This document shows, one piece after another, positions 1 through 64,000 of a stretch of DNA of 64,000 bases. A program made the position numbers and the translations under genes. The notes under the pieces were generated by a model that saw only the letters and a list, made by a program, of their open reading frames with translations, did not search any database and had not been told where the DNA came from. The DNA is from Bacteroidales bacterium UBA7009 (GTDB taxonomy: Bacteria > Bacteroidota > Bacteroidia > Bacteroidales > Paludibacteraceae): the NCBI GenBank assembly GCA_002449665.1, contig DJXH01000058.1:12165-76164 (forward strand), written 5' to 3'. Within the stretch, counting starts at the first letter, position 1; every line of letters starts with the position of its first letter.

Positions 1-57
1 TGATATTTGGCATTACAGAGCATTGAACAGCGATTACTTTATTTTCAAACACGAATA

Positions 58-65
58 TATTTTTG
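58..65 (+). promoter_or_regulatory. Bacteroidota -7 promoter box (TATTTTTG) upstream of the nuclease gene
   Basis: TATTTTTG at 58-65 matches the Bacteroides sigma-A -7 consensus TAnnTTTG, 21 nt upstream of the ATG at 87. It overlaps the TTG at 63 that the ORF track uses as a start, which argues against that start. Confidence 0.5.
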
Positions 66-86
66 TATTCAAGAAAGCATAGATTT

Positions 87-1220
87 ATGACAACTCACGT
101 TTTGATAGTAGATGAGCATACTTTCCCCATACATCTTCAATATATGTTTGCAGGGACGGGGAGCGGAGAAAAGAAAGTTGGCGATATTATTGACTGCACA
201 GACAACAATATACACTGGTCTCGTGAAGCCGGTTTGGTTTCTATGTTGGCAGACGGAGCTAGAATAAGACAAGGAGATTATATAGTATTTTACTTACAGC
301 AGACAAACAGACATGAAGGGCTGTTCTTCGGCATATTCCAAGCAGCACAAGATTCTGTTTTTATTGACGATAATTCAAGTGCACAATACTTGAAAAAGGA
401 ACTCAAAAAATCTCTAACTTTCAGACTGCTTATAAAGCCTTGTGAAGTATATTCCAAAGGAGTAACCGAGTGGGAAGCATTAGATGTCATACGTGGTATT
501 CACTCTCCTAATCAGATGTTATGGAGCCTTATATACAGGAAACTCAAAGGCAACAGAGGTAATACCATGATTACTGAATACGAGGCAGAGAGACTTTTTG
601 AGTTGATAAGGCTGAAAAATGACAGAACACCTTTGACAAACGAACATTTCAGATATGAAAACAAACTCATTATTCCTGCCGACTCAACATCACCGTATTT
701 AGGGCAAACAAAAACTGCGGATATACTTCAGCGCCTAAAACACAAATACTCCGTCCATCGCGCACACGAAGCCCATTTACAAGCATACATAGTTCAAAAT
801 ATCGGCAAAGGCACTAACCCGTCACTTGACAAAGCACTATGCATCACAACTACTGATTGGATAGGTAACGAAGTCTCCTGCGGAGTCGGTATGCAAAGAA
901 TAGATATTTTAATATCACATCACATGAGTGATATACAACGCGAAGTAATGCCGATAGAACTTAAGTGCATTCCTGCAGAAACTTACAACGCAAGACAACT
1001 TATAAGATACATTGATTGGCTTGAGCAATACTATGTTCCCAATCACCCAAGTCGTATTCAACCGATTTTGATATGCAGAAAAAACAAAAACAGCATTTCG
1101 CAAGAAGTAGCAAACTCATTTTCTGCGTTTGACGAAAAAATGAAGGGAAGATGTCTTCCTTTGAGGTTTATTGAATATCATTTTGACCCTGACACATTAG
1201 TATTTGAAAGAATAAGATGA
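87..1220 (+). CDS. PD-(D/E)XK-family nuclease, putative restriction endonuclease partner of the downstream methyltransferase
   Basis: The C-terminal part reads GMQRIDILISHH...REVMPIELKCIPAETYNARQLIRYIDWL, a D-x17-E-x-K pattern followed by Q-x3-Y as in NucS/DUF91-like PD-(D/E)XK nucleases. The N-terminal ~100 aa (IRQGDYIVFYLQ...GLFFGIFQ) resembles a PUA/EVE-like barrel; this is inference only. The stop overlaps the next gene's start (ATGA at 1217-1220). The ATG at 87 is preferred over the TTG at 63. Confidence 0.6.
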   Translation: MTTHVLIVDEHTFPIHLQYMFAGTGSGEKKVGDIIDCTDNNIHWSREAGLVSMLADGARIRQGDYIVFYLQQTNRHEGLFFGIFQAAQDSVFIDDNSSAQYLKKELKKSLTFRLLIKPCEVYSKGVTEWEALDVIRGIHSPNQMLWSLIYRKLKGNRGNTMITEYEAERLFELIRLKNDRTPLTNEHFRYENKLIIPADSTSPYLGQTKTADILQRLKHKYSVHRAHEAHLQAYIVQNIGKGTNPSLDKALCITTTDWIGNEVSCGVGMQRIDILISHHMSDIQREVMPIELKCIPAETYNARQLIRYIDWLEQYYVPNHPSRIQPILICRKNKNSISQEVANSFSAFDEKMKGRCLPLRFIEYHFDPDTLVFERIR

Positions 1221-2224
1221 ACTATATAGGCTCAAAACTTAAATTATCCGCCTTTCTATATCAAACAATTGACGATATTGTAGGGGATCATTTGCGGGAA
1301 AAAATTTTCTGCGATGGCTTTGCAGGTACCGGAATTGTCGGACGTAAATTCAAACCTTACGCAAAACAAATAATATCTAACGACATAGAATATTACAGTT
1401 ATGTACTTAACAGAAATTATATCGGCAATTCTACATTCAAACCCGATTGGAATCTGCTTATAGACCGACTTAATCAAGAACCGCTTATTTCTAACGGATT
1501 TATTTATAATAATTATTGTCTCGGCAGTGGCAGCCAAAGGCAATACTTTTCGGATTTCAACGGTCAAAAAATTGATACAATACGATTAAAAATTGAAAAA
1601 TGGCACTCAACCAAATACATAGATGACAATGCATATTATTTCCTGCTATGCTCTTTGCTTGAAAGCGCGGACAAAGTGGCAAACACCGCATCTGTTTACG
1701 GAGCTTTCTTAAAACATCTTAAAAAGAGTGCCCAAGCAGATTTATTACTACTGCCGGCAAGTTTTGAGACTTCTGATACAAAAAACTTAGTTTATAATGA
1801 AGATATAAACACGCTCATAAAAAAAATATCGGGAGATATTTTATATTTAGACCCACCATACAATGCAAGACAATACGGAGCAAATTACCATATATTAAAC
1901 ACTATTTCGGAATATAAGCCGTTCATTCCGAAAGGGAAAACAGGAATGCGCGAATATGAAACATCAAAATTTTGCAGCAAGCGGACCGTTTATGATGAAT
2001 TTGACGATTTAATACGTAATGCTGATTTTGAATACATTTTCGTATCATATAATAATGAGGGGTTGATGAGTTTAGAGGAAATAGAGGAAATAATGTCCAA
2101 ATACGGCAATTATCAATGCGTTTCCACTAAATACAGCAGATTTCAAGCCGACAAAACAACCAATAGAAATATAAAAGCAGACTCAACAATAGAATATCTC
2201 CACATATTAAAAAAAAACACATAA
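1217..2224 (+). CDS. Site-specific DNA N6-adenine methyltransferase, D12 (Dam-related, alpha-class) family
   Basis: N-terminal NYIGSKLKL motif, AdoMet motif FCDGFAGTG, and catalytic LDPPYNARQY (DPPY) about 170 aa later. The order motif I, then TRD, then motif IV indicates the alpha class. Confidence 0.85.
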   Translation: MNYIGSKLKLSAFLYQTIDDIVGDHLREKIFCDGFAGTGIVGRKFKPYAKQIISNDIEYYSYVLNRNYIGNSTFKPDWNLLIDRLNQEPLISNGFIYNNYCLGSGSQRQYFSDFNGQKIDTIRLKIEKWHSTKYIDDNAYYFLLCSLLESADKVANTASVYGAFLKHLKKSAQADLLLLPASFETSDTKNLVYNEDINTLIKKISGDILYLDPPYNARQYGANYHILNTISEYKPFIPKGKTGMREYETSKFCSKRTVYDEFDDLIRNADFEYIFVSYNNEGLMSLEEIEEIMSKYGNYQCVSTKYSRFQADKTTNRNIKADSTIEYLHILKKNT

Positions 2225-2238
2225 ACACTACATATACT

Positions 2239-2889
2239 ATGCATATAGCAATCGCAGGGAACATCGGATGCGGCAAGACGACACTCACTAATATGCTTGC
2301 CCGCCACTATGGTTGGAAACCGCGCTTTGAAAGCGTGGACTTTAACCCCTATCTTGAAGATTTCTACGCCGATATGGCTCGCTGGTCGTTTAACCTACAA
2401 ATATACTTCCTCAACAAACGTTTTAAGGATGTGGTGGAAATAACGCAATCGGAGGAATACATCATTCAAGACCGCACCATATATGAGGATGCGCGCATTT
2501 TCGCCCCCAACCTGCACGAGCAAGGGTATATGTCCGACCGTGATTTTGACAACTACACCGACCTCTTTAACCTTATGATGTCGCTTGTCAGAATGCCGGA
2601 TCTGATGATATACATACGCTCGTCCATTCCCAACCTCGTGGCACAGATACAAAAGCGCGGGCGCGAGTATGAAGCCGGTATGAGAATAGACTACCTGCAG
2701 GGACTGAATGACAAATACGAAGCGTGGATAAAAGACTATAAGGGCAAACTGATAATAGTGGACGGCGATAATGTCAAATTCGGGCAGAACCCCGAACATT
2801 TTCAGCAAATTACCGACCGCATAGATGCCGAGCTGTTCGGTCTGTTCCCCTTTGAGCAGTCAACGGCGGTAGGAAAAGAGATACACTAA
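2239..2889 (+). CDS. Deoxynucleoside kinase (dAK/dGK/dCK family)
   Basis: P-loop IAGNIGCGKTTL, the IQDRTIYED motif, and ~215 aa size typical of the bacterial dNK family. Confidence 0.85.
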   Translation: MHIAIAGNIGCGKTTLTNMLARHYGWKPRFESVDFNPYLEDFYADMARWSFNLQIYFLNKRFKDVVEITQSEEYIIQDRTIYEDARIFAPNLHEQGYMSDRDFDNYTDLFNLMMSLVRMPDLMIYIRSSIPNLVAQIQKRGREYEAGMRIDYLQGLNDKYEAWIKDYKGKLIIVDGDNVKFGQNPEHFQQITDRIDAELFGLFPFEQSTAVGKEIH

Positions 2890-2890
2890 A

Positions 2891-3805
2891 GTGGTAGATA
2901 AGTTTTTAGACTATATTGCTATTGAAAAAAGGCTGTCAGGGCGTACTGTTGAGACCTACAAAGACGACCTGTATGAGTTTTGCGCTTTCCTCGGCTGTGA
3001 CAGCTGCAGCATTGACGTGCAAAGCATAACGGAAGATGACGTAAAGGCCTGGATATTAGACCTTATGGAAAACAAGCACAACTCGCCTCGCAGCGTAAAA
3101 CAAAAACTTGCGGCACTGCACTCGTTCTACAAATTCCTACTGCTGACGGGTATTGTCAGCAAAGATGTAACACGCCGTATAATAGCACCTAAAGCGGACA
3201 AGCCCCTGCCCGTTTTCTTCAAGCCGCACGAGATGGAAGCCGCTACTGCTTACGAAGACAGCGCAGACGACAAAGAAAGCGCAAGGGATAATCTGATAAT
3301 CGAAATGTTATACCAGACAGGTATGCGACAGGCTGAGATGCTTGGGCTGAAAGATACCGACATAGACCTCATAAACAAGCAGATACGAGTATTCGGCAAA
3401 AGACGGAAAGAGCGCATAATACCCATAGGCGACCAACTGATAGAACAAATACAAAAATACAAAGAGTACAGAGATGGCGAATGTGGTACGTTTTTTGTAA
3501 TTTGGAAAAAGGACGGCGAGACAAAGCCGCTGAACAAAGCAACCTTATATAATATAGTAAGGAAACGTATGGGCGAGGTGAGTACGCTCAAAAAACATTC
3601 GCCTCACGTACTCAGGCACACTTTTGCCACCACTATGCTCAACAACGGAGCGGACATACGCACCATACAGACACTACTCGGGCACGCAAGTCTTGCTGCC
3701 ACGCAGATATACACCCACACTACTTTTGAACAAATAAAACAAACATATAAAGAGGCCCACCCGCGAGCGCAAAAAGCAGCGGCAAAGCCCATAATAACCA
3801 ACTAA
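2891..3805 (+). CDS. Tyrosine site-specific recombinase, XerC/XerD-like
   Basis: HVLRHTFATTMLNNGADIRTIQTLLGHASLAATQIYTH contains the R-H-R-Y catalytic signature including the terminal Tyr. There is an N-terminal SAM-like domain. GTG start one nt after the dNK stop. Confidence 0.85.
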   Translation: MVDKFLDYIAIEKRLSGRTVETYKDDLYEFCAFLGCDSCSIDVQSITEDDVKAWILDLMENKHNSPRSVKQKLAALHSFYKFLLLTGIVSKDVTRRIIAPKADKPLPVFFKPHEMEAATAYEDSADDKESARDNLIIEMLYQTGMRQAEMLGLKDTDIDLINKQIRVFGKRRKERIIPIGDQLIEQIQKYKEYRDGECGTFFVIWKKDGETKPLNKATLYNIVRKRMGEVSTLKKHSPHVLRHTFATTMLNNGADIRTIQTLLGHASLAATQIYTHTTFEQIKQTYKEAHPRAQKAAAKPIITN

Positions 3806-3822
3806 ATATAGGAGAAAAGATT

Positions 3823-4110
3823 ATGACAGTAAACACACAGGCAGTCAATTTTGACATCGCGGAAAGACTTGAGAAGTATATCGAGAAGAAAACCCGCCGC
3901 TACGAAAAACTTCTTCCTAAAACGGCTGAAATATCAATACGTATGACGGTGGTAAAACCTGAGACCAACCTCAACAAAGAAACACAGATTCGCATTCTCG
4001 GTATGGGAGCGGAGATGTTCGTGGAAAAGACTTGCGACACCTTTGAGCAGGGCATAGACGAAGGTCTTGAGGCAATAGACCGCCAAATAGAAAAACTTAA
4101 AGACAAATAA
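3823..4110 (+). CDS. hpf: Ribosome hibernation promoting factor / RaiA family (short form)
   Basis: 95 aa. MTVNTQAVNFDIAERLEKYIEKK...ETQIRI...EKTCDTFEQGIDEGLEAIDRQIEKLK fits the S30EA/HPF family pattern. Confidence 0.8.
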   Translation: MTVNTQAVNFDIAERLEKYIEKKTRRYEKLLPKTAEISIRMTVVKPETNLNKETQIRILGMGAEMFVEKTCDTFEQGIDEGLEAIDRQIEKLKDK

Positions 4111-4116
4111 GCACTG

Positions 4117-4566
4117 ATGAAAAAACTGATACAGGCAGCATTGCTGCTGCTTATCTGCACTCATACTCAACTCCTTGCACAAGGAGTTGAGTATATGACC
4201 ACGGCTCAATTCAAGCAAAACATATTTGACTACACCAAGGAAAAAGATTGGAAATATAAAGGCAACACGCCTTGTGTGATTGATTTCTACACCACTTGGT
4301 GCGGACCGTGCAAACGCCTTGCACCGATAATGGAAGAGCTGAGCGAAAAATACAAGGGCAAAGTCAAGTTCTACAAAGCCGACACGGAGAAAGAGCAGGA
4401 ATTGGCATACGTTTTTCAAATTTCGAGCATACCGCAGGTGCTGTATATCCCCAAAAGCGGCAAACCGACATTGCTGAAAGGGCTGTATCCGAAAGAGAAT
4501 ATAGAGATGATTATAGACAAACTGCTGCTCGGCATTAAGAGACAAGCGGATAACCAACAAAAATAA
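4117..4566 (+). CDS. Secreted thioredoxin-family protein
   Basis: N-terminal signal peptide (MKKLIQAALLLLICTHTQLLA) and the WCGPCK active site. Confidence 0.85.
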   Translation: MKKLIQAALLLLICTHTQLLAQGVEYMTTAQFKQNIFDYTKEKDWKYKGNTPCVIDFYTTWCGPCKRLAPIMEELSEKYKGKVKFYKADTEKEQELAYVFQISSIPQVLYIPKSGKPTLLKGLYPKENIEMIIDKLLLGIKRQADNQQK

Positions 4567-4575
4567 CGTAAGACA

Positions 4576-6231
4576 ATGCAGATTGAGTTTATCTTACTTG
4601 TTTTGAGCCTGCTTTTTTTCGCAAGCATATTCACCGACCGCATTGGGTCTAAATTCGGAGTACCGGCACTACTGCTGTTTCTCATAGTAGGTATGATTTT
4701 CGGTCCGGACGGTTTCGGCAAGTGGCTGACAGCCGACGGACAAGGACTGATAGAGTCCGTCTCTATAGGCAGAGCGCAAGTGGTAGGCACGATAGCACTT
4801 TGCGTCATCTTGTTTTCCGGCGGTATGGATACCAAACTCTCGGATATTCGTCCCGTCCTACACCCCGGTATTACTCTTGCCACAGTCGGAGTTTTTCTGA
4901 CGGCACTCATTTCGGGTACGGTCATCTATTTCGTCTTCGGCTGGATGCAGGCGGTGGTAACTATTTCCTTTCCTATGGCGATGCTCATGGCATCCACTAT
5001 GTCATCCACCGACTCGGCAAGCGTCTTTTCCACACTCCGCACCAACGGCATTCACCTCAAGCACAACCTCCGTCCGCTGCTCGAACTTGAATCGGGTGCC
5101 AACGACCCGATGGCATACGTGCTGACTATCACGCTGATAGGCATCGTCACTTCCTCCACGGGGGAGATAAGTCCGCTTGCCATAGCACAGGATATAGTGA
5201 TACAACTTATAGTCGGCGGCTTTATGGGCTTCGGATTAGGTAAGACAGCGGTGGCACTGATGCGTAAAGCCAAACTGACCAACGAGAGTCTGTACCCTAT
5301 AATGATACTCACTTTCTGCATCTTCATCTTCGCCGTAACTTATTATATGAAAGGCAACAGTTATCTTGCAGTCTATATAGGCGGCGTGATGATAGGCAAC
5401 AGCAAGTTTATCCGCAAACGCCAGACCAAGTCGTTCTTTGACGGACTGACGTGGCTGTGCCAACTCGTTATGTTCCTTATGCTCGGACTGATGGTCAAGC
5501 CTCACGAACTGATGGAACTGTCCGTATGGCTGCCGTGTCTTATAATAAGCATCATCACCACTTTTATCTCTCGTCCGCTTGCCGTGTTTGCCTGCCTGCA
5601 ACCGTTTAAGCAGTATCAGGGCAGAGACAAGGTGCTTGTCAGTTGGGTAGGACTGAAAGGCGCTGTACCTATCATCTTTGCCATAATGTGTATAGCGAGC
5701 AACGTAAAGGATGCCAACCTGCTATTTAACGTTGTGTTCCTCTGCACGTTAGTTTCGCTGCTGCTACAGGGAACGACACTGAGTAAAATGGCGAACAGCC
5801 TCAAACTGGCAGAGCCTTCAAAAGACAAAGAACGCCTGCAATACTTTGACATCGAACTGCCCGAGGAGATAGAAGCATACGCATACGAAAAAGAGATAAG
5901 CGAGGAAATGCTTGCCAACGGCAACTGCCTGAAAGATATGGTTATACCTAATAACGTGCGTGTTATAATGATGCGCAGAGGCGAGAATTTCTCCGTTCCC
6001 AACGGCACTACCCCTCTCAAAGCGGGCGACTATCTGCTCGTCATAAGCGAGGAAGACATTGCCGCCGTACAACGCATGCAAGAGGAGGAAGACGACTATG
6101 CACTCAAAGAATGGCGTATGCAACTCGTCAATCACACCGGCACGTTTTTTAAGCAGCAGTGGGACAAAATAACAGGCATTACCGGCTCACAAAGCAAAGA
6201 AAAAAACAAAGAGAAAACAAATGATGAGTAA
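4576..6231 (+). CDS. K+/H+ (cation/proton) antiporter, CPA1/NhaP2-type with C-terminal TrkA-C-like domain
   Basis: About 12 hydrophobic segments, the ELESGANDPMAY motif typical of Na_H_Exchanger proteins, and a soluble C-terminal domain (VIMMRRGENFSVPNGTTPLKAGDYLLVI) resembling TrkA-C. Confidence 0.8.
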   Translation: MQIEFILLVLSLLFFASIFTDRIGSKFGVPALLLFLIVGMIFGPDGFGKWLTADGQGLIESVSIGRAQVVGTIALCVILFSGGMDTKLSDIRPVLHPGITLATVGVFLTALISGTVIYFVFGWMQAVVTISFPMAMLMASTMSSTDSASVFSTLRTNGIHLKHNLRPLLELESGANDPMAYVLTITLIGIVTSSTGEISPLAIAQDIVIQLIVGGFMGFGLGKTAVALMRKAKLTNESLYPIMILTFCIFIFAVTYYMKGNSYLAVYIGGVMIGNSKFIRKRQTKSFFDGLTWLCQLVMFLMLGLMVKPHELMELSVWLPCLIISIITTFISRPLAVFACLQPFKQYQGRDKVLVSWVGLKGAVPIIFAIMCIASNVKDANLLFNVVFLCTLVSLLLQGTTLSKMANSLKLAEPSKDKERLQYFDIELPEEIEAYAYEKEISEEMLANGNCLKDMVIPNNVRVIMMRRGENFSVPNGTTPLKAGDYLLVISEEDIAAVQRMQEEEDDYALKEWRMQLVNHTGTFFKQQWDKITGITGSQSKEKNKEKTNDE

Positions 6232-6245
6232 TTTTTGGCAAAATT

Positions 6246-6277
6246 GTTGGCAAATTGATAAAAAAGCAGTACCTTTG
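6246..6277 (+). promoter_or_regulatory. Putative sigma-A promoter of ruvA-sprA (-33 GTTG, 20-nt spacer, -7 TACCTTTG)
   Basis: TACCTTTG at 6270-6277 and a TTG-containing element at 6246-6249. The ruvA ATG is at 6302. Confidence 0.55.
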
Positions 6278-6301
6278 CGCGTTTTATTGTAGCAAAGCAG
6301 T

Positions 6302-6916
6302 ATGATTGAGTATATCAAAGGACAACTTACCGAACTTACTCCGACAAGTGCCATCATTGAAGCCTACGGCGTAGGCTACGACATAAACATCACCTTACCT
6401 GCTTATTCCGCCTTGCAAGACAAGGAGAATAAGGAGGTAAGGCTTTTTATAACCGAGATTATTCGAGAGGACACCCACGATCTGTATGGTTTTACCACTC
6501 GCGGTGAGAGGCAACTCTTCGTTATGCTGATGACTGTCAGCGGCATAGGTGCCAACACGGCTCGCACTATTATGTCTGCATACTCCGTGGGCGAACTTCG
6601 TCAGATAGTAGCCACAGGTAATGCCAAGGCACTCGGGCAGGTTAAAGGTATTGGTCCGAAGACGGCACAGAGAGTAATAGTGGACTTGAAAGACAAGGTG
6701 CTTAAAGTGGATGCCGGCGAAGATGCTTCTGCTGCGTTTGAGGCTAAAATGTCCACAGAGCAGGCAGACAGCGTAGTAAAGACAGAAGCCTTGAGTGCGC
6801 TGACTATGCTCGGATTCAGTGCCGCCGCAAGCGGTAAGGTGATAGACAAGATACTTGCCGATATGCCGGATGCGAAAGTGGAATACGTAATAAAGATAGC
6901 CTTAAAGATGCTTTAA
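6302..6916 (+). CDS. ruvA: Holliday junction branch migration complex subunit RuvA
   Basis: MIEYIKGQL...YGVGYDINI...LYGF...ERQLFVMLMTVSGIGANTARTIMS...VKGIGPKTAQRVIVDLKDK is the canonical RuvA OB plus HhH arrangement. Confidence 0.95.
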   Translation: MIEYIKGQLTELTPTSAIIEAYGVGYDINITLPAYSALQDKENKEVRLFITEIIREDTHDLYGFTTRGERQLFVMLMTVSGIGANTARTIMSAYSVGELRQIVATGNAKALGQVKGIGPKTAQRVIVDLKDKVLKVDAGEDASAAFEAKMSTEQADSVVKTEALSALTMLGFSAAASGKVIDKILADMPDAKVEYVIKIALKML

Positions 6917-6937
6917 CCGCAACAAAATTCATTTGTT

Positions 6938-9900
6938 TTGAGACGTTTATCCTTCATTATATTAGTTTTGTCGGCGGCACTGACTGCAAAAGCGCAGACG
7001 GTAGCCGACTCCGTACAACAGGCGGACACGGTGGGCAGGATAGTGGCAAAAGGTCTTCCTGCAAGAGATGAGACAATGCAAACAGAGGTGGAGTATCAGC
7101 CTTCCACCGGTTGTTACGTACTGCGCACGAAGATAGGAGATGCCGAGGTGGCAACTCCCGTTCTTATGACTGCCGAAGAGTATAAAGACTACTCGGAAAG
7201 GAAATTCATACAGGAATACTGGCAGAAGAAAATAGCGGAGGTGGAGCATAACAACGAGAAGAAGTTTGACATCACCGATATGAAGTTCAATATCGGTCCG
7301 GCAGACAAGATTTTCGGTCCCGGCGGCGTACAACTCAAGTTGCAGGGAAGTGCGGAACTGATATTCGCTTTTAAGCACCAGTTTGTTGATAATCCGTCGC
7401 TTACACGCCGCTCTAAGAACAACAACGTCTTTGATTTTGACGAGAAGATACAAGCCAACGTGACCGGAAAAGTGGGAGACAAACTCAACTTCAATATGAG
7501 TTATAACACGGAGGCAAGTTTCAGTTTTGACCAGCAGAACGTCAAACTCGGCTACAAGGGGCAGGAGGACGACATCATTCAGTCGCTCGAAGCTGGTAAC
7601 GTATCGCTTGACCTCAACTCCCAACTCATACGCGGCAGCAAGGCACTGTTCGGCGTAAAGACCAACCTAAAGTTCGGCAAACTGCGCGTTCAGGCAGTTA
7701 TCAGTCAGCAGAACAGCGATGCTCAAAAGGTGAGCAGCGAAGGCGGCGCACAGATGACCAAGTTCGAACTGCGGGCAGATGCTTACGACGAGAACAAGCA
7801 TTTCTTCCTCGGACACTATTTCCGCGACCACTTTGAGCAAGCTATGAGTGCAATGCCATACGTGGCAAGCGGCATTAACATCACCCGCATAGAGGTATGG
7901 ATTACCAACCGCAAGGGCGTATATGACCAAGCGCGTAACATAGTGGCATTCACCGACCTTGGTGAGCAGCAGCAAGACCACCTGCTTGACCAGGGGTTGT
8001 ATCAAACGGCTTCGGACAATAATCTTCCGGGCAACAGAGCCAACCTGCTCTATGACCAACTGCTCGGTATGGGCGAGAACATACGCAGCATACATCAAGT
8101 AACGCAAACGCTGCAAGGCGTACCGCAGTGGATAAGCGGCGAGCAGTATGAGAAAATAGAGTCGGCACGCCTGCTGACAAGCAGCGAATATACACTCAAC
8201 GCCGCTCTCGGTTTTATCACACTTCGCGCTGCTCTCAACCAAGACGAGGTGCTTGCCGTGGCATACGAATACACATACGGCGGACAGGTGTATCAGGTGG
8301 GCGAGTTCTCAACGGACAAAGTGGGCAACCAGGATGAGCAAGGCAACGCCCCCACCCTGCTTCTCAAACTGCTTAAACCAGCCAACAACGCTCCTCACGC
8401 ACATAATCCCATGCGTCCGGGCGAACACTACGGCACGTGGGATTTGATGATGAAGAACGTCTATGCCCTCGGTGCGCAGTCAATGTCCAGCGACAAGTTT
8501 GAACTATACGTGATGTACCGCAACGACTCTGTCGGAACGAGCCTGCAATATCTGCCCGACGGGCCGGCGAAAGGCAAACAACTGCTGCGCGTGCTAAACT
8601 TGGACAAACTTGACTCACGTAACAACCAGTCGCCGGACGGACGATTTGACTACGTGGAAGGCTATACGGCTTTCAGTTCGACCGGCAGGATAATGTTCCC
8701 CGTGCTTGAACCGTTCGGCAGCCATCTTGCAGCCCAACTCGGCAACGACCCTGCACTTGTAAGCCAATACTGTTTCCAAGAACTGTACGACTCCACATTA
8801 GTGGTGGCACAGGAGACGAGCGAAAAAAATAAGTTTGTACTCAAAGGCAAATACAAAGGCTCCAACGGCAGCGAGATACGGCTTAACGCGATGAACATCC
8901 CAAGGGGAAGCGTAACGGTAACGGCAGGCGGTGCAACGTTAGTAGAAAACGTTGATTACGTAGTAGATTACACTATGGGTGTAGTAACAGTGCTCAATCA
9001 GTCCATATTAGATTCGGGAACAAAAGTGGATGTTAAACTGGAGAACCAAAGCACGTTCTCTATGCTGCGCAAGGGTCTGTACGGTGCGCACCTTGAGTAT
9101 GAGTTTAACAAGGACTTCACTATTGGCGGTACTATAATGTATATGCACGAACGTCCGCTTACCACCAAAGTGAATACCGGCAGCGAGCCGCTGTCAAACA
9201 CTATATGGGGACTTAACCTCAACTACAAGACCGAGTTCCAGTGGCTGAGTAACGCCATAGACCAAATTCCGTGGATAACGGCGACTGCACCGAGTACTTT
9301 TGAGATAGGTGCAGAGTTCGCCCACCTTATCCCCGGACATACCAACGATGTGGGCAAAGTGGGAACAGCCTACTTGGACGACTTTGAGTCCACCACTACT
9401 TCGATAGACATACACTATCCGAATAGTTGGTTCCTCGCCTCCACACCATCCGACCCTGCAAGGGCGCAGAACGGCAACTTCTACAACGATGCTCTGCTCA
9501 GCGACAACACCGCCTATAACTCCCACCGTGCCATGCTCTCATGGTACACGGTTGACCCCATCTTCGGCTACCCGCAGACCAACACGCCGATGCACATCAA
9601 GAACGACCCCGAAGCGATGTCCGACCACAGGACACGTATAGTATATGAGCAGGAACTCTACCCCAATAAAGACGTGCTTGCCAGCGAAGATACACGCATG
9701 TCCGTCCTCAACCTCTCTTACTACCCCAAGGAGCGCGGACAGTATAACATAGATGCCGAACGCGTAAACGAAAACGGCGAACTGCAAGAGCCGGAGAAGA
9801 ACTTCGGTGCGATAATGCGCAAATTAGACAACACCGACTTTGAGCGTGCCAACATAGAATATATTCAGTTCTGGCTGATGGACCCGCGCCTCACCAATGA

Positions 9901-12900
9901 AGAAAACTGGGAAGGCGGCGACCTGTATATCAACCTCGGCGATATAAGCGAAGACATACTGCGCGACGGCAAAAAAGCCTTTGAGCACGGACTTCCGTAT
10001 AACGTACAAGACCGCAATATGTTAGACTCCACCGTCTGGGGATATGTACCCAAGACGACCAGCACCACTATCGCTTTCTCCAACGAAGAGGGGGCAAGAG
10101 AAAGACAGGACGTAGGTCTTAACGGACTGAGTACGGAAGAGGAGTTTGCTTACGAGTACGGCGGCAAACGCCCATACGGAGAGTATGTGGCAGCACTGAG
10201 GCAGAAAATCAACTCCGAGACCCTCCAACGCTGGAACGCCGACCCCTTCTCGCCGCTTAATGACCCTGCCGGCGACAACTTCCACTACTATCGCGGCGAT
10301 GACTGGGACGAACAGGAGACCCCCATACTTCTTCGCTACAAGCACTACAACGGTACGGAGGGCAACTCGCCTGCAAGCAGCGGCAACGAATTGTACGGCA
10401 CAGCCTCTACGCTTACTCCGGATATAGAGGATATTAACCAAGACAACACGCTTAACGAGACGGAAAAATACTATGAGTATCACGTCAGTCTCGACCCGAG
10501 CCTGCTCGACGTTGGTCATCAGCATATTGCTGAGAAACTTGAGACGGAAGTTACCCTGCGCAATGGTCAGACCGTCAAGGTAACTTGGTATCAGTTTAAG
10601 ATACCGGTAAAAGGCAACGATGTAAGAAACGTGGGCGGCATACGCAACTACAAGTCCATACGTTTCATACGTATGTATCTCTCCGGCTGCAAACAGGATA
10701 CTCACCTGCGCTTTGCCACTATGCAACTCGTCAGAGGCGATTGGCGCAACTACACCAAAGGTCTGTATCACAACGTAGCCACCGACCAGTATAACACCAC
10801 CAACCCCGCATCTAACGCCCTGCTTGACGCACAGGCAGTTAACATAGAGGAGAACAACGCAAGAGAACCGGTCAACTATATTCTGCCTCCGGGCATATCC
10901 CGCCAGACCGACCCCGGGCAGGCACAACTCATAGCACAAAACGAGCAGGCACTCGTACTTAAAGTAAACAACCTTGACTACAACGATGCACTTGCCTTGT
11001 ATAAGAACGTTGTCTTTGATATGCGCAACTACAAACGCCTGCAGATGTTCGTCCACGCTGAGGCGGATGCCGCCGACCCCGACAACGAGAAGATACAGGA
11101 CGAAGACCTGAGTTGCTTCATACGCCTCGGTAGCGACCTGAAGAACAACTACTACGAATACGAGGTTCCGCTCTACCTCACGCAGCCCGGTATGTACAAC
11201 AACGACAACGAGTATGACCGACTGAAAGTATGGCCCGTAGCCAACAACATAGACGTACCTCTCACTGCCTTCACCAAAGCCAAGACGGAGCGCAACAAAG
11301 CCAAACGTAGCGGCGACAGGACTGTAGGCAACACCATACCATATATAGTATATGATGTGGACAACGGCAAGCCCGCCAACAAGATAACCATTGTCGGCAA
11401 TCCTACATTGGCAGAGATAGAGACGATAATGATAGGTGTGCGCAACCGCCGCAACACCAAGACCGGCGGTGTAAGCGGCGAGGTGTGGGTAAACGAACTC
11501 AGGCTGTCGGAGTTTAACGAAGAAGGCGGTGTGGCTGCTATGGCAAACGCCTCTCTCGGCATAAGCGACATAGCCAAAGTGAACGTAACGGGACACCTTG
11601 AAACGGCAGGCTACGGCAGCATAGAAAGCAACGTACAGAGCCGCAATATGGACAACATATACCAAGTGGCTGTCAGTGCGGCACTCGAAGGCGGCAGGCT
11701 CTTCCCCGAGCAAGCACAACTGCGCATACCTCTGTATGTAAGTTATACCAAAGACCAACAAAGTCCCAAATACGACCCTGTGGACTCGGATGTAGAACTG
11801 AAAGAGACCCTCGCCACATACAACAACAAGGAGCAGAAAGACTCTGTTCGCCGTGCCACCAATACAACACGCGATGCTATCAGTTTCAGTATTACGAATA
11901 TGAAGGTGGACATTCACTCGAAGAAACGTAATATGTTCTACGACCCTGCCAACTTCAGCATATCGGCTTCATACAGCAAGCAGATGAGCCGCTCGCCAGA
12001 GATGGAGAAAGACCAGACATCAAACCAAAAAGGCTCGTTCAACTACGCATATAGTTTCAACCCCAAGCCGTGGGAGCCGTTCAGCAAGATGGACAAACTC
12101 AAAGACGTGAAGATACTGAGCGAGTTCAACCTCTTCTACCTGCCGCAGTCGTGGGCGTTCTCAACGAACATGAACCGCAACTTCTCTATGCTCCGTATGC
12201 GCGACTACAACACGGCGGACGGCGTGGAAGCAACCATCTCGCAGACACCCACTTTCTCCAAAGACTTTACTTGGGACCGCAATTTCGACTTCAAGTATGA
12301 CCTAACGAAGAATATGAAGTTCACTTTCCGCACGGCAATGAACTCTACCGTGGACGAGGCATACTATACGCCCGAAATAATTCGGGATTATCAGTTCACC
12401 AACGACTACTACGAGGCTTGGCGCGACACAATTATGCGCAGTATGGGTACGTGGGGCTCTCCATATACCTATCAGCAAGTGTTCACCGCTACGTGGAACG
12501 TACCGTTCAACCGCATTCCGTATCTCGACTGCCTCACAGCCAACGCTTCGTATAACGGCACCTACACTTGGAACCGCACTGCCGCCACCACTACACAGCA
12601 AGACCTTGGTAACACCATAGGCAGCACGCGTGCCATACAGGCAGACGGACAGATAAACTTTGAGACCCTATACGGCAAGAGTAACTATTGGAAACAACTC
12701 AACCAACGTATGCAGGCGCGCCAACGCAACAACCGCAAGTTCAAGAGCAAAACGTTCAATCAGACCATCAGCCTCGAAGCCGGTGTACCAAAAGAGATTA
12801 ACCACCGTCTCAACTCCGAACACCTGCAAGTGGTGATAACCGACACTGCCGGACGCACTCTGCCCGTCAAGTATAAGACAGCAGGCAACGGAAAGATTAC

Positions 12901-14434
12901 GCTAACAAGCAAGAACGCCATTGACGGCGTACAGGTAAACATCACAACCCGCGACCCGAACGAGCGCACTGCAGGCGAACAGGCTATGGACTTTGCGGCA
13001 TACTTTGGTACGATGGTACGCCGCCTGCAGGTAACATATCGTTATACCAACTCGCTGACCGTCCCGGGCTTCCGCCCGCAAGTGGGCTTTATGGGACAAA
13101 AGCACGTGGATAACCTCTATGCCCCGGGCTGGGACTTCGCCTTCGGCTTCTTCGATGACAACTTCGTCGAGAAAGCCAAAGACAACGGCTGGCTCGCTTT
13201 GGGTCAGGATGTGGCACAGCCGGCAGGAGCCGCCAACACAAGCGACTTTGATGTCAAACTCACACTTGAACCATTCCCCGGATTTAAGATACAGGTGAAC
13301 GGCAAACGCTACGAAGCACATACAACCTCTCTGCTCTACGGCAGAACGACGGATGAAGATGAGCGATACGTACTGCAACGCAATGCCACCGGCTCGTTTA
13401 ACATCACGGAGGTTGCTATTGCCACAGCCTTTAAGAATATCGGCAAAGCATCGTCTAACTATGCGAGTGAGACTTTCGACCAGTTCCTTATCAACCGCGA
13501 CCTTATGCAGACACGCGTTCAGTCGCGCTACAACTCGCTCGTCTATCCGACAGAAAGCACCTTCATACCCGACTCGCTCGCCGGCAAATCATACAACCCC
13601 GCTCACGGCACTATCAGCCGCAACTCGGCAGACGTACTCATACCGACCTTTATCGCCACATACACGGGCAGGGATATATCAAGTATCAGTTTCAACCCCT
13701 TCCTGAGCATACTGCGCACGATGCCTAACTGGAGCGTAAGTTTTGACGGACTTGGCAAACTGCCGTGGATGCGCGACAACTTCCGCTCCGTAACGCTCAC
13801 TCACGCATACACTTGTAAGTATGCCATAGGTTCGTACAGCACGTTCTCCACTTGGGCCAACGCAGGCAACAAAGACCGCACACTCGGCTTCACACGCGAT
13901 GTAACAACACAACTGCCCGTACCTTCGGCTTCGTTTGATGTATCAACTGTAAGTATGCAAGAGTCGTTCTCCCCGCTGATTGGTATCAATATGACGATGA
14001 AGAACTCGCTCAGCCTCAAAGCCGAATATCGCCAGCAAAGAAACATTGCACTGAACATCACATCCGTACAACTGACCGAAGGACACAGCAAAGAGTTTGT
14101 TATCGGTGCGGGCTACACCATTAAGGACCTGCATTTCACAGCCAAGAAGAAAGACGGCGGTCAGCGCAAAGTGTCCAACGACCTCAAAATCAACGTGGAC
14201 GTAAGTTATAAGAACATCATGACACTGCTGCGCAAAGTGGAAGAGAACATAACACAGGCATCGTCCGGCAATAAAGTGCTTGGTATAAAGATTAGTGCCG
14301 ACTACGTTATCTCGCAGAAAGTCAGTCTGCAACTCTTCTACGACCACCAAGGCACCACGCCGCTTATGTCCAATAGTTATCCAGTCAACTCCGACAATGC
14401 CGGTATCAACATCAAACTGATGCTGACACGCTGA
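6938..14434 (+). CDS. sprA: Type IX secretion system translocon / gliding-motility protein SprA
   Basis: 2498 aa with a signal peptide (MRRLSFIILVLSAALTAKAQT). It has the giant beta-barrel-type composition and sits directly after ruvA, as in other Bacteroidota. TTG start is forced by the in-frame ruvA stop at 6914. Confidence 0.88.
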   Translation: MRRLSFIILVLSAALTAKAQTVADSVQQADTVGRIVAKGLPARDETMQTEVEYQPSTGCYVLRTKIGDAEVATPVLMTAEEYKDYSERKFIQEYWQKKIAEVEHNNEKKFDITDMKFNIGPADKIFGPGGVQLKLQGSAELIFAFKHQFVDNPSLTRRSKNNNVFDFDEKIQANVTGKVGDKLNFNMSYNTEASFSFDQQNVKLGYKGQEDDIIQSLEAGNVSLDLNSQLIRGSKALFGVKTNLKFGKLRVQAVISQQNSDAQKVSSEGGAQMTKFELRADAYDENKHFFLGHYFRDHFEQAMSAMPYVASGINITRIEVWITNRKGVYDQARNIVAFTDLGEQQQDHLLDQGLYQTASDNNLPGNRANLLYDQLLGMGENIRSIHQVTQTLQGVPQWISGEQYEKIESARLLTSSEYTLNAALGFITLRAALNQDEVLAVAYEYTYGGQVYQVGEFSTDKVGNQDEQGNAPTLLLKLLKPANNAPHAHNPMRPGEHYGTWDLMMKNVYALGAQSMSSDKFELYVMYRNDSVGTSLQYLPDGPAKGKQLLRVLNLDKLDSRNNQSPDGRFDYVEGYTAFSSTGRIMFPVLEPFGSHLAAQLGNDPALVSQYCFQELYDSTLVVAQETSEKNKFVLKGKYKGSNGSEIRLNAMNIPRGSVTVTAGGATLVENVDYVVDYTMGVVTVLNQSILDSGTKVDVKLENQSTFSMLRKGLYGAHLEYEFNKDFTIGGTIMYMHERPLTTKVNTGSEPLSNTIWGLNLNYKTEFQWLSNAIDQIPWITATAPSTFEIGAEFAHLIPGHTNDVGKVGTAYLDDFESTTTSIDIHYPNSWFLASTPSDPARAQNGNFYNDALLSDNTAYNSHRAMLSWYTVDPIFGYPQTNTPMHIKNDPEAMSDHRTRIVYEQELYPNKDVLASEDTRMSVLNLSYYPKERGQYNIDAERVNENGELQEPEKNFGAIMRKLDNTDFERANIEYIQFWLMDPRLTNEENWEGGDLYINLGDISEDILRDGKKAFEHGLPYNVQDRNMLDSTVWGYVPKTTSTTIAFSNEEGARERQDVGLNGLSTEEEFAYEYGGKRPYGEYVAALRQKINSETLQRWNADPFSPLNDPAGDNFHYYRGDDWDEQETPILLRYKHYNGTEGNSPASSGNELYGTASTLTPDIEDINQDNTLNETEKYYEYHVSLDPSLLDVGHQHIAEKLETEVTLRNGQTVKVTWYQFKIPVKGNDVRNVGGIRNYKSIRFIRMYLSGCKQDTHLRFATMQLVRGDWRNYTKGLYHNVATDQYNTTNPASNALLDAQAVNIEENNAREPVNYILPPGISRQTDPGQAQLIAQNEQALVLKVNNLDYNDALALYKNVVFDMRNYKRLQMFVHAEADAADPDNEKIQDEDLSCFIRLGSDLKNNYYEYEVPLYLTQPGMYNNDNEYDRLKVWPVANNIDVPLTAFTKAKTERNKAKRSGDRTVGNTIPYIVYDVDNGKPANKITIVGNPTLAEIETIMIGVRNRRNTKTGGVSGEVWVNELRLSEFNEEGGVAAMANASLGISDIAKVNVTGHLETAGYGSIESNVQSRNMDNIYQVAVSAALEGGRLFPEQAQLRIPLYVSYTKDQQSPKYDPVDSDVELKETLATYNNKEQKDSVRRATNTTRDAISFSITNMKVDIHSKKRNMFYDPANFSISASYSKQMSRSPEMEKDQTSNQKGSFNYAYSFNPKPWEPFSKMDKLKDVKILSEFNLFYLPQSWAFSTNMNRNFSMLRMRDYNTADGVEATISQTPTFSKDFTWDRNFDFKYDLTKNMKFTFRTAMNSTVDEAYYTPEIIRDYQFTNDYYEAWRDTIMRSMGTWGSPYTYQQVFTATWNVPFNRIPYLDCLTANASYNGTYTWNRTAATTTQQDLGNTIGSTRAIQADGQINFETLYGKSNYWKQLNQRMQARQRNNRKFKSKTFNQTISLEAGVPKEINHRLNSEHLQVVITDTAGRTLPVKYKTAGNGKITLTSKNAIDGVQVNITTRDPNERTAGEQAMDFAAYFGTMVRRLQVTYRYTNSLTVPGFRPQVGFMGQKHVDNLYAPGWDFAFGFFDDNFVEKAKDNGWLALGQDVAQPAGAANTSDFDVKLTLEPFPGFKIQVNGKRYEAHTTSLLYGRTTDEDERYVLQRNATGSFNITEVAIATAFKNIGKASSNYASETFDQFLINRDLMQTRVQSRYNSLVYPTESTFIPDSLAGKSYNPAHGTISRNSADVLIPTFIATYTGRDISSISFNPFLSILRTMPNWSVSFDGLGKLPWMRDNFRSVTLTHAYTCKYAIGSYSTFSTWANAGNKDRTLGFTRDVTTQLPVPSASFDVSTVSMQESFSPLIGINMTMKNSLSLKAEYRQQRNIALNITSVQLTEGHSKEFVIGAGYTIKDLHFTAKKKDGGQRKVSNDLKINVDVSYKNIMTLLRKVEENITQASSGNKVLGIKISADYVISQKVSLQLFYDHQGTTPLMSNSYPVNSDNAGINIKLMLTR

Positions 14435-14453
14435 TAAAAAGAGTAAAAACACT

Positions 14454-14960
14454 ATGCGTATCGTTCTTATCGGACCGGAATCAACTGGCAAATCAACGCT
14501 GTGCAAACACCTTGCACAGCGTTTTTCAGGTATCTGCATAGACGAGTATGCCCGCACATACACGGAGCAACTGCAACGACCATATACATACGAAGATGTG
14601 GAACTGATTGCCCGCAAGCAGGCGGAACAACTATCGGCAGACTACGGCACACGCATAGTATTTTTCGACACCGACCTTATCATCACCAAAGTGTGGTTTG
14701 AGGTCAAATACGACAAATGCCCATTGTGGGTCATAGAGGCAATGGAAAAATACAGACCGGATGCATATTTGGTTTGTATGCCGGACATAAAGTTTGAAGA
14801 CGACCCTGTAAGAGAGAACGGCAACAGGAGAGAGGAACTGCTACGGCTGTACATATACGAGATTCAGCGGCTTGGCGTACCCTATTATATTGTAAGCGGA
14901 CAAGGGGACAAACGCACGGATAATGCAATAAAAATTGTGAAAGATATTGCACGATTATAA
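14454..14960 (+). CDS. AAA_28/NadR-C-like ATPase (putative ribosylnicotinamide kinase-type P-loop protein)
   Basis: P-loop LIGPESTGKSTL, then IDEYAR...FFDTDLIITKVW, typical of the NadR kinase domain family. 168 aa. Confidence 0.7.
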   Translation: MRIVLIGPESTGKSTLCKHLAQRFSGICIDEYARTYTEQLQRPYTYEDVELIARKQAEQLSADYGTRIVFFDTDLIITKVWFEVKYDKCPLWVIEAMEKYRPDAYLVCMPDIKFEDDPVRENGNRREELLRLYIYEIQRLGVPYYIVSGQGDKRTDNAIKIVKDIARL

Positions 14961-14977
14961 ATCTATCACTACCTTTG
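14946..14977 (+). promoter_or_regulatory. Putative promoter of rpe (-33 ATTG, -7 TACCTTTG), consistent with a leaderless or near-leaderless mRNA
   Basis: TACCTTTG at 14970-14977 ends only 4 nt before the rpe ATG at 14982. A TTG lies 20 nt upstream. Confidence 0.45.
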
Positions 14978-14981
14978 CGGT

Positions 14982-15629
14982 ATGAAACAGATAGCACCTT
15001 CAGTATTGTCAGCCGACTTCGGCAACCTTAAAGACGAGATAGAACGTATCAACAACAGCGAAGCAGACTTGCTTCACGTGGATGTGATGGACGGAGTGTT
15101 CGTACCGAATATATCTTTCGGCTTTCCGCTAATGAAACCGATGAAAAAATACTCCACCAAGCCTCTTGATGTACATCTTATGATTGTTCATCCCGAAAAA
15201 TACGTTGAGCGTTTTTGCGATGCGGGTGCTTGGAGCGTAGGGTTCCACCTTGAAGCCACCGACGATCCTATGCCCGCCATCCAACTCATCCGTAATAAGG
15301 GAGTACGTACTTGCCTGACAATCAACCCTGACATCGCTCTTGAAAGGCTGATACCGTATATAGGCGAGGTGGATATGATTCTGCTGATGTCGGTTTTTGC
15401 AGGGTTCGGCGGACAGAGTTTTATCCCCGAGACACTCGACCGCATACGTACAATGCGCCAAGCCATTGACAGCCGCAGACTGAAAACACTGATTGAAGTG
15501 GACGGAGGTATCAACACCAAGAACGCCGGAGAGGTGTTTGCTGCCGGTGCGGACGTACTGGTGGCAGGCAGTGCAGTCTTCGGTGCTAAAAATCCGCAAG
15601 AAGCAATACATAAAATGAAAAATGGCTGA
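14982..15629 (+). CDS. rpe: Ribulose-phosphate 3-epimerase
   Basis: IAPSVLSADFGNL...LHVDVMDGVFVPNISFG...VDGGIN... are canonical Rpe motifs. Confidence 0.95.
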   Translation: MKQIAPSVLSADFGNLKDEIERINNSEADLLHVDVMDGVFVPNISFGFPLMKPMKKYSTKPLDVHLMIVHPEKYVERFCDAGAWSVGFHLEATDDPMPAIQLIRNKGVRTCLTINPDIALERLIPYIGEVDMILLMSVFAGFGGQSFIPETLDRIRTMRQAIDSRRLKTLIEVDGGINTKNAGEVFAAGADVLVAGSAVFGAKNPQEAIHKMKNG

Positions 15630-16998
15630 TTTTCTGCGCCGTACTCCTATGCTGTGGCTGTTCTTGCCACAGGTTATCATTATCCTTATATCACACTATA
15701 CGGGCAGTCCGCTACGGCTATATAAAGATACGGATATATCTTTCCCTGACTCTATGCAGACCTACCGTGCTGTGCTTCACGATTACCCTAAGGAACGCAG
15801 AAAGACGATGCTCTATACAGCCGAGGTGTTGCCCGACAGACATAAAGTGCTACTGTATCTACTCAAAGACTCATCCCGAATTTTGCCTTCATATCTTGAC
15901 ACCATTTGGGTGAAAACCACTTGGAAACAGCCGGAAAAAATAGGCGCATTCGACTATGCTGCCTACCTTCGCCGCGAAGGTATTGCCGCCACAGGCTATG
16001 CCAACTCACGGCATTGGCAAACACAGGGTAAAGCCGACACTACCCTATTCTCTTTTGAGCGACTGCGGCACCGATTGATACGCCGACTTGAAACGAGACT
16101 TACCGATCGCGAGGCAGGCACTGTTGCCGCTATGACACTCGGATATAAACATAATATGGACTATGACTTGCGGCAGAGTTTTCAGCGTTCCGGCGCAGCA
16201 CACGTGCTTGCCGTGAGCGGACTGCATACCGGTCTTATCTATACTGTTTTGATTTGGCTACTCACTCTCGGCGGACTGTATCCTCCGCTGTACGATGAGC
16301 GGTGGCGGCAAGTGGTACAAGGTGCGGTTATAATCGCCGGTCTTGCTTTTTATGCGGCTCTTACAGGGTTTAGTCCGTCGGTATGCCGCGCAGCGGTGAT
16401 GTTCAGTTTGGCGCAGATAGCGATAATGGTCAGGCGGCAGCCTTTCTCTTTTAATACACTATTCGCCGCGGCGTTTCTTATCTTATGTTTCCGCCCGAGA
16501 GACCTGTTTTCCGTCAGTTTTCAACTCAGTTTTGCCGCTGTGGCAGGCATATTGGCTCTTGAGCCCGTTCTAAGCCGACTACTCCCCATCACCACTCCCG
16601 GAATACGACTAAAAAAAACACTGAGTTATATACGCTCGCTCTTTACCGTTTCTCTTGCCGCGCAGATAAGCACACTGCCGATCTCGCTTTACTATTTCTC
16701 GCAGACAAGCAATATCTTTCTTCTGACCAACATAGTAGTGCTGCCGCTTGTATCTCTATTGGTTATGTTTACGTTTGCGTATTTCTTGCTCTACTACATA
16801 CCCTACATAGGGGATATAACAGCAACCGTTTTAGGCAAACTGACTGACACTCTAAACTCATACGTAACATATATGGAACACCTTCCACACGCTTTCACCG
16901 AGGCTGTACTCACTCTGCCGCAGATGATTGCGCTGTACGTAATAATAATCTTTTTTATATGGATTTTGAGACGAACAACACAAAACAGTATTCGCTGA
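15622..16998 (+). CDS. comEC: ComEC/Rec2-family membrane protein (competence-domain only, no metallo-beta-lactamase domain)
   Basis: Polytopic membrane protein with the SGAAHVLAVSGLHTGLI competence-domain motif. At 458 aa it is too short to contain the C-terminal MBL domain. It overlaps rpe by 8 nt. Confidence 0.8.
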   Translation: MADFLRRTPMLWLFLPQVIIILISHYTGSPLRLYKDTDISFPDSMQTYRAVLHDYPKERRKTMLYTAEVLPDRHKVLLYLLKDSSRILPSYLDTIWVKTTWKQPEKIGAFDYAAYLRREGIAATGYANSRHWQTQGKADTTLFSFERLRHRLIRRLETRLTDREAGTVAAMTLGYKHNMDYDLRQSFQRSGAAHVLAVSGLHTGLIYTVLIWLLTLGGLYPPLYDERWRQVVQGAVIIAGLAFYAALTGFSPSVCRAAVMFSLAQIAIMVRRQPFSFNTLFAAAFLILCFRPRDLFSVSFQLSFAAVAGILALEPVLSRLLPITTPGIRLKKTLSYIRSLFTVSLAAQISTLPISLYYFSQTSNIFLLTNIVVLPLVSLLVMFTFAYFLLYYIPYIGDITATVLGKLTDTLNSYVTYMEHLPHAFTEAVLTLPQMIALYVIIIFFIWILRRTTQNSIR

Positions 16999-18080
16999 GC
17001 GAACTTGCAGGTTTGGTGCAGGGCGCACTGAGTTTTATATCCGACAACACCTACTGGGTAAGGGCGGAGATTGCCTCCGTATCTTCGCGCAGCGGACACG
17101 GATATTTTGAACTCGTGGAACGCACCGACAACGGACTTGCAGCCAAGATGCGTGCCACCTGCTGGAGCAATATCTACGCTATGCTCTCGGCATACTTTGC
17201 GGAGCAGACCGGCAAAACTCTTCAAACAGGTATGCAAGTGCTTGTTGAAGTGGAGATTAACTTTCACTCCGTGTATGGCTTGAGCCTTAACATACGCAAC
17301 ATCGACCCTCGCTTTACCCTCGGCGAGATGGCTCGACAAAGGCAGATGACCATCAACAGGCTGCAAGCGGAAGGTGCATTTGAACTCCAACAACAGCACA
17401 TTCTACCTACTGCCATTCAGCGTATTGCGGTCATCTCCGCACAAGAAGCCGCCGGATGGGGCGACTTTGCCGACCAACTGCGACAGTCAGGGTATAAGTT
17501 CACCACCAAACTCTTCCCTGCCATTATGCAAGGCGAACGAGCCGAAAAAAGCATACTGCAAGCACTTGACACCATTGCAGCAGAAAAAGACAATTTCGAT
17601 GTAGTAGTGATTATTCGCGGCGGCGGAGCAACCACCGACCTCAGTTGCTTTGACAGTTATGAAATAGCAAAAGCCTGTGCCTTGTTTCCTCTGCCAATAC
17701 TGACCGGCATCGGACACACGCGCGATGTGAGCATACTCGATATGGTGGCGTATATGCCGCTTAAAACACCGACGGCAGTGGCTGCTTTCTTCGTTAGCCG
17801 GATAGATAGTCTGATAGAGCGAGTCACTCGCATCAGACAACGACTCAAACAAGTGGGCGAAAAGCAGATAATGCTGCGCCGACACAAGATTGAACTGCTG
17901 CGGCAACGACTTACAAGTTGCTCACCCGAACGCATCTACCGCTTGGGCTACTCACTCGTTACGATTGACGGACAAGCGGTGCGCTCCGTAGAAGACCTGC
18001 AACGCGGACAAAAGATAGTAACCCACTTCATAGACGGCAAGGCAACGGCAATAGTAGAAGAGACACAAAGCGCAAATTAA
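16959..18080 (+). CDS. xseA: Exodeoxyribonuclease VII large subunit
   Basis: N-terminal OB fold (YSLSELAGLVQGAL...YWVRAEIASVS), catalytic core (IAVISAQEAAGWGDF...VIIRGGGATTDLSCFD...PILTGIGHTRDVSILD). It overlaps comEC by 40 nt. Confidence 0.9.
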   Translation: MDFETNNTKQYSLSELAGLVQGALSFISDNTYWVRAEIASVSSRSGHGYFELVERTDNGLAAKMRATCWSNIYAMLSAYFAEQTGKTLQTGMQVLVEVEINFHSVYGLSLNIRNIDPRFTLGEMARQRQMTINRLQAEGAFELQQQHILPTAIQRIAVISAQEAAGWGDFADQLRQSGYKFTTKLFPAIMQGERAEKSILQALDTIAAEKDNFDVVVIIRGGGATTDLSCFDSYEIAKACALFPLPILTGIGHTRDVSILDMVAYMPLKTPTAVAAFFVSRIDSLIERVTRIRQRLKQVGEKQIMLRRHKIELLRQRLTSCSPERIYRLGYSLVTIDGQAVRSVEDLQRGQKIVTHFIDGKATAIVEETQSAN

Positions 18081-18085
18081 GCAAA

Positions 18086-18943
18086 ATGAAGCAAAAACGA
18101 CCGATAATAAGCATAAAACAGATAGTGGGAGCAGTCGTACTATTGGCGATGATAGCATCCATAGAGGTGTTTATACACTGCTTGCCCAAACCGGATATAA
18201 GTGAAGCCGAGCATCCGCAAGACAGCATAACATACACTAAACCTATTAAATACAAAAGAGATACTGTTGTCATTCGTCTTCGCCACTTCAACCCCAATAC
18301 CGCCGACAGCACCACACTGCTCGAACTCGGACTAAAACCGTGGCAAGTGCGCAATATGCTCAAATACAGAGCCAAGAAAGGCGTATATCGCAAGAAAGAA
18401 GACCTCAAACGGCTGTATGGTATGACCGACAGCATATATAACACTCTCGAACCGTATATAGACATTCCGCCTGCCGACAGCATACGTAAAGACACACTGC
18501 AAACAGACAGTATAATCAAGCAGTATATAAGTCGCAAAAAAGACACCATAATAGAACTCAATAGTGCCGACACGGCTCTGCTGCAAGTGATACGCGGGAT
18601 AGGCAAATATACAGCTGTCAAGATAGTGCGCTACCGCAATCAATTAGGCGGGTACTACTCTACCGAACAACTGCGTGAGATAGAACAGACAGAAAAGATT
18701 GAGTGGGATTCCGTTATTCCGCATTTCATACTGAACACCGACTCCGTGAAGCGCATACGGGTAAATTACGCATCTATCGATGCTCTGCAAAGACACCCGT
18801 ATATATCATTCACACAAGCCAAAGCCCTATACACTCAACGCCGACGACAGATAAGGCTGACAAGTATAGGTGAACTTAAATCACTGCCGTTTACAGACAG
18901 CGAAATAGAAAAGATAGAACCATATCTTGACTTCAGCCGATAG
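18086..18943 (+). CDS. ComEA-like helix-hairpin-helix DNA-binding protein (N-terminal membrane anchor, three HhH units)
   Basis: N-terminal TM segment, then three ComEA-type units, for example ELNSADTALLQVIRGIGKYTAVKIVRYRNQLGGYYSTEQLREI. Confidence 0.7.
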   Translation: MKQKRPIISIKQIVGAVVLLAMIASIEVFIHCLPKPDISEAEHPQDSITYTKPIKYKRDTVVIRLRHFNPNTADSTTLLELGLKPWQVRNMLKYRAKKGVYRKKEDLKRLYGMTDSIYNTLEPYIDIPPADSIRKDTLQTDSIIKQYISRKKDTIIELNSADTALLQVIRGIGKYTAVKIVRYRNQLGGYYSTEQLREIEQTEKIEWDSVIPHFILNTDSVKRIRVNYASIDALQRHPYISFTQAKALYTQRRRQIRLTSIGELKSLPFTDSEIEKIEPYLDFSR

Positions 18944-18948
18944 AGCAA

Positions 18949-19545
18949 CTAATAAACAGAGGGTGCCTGCACCTCGGCACTCAAAAGACAAAGCACTACA
19001 AAAATGCCGAAAAGCGTCAGATACAGATAGCGCACATATTTCCATATGCGCGATGTAAGCCAAGCGGAATGATAAGGGAAATAAAACGGCAAAAGCGACA
19101 GTCCGACACCTATAAGTGCCACTAAAACAGGTATAAACCAAAAGGTTTTCAATTCCCAATCAAGCACAGTCATAACACTCATTGTGGCAGATACGGCACA
19201 GGCTGTATTGAGCAACATACCGGCATTCCCATCGTAAAATCTGTACAAGAAATGTACGCGCCTGACTAAAATCCATATTACAAACAAGGCACCTAATAAG
19301 ACTGCAAATGCAAGTTCCGACAAGGTCTTGTCCCAATAGTGCCCGCCGAAAGACATTGTATTATTGAGCGCGCGGTTGTAGTCGAGATAGACATAGACGA
19401 GGCTCTCCTGCTCATTGGCAGCACGCAGTCCCTGTTCGTGCATAGTACTGTCTTCAAGTATCTCCTGCATATAAGCATCGTTGCAGCAGGCAGACAGACA
19501 AAACGCGAAAAAGAACACCACACCGAACAACCGTATTGTTTTCAT
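18949..19545 (-). CDS. Hypothetical membrane lipoprotein
   Basis: Internal ATG gives MKTIRLFGVVFFFAFCLSAC with lipobox LSAC. Several TM segments follow. No recognisable family. Confidence 0.5.
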   Translation of the reverse strand: MKTIRLFGVVFFFAFCLSACCNDAYMQEILEDSTMHEQGLRAANEQESLVYVYLDYNRALNNTMSFGGHYWDKTLSELAFAVLLGALFVIWILVRRVHFLYRFYDGNAGMLLNTACAVSATMSVMTVLDWELKTFWFIPVLVALIGVGLSLLPFYFPYHSAWLTSRIWKYVRYLYLTLFGIFVVLCLLSAEVQAPSVY

Positions 19546-19603
19546 ACAGTTTGCTCGGCGCGGTGCAATATAATCAAAGTCGGTTATCATCTACCGGAGT
19601 ATA

Positions 19604-21892
19604 TCAACGGCGGCGTTCGAGACGTGCGCCATCGCCATCAAAGTCACGGTCATTGTGGCGCTGTTCGGGACGCGGACCACGGCGTTCGGGGCGCGGACCA
19701 CGGTCGCCTCTATCAGGGCGTGCCGGACGTTGAGGCTCTACATAGTCAGCGGGTTTCTCTTTGAGAGCGCGAGCAGAGAGACGGAACTTGCCGGTCTTCT
19801 CGTCCACTTCGAGTAGTTTAATACGAATCTTGTCACCTTCTTTTATGCCGGTCTCTTCCATTGTTTCATAGCGTTTCCAATCAATCTCCGAGATATGGAG
19901 CAGACCCTCTTTGCCGGGCATAAACTCCACGAAACAGCCATAAGGCATAAGGCTCTTGACTGTAGCCTCGTATATCTCACCCACTTCGGGAAGAGCGACA
20001 ATAGCTTTAATCTTAGCCATAGCGGCTGCCATTGCCTCGCCGTTGTTGCTTGCTATTTCCACTTTACCTCCACGCTCGTCTTCATCAATAGAGATGACTG
20101 CACCTGTCTCTGCCTGAATACCTTGGATAATCTTGCCGCCGGGACCTATCACTGCACCAATCATATCCTTCGGGATATAGAATGTGGTGATACGCGGTGC
20201 ATGAGGTTTGAGGTCAGGACGAGGAGCAGGCATAGTCTCAAGAATCTTGTCAAGGATATACATACGAGCCTGATGTGCCTGTGCAAGAGCGTTCTCAAGA
20301 ATCTCATAACTCAATCCGTCCACCTTTATATCCATTTGGCAGGCGGTCAGACCATCGCGTGTACCCGTGGTCTTAAAGTCCATATCACCGAGGTGGTCTT
20401 CGTCGCCGAGAATATCAGACAGGATAGCGTAGTTAGTACCCTTGTTCTCGGAGATAAGTCCCATAGCGATGCCCGAAACGGGTTTCTTGATAGGCACACC
20501 GGCATCCATAAGTGCGAGAGTACCTGCACATACGGTAGCCATAGAAGACGAACCGTTGGACTCAAGTATATCGCTTACAACGCGAACGCTATATGGGAAA
20601 TCTTCAGGAATCATATTTTTCAGAGCGCGGCATGCAAGATTTCCATGACCTATCTCACGACGACCTACGCCACGTTGCGCTTTGGCTTCACCCGTAGCAA
20701 AGGGCGGGAAATTGTAGTGAAGCAAGAAACGCTCTGAACCTTGGATAAGAGCCTCGTCCACCAACTTCTCATCACGGCTCGTACCAAGAGTAACCGTTGA
20801 GAGCGACTGTGTCTCACCGCGAGTAAAGATACTGCTGCCGTGAGGTCCGGGAAGCGGACTAACCTCACACCAGATGGGGCGTATGTCTGTGGTCTTACGA
20901 CCGTCAAGACGCTTACCTTCGTCAAGCACGGCACGGCGCATAGCCTCTTTTTCCACATCGTGATAGTAGCGGTCAACCATAGCGGCAACTTCGTCTAACT
21001 CTATACCGAGAGCCTCGGCGCGCTGCTGCATATAGTCGGCTTTCTCCGTCTTGAAGTCCTCACGTATCTGCGAGAACATCTCCTCACGGTGATGCTTGTC
21101 CGTATCAGCAGACGTGGCTTGAGCGTAAGCGCGGTCGTAACTGAAAGCGTGAACAGCCTCACGCAGTTCGTCATCATTCACCTCGTGGCAATACTCGCGT
21201 TTAGTGTCTTTGCCGTATGCGTGCATCATCTCGTTGATAGCAAGACACTGGGGCTTGATAGCCTCATGAGCGGCTTTAATAGCCTCAAGCATAACAGATT
21301 CAGGCACTTCCTTCATCTCGCCCTCAACCATCATAATGTTGTCATACGTAGCGGCAACCATCAGCTCAAGGTCGGCATGCTCGCACTGTTCAAAGGTGGG
21401 GTTGATGATAAACTTGCCGTTTACGCGTGCCACGCGCACTTCACTGACGGGACCTTCAAAAGGTATGTCAGAGCAGGCGAGTGCTGCACCGGCTGCAAGA
21501 CCTGCTATCGACTCCGGCATATCTATATTGTCGGCCGAATAGAGGGTTACATTTACAAACGTATCTGCGTGATAGTTAGCAGGGAAGAGAGGACGAAGGG
21601 CACGGTCGATAAGACGTGCTATCAGTATTTCATAGTCGGAGGCTCTGCCCTCGCGGCGTGTGAAACCACCGGGGAAGCGGCCTGCACTTGCAAATTTCTC
21701 TTTATACTCTACCGTCAGCGGCATAAAATCGGTACCCGGCATAGCATCTTTTGCACTACAAACAGTAGCGAGTACCATCGTGTTACCTATGGTAGCCATC
21801 ACCGCACCATCTGCTTGCTTGGCAAGTTTGCCCGTCTCAAGAGTGATGACCCTACCATCGGGAAGTTTGATTTCTTTTCTAACAATGTTCAT
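19604..21892 (-). CDS. pnp: Polyribonucleotide nucleotidyltransferase (PNPase) with Arg/Pro-rich C-terminal extension
   Basis: Two RNase PH domains ([22 protein letters not shown]), a KH domain ([16 protein letters not shown]), an S1 domain ([20 protein letters not shown]), and a ~50-aa basic tail. Confidence 0.97.
19674..19715. repeat. Two tandem 21-nt units inside the pnp 3' end, encoding RGPRPE(R/Q) twice
   Basis: TTCGGGACGCGGACCACGGCG at 19674-19694 and TTCGGGGCGCGGACCACGGTC at 19695-19715 differ at 2 positions. Confidence 0.8.
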
Positions 21893-21977
21893 TGTTTTGA
21901 ATTGTTGTTTTAGGTTGTTTTAATAAGGACACCGTTTTGTGTCCAAGTTAATTTTTCAGACTCATACAAATCCGCCG

Positions 21978-22009
21978 CAAAAGTACAAAAAAAATGCCGA
22001 ACACACAAA
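21978..22009 (-). promoter_or_regulatory. Putative pnp promoter (-33 TTTG, 20-nt spacer, -7 TACTTTTG), leaving a ~80-nt 5' UTR
   Basis: On the minus strand TACTTTTG is at 21985-21978 and TTTG at 22009-22006. The UTR contains a 6-bp hairpin, GGACAC/GTGTCC, at 21927-21944. Confidence 0.5.
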
Positions 22010-22084
22010 AAATGGTGGAAATAAGGAGATTTAGTGCTATGTTTGCGGTACAAAACATATTTTTTTCAAAAAAAATGCGCAAAC

Positions 22085-22117
22085 ATTTGCACAGTATAAA
22101 AATTTGCCGTACCTTTG
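22085..22117 (+). promoter_or_regulatory. Putative tRNA-Asp promoter (-33 TTTG, 21-nt spacer, -7 TACCTTTG)
   Basis: TTTG at 22085-22088 and TACCTTTG at 22110-22117, 30 nt upstream of the tRNA 5' end. Confidence 0.55.
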
Positions 22118-22146
22118 CACCCGCTTTTGAAAAGGAGCAGCCAATT

Positions 22147-22220
22147 GGTGCGGTAGTTCAGTTGGTTAGAATACCGGCCTGTCACGCCGTAGGTCGCGAG
22201 TTCGAGTCTCGTCCGCACCG
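22147..22220 (+). tRNA. tRNA-Asp (anticodon GUC)
   Basis: The cloverleaf folds by hand: acceptor GGTGCGG/CCGCACC, D arm GTTC/GAAT, anticodon loop CTGTCAC (GTC), T arm GCGAG-TTCGAGT-CTCGT. It is very close to E. coli tRNA-Asp. CCA is not encoded. Confidence 0.93.
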
Positions 22221-22229
22221 CAAAAAAAT

Positions 22230-22264
22230 AAGAGAGTTACGTTTTGTAACTCTCTTATTTTTTT
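22230..22264. terminator. Bidirectional intrinsic terminator between tRNA-Asp and the convergent GH13 gene
   Basis: 11-bp perfect stem AAGAGAGTTAC / GTAACTCTCTT with a 5-nt loop. It is flanked by an A-run upstream and a T-run downstream, so it can work on both strands. Confidence 0.8.
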
Positions 22265-22286
22265 GCGGTTTTATCACTTCACTTTT

Positions 22287-24809
22287 CTACTTTACCACTC
22301 TGCCGAGGGCATCGTAGGTGACACCTTCACGGATGATATAAAGTTGTCCGTTATATATAACTTTTTGTGCTTTGACAGGATTAGCAATCGGCTCAACGAA
22401 GTCTAAGTCTGTTGTATAGTCGTAGGCAGACGGCACGGAAGGCAGTTTGACCGATGAGCCGGTAAAGATACGGAACTCGTTGGGTTGCAAAGTATAAGAC
22501 GATTGTGCTTTGATGCCGTCAGCATAGTAGTCGTACCACGTACCTTCGGGCAGGGTGATGTTGAGCGTTTTAGTAGCGGAGAAGTTGGCTACGGCATAGA
22601 CATCATTGCCCCACTGAACGAAGCGTTCTTGTGCTCCGGCATAGAGTTTGCTTGCGGTAGGATTGCCTTCAAACAATTTGGGTATCAAACGTGTGCGCAG
22701 TTGTATGGCTTGTGCGAGACGTTGATAAGCCAGCATACGAGATCCTTCACGGAACCAACCTGCTGCTTCGGGGCGGTATTTGGTGTTCATCTTAAACTCT
22801 GCCGTATCTTTTTTGCTGCCGTTTGTATAGATATATTCGGCTTTGACAGGCATTTTATACGGGTTCCTTCCCCAATCTGCCTTGCTGTTCTGCCATTTGG
22901 AGAAGTCGTATGCGAGTTCGTCAAACTGATAGAAGAGTTGCGGTCCGTCCATAAGACACTGCAAACCTATCACAGCCGGTACACGTCCTGCGCGGTCGGC
23001 TTCGCTTGAGGTAAGCGTACCTTCACCCCATTGTTTGGCTTTGAAGAAGGGGCGTTCTTCATCGTGGTTGTTGCAGTAAGAGACATAGTTATCAAGGTTG
23101 GCATCCGACAGTTTATCTCCTGTGAGCCAAGCACCTGCTGCCTGCTCGAAGGCGTCGGCGGTATTCTGCCAGCACATCATACCTGCCTCAACCAATTTCG
23201 GGCGGTCGGTTTTCATATTGCCACCCCAGTGTTCAAGCATAAGGTAAGAGCCCGGGGAAACGGACTGCATAACATCGTAATACTCGTTGATGTTTTTAAG
23301 CGCTGTATTGGTGGTGCCGCACAATCCGTGAGATAGGTCGAAGCGGTAGCCGTCCACCTTATACTCTGTGAGCCAATAGGCGACAGCGCGGCGGAACATA
23401 TCCTTAGCGGGTGCAAAGTCATGGTTCCAGTCCTGATATACATTATCGGAGTGCGGGACACGCGAATCAATATTAAACCAAGGGTTGAAGCGCAGGTCGG
23501 TAATAGTCTCGTTGCTTGAGGTCCACGGATAGAGTTTATTCATCGGGTTCTGCCCTGTGGCGTGGTTGAAGACCATATCAAGGACGACGGCGATGCCGCG
23601 TTTGTGGCACTCGTCAACGAGCAGTTTGAGGTCTTCGGGCGAACCGTAAGTTTTGTCCACGGCGAAATAGTGGTTAGGCGAATAGCCCCACGACTCATTG
23701 CCGTCAAACTCTGTAACGGGCATCAGTTCGAGACAGTTGATACCGAGGTTAGATATATAGTCCAACCTGTCTAACAAAGCGGGCAGGCTGTGGTAGGGGG
23801 TGAAATCATATACCCAAGTCTCGTATATGATGAGGTTGTTTTTGTCGGGGCGCACGAAGTTGACTGTAGCATCCGACCACTGGTAGGCGGGTTTGCCAGG
23901 CTGAATGACGGTTACATAGCCGTTGTCCGCGCCGGAAAGGGGATAGCCTATAAGGTCGGGGTGTAAAGTGCGTGGTTCATAGTGGTCATCGGGGTGAATG
24001 AGTTTTTCGGAGAAGAGGTCAGAAATCTGTTTTTTCACTCCGTCAGCGCGCATTACGGCATACTGGAAGCGATATTCTTTGCCGCTTTCAAGTCCGTTGA
24101 GGGTAATCCAGAAATAGTTGCCGTCGCGATAGAGTTGGTAGTCATTATTTAGTTTCCAGTCGGTCATATCGCCGATAAGAAAGACGTGTTGAGCAGGTTC
24201 AAGATTTGAGTTATTGTTTGCAGTTTTGTCGCCTGCGGCAAAGGTGCAGAGTGTAACGGATGTGCCGTCTTCGCCGTAGTATATACCGTTAACGACTCCG
24301 GCGGGGCGCGGTTTTTCTACAACAGAAGCGGGGGTAAAGTTTTTCCATATATCGTCATCGGGGGTCTCTTTACCTATATATACGAGTATATCTCCGCCTG
24401 AAGTCGTTTTGCCTTCGAGGGAGTTGTTGCCCTTGCCGTTGTGGAAGACCATAACGATAGCAGTAATTTCTTCTGTAGTCGGGCAGGAGAAATAGGTATA
24501 GAGGTTGTCAATGGTGAGTTGCCAGAGGTTGCCTGTTTTGGTCCATTGCGGTTCGGTGGTCGTTCCCCAAGCATCGTTCTTAATATGTTTCCAGTCGTGT
24601 ATGTCTTTGGATGAGGCGGTGATCAGTCCTATATGGGAGTAACATTCTGTGGCAGTTGCCATACCGCCATTGCCTTTGGTGGGGTCGAAGGTGAGGATGA
24701 TTTGACCGTCATAATTGACAGGTATAGGAGATGGAGATGATACTACCTGTGCTGTAAGAGAGACTAAAGTGAGTGTAACAGCAGCGATAAACGTAAAGAG
24801 ACGTTTCAT
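22287..24809 (-). CDS. Secreted GH13 alpha-glucan hydrolase with CBM48-like module (pullulanase/amylase type) and conserved C-terminal tail
   Basis: Signal peptide MKRLFTFIAAVTLTLVSLTAQ. GH13 regions VVLDMVFNHATG, VDGYRFDLSHG, MLEHWG and YCNNHDEER. An upstream E-set/CBM48-like segment (GKEYRFQYAV...). Tail KVIYNGQLYIIREGVTYDALGRVVK. Confidence 0.88.
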   Translation of the reverse strand: MKRLFTFIAAVTLTLVSLTAQVVSSPSPIPVNYDGQIILTFDPTKGNGGMATATECYSHIGLITASSKDIHDWKHIKNDAWGTTTEPQWTKTGNLWQLTIDNLYTYFSCPTTEEITAIVMVFHNGKGNNSLEGKTTSGGDILVYIGKETPDDDIWKNFTPASVVEKPRPAGVVNGIYYGEDGTSVTLCTFAAGDKTANNNSNLEPAQHVFLIGDMTDWKLNNDYQLYRDGNYFWITLNGLESGKEYRFQYAVMRADGVKKQISDLFSEKLIHPDDHYEPRTLHPDLIGYPLSGADNGYVTVIQPGKPAYQWSDATVNFVRPDKNNLIIYETWVYDFTPYHSLPALLDRLDYISNLGINCLELMPVTEFDGNESWGYSPNHYFAVDKTYGSPEDLKLLVDECHKRGIAVVLDMVFNHATGQNPMNKLYPWTSSNETITDLRFNPWFNIDSRVPHSDNVYQDWNHDFAPAKDMFRRAVAYWLTEYKVDGYRFDLSHGLCGTTNTALKNINEYYDVMQSVSPGSYLMLEHWGGNMKTDRPKLVEAGMMCWQNTADAFEQAAGAWLTGDKLSDANLDNYVSYCNNHDEERPFFKAKQWGEGTLTSSEADRAGRVPAVIGLQCLMDGPQLFYQFDELAYDFSKWQNSKADWGRNPYKMPVKAEYIYTNGSKKDTAEFKMNTKYRPEAAGWFREGSRMLAYQRLAQAIQLRTRLIPKLFEGNPTASKLYAGAQERFVQWGNDVYAVANFSATKTLNITLPEGTWYDYYADGIKAQSSYTLQPNEFRIFTGSSVKLPSVPSAYDYTTDLDFVEPIANPVKAQKVIYNGQLYIIREGVTYDALGRVVK

Positions 24810-24854
24810 AGTAATAGATATTTTGTGAGATTATTATAAGTTTTTTATGCGTGA

Positions 24855-24881
24855 ATAAGGGCGGTAGTCAGCCGCCCTTAT
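24855..24881 (-). terminator. GC-rich 10-bp hairpin without U-tract, 18 nt downstream of the 473-aa gene (putative terminator or RNA-stability element)
   Basis: ATAAGGGCGG-7 nt-CCGCCCTTAT. It is homologous to the hairpin at 26409-26435, sharing the core GGGCGGCTGA.TAC.CGCC on the minus strand. Confidence 0.5.
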
Positions 24882-24899
24882 CCTATGTTGTGCTAATGA

Positions 24900-26321
24900 T
24901 TAGCGAACAACTGCACCTTGTGCGTTGTAGAGTCTGCCATCACGGAGGATGTAGAGCTGACCGTCAATCATCATCTTGCCTTCGGCTTGTGCTTCACCGT
25001 TGATGGTGTCAATGCCGGTTGACTCACCACCTTCTTCTGCGATAGTAAGGATGGTAACTTGAATATTGCTATTATAGAAACCTACAAGACCTTTGATAGT
25101 ATATGTGGCAGTTTCGTCCAATTCCTCAATCAGACTGCTCTTGTCGTAGACATTGAACTCTACTTCATTGAACGTACCGATGTAGTTCTTTGCAGTTTCT
25201 GAGGCAACGAGGCTAACGCCATGATACATAAGGATGTAGTTAACATCAGTTGCAACGGGAACTGATACAGCATCATCGATAGCAGGAACATCACCTTTGG
25301 TAATTTTCAAGTCTGCGAAAGATGTGGAAGGAATGACCTCAGGAGTGGATTTATAGATATCTATTTTACCTGCCAAACCGGCTTCTACATGATCACCGGC
25401 TTCCAGACCGTAATTGCTCTTGAAGATCTGGGTCATACCGGTCTCGTCTTTAATATAGATGTTGCCACCGGAAACATAAACTACATCAAAAGCACCAAGG
25501 ACAACCTCTGTATCTTTATCGGCTGCATTGGCTTCAGCACAAGTGGTGTAAGTAACCTCTGTCTTGGTGATATAGATTTCGTTGTTTTCAAAAGCAACAA
25601 GTTTGATATAGAAGTTGTAGATACCATCTTCTTTTACGCTGAAAGTCATATCGTTGGCTTCAACGAGGTCTGCACCTTGCATAATTGTGCCTGTGAAAGC
25701 AACCTCACCGCAATAGCTGTACAGAGAGATAACGTCGGTGGTGGTGAGAGAGAGGTTCTCTACTTCCCATTGTTCGCCGCCGCCGATAGCCTCACCTTTG
25801 GTACCGCGAACAAACTGGTCGTTAACCATCAGACCATAGTTGTCGGTGCAAACGACCTCGCCGCCTTCGGAAGTAGTAACAGTCAATGTGTTTATTTGAA
25901 CGGTACTTTTAATGATGTTGAAAGTAACGAGATTTGCTTCTCCTGCCCAAGTTTTTTCTGCTCCATCATAACCATCGGCAGTAACATAAGTTGAAGTCAG
26001 ATTACTACCTGCAAACTCAATGCCTGTAATATTTGCACCATTTTTGGTAGAAACGGTAAGCCTAGCATCTTTATAACCACGAAGGTTAATTACTCCAGTG
26101 TTGGTGTTAGAAAAGAAACGGAAGCCATTACCTTGAGAAAAATTTACGGTAAGAACTACATTCCCAAAAGTAATTTGTTCTCCATCCTCAACTTGGGTGA
26201 ATTCACCTTTTGCAGGGTTGGTATAACCAAACCCTGAAGCATCAGAGAAATCAAAAGTCACCTGAGCCATAGCACCTACTGCCATTACGGCAGCAACAAA
26301 CAAAGAAAGAATTTTCTTCAT
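24900..26321 (-). CDS. Secreted non-catalytic protein of the starch operon (uncharacterised beta-rich modules plus conserved C-terminal tail)
   Basis: Signal peptide MKKILSLFVAAVMAVGAMAQ. No catalytic signature. One module (VCTDNYGLMVND...GIYNFYIKL) is shared with the 952-aa protein. Tail MMIDGQLYILRDGRLYNAQGAVVR. Confidence 0.7.
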   Translation of the reverse strand: MKKILSLFVAAVMAVGAMAQVTFDFSDASGFGYTNPAKGEFTQVEDGEQITFGNVVLTVNFSQGNGFRFFSNTNTGVINLRGYKDARLTVSTKNGANITGIEFAGSNLTSTYVTADGYDGAEKTWAGEANLVTFNIIKSTVQINTLTVTTSEGGEVVCTDNYGLMVNDQFVRGTKGEAIGGGEQWEVENLSLTTTDVISLYSYCGEVAFTGTIMQGADLVEANDMTFSVKEDGIYNFYIKLVAFENNEIYITKTEVTYTTCAEANAADKDTEVVLGAFDVVYVSGGNIYIKDETGMTQIFKSNYGLEAGDHVEAGLAGKIDIYKSTPEVIPSTSFADLKITKGDVPAIDDAVSVPVATDVNYILMYHGVSLVASETAKNYIGTFNEVEFNVYDKSSLIEELDETATYTIKGLVGFYNSNIQVTILTIAEEGGESTGIDTINGEAQAEGKMMIDGQLYILRDGRLYNAQGAVVR

Positions 26322-26408
26322 AATGTTTTAGTTTTTAATAATTAGTTAATTAGATAATTAAATATATTTCGGCCGGACAGTCTCGCTATCCACCCTTAAA
26401 ATTTGTAA

Positions 26409-26435
26409 GCAGAGGCGGGTATCAGCCGCCCCTGC
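26409..26435 (-). terminator. GC-rich hairpin (10 bp, 1 mismatch) without U-tract, 9 nt downstream of the 952-aa gene
   Basis: GCAGAGGCGG-7 nt-CCGCCCCTGC. The loop and stem core are shared with the 24855-24881 hairpin. Confidence 0.45.
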
Positions 26436-26444
26436 CTTATAAGT

Positions 26445-35100: not shown

Positions 35101-35526
35101 TAGTGTATAGTCGCCGTCTGCCAAGCCATCGGTGATATTCACGCTCAGTTCTTTTCCCCATTTTTGGTTACGTGAGCCGTTGTCGTCGCCGAGGTCAACT
35201 ATCCAGTCGCACTTTATCTCCTGTGCCTCACCCTCAGTCGTAGAGTTGATACGATAGAACATCGAAACAGCCGTAATGTCAATATTTTCGGATATTCTTT
35301 TCCAAACATTGGCTTCGGTCTTCGTAATGACGAAAGAAGATACCGTACCAAGTTCGATATCCGTCATACCGCTTGCGTTAAACACATAGTCAGATGCTGC
35401 ACCATCTAACGTATAAAAGAGAGTGGCGGCATTGTCCGACCAAAAGCCCGCTTTATCAGCCGCTGCAACAAAGAGCGATGCTGAACCTAAAAATGTGAGT
35501 AATAAAGATGTAAAGAATCTTTTCAT
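32059..35526 (-). CDS. Secreted multidomain GH13 alpha-amylase (two CHB_HEX_C-like units, two CBM25/26-like units, C-terminal tail)
   Basis: Signal peptide MKRFFTSLLLTFLGSASLFVAAA; the ATG at 35526 is preferred over the TTG at 35535. GH13 motifs MMQGFYWNSY, LIWLPPSA, VVADIVLDHLVG, FDGFRWDEAKGF, FMERW and FIDSHD. IYYTTDGT(A/E)PT occurs twice. VYFYAWLPG... and LYLYAF...KWPGMKW starch-binding-type units. Tail YKIIVGDQMVIIRDGVMYDVLGRRL. Confidence 0.88.
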   Translation of the reverse strand: MKRFFTSLLLTFLGSASLFVAAADKAGFWSDNAATLFYTLDGAASDYVFNASGMTDIELGTVSSFVITKTEANVWKRISENIDITAVSMFYRINSTTEGEAQEIKCDWIVDLGDDNGSRNQKWGKELSVNITDGLADGDYTLSIWYKFQSSDGDKYLSNGSKNYNFKFTINSSYVEKYYIAGNGIAGSDWCCGKEWDPAGCELTEGKATYTSLPAGQYSFKITNGTWNRYWGYTAVNASCSTSGYSTDSDGNVVFNLAQASDITIAFTEDKKICLTSSTPFTPVYSCVPSECPDVMMQGFYWNSYSPNNPDYATDVYGDTRWKSLLSQADEIGAYFDLIWLPPSALASGTGYYPRQYSNQNSDWGSRADLEKMIATFHNSGTKVVADIVLDHLVGMASWCDFATNNFGQYGTYTPQLSWICNGDEINDPAKKKEIGDCGKATGPDDEGDNNIGARDLAHSLTEVQDFSKAYLKWMINEMHFDGFRWDEAKGFDPAHIGDYNRAAKPYISFMERWSGNDDISWAIERTGRASMALDFQTKYSAFDGIAGFDYSKCKGSGLLGMGYAKYAVTFIDSHDWFLREEAHGQEFGGYGNSMKTELKDRLLQANAFLLSMPGVPSVFYPHWAKYKEYIKPMINARHLAGVHSESKVSGESAEKDGYECIVEGKNGKLKLQLGNKARTTDSDSNFKLIASGNGYSIWVSALGDAAPRIIATQSTYFEDNQAGIDVTIQAVGGSGSAVIYYTTDGTAPTTESAVYTAALNFKETTTLKVMAACGEAQSAVQTYTYTYREPLARGIQVRFRKPDVWNKVYFYAWLPGTDEQGNATSENIVGAYPGQRIYQDADGWFTYEFDSELKTLNFCINSGDDCGAVNVRSNDLEITYDACYGWKEGQETEDSAEELLDCSEELNPAFDLSISPESGSFSDVTEGVEVKITAIGKENAMIYYTTDGTEPTNSSASAQGSVSFKISASTTVKAYAFDPATNTQTEVQTTSYIYKAPQSGPITVNFIKPEEWTDLYLYAFTRVKQGSKFKDTPFALDGKNSKWPGMKWTNTTTINGLEWYTWTMGSDIKEIYIIFTEGDKKPQTQDIYVNENTCYVWNPDCGKAVISKDCDGRTDIETISIDNYDNKETYKIIVGDQMVIIRDGVMYDVLGRRL

Positions 35527-35561
35527 ATAAATCAATCAATCTATATTCAGAGTTGAACGCG

Positions 35562-35592
35562 CAAAGTTACAAAATCCATTCTGATTGGCAAA
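35562..35592 (-). promoter_or_regulatory. Putative promoter of the six-gene starch operon (-33 TTTG, 19-nt spacer, -7 TAACTTTG)
   Basis: On the minus strand TAACTTTG is at 35569-35562 and TTTG at 35592-35589. The ATG at 35526 lies ~35 nt downstream of the -7 box. Confidence 0.55.
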
Positions 35593-35648
35593 CATATTGC
35601 ACAAAAAAATGTATTTTTGCACCGGATTATCGGCATTTTTAGTTTTTG

Positions 35649-36362
35649 CTATTTAGCCTTTGCAAGTGCAAAAACGCTCACCTTACATCCTCTGCACTCG
35701 TCAAAAGCCCTTATGCAGGAGCGCATAGTGCTGCCGGTGGTCAGTATGTCGTCCACGAGCAGAACATGCTTGCGGGCAAAAAACATCGGGTCGGTCAGAG
35801 CAAACAGGTCTTTGACGTTTTCCGTGCGCTGTTCACCTTTCAACAGAGCCTGCTGCGGGTTGTTGCGGCGGCGTAATAGATGTTCGGTATCGACAGGCAC
35901 ACCGATGGTATCAGCTATGGCACGTGCTATGTAATACGACTGATTATAACCTCTTTGCCTTAATCTGCGCTTATGAAGGGGGACGGGAACGATGATGTCT
36001 ATGTCGTCAAAGAAATCCGTTTGCAGCCACTCTACCGCCCCCTCACGAGCAATGTCGTATGCCACCATCGGCTGACGGCTGTATTTGAACAGCCTGACTA
36101 TATTGTGCATATTGTCATCACCGTGGGAATAGAAGAGAAAAGCACCGCCTTTGACAAACCGTTTTTCGTCCTTAAACAGGTCTTCGGTCATATTGCCGCG
36201 CTCGACAGCCTGCTCCGTTCTTTTGAGTCGCTGCATACATCTAAGGCAGATATGCTTATCGTCCTCGCCTTCAAGCAGCATACCGCATACCGGACAGGTA
36301 CGCGGAAACAGCAAAGCCATAACTCCGCTAAAAGCATAACGTATGGCTTTTGTAAACATCAT
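35649..36362 (-). CDS. comF: ComF-family phosphoribosyltransferase-domain protein
   Basis: N-terminal double zinc ribbon (CPVCG...CLRC) and PRT motif VLLVDDILTTGSTM. Confidence 0.85.
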   Translation of the reverse strand: MMFTKAIRYAFSGVMALLFPRTCPVCGMLLEGEDDKHICLRCMQRLKRTEQAVERGNMTEDLFKDEKRFVKGGAFLFYSHGDDNMHNIVRLFKYSRQPMVAYDIAREGAVEWLQTDFFDDIDIIVPVPLHKRRLRQRGYNQSYYIARAIADTIGVPVDTEHLLRRRNNPQQALLKGEQRTENVKDLFALTDPMFFARKHVLLVDDILTTGSTMRSCIRAFDECRGCKVSVFALAKAK

Positions 36363-36374
36363 AGTATAAAGCTA

Positions 36375-38996
36375 TTAAAGGTACCTGCCGGTTATACTGC
36401 GCTTACACGAACTAAGGTCGGCAGCCGTACCTTGTGCCACCACTTCTCCACCGCCTCTGCCGCCTTCGGGACCCATATCTATAAGGTGGTCGCAGGCGCG
36501 TATGACATCAAGGTTATGCTCTATGACGATGACGGTATTGCCCCTCTCTACGAGACGGCGCAACACACCGAGCAGAACACGTATATCCTCAAAATGCAGA
36601 CCGGTGGTAGGCTCGTCGAGGATATAAACGCTCTTGCCTGTGGACGGGCGCGACAGTTCGGCTGCAAGTTTGATACGCTGACTCTCGCCGCCGGAGAGAG
36701 TGGACGAAGCCTGACCGAGCTTGATGTAACCAAGACCTACATCTTGTATTGTCTTTATCTTGCGCAGAATGTTTGGCTGACTCTCGAAGAACTCAACTGC
36801 CTGATTTACCGTCATATCAAGCACATCGGCAATAGTCTTACCCTTGAAGCGCACCTCAAGTGTCTCGCGGTTATAACGCTGACCGCCGCACACCTCACAA
36901 GGGACATAGACATCTGGCAGGAAATGCATCTGAATAGTCTTGTAACCGTTACCGGCACATTCCTCACACCTTCCGCCTTTGGAGTTGAAAGAGAAACGTC
37001 CTGATTTCCAAGCCCTGATACGCGACTCGGGCAGTTGCGCAAAGAGTTCGCGTATATCAGTAAAGACATTGGTATATGTAGCCGGATTAGAACGCGGTGT
37101 GCGCCCGATAGGCGACTGGTCAACGGCTATCACTTTGTTTATCAGCTCCAAACCCTCTATACTATCATACGGCAAGGGTTGCGCAAGGGAGCGGTAGAAA
37201 TGCTGTGTGAGTATAGGCAGCAGTGTTCTTGTTATGAGCGACGACTTGCCGCTGCCTGACACTCCCGTTACGCCTATCATACAGCCGAGCGGGAAAGAGA
37301 CATCTATGTTCTTTAGGTTGTTACCTCGGCAGCCTTTGAGGGTAAGACAAGCAGTACCGTCACTTGTAATAAGTTCATCGTGAGGCCTTTGCGTCGTCTT
37401 GTTGCCGTTGAGGTATTGGGCAGTCAGGGTATCTGTCTTGAGAAGGTCATCGGGCGTACCTTGAAACATCACCTCTCCGCCGAGCCTACCCGCTTTGGGA
37501 CCGATGTCCACTATAAAGTCAGCCTCGCGCATCATCTGCTCGTCGTGCTCCACCACAATGACGGTGTTGCCCATATCGCGCAGTTGTTTGAGCGAAGTGA
37601 TAAGCCTCTCGTTGTCGCGCTGGTGAAGACCTATGCTCGGTTCGTCAAGTATATACAACACATTGACAAGCCTTGAACCTATCTGCGTAGCGAGCCTTAT
37701 GCGCTGACTCTCACCACCTGACAGGCTGTCAGAAGGACGAGACAGGGTGAGATAACTCAAGCCCACAGACAGCATAAATCCAAGCCTGCTGCTTATCTCC
37801 TTACATATAGGTTGAGCCACCCGCCGTTCTTTGTCTGTCCAATCTTCGGGATTGAGCGAACGGATAAATTGCAGCAGTTCGTCTATATCCATCTCGCTCC
37901 ATTGGGCGATGTTCTTACCGCCAATCTTAAAGCTGAGAGCCTCTTTGTTGAGTCTTTTTCCGCCACACTCGGGGCAAACGACATACTCGTCTTTCTCCTC
38001 TTCCTGATCCTCTTCCTGCTGCGCGGTGTATTCCACCATACGGCGGAACCAGTCATCGGAATGGACAATCTCATCGAGTTCGTTTCGCTTCGTCTCGGCA
38101 TTCTCTCTCCTCACCTTGCCCAAGCCTTTGCAGCAGGGGCACCAGCCTTGCGGGGTATTGAAGGAGAAAGTATGCGGAGCGGGGTCTTGGTAACTAAGTC
38201 CTGTAGTGGGGCACATAAGGCGGCGGGAGTAGTACTTGGACTGCGCTTTTTCGCTGCCCGCCTCCACTATCATCATCACGCCGTCGCCTTGTGTAAGCGC
38301 GCTATCCACCGACTGACGGATACGTTTCATATCCTCCTCGTCGGCGTTGCCCTGCCTGATACTCAACCTGTCTATCACCACTTCGATGGTATGGTTGCTG
38401 TAGCGGTCAAGTTTCATACCGGCGGTTATCTCTTTTATCTCGCCGTCAACACGCACATAGACATAGCCCTTGTGGCGTATGCTCTCAAAGAGTTCTTTAT
38501 AATGACCTTTGCGGTTTTTGACAAGCGGTGCGAGAATATAAATGCGCCGGTCGGCATAGTCGGTGGTGATAAGGTCTAAAATCTTGTCATCGGTGAGATG
38601 CACCATCTTCTCGCCTGTCAGATAGGAGTACGCCACCGAGGCACGAGCAAAGAGAAGGCGAAGAAAATCATACACTTCGGTGATAGTACCGACGGTAGAG
38701 CGCGGATTGCGAGATGTCGTTTTCTGGTCAATGGAGATGACGGGACTAAGGCCTGTTATCTTATCCACATCAGGCCGTTGCATCGTACCTATATATCCGC
38801 GCGCGTAGGAAGAAAAAGTGTCAAGATAACGCCTCTGCCCTTCGGCAAAGATGGTGTCAAAGGCGAGCGACGACTTGCCGCTGCCGCTCAAGCCCGTTAT
38901 CACAGTAAGGCTGTTGCGAGGGATATGCACACTGATATTCTTCAAGTTATGCACCCGCGCACCTTCCACTTCTATATAATGTTTGTTATCTGCCAT
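36375..38996 (-). CDS. UvrA-family excinuclease ABC subunit A, variant with a much-shortened insertion domain
   Basis: Walker A motifs GLSGSGKSSLAFDT and GVSGSGKSSL, ABC signatures LSGGESQRIRLA and LSGGESQRIKLA, and zinc modules CPCCKGLG...CPECGG and CEECAGNG...CEVCGG. The ATG at 38996 (MADNKHYIEVEGARVHNL) is preferred over the TTG at 39008. Confidence 0.9.
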   Translation of the reverse strand: MADNKHYIEVEGARVHNLKNISVHIPRNSLTVITGLSGSGKSSLAFDTIFAEGQRRYLDTFSSYARGYIGTMQRPDVDKITGLSPVISIDQKTTSRNPRSTVGTITEVYDFLRLLFARASVAYSYLTGEKMVHLTDDKILDLITTDYADRRIYILAPLVKNRKGHYKELFESIRHKGYVYVRVDGEIKEITAGMKLDRYSNHTIEVVIDRLSIRQGNADEEDMKRIRQSVDSALTQGDGVMMIVEAGSEKAQSKYYSRRLMCPTTGLSYQDPAPHTFSFNTPQGWCPCCKGLGKVRRENAETKRNELDEIVHSDDWFRRMVEYTAQQEEDQEEEKDEYVVCPECGGKRLNKEALSFKIGGKNIAQWSEMDIDELLQFIRSLNPEDWTDKERRVAQPICKEISSRLGFMLSVGLSYLTLSRPSDSLSGGESQRIRLATQIGSRLVNVLYILDEPSIGLHQRDNERLITSLKQLRDMGNTVIVVEHDEQMMREADFIVDIGPKAGRLGGEVMFQGTPDDLLKTDTLTAQYLNGNKTTQRPHDELITSDGTACLTLKGCRGNNLKNIDVSFPLGCMIGVTGVSGSGKSSLITRTLLPILTQHFYRSLAQPLPYDSIEGLELINKVIAVDQSPIGRTPRSNPATYTNVFTDIRELFAQLPESRIRAWKSGRFSFNSKGGRCEECAGNGYKTIQMHFLPDVYVPCEVCGGQRYNRETLEVRFKGKTIADVLDMTVNQAVEFFESQPNILRKIKTIQDVGLGYIKLGQASSTLSGGESQRIKLAAELSRPSTGKSVYILDEPTTGLHFEDIRVLLGVLRRLVERGNTVIVIEHNLDVIRACDHLIDMGPEGGRGGGEVVAQGTAADLSSCKRSITGRYL

Positions 38997-39020
38997 AATA
39001 TCAGTCAAATTAACCGACCG

Positions 39021-40223
39021 TTATTCCACATACAGCACGAGACCTTTGAGGTATTCGCCTTCGGGGTGGTAGATATTCACGGGGTGATCCTCAGGTTGGT
39101 GGAGTTGGTGGAGTATACGCACTCGTCTGCCCGTCTGTGCCGCAGCGGAGAAGACGGCAAGGCGGAACTGCTCTTTATCAACAGCCTGCGAGCAGGAGAA
39201 AGTGAAGAGTATGCCGCCGCTTCTTATCTGCTCAAAGGCTTTGGCATTCAGTTTCTGATAGCCGCGAAGAGCATTACGCACAGCATCCCGGTGTTTGGCA
39301 AAAGCCGGAGGGTCAAGCACGATAAGGTCGTACTTGTCTTTTATGTCCGCCATATACTCAAACGCTTCACGCGCAAATGCCTGATGTCGTGTGCAATCGG
39401 GAAAATTACGGCTTATGTTTTCATTAACAATTTTCACCGCCCTCTCGCTAACGTCCACAGAGTGAACGAGATTGGCACCGCCGCGCAGTGCATATACAGA
39501 GAAGCCGCCCGTATAGCAAAACATATTCAGCACATCTCTCCCCATAGCATAATGCTCAAGCAGCGAGCGGTTGTTGCGCTGGTCAATGAAGAAACCCGTC
39601 TTCTGTCCGCCGAGGAAGTCTATACCGAACTCCAAGCCGTTTTCGAGTGCTGTATAACTCTCTCTGCCTGCATTTTCAGTCAGCCAGCCTTTTTTATCGC
39701 CCTCTATTTCAGCCTTAAAAGGCAGGGTGTCATCTGATTTATAGTACACCTGTCTTACAGGCTCCACTTGCTGCAATATAGCCTGCGCTATCGCCTGCCG
39801 TTCTATGTGCATACCGACCGAATGAGCCTGAATAACAGCCGTATCGCCGTATATATCCGCCACCAATCCGGGGACAAAATCCCCCTCGCCGTGCAAGAGG
39901 CGACACATTGTATTGTCTTTTCTGATCAGTCCGGCTTTGAGCCTCAACTCGTATGCTGAACGGATACGGTCGCTCCAGAAGGTGCGAGGCATAGGTTCGC
40001 TGCCGAACCACAACATTCTCACGGCTATGGAGCCTACCTGAAAATGCCCTACGCCGAGGGTATCGCCGCCGTGACCTACCACTTTTACGCGCTCACCCTC
40101 GCGGGGAGAGGAATAGGGATAGTCGCGGTCAAGTACCACTCTTTCTATCGCGCCGGAGAAGACCCATGGATGGAAACGCAGGAGCGACTCCTCTTTGCCT
40201 TTTTTTAGTATAACGGTTGTCAT
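39021..40223 (-). CDS. rlmI: Class I SAM-dependent rRNA (cytosine-C5) methyltransferase, RlmI-like (PUA plus MTase)
   Basis: N-terminal PUA-like region (ILKKGKEESLLRFHPWVFSGAI), SAM motif VLNMFCYTGGFSV, and catalytic LDPPAFAK. Confidence 0.8.
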   Translation of the reverse strand: MTTVILKKGKEESLLRFHPWVFSGAIERVVLDRDYPYSSPREGERVKVVGHGGDTLGVGHFQVGSIAVRMLWFGSEPMPRTFWSDRIRSAYELRLKAGLIRKDNTMCRLLHGEGDFVPGLVADIYGDTAVIQAHSVGMHIERQAIAQAILQQVEPVRQVYYKSDDTLPFKAEIEGDKKGWLTENAGRESYTALENGLEFGIDFLGGQKTGFFIDQRNNRSLLEHYAMGRDVLNMFCYTGGFSVYALRGGANLVHSVDVSERAVKIVNENISRNFPDCTRHQAFAREAFEYMADIKDKYDLIVLDPPAFAKHRDAVRNALRGYQKLNAKAFEQIRSGGILFTFSCSQAVDKEQFRLAVFSAAAQTGRRVRILHQLHQPEDHPVNIYHPEGEYLKGLVLYVE

Positions 40224-40906
40224 TGTGTCTGTCTGTTTTCGTTCATTTTTTGCATATTAAGCAGTTGTTGTCTCTCTGCATCTTCGGCTTTGATTACCGC
40301 CACCTGCTCTTGAGGTAGAGGTTCGGTCTGAACAAGGTCGTTGTAAATAAGCAGTGTAGCCCACGCATCAGTGGAAGCATAGCGCGCCTGACTCTCTGTG
40401 AGGTGGGAGTTCTCCCAGTTGGTGAGTTGCTGCGACTTGGATATTTTCTTACCGAAACAGATAGCAAAAATTTTTTGCAGACCGAGGTCAAGAATGCCGT
40501 ATGAAGACACTATCTGCTGCAAGTCAATGCAGTTTTGCGGCTTGAAGTAGCGGCGGCGTTGCAGTCCGCGAATGTCGTCTTTGAAGGCAAGTCCGACTTT
40601 GAGAATAAGAGGGTCGGCAAATATAGCCGCCACCTCACGCGGCATACCTACATGCGTAAGTCTGAAAAGATAGCAACGCTCTACGGAAGCAATCTGCAGA
40701 AGAGCAGTGGGATAATGCACACCGCGAGTAAAGGAAGGGCGCGCCTCCGTGTCCACACCAATCACCTTTTGGCGACCAAGATATTCGGCGGCGGCGGCCA
40801 CATCTTCCATGCGCTCTACCACCACCACTTCGCCCTCAAACTGCGCAAGCGGCAGGAGGTTGAGTTCGTCCTTCGTTATCCTGTGTATATACTTATTGGG
40901 CTTCAT
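40220..40906 (-). CDS. 3'-5' exonuclease domain protein (DnaQ/RNase D-like)
   Basis: ExoI motif VIGVDTEARPSF and later YASTDAW (ExoIII-like). The ATG at 40906 is chosen because the TTG at 40927 lies inside the -7 promoter box. The stop overlaps the rlmI start (ATGA). Confidence 0.75.
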   Translation of the reverse strand: MKPNKYIHRITKDELNLLPLAQFEGEVVVVERMEDVAAAAEYLGRQKVIGVDTEARPSFTRGVHYPTALLQIASVERCYLFRLTHVGMPREVAAIFADPLILKVGLAFKDDIRGLQRRRYFKPQNCIDLQQIVSSYGILDLGLQKIFAICFGKKISKSQQLTNWENSHLTESQARYASTDAWATLLIYNDLVQTEPLPQEQVAVIKAEDAERQQLLNMQKMNENRQTQ

Positions 40907-40924
40907 CTTATGCAAAAAACCGCG

Positions 40925-40956
40925 CAAAGGTAGTCATTTTTTTTGCAATTGGCAAA
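40925..40956 (-). promoter_or_regulatory. Putative promoter of the exonuclease-rlmI-uvrA-comF operon (-33 TTTG, 20-nt spacer, -7 TACCTTTG)
   Basis: On the minus strand TACCTTTG is at 40932-40925 and TTTG at 40956-40953. Confidence 0.55.
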
Positions 40957-40971
40957 TTTTTCGTATCTTTG
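40942..40971 (+). promoter_or_regulatory. Putative promoter of the LytTR gene (-33 TTTG, 18-nt spacer, -7 TATCTTTG), interdigitated with the divergent promoter
   Basis: TTTG at 40942-40945 and TATCTTTG at 40964-40971. The ATG is at 40981. Confidence 0.5.
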
Positions 40972-40980
40972 CGCCTTGAA

Positions 40981-41595
40981 ATGATACAACGGCTTTTTCA
41001 ACATCTTACCAACCGCCGAAAGATTGAGTTGCGTATTCTTGGCGCGGCTATATTTCTTATTTTCCTGCTTTTAGTCTTTACACCTTATATATTCCTTGAC
41101 TGGGTGAACGCCCACCGCACAATAATTATGTGGGTGGAGATGGGTTTGCAAGTCATTGCTTTCTTTGTTCTGCTCTTTGAGGTTGATGATCTCAATAAGA
41201 CTATCAGCAAATGGCAGATGAACGAGATGAGCGAACAGAAAGAGCAGCAGGATATGTATAAGATATACGACGAGAAGGGCGACCTCAAGCTGATTGTCCG
41301 CCCCGAAATGCTGTACTACATAGAATCTGCCGACAACTACGTTATCATCCACTATCTCAACTCAGACAAGATGGAGAAGATGATGATACGTAACACTCTG
41401 AAAAACATCGAATGGCGTTTTAGGGACAAGACACTTGTACGTTGCCACCGTTCGTATATAGTAAACATCGCCAACGTCAAGATGCTCAAGCGTGCGGACA
41501 ACGAACTGCTGCTCGACTTCGGCATTGAAAGTCTGCACCCCCTGCCTGTAAGCAAGACTTACAGCAACGAGGTGATGCAGCGACTATCGGTATAA
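40981..41595 (+). CDS. Membrane-anchored LytTR-domain DNA-binding protein
   Basis: Two N-terminal TM helices (ILGAAIFLIFLLLVFTPYIF and MWVEMGLQVIAFFVLLF), a charged linker, then LytTR signatures (LYYIESADNYVIIHY...RCHRSYIVNI). No receiver domain. Confidence 0.75.
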   Translation: MIQRLFQHLTNRRKIELRILGAAIFLIFLLLVFTPYIFLDWVNAHRTIIMWVEMGLQVIAFFVLLFEVDDLNKTISKWQMNEMSEQKEQQDMYKIYDEKGDLKLIVRPEMLYYIESADNYVIIHYLNSDKMEKMMIRNTLKNIEWRFRDKTLVRCHRSYIVNIANVKMLKRADNELLLDFGIESLHPLPVSKTYSNEVMQRLSV

Positions 41596-41614
41596 CAACC
41601 AACCAATCAGATAT

Positions 41615-42271
41615 ATGAAAGTAGTAAACTTAACAGAACAGCCTTCGTTGCTGTCGCAGTTTTTGAGTGAGGTAAGAGACGTGCACATTCAGCGCGACCA
41701 AATGCGTTTCAGGCGCAACATTGAACGCATAGGCGAACTGATGGCTTACGAACTGAGTAAGACACTGACCTACGAGCCGCGCGAAGTGCAGACCCCGCTT
41801 GCCACGACAGAAGTGCCTTGTATAAAAGACAATATCGTACTTGCTACCATCTTGCGCGCCGGACTGCCGCTGCACACCGGTTTTCTCAACTACTTTGACC
41901 ATGCTGAAAACGCTTTTGTCAGTGCTTACCGCGTTTATACCGACGATGCCCACACCGAGATAGCCATTCACAGCGAGTACATGGCAGCCCCCGACCTCAA
42001 CGGCAAGACCGTCATCATAGCCGACCCTATGCTTGCCACCGGCGGCTCTATGTATGCTTCCTACAAAGCCATGCTTGCCAACGGTTCACCTGCAAGAACT
42101 GACTTGGCTTGCGTGATGGCAACCCCCGTGGCTATAAACTACCTGCAAACGGTAATGCCGGAAGACACCACATTGTGGTGCGCCGCCATTGACCCCGTGC
42201 TAAACGAGCATAAGTATATCGTCCCCGGGCTTGGCGATGCAGGCGACCTTTGCTTTGGCGACAAACTATAA
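41615..42271 (+). CDS. upp: Uracil phosphoribosyltransferase
   Basis: ILRAGLPL..., PRPP motif VIIADPMLATGGS, and the C-terminal YIVPGLGDAGD motif. Confidence 0.92.
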   Translation: MKVVNLTEQPSLLSQFLSEVRDVHIQRDQMRFRRNIERIGELMAYELSKTLTYEPREVQTPLATTEVPCIKDNIVLATILRAGLPLHTGFLNYFDHAENAFVSAYRVYTDDAHTEIAIHSEYMAAPDLNGKTVIIADPMLATGGSMYASYKAMLANGSPARTDLACVMATPVAINYLQTVMPEDTTLWCAAIDPVLNEHKYIVPGLGDAGDLCFGDKL

Positions 42272-42282
42272 ACCTGCTCTTT

Positions 42283-42651
42283 ATGCGCCGCTACACAGCC
42301 TATCTGCCCGCTCTGCTTACGGCAGCAGTCATACTCTACCTATCCCTTATACGCGAAACGCACATCAGTCTGCCGCGAATAAGCGGAATAGACCTTGCGG
42401 CACACGCCGGTATGTACGCACTGCTCGCATTGCTGTGGATGGGGGCAAGGCTGAAGAACAATGGCTCGGTCAGGTCAGGTGCGATATGGGTTATACTGCT
42501 TTGCAGCGCGTATGGCGGCATAATAGAGATTCTGCAAGAGGCATTTTTCTTCCCGCGCACAGGCACTATGCCCGACTTTGCCGCAGACACCATTGGAGCA
42601 ATAGCAGGCACATTCACAGCATTCTTTATATGGAAAAGAAGGAAACAATAG
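42283..42651 (+). CDS. VanZ-family membrane protein
   Basis: ~120 aa with four TM segments and the D..aH...Y pattern (IDLAAHAGMYALLALL). The start is chosen at MRRYTAYLPALL. Confidence 0.6.
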   Translation: MRRYTAYLPALLTAAVILYLSLIRETHISLPRISGIDLAAHAGMYALLALLWMGARLKNNGSVRSGAIWVILLCSAYGGIIEILQEAFFFPRTGTMPDFAADTIGAIAGTFTAFFIWKRRKQ

Positions 42652-43706
42652 ACACCATCACCGCAGCACTGCTCTTCCGTAACAGACTCAAACGCGGCAA
42701 TGAGGCTCTGCGCCACTACGGCAGTGCCACACGCCTTTTGGCAGAAACGAAAGACGACAACTTGAGCGACTGTAAGCACGCTGCAGAGAAGGAATGGGAC
42801 TTCATACAGAAGCACGACATCGCCGTTACCAGTCCGCTTGACGACAACTACCCTCAACGGCTCAAACAATGCGTTGATGCGCCGATGGCACTTTTCTCAA
42901 AGGGCGACATCAACTTCAATACCAAGCATATAGTGTCCGTGGTAGGTACGCGCAGTTGCACCGAACGCGGTAAAGAAACGACCCGACGAATCATAATGGA
43001 CCTTGCCGCGAGACTGAACGACCTTACCATTGTCAGCGGTCTGGCCTACGGCATAGACATAGTTGCCCACCGAGCCGCCTTGGAAGCCGGAGTGCAGACC
43101 ATAGCCGTACTCGGACACGGATTAGACCGTATCTACCCCGCCGCACACAGGAACACGGCGATAGCGATGCTCAAAAACGGCGGACTGATAACCGAATATA
43201 CCAGCCTTACCGAACCCGATCGCTTTAACTTTGTGGCGCGCGACAGGATAATTGCCGGCATGGCGGATGCAGTGATAGTAGCCGAATCGAAAGACAAAGG
43301 CGGTTCGCTGATAACCGCAAGTATGGCTTTCGACTACTCCCGCCCCATCTTTGCCATACCCGGGCGACCCGATGACCTCTGCTCACAAGGCTGCAACCGA
43401 CTGATAAAAGAACACAAGGCAACCCTCGCGGAGAATGCTGACGACATAATAAAAACAATGATGTGGGACGAAGAGGCTCAGAACAAGCCAAGACAAACCT
43501 CTATCACAGAGATACTTGAAGGTATGACCGATGAAGAAGCACGCATCATACAACTGCTTAAACAGGAAGAGGACGGAATGCACGTCAACGATATGATGTC
43601 CACACTGAAAATGCCCTACTCCGCCCTTGTGGCAGGGCTGATGACAATGGAGATGAAAAACTGGGTCAAGTCCCTGCCCGGAGGAATATACAGAGCGATA
43701 CTATAA
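42630..43706 (+). CDS. dprA: DNA-processing protein DprA (Smf)
   Basis: VVGTRSCTERG...SGLAYGIDIVAHRAAL...VLGHGLDRIYP...ESKDKGGSLITA. The internal ATG at 42630 (MEKKETIDT) was used, because the 133-codon N-terminal extension in the ORF track is Arg/His-rich junk overlapping upp and VanZ. Confidence 0.88.
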   Translation: MEKKETIDTITAALLFRNRLKRGNEALRHYGSATRLLAETKDDNLSDCKHAAEKEWDFIQKHDIAVTSPLDDNYPQRLKQCVDAPMALFSKGDINFNTKHIVSVVGTRSCTERGKETTRRIIMDLAARLNDLTIVSGLAYGIDIVAHRAALEAGVQTIAVLGHGLDRIYPAAHRNTAIAMLKNGGLITEYTSLTEPDRFNFVARDRIIAGMADAVIVAESKDKGGSLITASMAFDYSRPIFAIPGRPDDLCSQGCNRLIKEHKATLAENADDIIKTMMWDEEAQNKPRQTSITEILEGMTDEEARIIQLLKQEEDGMHVNDMMSTLKMPYSALVAGLMTMEMKNWVKSLPGGIYRAIL

Positions 43707-43739
43707 TCGGTGGCGTATTATATACAGATACCTACTCTC

Positions 43740-45194
43740 TTACACTACAGGTGCGATAAGCCGCATAATCCTATACCACCCGCGTTTCCACCATGGCTCA
43801 CGCCTTAATGTATTAAGGTCAAGTTCGCTGCTCAAAGCCAAATCCTGCTCAAAGATTTCCTTATTGCGGGCAGCCAAACCGCTATCAAACATATAGGTAT
43901 TGATTTCATAATCAATATCAAATGAGCGGTTGTCAAGGTTAGACGAACCTATCATAGACAGGTAGTCGTCCATAAGCAGGGTCTTGCTGTGGATAAACTC
44001 CCCACCTCTCAAGAACACTCTCGCACCGGCTTCAAGACAGAGCATATAGTAAGCCTTGTTGATAGGTCGCATAATAGCGGTGTCGTTTTTCTTCGGCACC
44101 ATTATCCTTACGTCCACTCCCGCAGCCGAAGCCGCTTGTATGGCTCTGAGGAAAGACTCGGGCGGAGCAAGATAGGGAGTCTGTATCCATACGTACTTCT
44201 TGGCGTTGAGCAGTGCCCACTCATAACTAATATGTATAGCAGGGACGGGGGAAGAAGGGTCCCCGGTGGCTATCTGTATGAGCGGCTTTGCAGGAAGAGA
44301 ATCTGCATTACTACCTTCTGCCTTTCCATTCAGCATCGGGAAGAAAGAGAGCAGGGGCGTTGCTAATTTGCCTCGGCAGTTGACCCAAGTATCAAGGAAA
44401 GCGTATTGGAGTTGCGCCACAGCCGAACCGGTAAAGCGGATATGCGTATCACGCCAGCGGCGGAAATACTTATCGCTGATATTCATACCGCCGGTATAAC
44501 CTATACGACCGTCTATCACGGCTATTTTGCGGTGGTCGCGATAACTGAGCGTAGAGAGGAAACGCAGCGGCGAAAAACTGTAGTTAGTGAAATTAACGAC
44601 TTCCACCCCTGCACGGCGCATACTGTTGAAATACCAATAGGGTATGGGGATATTGGCTATGTTCTCTTTTATGAATCTCACTTTCACACCCTCACGGGCT
44701 TTCTGCATCAGAGCCTGCTTGACCGCCTTGCCGCCTTCGTCATTGCCGAACTTAAAGTACTCGATATGAATACTCTCTTTGGCGTTTTTTATATCCTCCA
44801 TCAGCAGTTCGTATTTGCGGCTGCCGGAAGTGATAATCTCTATCGTCTCAACCTCATTCACCGAAGGACGGTTGCCGGAAGCCAGCACTTTGTTAAGCGG
44901 GCGGTATGGGGCGAGAATATCTTCAAGCCTGCGTGTAGAGAAAAGCAGGGTGCGCAGTGCCGGCGTTGCCTGCTCGTTGAAGACCTTATTAAAACGCCTG
45001 TGAGCGCGGATATAGTTCTTGCGGCTGCGCTTGTTGATGCCGAACAAGAGATAGAAAATCAGTCCGCCCACCGGCAGCAGGGCGATAATAAGAATCCAGC
45101 CTATCCTGCGCCCCGGGTCGCCGTTATCCACAATAACGACAAAAGCAAGTCCGATAATAAGCAGAACGGTGAATATGCTCCAGAAAGTGGTCAT
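43740..45194 (-). CDS. cls: Cardiolipin synthase (PLD superfamily, two HKD motifs)
   Basis: Two N-terminal TM helices and HKD motifs HRKIAVIDG and HSKTLLMDD. Confidence 0.9.
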   Translation of the reverse strand: MTTFWSIFTVLLIIGLAFVVIVDNGDPGRRIGWILIIALLPVGGLIFYLLFGINKRSRKNYIRAHRRFNKVFNEQATPALRTLLFSTRRLEDILAPYRPLNKVLASGNRPSVNEVETIEIITSGSRKYELLMEDIKNAKESIHIEYFKFGNDEGGKAVKQALMQKAREGVKVRFIKENIANIPIPYWYFNSMRRAGVEVVNFTNYSFSPLRFLSTLSYRDHRKIAVIDGRIGYTGGMNISDKYFRRWRDTHIRFTGSAVAQLQYAFLDTWVNCRGKLATPLLSFFPMLNGKAEGSNADSLPAKPLIQIATGDPSSPVPAIHISYEWALLNAKKYVWIQTPYLAPPESFLRAIQAASAAGVDVRIMVPKKNDTAIMRPINKAYYMLCLEAGARVFLRGGEFIHSKTLLMDDYLSMIGSSNLDNRSFDIDYEINTYMFDSGLAARNKEIFEQDLALSSELDLNTLRREPWWKRGWYRIMRLIAPVV

Positions 45195-45209
45195 CTCTGT
45201 CTCTGGTGT

Positions 45210-46178
45210 TTATATCTGTTCGCGGATAAGATAGTCATTGCGCGCGGGCGAGTTGCGAATGATAAGTTCGCCAAGGAAGCCGGCAAGGAAAAGCATACAG
45301 CCGAGCACCATCATTAGAATACTCAAGTGGAAATACGGGTTGTCCGCCACAAGCATGGCTTTGATACCATGGTTGAGTGAGTAAAGTTTCATAGCCCCCA
45401 CCACCACTATGGCTATAAATCCGAGTACGAACATAAGGCTGCCTATCAGTCCGAAGAAGTGCATCGGCTGTTTGCCGAACCGTTGCAAGAACCACAGGGT
45501 GAGCAAGTCAAGATAGCCGTTTACAAAGCGACTAAGCCCGAACTTGGACACGCCGAACTCGCGTTTGCGATGCTGCACCACTTTCTCGCCGATACGCGTA
45601 AATCCGGCGTTTTTGGCAAGATAGGGGATATATCTGTGCATCTCGGAGAACACCTCTATGTTTTTTACCACATCTTTTCTATACGCTTTCAGACCGCAGT
45701 TCATATCGTGCAGCCGGATGCCGGTAACACATCGGGCGGTGGCGTTGAAGAGTTTGGAAGGTATGTTTTTCGTAAAGCGATTGTCATAACGCTTTTTCTT
45801 CCATCCGCTTACGAGGTCATAGCCTTCCTCTTTTATCATCTTATAGAGTGCGGGAATTTCGTCGGGTGAGTCTTGCAGGTCGGCATCCATAGTGATGACC
45901 ACGTCACCTCGGGCAGCCTGAAAACCGCAGTGGAGGGCAGCGGACTTACCGTAGTTGCGGCGGAAGCATATACCGTGTACCACATCCGGCTCTGCATTAT
46001 GCAAATCGCTGATAATCTGCCAAGAGCCGTCCGTAGAACCATCAGATACGAACAGCACTTCATAGGAAAAGCCGTTTTCGGTCATCACGCGTTTTATCCA
46101 GTCGTAAAGTTTGAGCAGCGACTCCTCTTCGTTGTACAGCGGCACTACTACTGATATATCTGTATTGCGGTCGTTCAT
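45210..46178 (-). CDS. GT2 polyprenol-phosphate glycosyltransferase (GtrB/DPM1-like) with two C-terminal TM helices
   Basis: VVVPLYNEEESL, ITMDADLQD (DxD), and C-terminal TM pairs. Confidence 0.85.
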   Translation of the reverse strand: MNDRNTDISVVVPLYNEEESLLKLYDWIKRVMTENGFSYEVLFVSDGSTDGSWQIISDLHNAEPDVVHGICFRRNYGKSAALHCGFQAARGDVVITMDADLQDSPDEIPALYKMIKEEGYDLVSGWKKKRYDNRFTKNIPSKLFNATARCVTGIRLHDMNCGLKAYRKDVVKNIEVFSEMHRYIPYLAKNAGFTRIGEKVVQHRKREFGVSKFGLSRFVNGYLDLLTLWFLQRFGKQPMHFFGLIGSLMFVLGFIAIVVVGAMKLYSLNHGIKAMLVADNPYFHLSILMMVLGCMLFLAGFLGELIIRNSPARNDYLIREQI

Positions 46179-46212
46179 AGTCGGTTTTATATTGAGTTGG
46201 TTTACAGTATCG

Positions 46213-46734
46213 TTATTTTTCTATTATGCCGATATATGGCAGCATACGTGAGCGGTGGTTATCGTCAAGCCCGCAACCGACAAAGAAATCGTCGGACGGG
46301 TCTATAATACATGATGTAAGACCTATGTCATCCGGCAGACGAGTGGAAGTACGAGAGAGCAATGTAACCACCTGAACGTCTGCTGCTTGGAGTTCGTTCT
46401 TGAGGTAACGAACCGCCTCTGTCGCAGTCTGCCCCGAGTCGCAAATATCATCGCATATCAACACTTGCTTGCCCTTCAAGTCCATTTTAGGTATATAGTC
46501 CCATACGAGCTCGCGCCTTTCCGCTCCTTCGTATGAGTGGCACTTGACATAATACACTTCGTTGGCTGTTTCGCCGAGACAGTCAAACAGATGTGAAGCG
46601 AACCACACGCCGCCGTTAAGCAGGACGACATACACTGTTTGGTCGTTTATAATGCCGTTTTGCTGCAGGGCTTTGGCTGTGGAGTGGATGGCAGTGAGGA
46701 CTTCCGCCTCGGAGTACTTGACAGGATAGGTCAT
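46213..46734 (-). CDS. Phosphoribosyltransferase (HGPRT-like)
   Basis: PRPP-binding loop QVLICDDICDSGQT. 173 aa. Confidence 0.75.
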   Translation of the reverse strand: MTYPVKYSEAEVLTAIHSTAKALQQNGIINDQTVYVVLLNGGVWFASHLFDCLGETANEVYYVKCHSYEGAERRELVWDYIPKMDLKGKQVLICDDICDSGQTATEAVRYLKNELQAADVQVVTLLSRTSTRLPDDIGLTSCIIDPSDDFFVGCGLDDNHRSRMLPYIGIIEK

Positions 46735-46735
46735 A

Positions 46736-47599
46736 TTATTGTATTCGGTTGATTATACTTTGTTTGTCAAACATCTTCATTCTTCTCATAACTGCAAACA
46801 CGAGCAGGTCGGGCAAGTGGCTGATAACGGGTACGATAATCTTATTCCACGCACCCGGCATATATGTTTTTCGGGAAGAGTGGAAAAGATTATGCAAGGC
46901 TTTGCTTACTAATCGTTCAGGCGGCATTGTTATGCCGGTCTTACGAAGGAAAGAAGCCATACGCGGCGGGAAAGGCAGCAGTCCCGTATCGGTGGATCCG
47001 GGGGCAAGAGCCATCACGCGAATGTCAAACGGCTTTAGTTCATACCAAAGGGACTTGGTAAGATTAAGTACGTATGCCTTGGAGGCGTTGTAACACTGAA
47101 TGGAAGGCACCGACATCCAAGCCGACATAGACGACATATTGAGTATATATCTTCTCTTGCAGTCCCCATCTGCTGTCTGCTTTATCCAATCTGCTGCGAA
47201 AAGTCGGCAAAGCGAAGTGAGTGTCAGGGTCTGCAAGGACACCAAATCTTGTAGTCTATGCAAAGGTACGCTGACAAAAGCATCAAAGACAAGGAACCCT
47301 GCATTATTAATAAGTACACTTATATCCGCTCCCGTTTCCTGCACCTTATTATATACATCTTCCGCTGCTTCGGGGGCTGCAAGGTCAGTATAGACCGTCC
47401 ACACCTCCACGCCGTAGCGTGATTGCAGTTGCTCTTTCGTAGTCAGCAAAGCCTCCTCTTGATTGCTTACGAGAAAGAGGTTGTAGCCGTAGTTGCCTGC
47501 CAACTGCTCCGCATACTCCCGCCCTATACCCGAAGAGCCGCCCGAAATGAGAGCCCAAGAGGCAGAAGCAGGAGAAGTATGGTGTGCAGGCTGAGGCAT
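46736..47599 (-). CDS. Short-chain dehydrogenase/reductase (SDR) family oxidoreductase
   Basis: Cofactor motif ISGGSSGIGREYA, NNAG, and catalytic YNASKAY. Confidence 0.85.
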   Translation of the reverse strand: MPQPAHHTSPASASWALISGGSSGIGREYAEQLAGNYGYNLFLVSNQEEALLTTKEQLQSRYGVEVWTVYTDLAAPEAAEDVYNKVQETGADISVLINNAGFLVFDAFVSVPLHRLQDLVSLQTLTLTSLCRLFAADWIKQTADGDCKRRYILNMSSMSAWMSVPSIQCYNASKAYVLNLTKSLWYELKPFDIRVMALAPGSTDTGLLPFPPRMASFLRKTGITMPPERLVSKALHNLFHSSRKTYMPGAWNKIIVPVISHLPDLLVFAVMRRMKMFDKQSIINRIQ

Positions 47600-47611
47600 A
47601 GAGCACAGACC

Positions 47612-50512
47612 TTAATATATAAATATATCTTTTTCGCTGAACTTACGCACTTTGCCGCGCTGCTTGAGATACTTCATATCAAGTTCTTTGTTGTTGCCGA
47701 GAATCATATAGCGGTATGTACGTTTGGCTACACGTTCTTTGGCAAAAGCAGCCACATCGTCAAGCGTAAGGCGTTTTACCTCCTCGTATATGTCCTTATA
47801 CATATCTCTGTTCCAGCCTTTTTCCATAAACCCGAGGTACGCACTGATAGGAGCGGAGCGCACATAGCGGCGTTTCTCTATGCTCTTGAGCAGAGAGGTC
47901 TTGGCTTGGTCGAAAGCCGACTGTGAGCGAGGCAGATAGTCGCATATGGAATCGAAGGTCTGCATACACTCTTCCAGTTTGTCGTTTTGGGTGATGATGT
48001 AGGTCATAAACCAGTTGCAGTCGCCCTTATAGGGAGAGATACGATAAGACGCGGACGAGGAGTAGCACAAAGCGCGGGACTCGCGCATCTCTTGGAAGAC
48101 AATCGAACCCATTGAGCCGTTGAAATACTCGTTAAAGAGGCGTATGATGGCCTCGTCCTTGGGGGTATAGACCTCGCCCCAGTTGGCATAACCTATATAA
48201 TAGACGTTGTTGGCATTGAATGGAGCCATCCATATCTCAGTTTTCTCCACTTTCTCGCGCTTGAGGTGATAGGGTTTTTCCACCATATTCTTGTTACCCA
48301 TAGCCACAATGCGGGAGTTCTTGTTGAGGTGTTGCGTTACTTCCACTTCTGTTGCCGGACCGTAGTATATCACTCTGCCCACGGCGGGAATGTACGAACG
48401 GAGTAAGTCTAAGACTTTCTGTCCGCTCAGGCGGCGCATCTGCTTGGGAGTGAGAGTGAGCGATTTCCACGTTTTCTTGCCGTAGAAACCCAGTCCGGTC
48501 AGTTGGTTGAAGCAAGAGCGTTGGTCAAGTTTGGCATCGTTATGCGATTTGATATGGTCGCTGACCACCTCTGCATATACAGCCTCATCGGCTTGGGCAG
48601 TGAGCAGCCAGTCCTCAAGCAGAGCAAGGGTGGCATCAAAGTTCTCTTGCAAACCATAGATAGAGAAATGTGTCTCGTCGCCGGTGGTATAGATACTTGC
48701 CTCGGCTGCGAGGTTGTAGAGTGCCTGCTGGAAGGCATCAACCGACAGTTTTTCAGTACCGAGATAAGAGAGCATATCCGTGGCAAGCGAGAGAGCAGGC
48801 AGCGTGTTGGAACCTTTGTCTATGACGAAATCAAGACTGAAGAGTTCGTTGTCTTTGTTCTGCACATAATATAAGGTCTGCCACTGGGCGAGGGGATTAT
48901 GCGCAAGGTCTTTGTTAAAATCGAGATACTGCGGCTGCAGTTGGTCTGCCTGAATGCCGGTTAGGCGGGTGAAGAAAGCCGACTGCTTCTCGCGGTTCAT
49001 CTCAATAGGCGTAATCTTCGGTTTTTCCACCTTTGCAGGATTGGCATCCACACCTTTTATCTTGCTTACACAAGCATAGGAGTCGGTGAAGTACTTGTTT
49101 GCCACACGCACGATGTCGTCCTTGGTTATGAGTGCTTTGCGGTCAAGTTCGTGTACTATATCTTCGTAAGGGATACCATATATGAACGAGTTTAAGAACA
49201 TATTGGCTCTTGCTCGGTTGGACTCAAGGCTCTGCATCTCATATCGGCGTTGGTTGGCTATAATGGCGCGAAGCATATTTTCGGAGAAATCGCCGCGTTT
49301 GAGTTTGTCCACCTCGCCGAGCAGTATTTTCCTTACATCTTCTAGCGACTGTGTCTCTTTGGGCATACCGATAAGATAGAAGGTAGTAAAGTCGTTGCTC
49401 GATAGTGCGGCAGCATCAAAGCCGAGCAAGAGTTGCTTCTGGTCTATATCCACATCCATCAGTCCGCACTTGCCGTTGGTAAGCACTGCATTCATCACCT
49501 CTATTACATCCATTTCATCGTCCGTAACGGCGGGAAAACGCCAAGCCATCCACAGTTCGGGCGACTCGGTGCCATAGACAACTGTATCTTTATGCTGTTT
49601 AAGAGGATTCTGCTCGGGTACGACAAAAGCCGGTATGTCTTTGGGTTGCCAAGAGCCGAAATACTGATCGACAATAGCGATTGACTTGTCAAAATCCATA
49701 TCACCTGCAAGGCAGATGGCGACGTTGTTGGGACGATAGTAGGTGTCGTAAAACTGTTTGATGTTCTTCAGCGAGGGGTTTTTGAGGTGTTCCTGCGTAC
49801 CGAGAACGGTATGTTGGCGATAAGGTACATCGGGGTAAAGCATTTGGTCAACGGCGAGCATCACCTTGTCCTGATCCATAGTGCTGTACATATTAAACTC
49901 CTCATAGACAGTCTCAAGTTCAGTATGGAAACCACGTACGACGAGGTTTTGGAAGCGGTCTGCCTCTATCATTGCCCAGCGGCGCAGTTCGCCTGCGGGA
50001 ATAACCTCGTGATAGACAGTGCGGTTAGTGGAGGTATAGGCATTTACGCCTGTGGCACCGATGACAGACATCAACTTATCAAACTCGTTGGCAATAGCAA
50101 TCTTCGAACCTTCGTATGAGAGGCTGTCTATTATATGATATATGGCTTTGCGTTGTTCGGGGTCGGTGGTAGAGCCGTATTGCTCGTAGAGGTCATCTAT
50201 CTTGTCGAGTATGGGTTTTTCTTTCTGGTAGTCGGTTGTGCCGTATTGCTTTGTCCCCTTAAACATCAGGTGTTCCTGATAGTGGGCAAGACCGGTGGAG
50301 TTCAGCGGGTCGTTTTGACTGCCTGCCCTCACTACAATCATTGTCTGTATCTCCGGCTTCTCGGCATTGCGAGTTATATAGACTTTCAGTCCGTTGTCAA
50401 GGGTGTAGATACGTGCGTGCATCGGGTCTCCTTGCACGGTCATGTAGGTGTAGTCCTTTGCTTGCAGACAGAGAGCCGACACAAGCAGAACCAACGAAAA
50501 TAAGCGTTTCAT
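47612..50512 (-). CDS. Secreted M16-family zinc peptidase (insulinase-like, double M16 unit)
   Basis: Inverted zinc motif HYQEHLMFKGT (HxxEH). Signal peptide MKRLFSLVLLVSALCLQA from the ATG at 50512. The ORF-track start at 50587 lies upstream of the predicted promoter. Confidence 0.88.
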   Translation of the reverse strand: MKRLFSLVLLVSALCLQAKDYTYMTVQGDPMHARIYTLDNGLKVYITRNAEKPEIQTMIVVRAGSQNDPLNSTGLAHYQEHLMFKGTKQYGTTDYQKEKPILDKIDDLYEQYGSTTDPEQRKAIYHIIDSLSYEGSKIAIANEFDKLMSVIGATGVNAYTSTNRTVYHEVIPAGELRRWAMIEADRFQNLVVRGFHTELETVYEEFNMYSTMDQDKVMLAVDQMLYPDVPYRQHTVLGTQEHLKNPSLKNIKQFYDTYYRPNNVAICLAGDMDFDKSIAIVDQYFGSWQPKDIPAFVVPEQNPLKQHKDTVVYGTESPELWMAWRFPAVTDDEMDVIEVMNAVLTNGKCGLMDVDIDQKQLLLGFDAAALSSNDFTTFYLIGMPKETQSLEDVRKILLGEVDKLKRGDFSENMLRAIIANQRRYEMQSLESNRARANMFLNSFIYGIPYEDIVHELDRKALITKDDIVRVANKYFTDSYACVSKIKGVDANPAKVEKPKITPIEMNREKQSAFFTRLTGIQADQLQPQYLDFNKDLAHNPLAQWQTLYYVQNKDNELFSLDFVIDKGSNTLPALSLATDMLSYLGTEKLSVDAFQQALYNLAAEASIYTTGDETHFSIYGLQENFDATLALLEDWLLTAQADEAVYAEVVSDHIKSHNDAKLDQRSCFNQLTGLGFYGKKTWKSLTLTPKQMRRLSGQKVLDLLRSYIPAVGRVIYYGPATEVEVTQHLNKNSRIVAMGNKNMVEKPYHLKREKVEKTEIWMAPFNANNVYYIGYANWGEVYTPKDEAIIRLFNEYFNGSMGSIVFQEMRESRALCYSSSASYRISPYKGDCNWFMTYIITQNDKLEECMQTFDSICDYLPRSQSAFDQAKTSLLKSIEKRRYVRSAPISAYLGFMEKGWNRDMYKDIYEEVKRLTLDDVAAFAKERVAKRTYRYMILGNNKELDMKYLKQRGKVRKFSEKDIFIY

Positions 50513-50544
50513 AAGCAAAAATATGATTGTGAAAAAAATTGCTG

Positions 50545-50576
50545 CAAAAGTACAACTTTTCTCACTTTTATGCAAA
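50545..50576 (-). promoter_or_regulatory. Putative promoter of the M16 peptidase operon (-33 TTTG, 20-nt spacer, -7 TACTTTTG)
   Basis: On the minus strand TACTTTTG is at 50552-50545 and TTTG at 50576-50573. Confidence 0.55.
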
Positions 50577-50695
50577 TTTTTACTCAATTTTACGGAAATA
50601 CAGGTTTATATTACCTCTCACACGGATATGCTTCAGTCTCATTTTTTTACAAAATGCACATATTCGGGCATAAAAAACATTTTTTTGTGAATAAA

Positions 50696-50727
50696 TTTGC
50701 ACACTTGACAGTCTTTTCGTATTTTTG
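50696..50727 (+). promoter_or_regulatory. Putative promoter of the giant repeat-protein gene (-33 TTTG, 20-nt spacer, -7 TATTTTTG)
   Basis: TTTG at 50696-50699 and TATTTTTG at 50720-50727. The ATG is at 50772. Confidence 0.55.
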
Positions 50728-50771
50728 CGGGCTTATTATTACAACCGACAAATCTAATACTATAATAGCTT

Positions 50772-53700
50772 ATGAAAAATTTATTCTTAAAGTTAATCTT
50801 ACTCGTCTTAACAATCAGCTTTAACGTATTGGCAGTGGCACGTACCAATACTATTTATCAGGACATCAGTTATTGCAAGTTACGTTACGCCGATACATCC
50901 GGAAAAAACACACAGTTTAATATCACACTTTTTGATAACAACAATAACAGCAAACTGTTTGTTGTATGGGTAAGCATCGGTTCCCTATCAAGAGTTGAAG
51001 GTATGCACAAAGTACCGCTATACTCTACGACTTTGCAAGACTATACTTGCTATTTTTACGATACCGACAACTATAAGTGGTCGAATCCTTCCGGCTACGT
51101 AGAATTTCGTTTTACTGGAAGATATAGTGGTTCCGACCCTATCTATTATGTTCATTTTCAATTACGCGGCTACTATGGAAGCCGTTCCTCATACAATGGA
51201 ACGTGCGAATTTGCAAAAGAAATTCCCGTAAAAATGACAGATGTAAATAACAACCCGATAGAAATAAAAAACGATATAACTGTTGTTAACATTCCGGGCT
51301 GCGACAGTCACGTATCTGCTAAAGATGAAGGCTACTTTAATTATATCGGTCAAAGTGAACAGTATTTATTCCGTTTTGAAACTCTTTCGGTTAGTGATGA
51401 TGAGGGGCGTTTTTTAGGACTTGGCACAAATGTTGATGACGATTACACATATAATCAATTACTTCCTAACGGCTATAATAAACAGACAGGTGATGCGTCT
51501 TGTGACGTTACGCTATACAACGGGTATTATTTCTTTGAAGGATATTTCAATTACAATAATGCTTGTTTCTACGTAACTATGCAGTATCCTAACTATCAGG
51601 CAGATAACAATCCATATACTCAATCATTTGATTTTGAAAGTGCTACCATAACGAGACGTGCGGATTTTGAGACATCGGGAGTTGTCACTTTGACTGCCAC
51701 TAATGAAGACAACAAAAAAGTCGTGCTGGATTTTGTTGTTGATAAAGATGCTGTAGGGAATACCGGCGAGATCATAATACCGGCCGGAGACTATACCGTA
51801 AGTACTTCTGAAGAACAGGGGACTATAATTGCTTCCGGCGGCATAAATTATGATTTATCTATAAAAAATTCATACGCCGGAACAACTACAGCATTAAATG
51901 CAACCAATTACTCAACGAATCCTTTGTGGTGCCTACGAACAGGCGTTGTAACTGTTGAAGAAGGGATGTCAACCATAACGGTTACGGCCAATCAGAATTA
52001 CCGTAACGCTCCGGTTAATATCACAATTAAGAAGGCTGCCGCATCCACCCATACACTCACTTTCTACGGAGAGGGACTGACCGGCAACGTACAGCAGACT
52101 GAACTCAACGAAGGCGATGCCGTCACAGCACCTGTTCTGCCCGAACGTGCAGACAACAACGGAACATACACCTTCTCAGGATGGTACTGCGACAATGAGC
52201 AAACAGTAGTAACTGACTTCGACGGTGTAACAATGCCGGCTCAAAACCTCACATACAGAGCAACTTGGACTCTCACATCATACGACAACAAATGTATCGA
52301 CAGCGAAGGTAACGACTACGATGCAACAGCTATAATGATGTACGAGGAAAGATGGCAACTCGACGGCACAGACATCTTCTTTGACGACCACAACTCCACA
52401 TACGAAGACTACGACTACGCGGGAGAGTATATAGAAAATGCCAACCCCACACTCCCGTTGGCTGACAACTTCACCGACACTTACGTCTTCACTGACCCGC
52501 TGCGCTCAACTGACGCTAACGGTACGCAGTTTGACAGTATAGTCTATAAATTGGAAATGACTTACAGCAGGTTCTTCAACAACCACAAACCTGACAACTT
52601 CTCACCGGAAACAAGCAGACTTGACGAGCGCATAGACCTCGGTATCATCTACCTCGATGACGACACAGACTCATACACCAACGACGGACAGACATACACC
52701 CTTGCCAACCTCGAAGGCAAAAACGACTCCACATTCAGCCTCAAAATAGCAAGCGGCACATACCTGCACGGATGCGACAGCGTAGTCAAGTTCACAATCA
52801 CGCAATCACCGTTGCTCACGTGGGAAACAGACGGAGGAAACCTCACTGACGGAGATTACACCGATGGCAGAACAAAACCCGAAACACCGATAGTAGCACC
52901 AGCAGACCCCACCAAGGACGGATATACATTCAACGGATGGAACACCGCTGAAGACGGAACGGGAAGCAACTACTCCGCCGATGCAACCATGCCCGCAACT
53001 GACCTCACATACTATGCGCAATGGACAGTCGGCACACGCACCATCACTTGGGTCACTGACGGCGATGCACTCACAGGCAGTTATACAAACGGAGAGGTGA
53101 TGATAGGCTCCACCATCACGGAGCCGGACACTCCCACACGCACCGGCTATACATTCGCGGGCTGGTATCCTGCACCTGCGGAGACAATGCCGGATAATGA
53201 TCTTATCTATACAGCCACTTGGACTGCTCCCGCTACGCAAACACATATCTGTATCGACCCCGAAGGATATACCAACGAAGGAGGTGCAGATTGGTATATA
53301 GACGGGTGGGATGAGCATAACGATAAATATGAAAGCTACGAATACGTTACACGCGACACCATATATCGCGACACCCTCCGCTCTGCCGACAACAGTTTCG
53401 ACAGCATCTACTACTCGCTCGAACTGACATACAGCACGATGTATAAACAGTATAACCGTTTGGGAACACCCGCTAACGGCAGTACAACAACGAAAGTGGA
53501 TTTCCGCGTTGACCTCGGAACAATCTACCTTAATGATGAGAGCGATAGTTACACCAACGACGGACAGACCTTCACTCTCGCTAACCTCGAAGGCAAAAAC
53601 GACTCGACCTTCAGCCTCAAAATAGCAAGCGGTACTGCACTGCACGGCTGCGACAGTGTCGTTAAGTTCACTCTCACACAATCACCACTGCTCACGTGGA

Positions 53701-55943
53701 ACGCAACAGGCGGTAACCTCACAGACGGCGATTATACCAACGGTCGCACCAAACCCACTACCGCTATCGTTGCTCCCGCTGACCCGACACGCAACGGATA
53801 TACCTTTAACGGCTGGAACACTGCCGCTGACGGTACAGGCAATCCATACACTGCCGATGACATTATGCCGACAACAGACCTCACATACTACGCTCAATGG
53901 ACTGCCAACACATACACAATCACATACAACGAACTCAACGGGGCTACAAACTCCAACCCCACCACTTACAACATCGAATCTGACGACATCACCTTCGTTA
54001 GTCCCGGCGAAAGAGACGGATATACCTTCTGCGGTTGGAAAAACGAAGCAGGCGAAACAGTTACAGGCATTCCCACAGGCTCTACCGGTGATACTATCAT
54101 CATTGCACAGTGGACACTTAATACATACAAACTCACATTCTACGGCGAAGGACTGACAAACGGCGTTGAGCAAACAACATTAGTCCCCGGTACCGCCATC
54201 ACCGCTCCCACACTGCCCGAAAGAATAGGTACAGATGCAGCAGGCAACGAGTTTACATATACCTTCAACGGCTGGTATCCTACTCTTACAGAAGGTGCCG
54301 TAATGCCTGAAAACGATGTTACATATTATGCCACTTGGAGTGTGCCTACCGTATATGTAAATACCTGCGTTGACAGCGATGGCGAGCAAGAATATGAGGA
54401 CTACTATTGGGAGATACCCGGTTGGGACGAACACAACGACAACTATGACCCGTCCAACGGCTTCATGTTCGACCGTACCGAACCCTTATACACAGATATT
54501 CTCCGCTCAAGCGACAATAGTTTCGATAGTATCACCTATACATTAAGTATGACCTATACGCGTATGTATAAGAGATATATGCGTTTCGGAATGACCGGCA
54601 GCACCTGGGTGGACGACCGCACCGACCTTGGCACTATCTATCTCGACGATGAAAGCGACAAAGTAACTATCGACGACCAAGACTACACTCTCGCCGACAT
54701 TGCTTCCGCAGGCACCGACGGCTACATAGAGAAATATATCACAGGCGGTACAGTCGGTTTCGGCTGCGACAGTGTCGTTAAGTTCACACTCACACAGTCG
54801 CCGCTGCTCACTTGGAACGCCACAGGAGGCAACATCACCGACGGAGACTACACCAACGGTCGCACCAAACCCAATACCGCGATCGTCGCTCCCGCTGACC
54901 CGACACGCAACGGCTATACCTTTAACGGCTGGAACACAACAGAAGACGGTACAGGCAATCCATACTCGGCTGATAACATTATGCCGACTACCGACCTCAC
55001 CTACTACGCTCAATGGAACGCCATTGAATACACTATCACATACGACAACCTCTATGGTACAACCCACACCAACCCGACCACCTACACCATAGAGACAGCC
55101 GATATAGTACTTATTGCCCCGAGCGAGAGAGACGGATATGTCTTCACCTGTTGGACAGACGAGAGCGGCACGACAGTTACCACAATCGCTACCGGCACCA
55201 CAGGTAATATCACACTTACTGCCAACTGGGAAGAGGCTCTGCCGCAAGATGTATTGCTGTACGACAACTGGAGCGAGGAAGAATATGCAGAACTCTTTGA
55301 CAAATATAGAGGCAAAGTGATTAACGTCATCTTCAAGCGCACATTCAAAGCAAACGAATGGACAACAATCACCCTGCCGTTCGCTATCGACTTTGAAGAC
55401 TATCCCGACTTTGACGGTAATATCTTCGAACTTTCAAATGCCACTACCGACGAGACTGACGGCTTTGTACTATACTTCAGCCCCGTTGACGGTATAGAAA
55501 CGGCTTGTGTTCCTTACCTCTTCCGCCCGACTACTAACATAGTGGAGCCGCGCTTTGAGAACGTTCAGTTTGAGAGTTTCGATAAAATGGTAGTACTCTG
55601 CTCAAGCGGTGATGTCGAGTTCCACTCAACCACCTACCTTGACAGGATTACCAATCGCACCTCTCTGTATATCAATAACAACCGTCTCTACTATGCCAAC
55701 CAGACTACCGGCACACGTATGCGCGCTTTCAGAGGTTACTTTGAGTTGTTGCACCCAGAGAAGATGGAGTATGTTCAACCTCGTTTCCGCCTGCCCGGAA
55801 TGGCAGAACCGATTGAGATAACAGAAGGCGAGGAAGACGCGGACGAGACAACCGACACTGCAATTAAGTACATACAAGACGACAGACTTGTTATTGAACT
55901 GAACGGCATACGCTACAACGCTATAGGCAATAAGATAAGATAA
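50772..55943 (+). CDS. Giant secreted surface protein with 8 Listeria-Bacteroides (Flg_new-type) repeats in three super-repeats, a distinct C-terminal domain and the conserved tail
   Basis: Signal peptide MKNLFLKLILLVLTISFNVLAVA. Eight (D/N)GYTF.GW...MP..DLTYYAQWT units. Three copies of a Cys-containing module ending HGCDSVVKFT(I/L)TQSPLLTW. Tail AIKYIQDDRLVIELNGIRYNAIGNKIR. Confidence 0.8.
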   Translation: MKNLFLKLILLVLTISFNVLAVARTNTIYQDISYCKLRYADTSGKNTQFNITLFDNNNNSKLFVVWVSIGSLSRVEGMHKVPLYSTTLQDYTCYFYDTDNYKWSNPSGYVEFRFTGRYSGSDPIYYVHFQLRGYYGSRSSYNGTCEFAKEIPVKMTDVNNNPIEIKNDITVVNIPGCDSHVSAKDEGYFNYIGQSEQYLFRFETLSVSDDEGRFLGLGTNVDDDYTYNQLLPNGYNKQTGDASCDVTLYNGYYFFEGYFNYNNACFYVTMQYPNYQADNNPYTQSFDFESATITRRADFETSGVVTLTATNEDNKKVVLDFVVDKDAVGNTGEIIIPAGDYTVSTSEEQGTIIASGGINYDLSIKNSYAGTTTALNATNYSTNPLWCLRTGVVTVEEGMSTITVTANQNYRNAPVNITIKKAAASTHTLTFYGEGLTGNVQQTELNEGDAVTAPVLPERADNNGTYTFSGWYCDNEQTVVTDFDGVTMPAQNLTYRATWTLTSYDNKCIDSEGNDYDATAIMMYEERWQLDGTDIFFDDHNSTYEDYDYAGEYIENANPTLPLADNFTDTYVFTDPLRSTDANGTQFDSIVYKLEMTYSRFFNNHKPDNFSPETSRLDERIDLGIIYLDDDTDSYTNDGQTYTLANLEGKNDSTFSLKIASGTYLHGCDSVVKFTITQSPLLTWETDGGNLTDGDYTDGRTKPETPIVAPADPTKDGYTFNGWNTAEDGTGSNYSADATMPATDLTYYAQWTVGTRTITWVTDGDALTGSYTNGEVMIGSTITEPDTPTRTGYTFAGWYPAPAETMPDNDLIYTATWTAPATQTHICIDPEGYTNEGGADWYIDGWDEHNDKYESYEYVTRDTIYRDTLRSADNSFDSIYYSLELTYSTMYKQYNRLGTPANGSTTTKVDFRVDLGTIYLNDESDSYTNDGQTFTLANLEGKNDSTFSLKIASGTALHGCDSVVKFTLTQSPLLTWNATGGNLTDGDYTNGRTKPTTAIVAPADPTRNGYTFNGWNTAADGTGNPYTADDIMPTTDLTYYAQWTANTYTITYNELNGATNSNPTTYNIESDDITFVSPGERDGYTFCGWKNEAGETVTGIPTGSTGDTIIIAQWTLNTYKLTFYGEGLTNGVEQTTLVPGTAITAPTLPERIGTDAAGNEFTYTFNGWYPTLTEGAVMPENDVTYYATWSVPTVYVNTCVDSDGEQEYEDYYWEIPGWDEHNDNYDPSNGFMFDRTEPLYTDILRSSDNSFDSITYTLSMTYTRMYKRYMRFGMTGSTWVDDRTDLGTIYLDDESDKVTIDDQDYTLADIASAGTDGYIEKYITGGTVGFGCDSVVKFTLTQSPLLTWNATGGNITDGDYTNGRTKPNTAIVAPADPTRNGYTFNGWNTTEDGTGNPYSADNIMPTTDLTYYAQWNAIEYTITYDNLYGTTHTNPTTYTIETADIVLIAPSERDGYVFTCWTDESGTTVTTIATGTTGNITLTANWEEALPQDVLLYDNWSEEEYAELFDKYRGKVINVIFKRTFKANEWTTITLPFAIDFEDYPDFDGNIFELSNATTDETDGFVLYFSPVDGIETACVPYLFRPTTNIVEPRFENVQFESFDKMVVLCSSGDVEFHSTTYLDRITNRTSLYINNNRLYYANQTTGTRMRAFRGYFELLHPEKMEYVQPRFRLPGMAEPIEITEGEEDADETTDTAIKYIQDDRLVIELNGIRYNAIGNKIR
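52632..53026. repeat. Super-repeat core, copy 1 (partners at +876 nt and +1992 nt)
   Basis: Encodes IDLGIIYLDDDTDSYTNDGQTYTLANLEGKNDSTFSLKIASGT.LHGCDSVVKFTITQSPLLTW...GYTFNGWNTAEDGTG...DLTYYAQWT. Long stretches of DNA identity with copy 2. Confidence 0.85.
53508..53902. repeat. Super-repeat core, copy 2
   Basis: About 90% identical by eye to copy 1 over the LANLEGKNDSTFSLKIASG segment, and to copy 3 from GCGACAGTGTCGTTAAGTTCAC onward. Confidence 0.85.
54624..55018. repeat. Super-repeat core, copy 3 (1116 nt downstream of copy 2)
   Basis: The second half (54762-55018) is nearly identical to 53646-53902. The first half has diverged (DKVTIDDQDYTLADIASAGTDGYIEKYITGG). Confidence 0.85.
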
Positions 55944-55986
55944 TCAACATTGCTCACAGCATCGCGCATATATTTGCGCCCGACAA

Positions 55987-56025
55987 CCGAGCCGAACACC
56001 CAAACACGAGTGTTCGGCTCGGTTT
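55987..56025 (+). terminator. Intrinsic terminator of the giant gene
   Basis: 13-bp perfect stem CCGAGCCGAACAC / GTGTTCGGCTCGG with a 10-nt loop, followed by TTT. Confidence 0.8.
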
Positions 56026-56189
56026 AGTATAACATAACGACACCTACTGATTAAGATGTAAAAAAAACATAAATATCCCCCACTTTACTCCACTTTGTAA
56101 ATAACTAATATATCTACCTGATTTTACACATTTTACATTAGCATAAACCTGTTGATAAACTCGTCTAAAACCTTGTTGAAAACTTTTTT

Positions 56190-56213
56190 GTGGGGAATTG
56201 TGGTTGAATTGGA
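56190..56213 (+). promoter_or_regulatory. Candidate MraZ operator: three direct (G)TGGN boxes with ~10-nt phasing just upstream of the mraZ -7 box
   Basis: GTGGG at 56190-56194, GTGGT at 56200-56204 and TGGA at 56210-56213, embedded in the repeating unit GAATTG(T)GG. Confidence 0.5.
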
Positions 56214-56223
56214 AAATTATACT

Positions 56224-56231
56224 TACCTTTG
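56224..56231 (+). promoter_or_regulatory. -7 promoter box (TACCTTTG) of the dcw cluster
   Basis: TACCTTTG sits 52 nt upstream of the mraZ ATG. The -33 region coincides with the GTGG repeats. Confidence 0.55.
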
Positions 56232-56283
56232 CAGCGAATTTTAGAACAAAATAGGTGCATTTTATATCAATCGGGAACAAAAA

Positions 56284-56745
56284 ATGAACACATTTGCCGG
56301 CAACATAGAAGCAAAAATAGATGACAAGGGTCGTATCTTCATTCCTGCCACGTATCGCAAGATACTGCAAGAGATGGGGTCAAAGCATATTATTATGCGC
56401 CGTGATGACGACAACGACTGCCTTATTTTCTACCCCGAACATATATGGCAAGCGAAAGTGAATGCCCTCAAAAGCGTACTGGACGAATGGGATGCGAACG
56501 ACGAACTGCTGCTGATGCAGTATATGGCAGATGCCGAGGTGCTTGACACCGACACACAAGGACGTGTACTGCTGCAAAAGAAGACACTCGAAGCCATAGA
56601 AGCCAAGCAGGAGATACTCTTTGTCGGTATGCTTGACCGCTTTGCTCTTTGGGCTCCTGACAAGTTTGCAGCCACCAAAACAACACGCAAAGCACTCGCC
56701 GACAAGATACGAGAGAAAATGAAAGCCGCACAACAAGACAAATGA
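56284..56745 (+). CDS. mraZ: Transcriptional regulator MraZ
   Basis: Two SpoVT/AbrB-like halves: IDDKGRIFIPATYRK and DTQGRVLLQKKTLEAI. First gene of the dcw cluster. Confidence 0.93.
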   Translation: MNTFAGNIEAKIDDKGRIFIPATYRKILQEMGSKHIIMRRDDDNDCLIFYPEHIWQAKVNALKSVLDEWDANDELLLMQYMADAEVLDTDTQGRVLLQKKTLEAIEAKQEILFVGMLDRFALWAPDKFAATKTTRKALADKIREKMKAAQQDK

Positions 56746-57656
56746 ATATGGACACAGCCTACCACATACCCGCATTGCTGACAGAGACAATAGACAGCCT
56801 TAACATCACCCCTGACGGCACATACATAGACCTCACTTTCGGCGGGGGCGGGCACAGCCGCGCCATACTTGACAAAATAACGGGCAAAGGCAAACTGTAT
56901 AGTTTAGACCAAGACATAGATGCCTACAACAACGTTCTTGCCACGAAAGACAATCCCTTTATGAGCAATCCTCGCTGGCAGTTTGTACACGGCAATTTCC
57001 GCTACCTGAGTCAGTTTGCCGACTACTACGGCATTGCCGGCGCAGATGGGATATTAGCCGACCTCGGTGTCAGTTTTCATCATTTTGACACAGCCGAGCG
57101 CGGTTTTTCTTTTCGTTTTGACGGTGCACTTGATATGCGTATGAACCGCAGCGGCGGACAGACGGCAGCAGACATAATAAACACATACGAAGAGCAACAA
57201 CTCGCCACCGTACTCTACACCTACGGCGAGATAAAATCCGCAAGAGCCATAGCACGCCGCATCTGCGAGGCACGACAGAAACAGCCTGTCACGACCACAG
57301 AACAACTTGCGGCAATAGCAGGAGAAGACAAAAAACTGCTCACACTCGTCTTCCAAGCCCTGCGTATTGAGGTGAACGACGAACTCGGTGCACTGCGTGA
57401 GATGCTCCTCTCGTCGCTTTCGCTGCTCAAACAGGGCGGACGTATCGCCATACTGACCTACCACTCGCTTGAAGACCGCATAGTGAAGAACTTCCTGCGC
57501 TCGGGCAACCTCGAAGGAGAGATAGAAAAGGACTTCTACGGCAATCCGCTGACACCATTCACTATTATAGAAAAAGGTCTGACCGCAAAGAAAGAAGAAG
57601 TGGAAAGAAACCCGCGCTCAAGAAGCGCCAAACTGCGCGTGGCTGAAAAGAAATAA
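56742..57656 (+). CDS. rsmH: 16S rRNA (cytosine1402-N4)-methyltransferase RsmH
   Basis: HIPALLTETIDSL...DGTYIDLTFGGGGHS...GILADLGVSFHHFD...LTYHSLEDRIVKNF. Confidence 0.95.
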   Translation: MNMDTAYHIPALLTETIDSLNITPDGTYIDLTFGGGGHSRAILDKITGKGKLYSLDQDIDAYNNVLATKDNPFMSNPRWQFVHGNFRYLSQFADYYGIAGADGILADLGVSFHHFDTAERGFSFRFDGALDMRMNRSGGQTAADIINTYEEQQLATVLYTYGEIKSARAIARRICEARQKQPVTTTEQLAAIAGEDKKLLTLVFQALRIEVNDELGALREMLLSSLSLLKQGGRIAILTYHSLEDRIVKNFLRSGNLEGEIEKDFYGNPLTPFTIIEKGLTAKKEEVERNPRSRSAKLRVAEKK

Positions 57657-57668
57657 GTGCAAATCGCT

Positions 57669-57977
57669 ATGAAAATAAGGCTGCAAGAAATATTAAACGG
57701 TCAGATACTGACACGAGATACGCTGAAAAAGCAATACAAACTGATAGGTTTGGCTGCTCTGCTGCTTGTTGTATATATCTACGCCGGCTACTACGCACAG
57801 ACCCAGTTCGGCCGTATGACCCAAATGCAAAAAGAACTGAAAGAAGCAGAATACGAATTGCAAACACTGCAAAGCGAACTGACAGAGATCACCAAGCAAT
57901 CGGCTCTTGCGGACGAACTGAAGAAACGCGACAGCAAAGTCAAAGAAAGCACACAATCCCCTAAAAGAATAAGATAA
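57669..57977 (+). CDS. ftsL: FtsL-like cell division protein
   Basis: A small bitopic protein (TM segment LIGLAALLLVVYIYAGYY) followed by a coiled coil, located between rsmH and ftsI. The call rests on position and topology. Confidence 0.65.
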   Translation: MKIRLQEILNGQILTRDTLKKQYKLIGLAALLLVVYIYAGYYAQTQFGRMTQMQKELKEAEYELQTLQSELTEITKQSALADELKKRDSKVKESTQSPKRIR

Positions 57978-57978
57978 G

Positions 57979-59805
57979 ATGTCGGAAGTGGTAAAAAATA
58001 CGGTTATTCGCTTTGCGCTGCTTTTTCTGCTTATCACGGCGGGGTTCATTGGTGTGATTATACAGATACTCTATCTTCAACATTCAGATGCTGTAAAAAA
58101 AGACTTGACTCCGGTAGCAAACAATCAGGTCAAAGTGAACCAGCCTATCAAGCCCAATCGCGGCAACATACTTGATGCAAACGGCTATTTGTTAGCCTCG
58201 AGTATGCCGCAGTATTACGTCTTTATGGACACTCGTATAGAAGCCCTTCACAAAGATAACGGAGCCTTATACAAAGAGTATGCCGACTCTATAGCCGAGG
58301 GCTTGAGCGAGATTATGGGCGATGTACCTGCCGCGGAATACCGCAGGCGTATGGACAACGCCTTCTACGGCAACAACGGCAAGGGGACAAACTTTCGCAT
58401 TTGCAAGCGACGTGTCAATTTTTTGGAGAGGAAAAAAATAGAGCAACTTCCGTTAGTCAAAGAAAAATACTATCGCAGCGGATTTATATATGAGGATGCT
58501 CACATACGCTTAAAGCCTTTCGGAAGTTTGGCAGGTCGTACCATAGGGGGCATAGATGCCACAACCGGCGTGGGGATATATGGATTGGAAAAAAGTTTTG
58601 AGACCTACCTCAAAGGCGAAGAAGGTATAGCAACGAAACAGAAAGTGGGCGGAAGGTGGGAGTTCGTCCCCGAAGAAGAAGCTGTTGACGGCTGCAATGT
58701 GCATACCACTCTCGATGCCGAACTGATAGATATATGCGAGGCGGCACTGCGTCAAAGGTTAGACTTAACGCAAGCCGACTGGGGCTGCTGCATACTGATG
58801 GAAACACATACGGGCGAAGTAAAAGCCGTGTGCAACCTCGACAAGACCGAAGACGGATACAGCGAGCGTATGAACCACGCCGTCATTCGTGTCGAACCAG
58901 GCTCAACGTTCAAGACTATCAGTCTGATGGCAGCACTTGATGACGGCAAGATAAGTCTGTATGATACCATACGTGTACATCGCAACGGCTGGGAATTCTT
59001 CGGCTCAAGGCACACCGACTCCCACCCTAAAGATACCGCCTATACCGTCCGCAGTGCACTCGCCGTATCAAGCAACATAGCCTTTGCCAAGATGATAACG
59101 GAGAGTTATGAGAAGAAAGCGAAAAAGTTTGTGGACAAACTGCAACGTATGGGTATATGCGACGGTTTTGAATGTGAAATCCCCGGTTCCACTCCCCCAC
59201 GCATAGACGTTCCCAAAGATGCCGTTACTCTTTCAAAGATGTCATACGGCTACTCGGTTGAACTCAGTCCCATGCAGATAATCGCCTTCTACAACGCCAT
59301 TGCCAACGATGGGAGAATGGTACGCCCGATGCTCGTTAGAAACATAGAGCGCGACGGCGAGATAATCAAAGCGTGGGAAACGGAGACTATAAAAGGCAGT
59401 ATATGCAGCCAAAGCGCGCTACGGGACGTCAAAGCCGCACTGCACGATGTAGTATGGGACAACAACCTCGGTACGGCTGCCGTACTCAAGTGGAATGGCA
59501 AGATCGTCCGCCGTAAGGCTCAGAGCGACTTAGTTTCCATAGCGGGCAAAACAGGAACGGCGCAGATTCTTGAAAACGGCAGATACCAACGATATAAACA
59601 CCGTATAACGTTCGTTGGCTATTTCCCGGAAGAGAACCCCGAATATACTTGCCTTTGTATGATCAACCACCCTGCCAACTACCCTGCCTACGACGCTGGA
59701 GGCGACTGCGGAACCGTAGTAAGACAGATAGCAGAGAAGACAATGGCATACGTCGGCGAATACAGGTGGACCGACGGACAATGGGTGTGGACAAAACGCA
59801 GATAA
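57979..59805 (+). CDS. ftsI: Peptidoglycan D,D-transpeptidase FtsI (PBP3-type class B PBP)
   Basis: N-terminal TM segment. Transpeptidase motifs STFK (GSTFKTISL), SSN (VSSNIAF) and KTGT (AGKTGTAQ). Confidence 0.92.
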   Translation: MSEVVKNTVIRFALLFLLITAGFIGVIIQILYLQHSDAVKKDLTPVANNQVKVNQPIKPNRGNILDANGYLLASSMPQYYVFMDTRIEALHKDNGALYKEYADSIAEGLSEIMGDVPAAEYRRRMDNAFYGNNGKGTNFRICKRRVNFLERKKIEQLPLVKEKYYRSGFIYEDAHIRLKPFGSLAGRTIGGIDATTGVGIYGLEKSFETYLKGEEGIATKQKVGGRWEFVPEEEAVDGCNVHTTLDAELIDICEAALRQRLDLTQADWGCCILMETHTGEVKAVCNLDKTEDGYSERMNHAVIRVEPGSTFKTISLMAALDDGKISLYDTIRVHRNGWEFFGSRHTDSHPKDTAYTVRSALAVSSNIAFAKMITESYEKKAKKFVDKLQRMGICDGFECEIPGSTPPRIDVPKDAVTLSKMSYGYSVELSPMQIIAFYNAIANDGRMVRPMLVRNIERDGEIIKAWETETIKGSICSQSALRDVKAALHDVVWDNNLGTAAVLKWNGKIVRRKAQSDLVSIAGKTGTAQILENGRYQRYKHRITFVGYFPEENPEYTCLCMINHPANYPAYDAGGDCGTVVRQIAEKTMAYVGEYRWTDGQWVWTKRR

Positions 59806-59829
59806 GAAACACTTTAACAACATACAGAT

Positions 59830-61266
59830 ATGATACTTTCCGCTCTACTTAAAGCCATACAGCCGCAGCGTATTGCAGGCAACACAGACATAGAAATAAC
59901 AGGCATTGAGTTTGACTCGCGCCTCATCAAACACGGCAACCTCTTCGTTGCCACACGCGGCACAGCAGTGGACGGACATACGTTCATCGCCTCTGCGGCA
60001 GAGAAAGGTGCGACGGCGTTCGTTGTAGAAGAGATGCCTGAGCACACCTACAACGGCTGCTACATACTCGTGCGCAACTCGCAGGAAGCGTTAGGTTTGC
60101 TCGCTTCAGAGTGGTATGGCAATCCCTCGCGCCAGCTTACTCTCGTGGGCGTTACCGGCACCAACGGCAAGACCACCATAGCCACACTGCTGTGGAAACT
60201 TACACGTGCACTCGGACACAAGGCGGGACTGCTCTCCACCGTCTGCAACTACATCGAAGACACTGCCGTACCTGCCACCCACACCACTCCCGATGCTCTT
60301 GAACTGAACTCACTGCTCCGCCGTATGGCGGATGCAGGATGCAAGTACACTTTTATGGAAGTGTCGTCCCACGCCATTGCCCAAGAGCGTATTGCCGGAC
60401 TTGATTTCAACGGCGGGATTTTCACCAACCTGACGCGCGACCATATTGACTTCCACAAGACGTTTGACAACTACCGCGACACCAAAAAACGTTTCTTTGA
60501 CAACCTGCCGCGAACGGCCTTTGCCGTCACCAACAAAGACGACAAGAACGGTCTGGTTATGGTACAAAACACCAAAGCCGCTATTCATACCTACTCCACC
60601 CGCTCGCTTGCAGACTACCAAGCTACTATACTCGAAGAAGGCTTTGACGGTATGCTGCTCAATATCAACCGCCGTGAGGTGTTCGTACCTCTCGTAGGTC
60701 GCTTTAATGTAAGCAACCTGCTCGCCATATACGGAGCCGCTGTCAATCTCGGTTTAGGCGAAGACGAGGTGCTGCGCATACTCTCTACGCTCACTCCCGT
60801 CAATGGTCGGTTTGAGACCATCCGCAGCCCGAAAGGCTGGACTGCCATTGTCGATTACGCTCACACACCCGATGCAGTGGAGAACGTGATAAGCACCATA
60901 AACGAGATAAAACGCGGAAAACTTATAACTGTGGTCGGCTGCGGTGGCAACCGCGACAAAGGTAAACGACCGATGATGGCACAGATAGCCAAACGCGGCA
61001 GCGAACAACTCATTCTCACCTCCGACAACCCCCGCGATGAAGAGCCCGCAGACATACTGAACGATATGAAAGCAGGACTGACGGAAGACGAACTGCGCTC
61101 CACCTTGGTCATAGAAGACCGAGCCGCTGCTATACAGACAGCCTGCACACTGGCAAGCAAAGATGACGTTATCCTCATCGCCGGCAAGGGACACGAGGAC
61201 TATCAGATAATAAAAGGCGTTAAACACCACTTTGACGACCACGAACAAGTACGTAAATACATCTAA
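59830..61266 (+). CDS. murE: UDP-N-acetylmuramoyl-L-alanyl-D-glutamate--2,6-diaminopimelate ligase
   Basis: P-loop [10 protein letters not shown] and the DAP-specific DNPR motif ([11 protein letters not shown]). Confidence 0.95.
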
Positions 61267-61268
61267 AT

Positions 61269-62588
61269 ATGCTATACTCTTTATTCAACTGGCTGCAAAG
61301 CGAATACGGGCATATAGCCGGTATCGGACTTTGGCAATACATCTCTTTCCGCGCTATCGTAGCGGGAGTAATCGCTCTTATCGCGGCTATGTGGTCGGGC
61401 AAACATTTTATAGCCCTGCTCCGCCGCAAACATATAAGCGAGACACAACGCGACGAGAAGACAGACCCCTTTAACACGAAAAAAGTCGGCGTTCCTACTA
61501 TGGGCGGCATAGTCATCATCTTCGCCGTACTCGTTGCCGTACTGCTGATGGGCAAACTGAGCAATGTCTATCTTCTGCTTATGATTACGACCACCATGCT
61601 GCTCGGTGCGCTCGGCTTTGCAGACGACTATATAAAGACCTTCCGCAAGAACAAAGACGGTCTGAACGGCTGGATAAAAATAGCGGGACAGGTGGTACTT
61701 GGTCTGATAGTAGGTCTGACTCTCCGCTATGCCCCCACTGCCGTTATGAACGAGACGGTAGAGGTGAGGCAAGTCATATACAGCGACCACCCACGTACCT
61801 TTGAGACTGACTTTGTAGGCGAAGAGATTATAAAGTCGCCCAATGTCAAGTCCACCCGCACCACTATACCTTTCGTCAAGAACCACAACGCCAACTATGC
61901 CGACCTTTTCTCTTGGATGGGCGAACCGTACAAGTATTGGGCAGGCTGGGCACTCTTTATCGCAATGATAGTGTTCGTGGTGGCAGCCGTGAGCAACGGA
62001 GCCAACCTCAACGACGGAATGGACGGTATGTGCGCCGGCAATTCCGCTGTGATAGGTATAGCCCTCATAGCCCTTGCCTATGTCAGCGGCTCCACTGTCT
62101 GGGCTGACTACTTTGACGTGATGTATATCCCGGGTAGCGAAGAACTTGTGGTCTATCTTGCCGCCTTCGTGGGCGCACTGATAGGATTCTTGTGGTACAA
62201 CTCCTACCCTGCACAGATATTTATGGGCGACACGGGCAGCCTGACTATTGGCGGAGTAATAGCCGTGTGTGCCTGTATCATACACAAAGAGTTGTTACTG
62301 CCTATTCTCTGCGGTGTTTTCCTTATGGAGAGCGTGAGCGTGATAGGTCAGCGTCTGTACTACAAAGCCGGCAAGCGCAAAGGCGTACACCAACGCCTGT
62401 GGAAACGCACTCCGCTGCACGACCACTATCGCACATCTCTCTCTCAAGTAGAGAGCCTTGACCCGGGCTGCACGGTGATGTTCAAGGGCAGCAAAGACCT
62501 GCACCACGAGAACAAGATAACCATACGCTTTGTGCTTATCTCCATCCTGCTTGCAGCATTCACCATACTGACACTCAAAATCAGATAA
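61269..62588 (+). CDS. mraY: Phospho-N-acetylmuramoyl-pentapeptide transferase
   Basis: Ten-TM protein with GFADDYIK, GANLNDGMDGM and GDTGSL motifs. Confidence 0.95.
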   Translation: MLYSLFNWLQSEYGHIAGIGLWQYISFRAIVAGVIALIAAMWSGKHFIALLRRKHISETQRDEKTDPFNTKKVGVPTMGGIVIIFAVLVAVLLMGKLSNVYLLLMITTTMLLGALGFADDYIKTFRKNKDGLNGWIKIAGQVVLGLIVGLTLRYAPTAVMNETVEVRQVIYSDHPRTFETDFVGEEIIKSPNVKSTRTTIPFVKNHNANYADLFSWMGEPYKYWAGWALFIAMIVFVVAAVSNGANLNDGMDGMCAGNSAVIGIALIALAYVSGSTVWADYFDVMYIPGSEELVVYLAAFVGALIGFLWYNSYPAQIFMGDTGSLTIGGVIAVCACIIHKELLLPILCGVFLMESVSVIGQRLYYKAGKRKGVHQRLWKRTPLHDHYRTSLSQVESLDPGCTVMFKGSKDLHHENKITIRFVLISILLAAFTILTLKIR

Positions 62589-62591
62589 GAT

Positions 62592-64000: not shown

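Follow-up and report, generated by a model that had tools for sequence, protein, structure and literature searches.

A predicted starch-degradation operon of a putative rumen Paludibacteraceae, unlinked to Sus genes and with a short C-terminal tag on every protein

Secretion through the T9SS has been described for the amylases of F. johnsoniae (PMC11885536), a non-PUL cellulase cluster of a rumen Bacteroidales bacterium has been linked to the same system (PMC5831590), and Muribaculaceae are reported to possess a T9SS (PMC4936053). Here we analysed a 64-kb stretch of DNA (the window) from what looks like an uncultured rumen Paludibacteraceae, rather than the Prevotellaceae to which a sequence-only reading had pointed. 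It holds a six-gene operon whose products we regard, with slightly better than even confidence, as an amylolytic system that works outside the cell and is sorted by miniature T9SS-type signals.

All six genes are co-directional on the minus strand (22287-35535), at the ORF positions already noted from the sequence. In order of transcription they encode a GH13 enzyme of 1158 aa (32059-35535; 1158 aa from a TTG, 1155 aa from the ATG at 35526 in the public gene call), a GH13 enzyme of 613 aa (30312-32153; 594 aa with the start at 32096 in the public gene call), non-catalytic proteins of 311 aa (29363-30298), 952 aa (26445-29303) and 473 aa (24900-26321), and a GH13 enzyme of 840 aa (22287-24809). 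The start of the 613-aa gene overlaps the tail-coding end of the 1158-aa gene, and the following intergenic spacings are 13, 59, 123 and 90 nt. A Bacteroidetes-type promoter (35562-35592, minus strand; -33 TTTG, N19, -7 TAACTTTG) precedes the ATG at 35526 by 35 nt; it is the sole match to TTTG-N19-TAACTTTG within the operon region, the 64-kb window holding 10 matches against 1.28 expected. At the other end, a bidirectional intrinsic terminator (22222-22264), with a perfect 20-bp stem flanked by an A-run and a T-run, lies between tRNA-Asp (22147-22221) and the stop codon of the 840-aa gene and is common to both. A GC-rich hairpin lacking a T-run between the 473- and 840-aa genes (24855-24881, minus strand) might act in attenuation or in stabilising the mRNA, and a similar one, read by eye, directly follows the stop codon of the 952-aa gene (26409-26436, minus strand). 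Gene layout, promoter, terminator and Pfam annotation agree with the earlier proposal of one operon of three GH13 enzymes and three non-catalytic proteins. The suggestion that it is an acquired island was not borne out: neither an integrase nearby nor flanking repeats are present, the dip in GC is slight, and the operons of relatives stand in differing housekeeping contexts.

The GH13 catalytic domain was found by Pfam in the 840-, 613- and 1158-aa proteins, with regions I-IV visible in all three sequences. The parts of the 1155-aa amylase, assigned from Pfam domains and from module similarity by BLAST, are a signal peptide, an unknown N-terminal domain, an X25-like module, a plant/archaeal-type GH13 catalytic domain with Alpha-amyl_C2, two consecutive units of CHB_HEX_C/Fn3_assoc plus CBM26, and a C-terminal tail of type 1 (see below). 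This protein matches a PRK09441-type alpha-amylase in NCBIfam, and its closest solved structure is barley AMY (1amy). The 613-aa amylase consists of a signal peptide, a module bearing the KWNQT motif, a G/N-rich linker, the GH13 catalytic domain and a type-2 tail, and its catalytic region shares 42% identity with that of the 1155-aa enzyme; both are predicted to be plant/archaeal-type endo-alpha-amylases. The 840-aa enzyme, with a type I signal peptide, an N-terminal CBM48-like region (CBM48, E=9e-4) and a type-1 tail, matches the PDB sequences 8xx9 (E=1e-82) and 8dge/8dl1/8dl2 (E=6e-69), of which 8DL2 is BoSusG, GH13_47 (PMC11633381). By sequence it is a GH13_47-type alpha-amylase homologous to this outer-surface amylase of B. 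ovatus.

None of the 311-, 952- and 473-aa proteins contains a GH13 catalytic domain by Pfam. They had been described as built from CBM25/26-like units, which held for the 952-aa protein only in part: Pfam places two CBM26 copies there (and two in the 1158-aa enzyme), the only bona fide CBM26 among the three, and finds no CBM25/26 match for the KWNQT modules or anywhere in the 473-aa protein. The 952-aa protein comprises two KWNQT-type modules, three X25/SusE-F-like modules, two CBM26, one "YGL" module and a type-1 tail (CBM26, E=9e-17; X25, weak; SusF_SusE, E=4e-4 over residues 150-265), and its sequence suggests a SusE/F-like multi-CBM protein. Its gene carries a recent internal duplication (27230-27529 versus 27872-28171, 94% nucleotide identity). 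The 311-aa protein runs from a signal peptide through a KWNQT beta-sandwich, a disordered GGN linker and a second beta-sandwich to a type-2 tail. It has no match in Pfam or NCBIfam, and its AF2 model (pLDDT 84) matches alpha-glucan-binding CBM41 weakly in Foldseek; its 139 homologues are all labelled just "hypothetical protein [Paludibacteraceae]", and in one orthologue (P0148) a true CBM26 occupies the place of the KWNQT module. The 473-aa protein, for which just 45 homologues were found and which matches no family in Pfam or NCBIfam, starts with a signal peptide, a beta-sandwich and the "YGL" module shared with the 952-aa protein, followed by tandem OB-folds, a disordered linker and a type-1 tail. 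Foldseek with its AF2 model (pLDDT 82.7) returned HIN/OB folds and a weak SusE match; in the model, a linker of pLDDT <50 leads into a tail of three short strands. Both proteins are probable glucan or granule binders; starch as the putative ligand is supported for the 311-aa protein by the CBM26 of its orthologue and the weak CBM41 match, and is suggested for the 473-aa protein by its genomic context.

As had been proposed, none of the six proteins appears lipidated, since each has a type I signal peptide and inspection of the N-termini revealed no lipobox Cys. Among the large ORFs of the 64-kb window, Pfam detected neither SusC/D nor SusR, HTCS or a sugar transporter, and no SusC/D lies within ~10 kb of the cluster at five related loci. 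No fewer than five further genomes, from Paludibacteraceae or from the rumen, carry the same operon type, unlinked to Sus genes, as seen from the syntenic, fully tagged clusters devoid of SusC/D at L126, L120, L130, L131 and L132. The description of the operon as Sus-independent therefore stands for linkage and not for independence itself, and a Sus-like transporter elsewhere in the genome may be functionally coupled to it. An ordinary split Sus-like system, of which the operon would be the surface and secreted arm while SusC/D, SusR and the periplasmic enzymes are encoded elsewhere, is a real possibility that we hold at somewhat less than even. Homology of the 840-aa enzyme to the Sus outer-membrane amylase BoSusG and the SusE/F-like modules of the 952-aa protein speak for it, as do the SusR-family regulators and SusC proteins found among the neighbours of tagged genes in related genomes; the window, moreover, covers 64 kb of the genome. 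The absence of SusC/D from the window and the five related loci weighs against it, as does the absence of lipoproteins, lipid attachment being what defines SusD/E/F/G. On export it is compatible with our preferred reading and differs from it solely on uptake.

All six proteins do carry a C-terminal tail, as claimed, but the single shared tail resolved into two types, four proteins bearing type 1 and two bearing type 2. Type 1 (…K-x-I-x-NGQLxIxRDGxxYNxxGxxV+) ends the 840-aa protein (22290-22424, the last 45 aa), the 473-aa protein (24903-25037), the 952-aa protein (26448-26582; P0007 scored 68.9 bits with the tag profile) and, in divergent form, the 1155-aa amylase (32062-32196). Type 2 (…PMYNxxGxxVxxxYxGIVIQNGxKYI) ends the 311-aa protein (29366-29500) and the 613/594-aa amylase (30315-30449), all six on the minus strand. 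The two conserved strands are in swapped order between the types, and the two types replace each other on orthologous bodies. The core of the tag spans ~25 residues, or ~40 with the linker and an upstream T-[AG]-[IV]-[ED]-x-[VI] motif, and in the AF2 models of the 473- and 311-aa proteins the tail forms two or three short strands behind a disordered linker. Its position is strict: the conserved Gly stands four residues from the end in 133/149 tags and three residues in 15/149, 128 of 131 matches to the back-translated motif in GTDB genomes lie <=8 residues from the stop codon, and 150/150 listed matches of the type-1 profile end at the extreme C-terminus.

Exactly seven ORFs in the window are tagged: the six of the operon and one for a Listeria-Bacteroides-repeat surface protein of 1723 aa (50772-55943, plus strand; type-1 tag at 55806-55940), so the tag reaches beyond starch proteins. 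This count, with SprA in the same window, upholds the tail as a common sorting feature and not a product of chance. The type-1 profile matched 13,227 protein clusters at E<=1e-3 and 1,106 at E<=1e-10, and a type-1-like tail ends 115 of the 119 closest homologue clusters of the 840-aa enzyme that were read. Tag-bearing lineages include Paludibacteraceae, Muribaculaceae and Prevotella. Among complete tagged ORFs, 85/92 start with an MKK-type signal peptide and 0/92 have a convincing lipobox; the cargo (pectinases, BspA-like LRR proteins, C10 peptidases, nucleases/endonuclease, Big_2, fn3) is diverse and typical of T9SS substrates. We consider it very improbable that the tails signal a periplasmic or quality-control step, such as protease recognition or OMV packaging, and that their proteins work in the periplasm or inside vesicles. 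The periplasm is indeed what a type I signal peptide alone predicts, and the tails match no known export-signal model; however, the multi-CBM26/X25 architecture and granule-binding modules are sensible only outside the cell, the BspA-like adhesins, pectinases and nucleases of the cargo are typically extracellular, and inspection of the tags revealed neither a terminal aromatic beta-signal nor a hydrophobic helix.

The most likely role of the tag is to signal export or surface sorting. Outside the operon, the window encodes SprA/Sov (6938-14434, plus strand; PF14349 SprA_N, E=7e-196), the outer-membrane translocon of the T9SS, and its route is a candidate exporter for the tagged proteins. The tails are not recognisable T9SS CTDs: no match to TIGR04183, TIGR04131 or PF18962 was obtained at E<=10 with the 7 window tails, 24 type-2 tails or 77 tagged proteins, whereas the same procedure detected the canonical CTD of a related MAG (E=5e-8). 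As the tails match no CTD model, we can only infer that the T9SS is, most probably, their export route. Seven strands make up the Ig-like sandwich of the canonical CTD, an architecture reported to be essential (PMC11285876), and the tags, with two to three predicted strands, are too short for it, which counts against the T9SS reading; in its favour, the final 22 residues of the HBP35 CTD are enough for T9SS secretion of GFP (PMC10202324). A related genome (L006) holds a canonical CTD and a tag within one 8-kb stretch. The tag is therefore no simple substitute for type A signals; it could lead to another pathway or receptor.

That coexistence also speaks for an unlikely alternative, in which the tags are docking or anchoring peptides that attach to a receptor, scaffold or glycan on the surface through non-covalent contacts such as beta-strand addition, and the proteins pass the outer membrane by other means. 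Many secreted enzymes would then gather on the cell surface, a Gram-negative analogue of dockerin-cohesin "amylosomes". The modelled shape of the tags, short beta-hairpin-like units on flexible linkers, would suit docking, many different enzymes are tagged within one genome in dockerin-like fashion, two tag types could mean two receptor specificities, and for the T9SS it has been shown that C-terminal signals encode shuttle or receptor specificity (PMC12618676). Yet neither the operon nor its relatives nor the flanks showed a repeated receptor-like (cohesin-like) protein, Pfam detected no cohesin or dockerin, and so strict a distance from motif to C-terminus fits a sorting signal better than a binding module. 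Non-lipidated proteins would, besides, still require a route across the outer membrane, and the T9SS is, to our knowledge, the sole general one in Bacteroidales.

In the reading we prefer, the operon would be the extracellular arm of starch degradation in this putative rumen Paludibacteraceae. Sec and type I signal peptides would carry all six proteins over the inner membrane, and one of two related short C-terminal tags on each would replace Sus-style lipidation, serving as an outer-membrane export or surface-sorting signal, most probably for the T9SS, whose translocon gene SprA lies 8 kb away. The exported proteins would bind and hydrolyse starch outside the cell, a location that we infer together with the T9SS dependence of the tags, and the resulting oligosaccharides would enter via transporters encoded elsewhere. 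The short tag, although it escapes current models, occurs in thousands of protein families.

The cluster of "Candidatus Paraporphyromonas polyenzymogenes" (Naas et al. 2018, PMC5831590) likewise comes from an uncultured rumen Bacteroidales, has no SusC/D pair, and combines several multi-modular glycoside hydrolases and novel binding modules with C-terminal export signals (here putative) in place of lipid anchors. It targets cellulose (GH5) rather than starch (GH13, CBM26, X25), and its signals are canonical TIGR04183 CTDs, whereas the present tags are far shorter and escape that model; half of the genes of the present operon, unlike those of that cluster, are non-catalytic. With the Bacteroides Sus (B. 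thetaiotaomicron susRABCDEFG; B. ovatus BoSusG) the locus shares the 840-aa GH13_47 homologue, including its N-terminal CBM region, the SusE/F/X25-like and CBM26 starch-binding modules of the 952-aa protein and, presumably, the overall function of starch capture and cleavage at the surface. It differs in lacking SusC/D, SusR, periplasmic SusA/B and lipoprotein signal peptides, in the C-terminal tag on every protein and in the added plant/archaeal-type GH13 amylases.

The tag itself resembles the T9SS type A CTD (TIGR04183/PF18962) in its place at the extreme C-terminus behind a linker, in similar cargo classes, in carriers that are Sec-exported, non-lipidated, often very large and from T9SS-bearing Bacteroidota and, by eye, in a YDxxGxxV-like strand and, for type 2, a GxhIxNGxK ending. 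It has a core of ~25 residues and ~40 in total against 70-100, two to three predicted strands against the seven-strand Ig-like sandwich, and no HMM match. The likeness to Gram-positive multi-CBM systems that had been drawn earlier holds at the level of function and stops at dockerin and cohesin, neither of which Pfam found: the Ruminococcus bromii amylosome and the Eubacterium rectale multi-CBM amylases (PMC4611034) also join several GH13s with non-catalytic CBM26 starch-binding proteins, each bearing a common short C-terminal module, in joint action on particulate starch, but their shared modules are cohesin-binding dockerins or sortase signals, both absent here. F. johnsoniae (PMC11885536), for which that study describes no comparable multi-gene operon with non-catalytic partners, degrades starch with T9SS-exported amylases and not with lipoproteins, as the present operon would; there the T9SS dependence was demonstrated experimentally, and here it is the most probable route.

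Six minus-strand ORFs of 840, 473, 952, 311, 613 and 1158 aa, listed from downstream to upstream, make up the operon (22287-35535), and in the public annotation of an identical 110-kb rumen metagenome contig two of them start slightly later, the 613- and 1158-aa proteins there being 594 and 1155 aa long. The intergenic gaps are short, with one overlap followed by 13, 59, 123 and 90 nt. At the overlap (32059-32153), the 613-aa amylase gene starts within the 3′ part of the preceding amylase gene that encodes its tail; the two genes share 95 nt if the first ATG is the true start or 38 nt if the public one is. A pattern match 5′ of the first gene revealed TTTG-N19-TAACTTTG (35562-35592, minus strand), which fits the Bacteroidetes -33/-7 promoter consensus; the pattern was found 10 times in the window, with 1.28 occurrences expected, and only once within the operon region. 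A perfect 20-bp hairpin with an A-run and a T-run on its flanks (22222-22264) separates the last gene from the tRNA-Asp gene on the opposite strand. Two GC-rich hairpins with the core GGGCGGCTGAYACCCGCC and without a T-run were located immediately 3′ of the stop codons of the 473-aa (24855-24881) and 952-aa (about 26409-26436) genes, and these may serve as intra-operon attenuators, processing sites or stabilisers. The genes around the operon are housekeeping genes, as judged from Pfam analysis of the large ORFs of the window.

Pfam analysis assigned a GH13 catalytic domain to the 840-, 613- and 1158-aa proteins (PF00128, 78.9, 35 and 26.1 bits among the three, cut-off 22) and to none of the other three, and the GYRFD, EHW and NHDE motifs or their equivalents (regions I-IV, with the catalytic Asp/Glu/Asp) could be read in all three enzymes. 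The closest solved alpha-amylases to the 840-aa enzyme are 8xx9 (E=1e-82) and 8dge/8dl1/8dl2 (E=6e-69), and 8DL2 is BoSusG (BoGH13ASus), the GH13_47 outer-membrane amylase of the Bacteroides ovatus Sus (PMC11633381; PMC11239784). The 613- and 1158-aa enzymes resemble plant-type amylases such as barley AMY and are 42% identical to each other in their catalytic regions; the latter also contains two CHB_HEX_C/Fn3_assoc domains. The family of the 840-aa enzyme is large, and a type-1-like tail (described below) was read on 115 of its 119 closest homologue clusters (at least 52% identity), and the T9SS C-terminal domain (CTD) model PF18962 was found on none of the homologue matches listed.

The sequence-only reading had described the non-catalytic proteins as built from CBM25/26-like units and other beta modules, and genuine CBM26 was confirmed in one of the three. 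Two CBM26 modules each were detected in the 952-aa and 1158-aa proteins (PF16738, 61.4 and 43.3 bits, respectively, cut-off 28.1), but the 311-aa and 473-aa proteins and the KWNQT modules gave no PF16738 match in Pfam. The KWNQT module, which stands at the N-terminus of the 311-, 613- and 952-aa proteins and has no Pfam match, occurs alongside CBM26 and X25 in other bacteria, and P0148, an orthologue of the 311-aa protein, carries a genuine CBM26 where this module would be. In the homologue set P0106, P0149, P0180, P0184, P0185, P0105, P0156, P0158, P0160 and P0177, KWNQT is found at the C-terminus of Bacteroidales proteins with N-termini resembling lipoprotein signal peptides; the set also has KWNQT proteins with signal peptides and hydrophobic C-terminal ends of Gram-positive appearance by eye, most of them with CBM26 and X25. 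KWNQT may be an unclassified starch-binding module family. The 952-aa protein additionally contains X25/SusE-F-like modules, the SusF_SusE/X25 match being weak, and its gene holds a 300-nt direct repeat of 94% identity (27230-27529 and 27872-28171) that doubles an X25-like module; the repeat looks like a recent internal duplication and may also represent a hazard for assembly. For the 311-aa protein, AF2 gave a model (pLDDT 84) with two beta-sandwiches, whose best fold matches in Foldseek, albeit weak, are alpha-glucan-binding CBM41 modules. In the AF2 model of the 473-aa protein (pLDDT 82.7), a beta-sandwich is accompanied by a tandem OB fold and by a 'YGL' module that recurs in the 952-aa protein; the HIN/OB-fold Foldseek match of this model was discarded as a functional lead, as it yields nothing beyond 'tandem OB fold'. 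As possible new starch-binding CBM families we put forward the KWNQT and 'YGL' modules, together with the families of the 311- and 473-aa proteins.

At the nucleotide level, the PNPase region of the window shares 78% identity with a MAG labelled Paludibacteraceae, and the named homologues of the 311- and 840-aa proteins are without exception entered as 'hypothetical protein [Paludibacteraceae bacterium]'. Similar clusters were found in at least five other genomes or contigs (L126/L127, L120, L130, L131 and L132) and in part in L062. They comprise one or two plant-type GH13 enzymes, a protein of ~300 aa, a multi-CBM protein and a GH13_47 enzyme, sometimes with a 473-aa homologue, and every member readable to its C-terminus bears a tag. 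Because of the domain content, the BoSusG and SusE/F-type homology and this conserved synteny, alpha-glucan is very likely the target of the operon, a type that is conserved among numerous uncultured Paludibacteraceae from ruminant and hindgut microbiomes. Two clusters include further genes. In L130, a type-1-tagged streptopain-like C10 peptidase (Inhibitor_I69, Peptidase_C10 and Big_2; 7970-9976) lies between the multi-CBM and GH13_47 genes, and in L126 a 534-aa AAA-ATPase_like/PDDEXK_9 gene without signal peptide or tag (8322-9926) sits mid-cluster and looks like a selfish insertion.

The position beside a tRNA gene had been read as compatible with an acquired island, and we rejected this idea: the sole integrase-like gene (XerC/D type, 2891-3805) is ~18 kb off, flanking direct repeats were not found, the GC dip is small, and the neighbour genes vary between genomes, relatives holding the cluster amid different housekeeping genes. 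The first part of the window (1-3805) has a low GC content of 0.37-0.39 and encodes an ORF without Pfam match (63-1220) and a D12-class adenine methyltransferase (1217-2224), which may together form a restriction-modification module, followed by a deoxynucleoside kinase and the XerC/D-type recombinase. In L132, the same two genes are located directly 3′ of the starch cluster.

All six operon proteins were indeed found to be tagged at the C-terminus, as the sequence-only reading had claimed, but the tail it took to be shared is of two kinds. Type 1, K-x-I-x-NGQLYI(I/V)RDGxxYNAxGxxV(K/R), ends the 840-, 473-, 952- and 1158-aa proteins, and type 2, P(I/M)YNxxGxxVxxxYxGxVIQxGRKYI, ends the 311- and 613-aa proteins; orthologues in the 473-aa and 311-aa families bear either type. 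A regular-expression scan identified exactly seven tagged ORFs in the window, the six operon genes and a gene for a 1723-aa protein (50772-55943, plus strand). This last protein has a type-1 tag and seven Listeria-Bacteroides (Flg_new) repeats, and its gene adjoins a low-GC stretch (0.40-0.44 at about 49-52 kb). Upstream, the type-1 tag extends into a T-[AG]-[IV]-[ED]-N-[VT] motif and a linker of 8-10 residues; conservation spans ~40 residues only. In the AF2 models, the tails form two or three short strands that come after a disordered linker, with three in the 473-aa protein (residues 448-466) and two clear terminal strands in the 311-aa protein. Aligning the two types with hhalign gave a match limited to the common YNxxGxxV strand (13 columns, probability 42%). 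Compared by eye, type 2 could speculatively be a truncated type A CTD, and type 1 a form of type 2 in which the strands are swapped.

We then scanned the back-translated type-1 motif against one genome per GTDB species, which returned at least 120 stretches, with the motif no more than 8 residues from a stop codon in 128 of the 131 matches listed. Nearly all carriers listed are MAGs labelled Paludibacteraceae, 'uncultured Bacteroidales' (rumen) or Muribaculaceae/Sodaliphilus, with a few Prevotella. Tagged contigs also occur in MAGs labelled Mycobacteriaceae, Firmicutes CAG:95, Clostridiales or Acidaminococcaceae (L019, L025, L035, L092 and L108), bins that are probably mislabelled or contaminated. 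A 45-position type-1 profile searched against 1.84 billion representative proteins matched 13,227 clusters at E<=1e-3 and 1,106 at E<=1e-10; the tag was C-terminal in all 150 matches listed, and a conserved Gly stood 4 residues from the end in 133 of 149 tags. Among 92 complete tagged ORFs, 85 begin with an MKK-type signal peptide and none has a convincing lipobox. The tagged bodies are diverse, including pectinesterases, beta-helix lyases, BspA-type LRR, Big_2/fn3, phosphoesterases, endonuclease I, C10 peptidase and X25/CBM26 proteins.

Type A CTDs are seven-strand Ig-like beta-sandwiches of about 70-100 residues, which direct T9SS-dependent secretion and are cut off by PorU, the protein then residing on A-LPS or being released; type B CTDs (TIGR04131) are often linked to a PorP/SprF-like shuttle gene. 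Like type A CTDs, the tags occupy the extreme C-terminus of Sec-dependent, non-lipidated proteins, and SprA is encoded in the window. The two or three strands modelled and the ~40 conserved residues do not amount to the seven-strand fold. TIGR04183, TIGR04131 and PF18962 matched nothing in the full operon proteins at E<=0.1, and the CTD models detected nothing at E<=10 in the last 100 aa of the seven tagged window proteins or in 24 type-2 tails, nor was PF18962 among the 25 commonest of the 33 families in 77 tagged proteins. As a positive control, the canonical CTD encoded at 2137-2466 of L006, an 8-kb stretch of a rumen Bacteroidales MAG, was recognised by TIGR04183 at E=5e-8 in the same procedure, and membership of the canonical CTD families was rejected on the basis of these scans. 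No PorP/SprF-like gene is present in or next to the operon, and the PorP/SprF family is absent from the families common to at least two of 129 neighbouring secreted ORFs. A search of solved structures in the PDB with the tag profile returned chance-level matches only, and the canonical L006 CTD likewise matched no solved CTD in that search. It is in position and context alone that the tags agree with type A or type B CTDs, every other testable feature being at variance. Inspection of the tails, which have no hydrophobic helix, LPXTG or terminal aromatic residue, led us to reject exosortase, rhombosortase and sortase-type tags as well as the OMP beta-signal.

The tagged cargo classes are those usual with CTDs. 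Considering this cargo together with SprA in the window, the T9SS reported in one tag-bearing family (PMC4936053) and the finding that secretion can be achieved with no more than the last 22 residues of one canonical CTD (PMC10202324), we favour the tags as miniature T9SS-type signals. The tags may nevertheless have a distinct receptor, shuttle or docking role (compare PMC12618676), because the tags differ from CTDs as described and because a type-1-tagged protein (43-89, plus strand) coexists in L006 with the TIGR04183 CTD protein (2137-2466, minus strand). The latter CTD opens with 'TGIDTI', the same opening motif as in the tag of the 473-aa protein. There is a real chance that the tags are something more distinct. 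We consider it rather unlikely that they represent a previously unrecognised sorting system of gut Bacteroidales, either a third, miniature T9SS class with its own shuttle or receptor or tag-receptor docking into a Gram-negative 'amylosome-like' complex; if so, current TIGR04183-based surveys would miss most of the rumen Paludibacteraceae secretome, which comprises thousands of protein families.

Should the favoured reading as miniature export signals be correct, the need for a folded seven-strand CTD would be challenged and a natural minimal signal supplied. The tags are unrecognised by Pfam and NCBIfam models, yet the profile finds more than 13,000 protein clusters. Studies of rumen Bacteroidales assign T9SS cargo by TIGR04183 only (PMC5831590; PMC11107044), a search that would miss tagged proteins, and, if the tags are export signals, published inventories of T9SS cargo or 'secreted CAZymes' in these bacteria are large underestimates, because they are based on this model (e.g. 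PMC5831590, PMC11107044, PMC4936053).

As to known starch systems, the operon proteins contain no dockerin or cohesin family in Pfam. Starch use in Bacteroidota is taught as the Sus paradigm of lipoproteins with SusC/D. The operon has a SusG-type GH13 (the 840-aa enzyme, by its match to 8dge/8dl2 at E=6e-69) and a SusE/F-type binder (the 952-aa protein). No lipobox Cys was found in the six N-termini or in the tagged proteins of relatives, and the large ORFs of the 64-kb window, when scanned with Pfam, yielded no SusC/D, SusR, HTCS or sugar transporter. A SusC/D pair was likewise lacking within about 10 kb in L126, L130, L131 and L132, as was SusC/D in the fetched flanks of the related clusters (L126/L127, L120, L130, L131 and L132). 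The earlier label 'Sus-independent' is sound as a statement of missing linkage to Sus genes, but it does not extend to independence itself. In the operon, a Sus-like surface arm (GH13_47 SusG-type and SusE/F-like) recurs in rebuilt form, free of lipid anchors and of linkage to SusC/D, and is joined by additional endo-amylases and novel binding modules. We found no account of a starch operon so composed, or of the tags, in the literature searched, Pfam or NCBIfam. Among described systems, the non-PUL, T9SS-linked GH5 cluster of Ca. Paraporphyromonas polyenzymogenes (PMC5831590) comes closest, and in F. johnsoniae amylases are secreted via the T9SS (PMC11885536).
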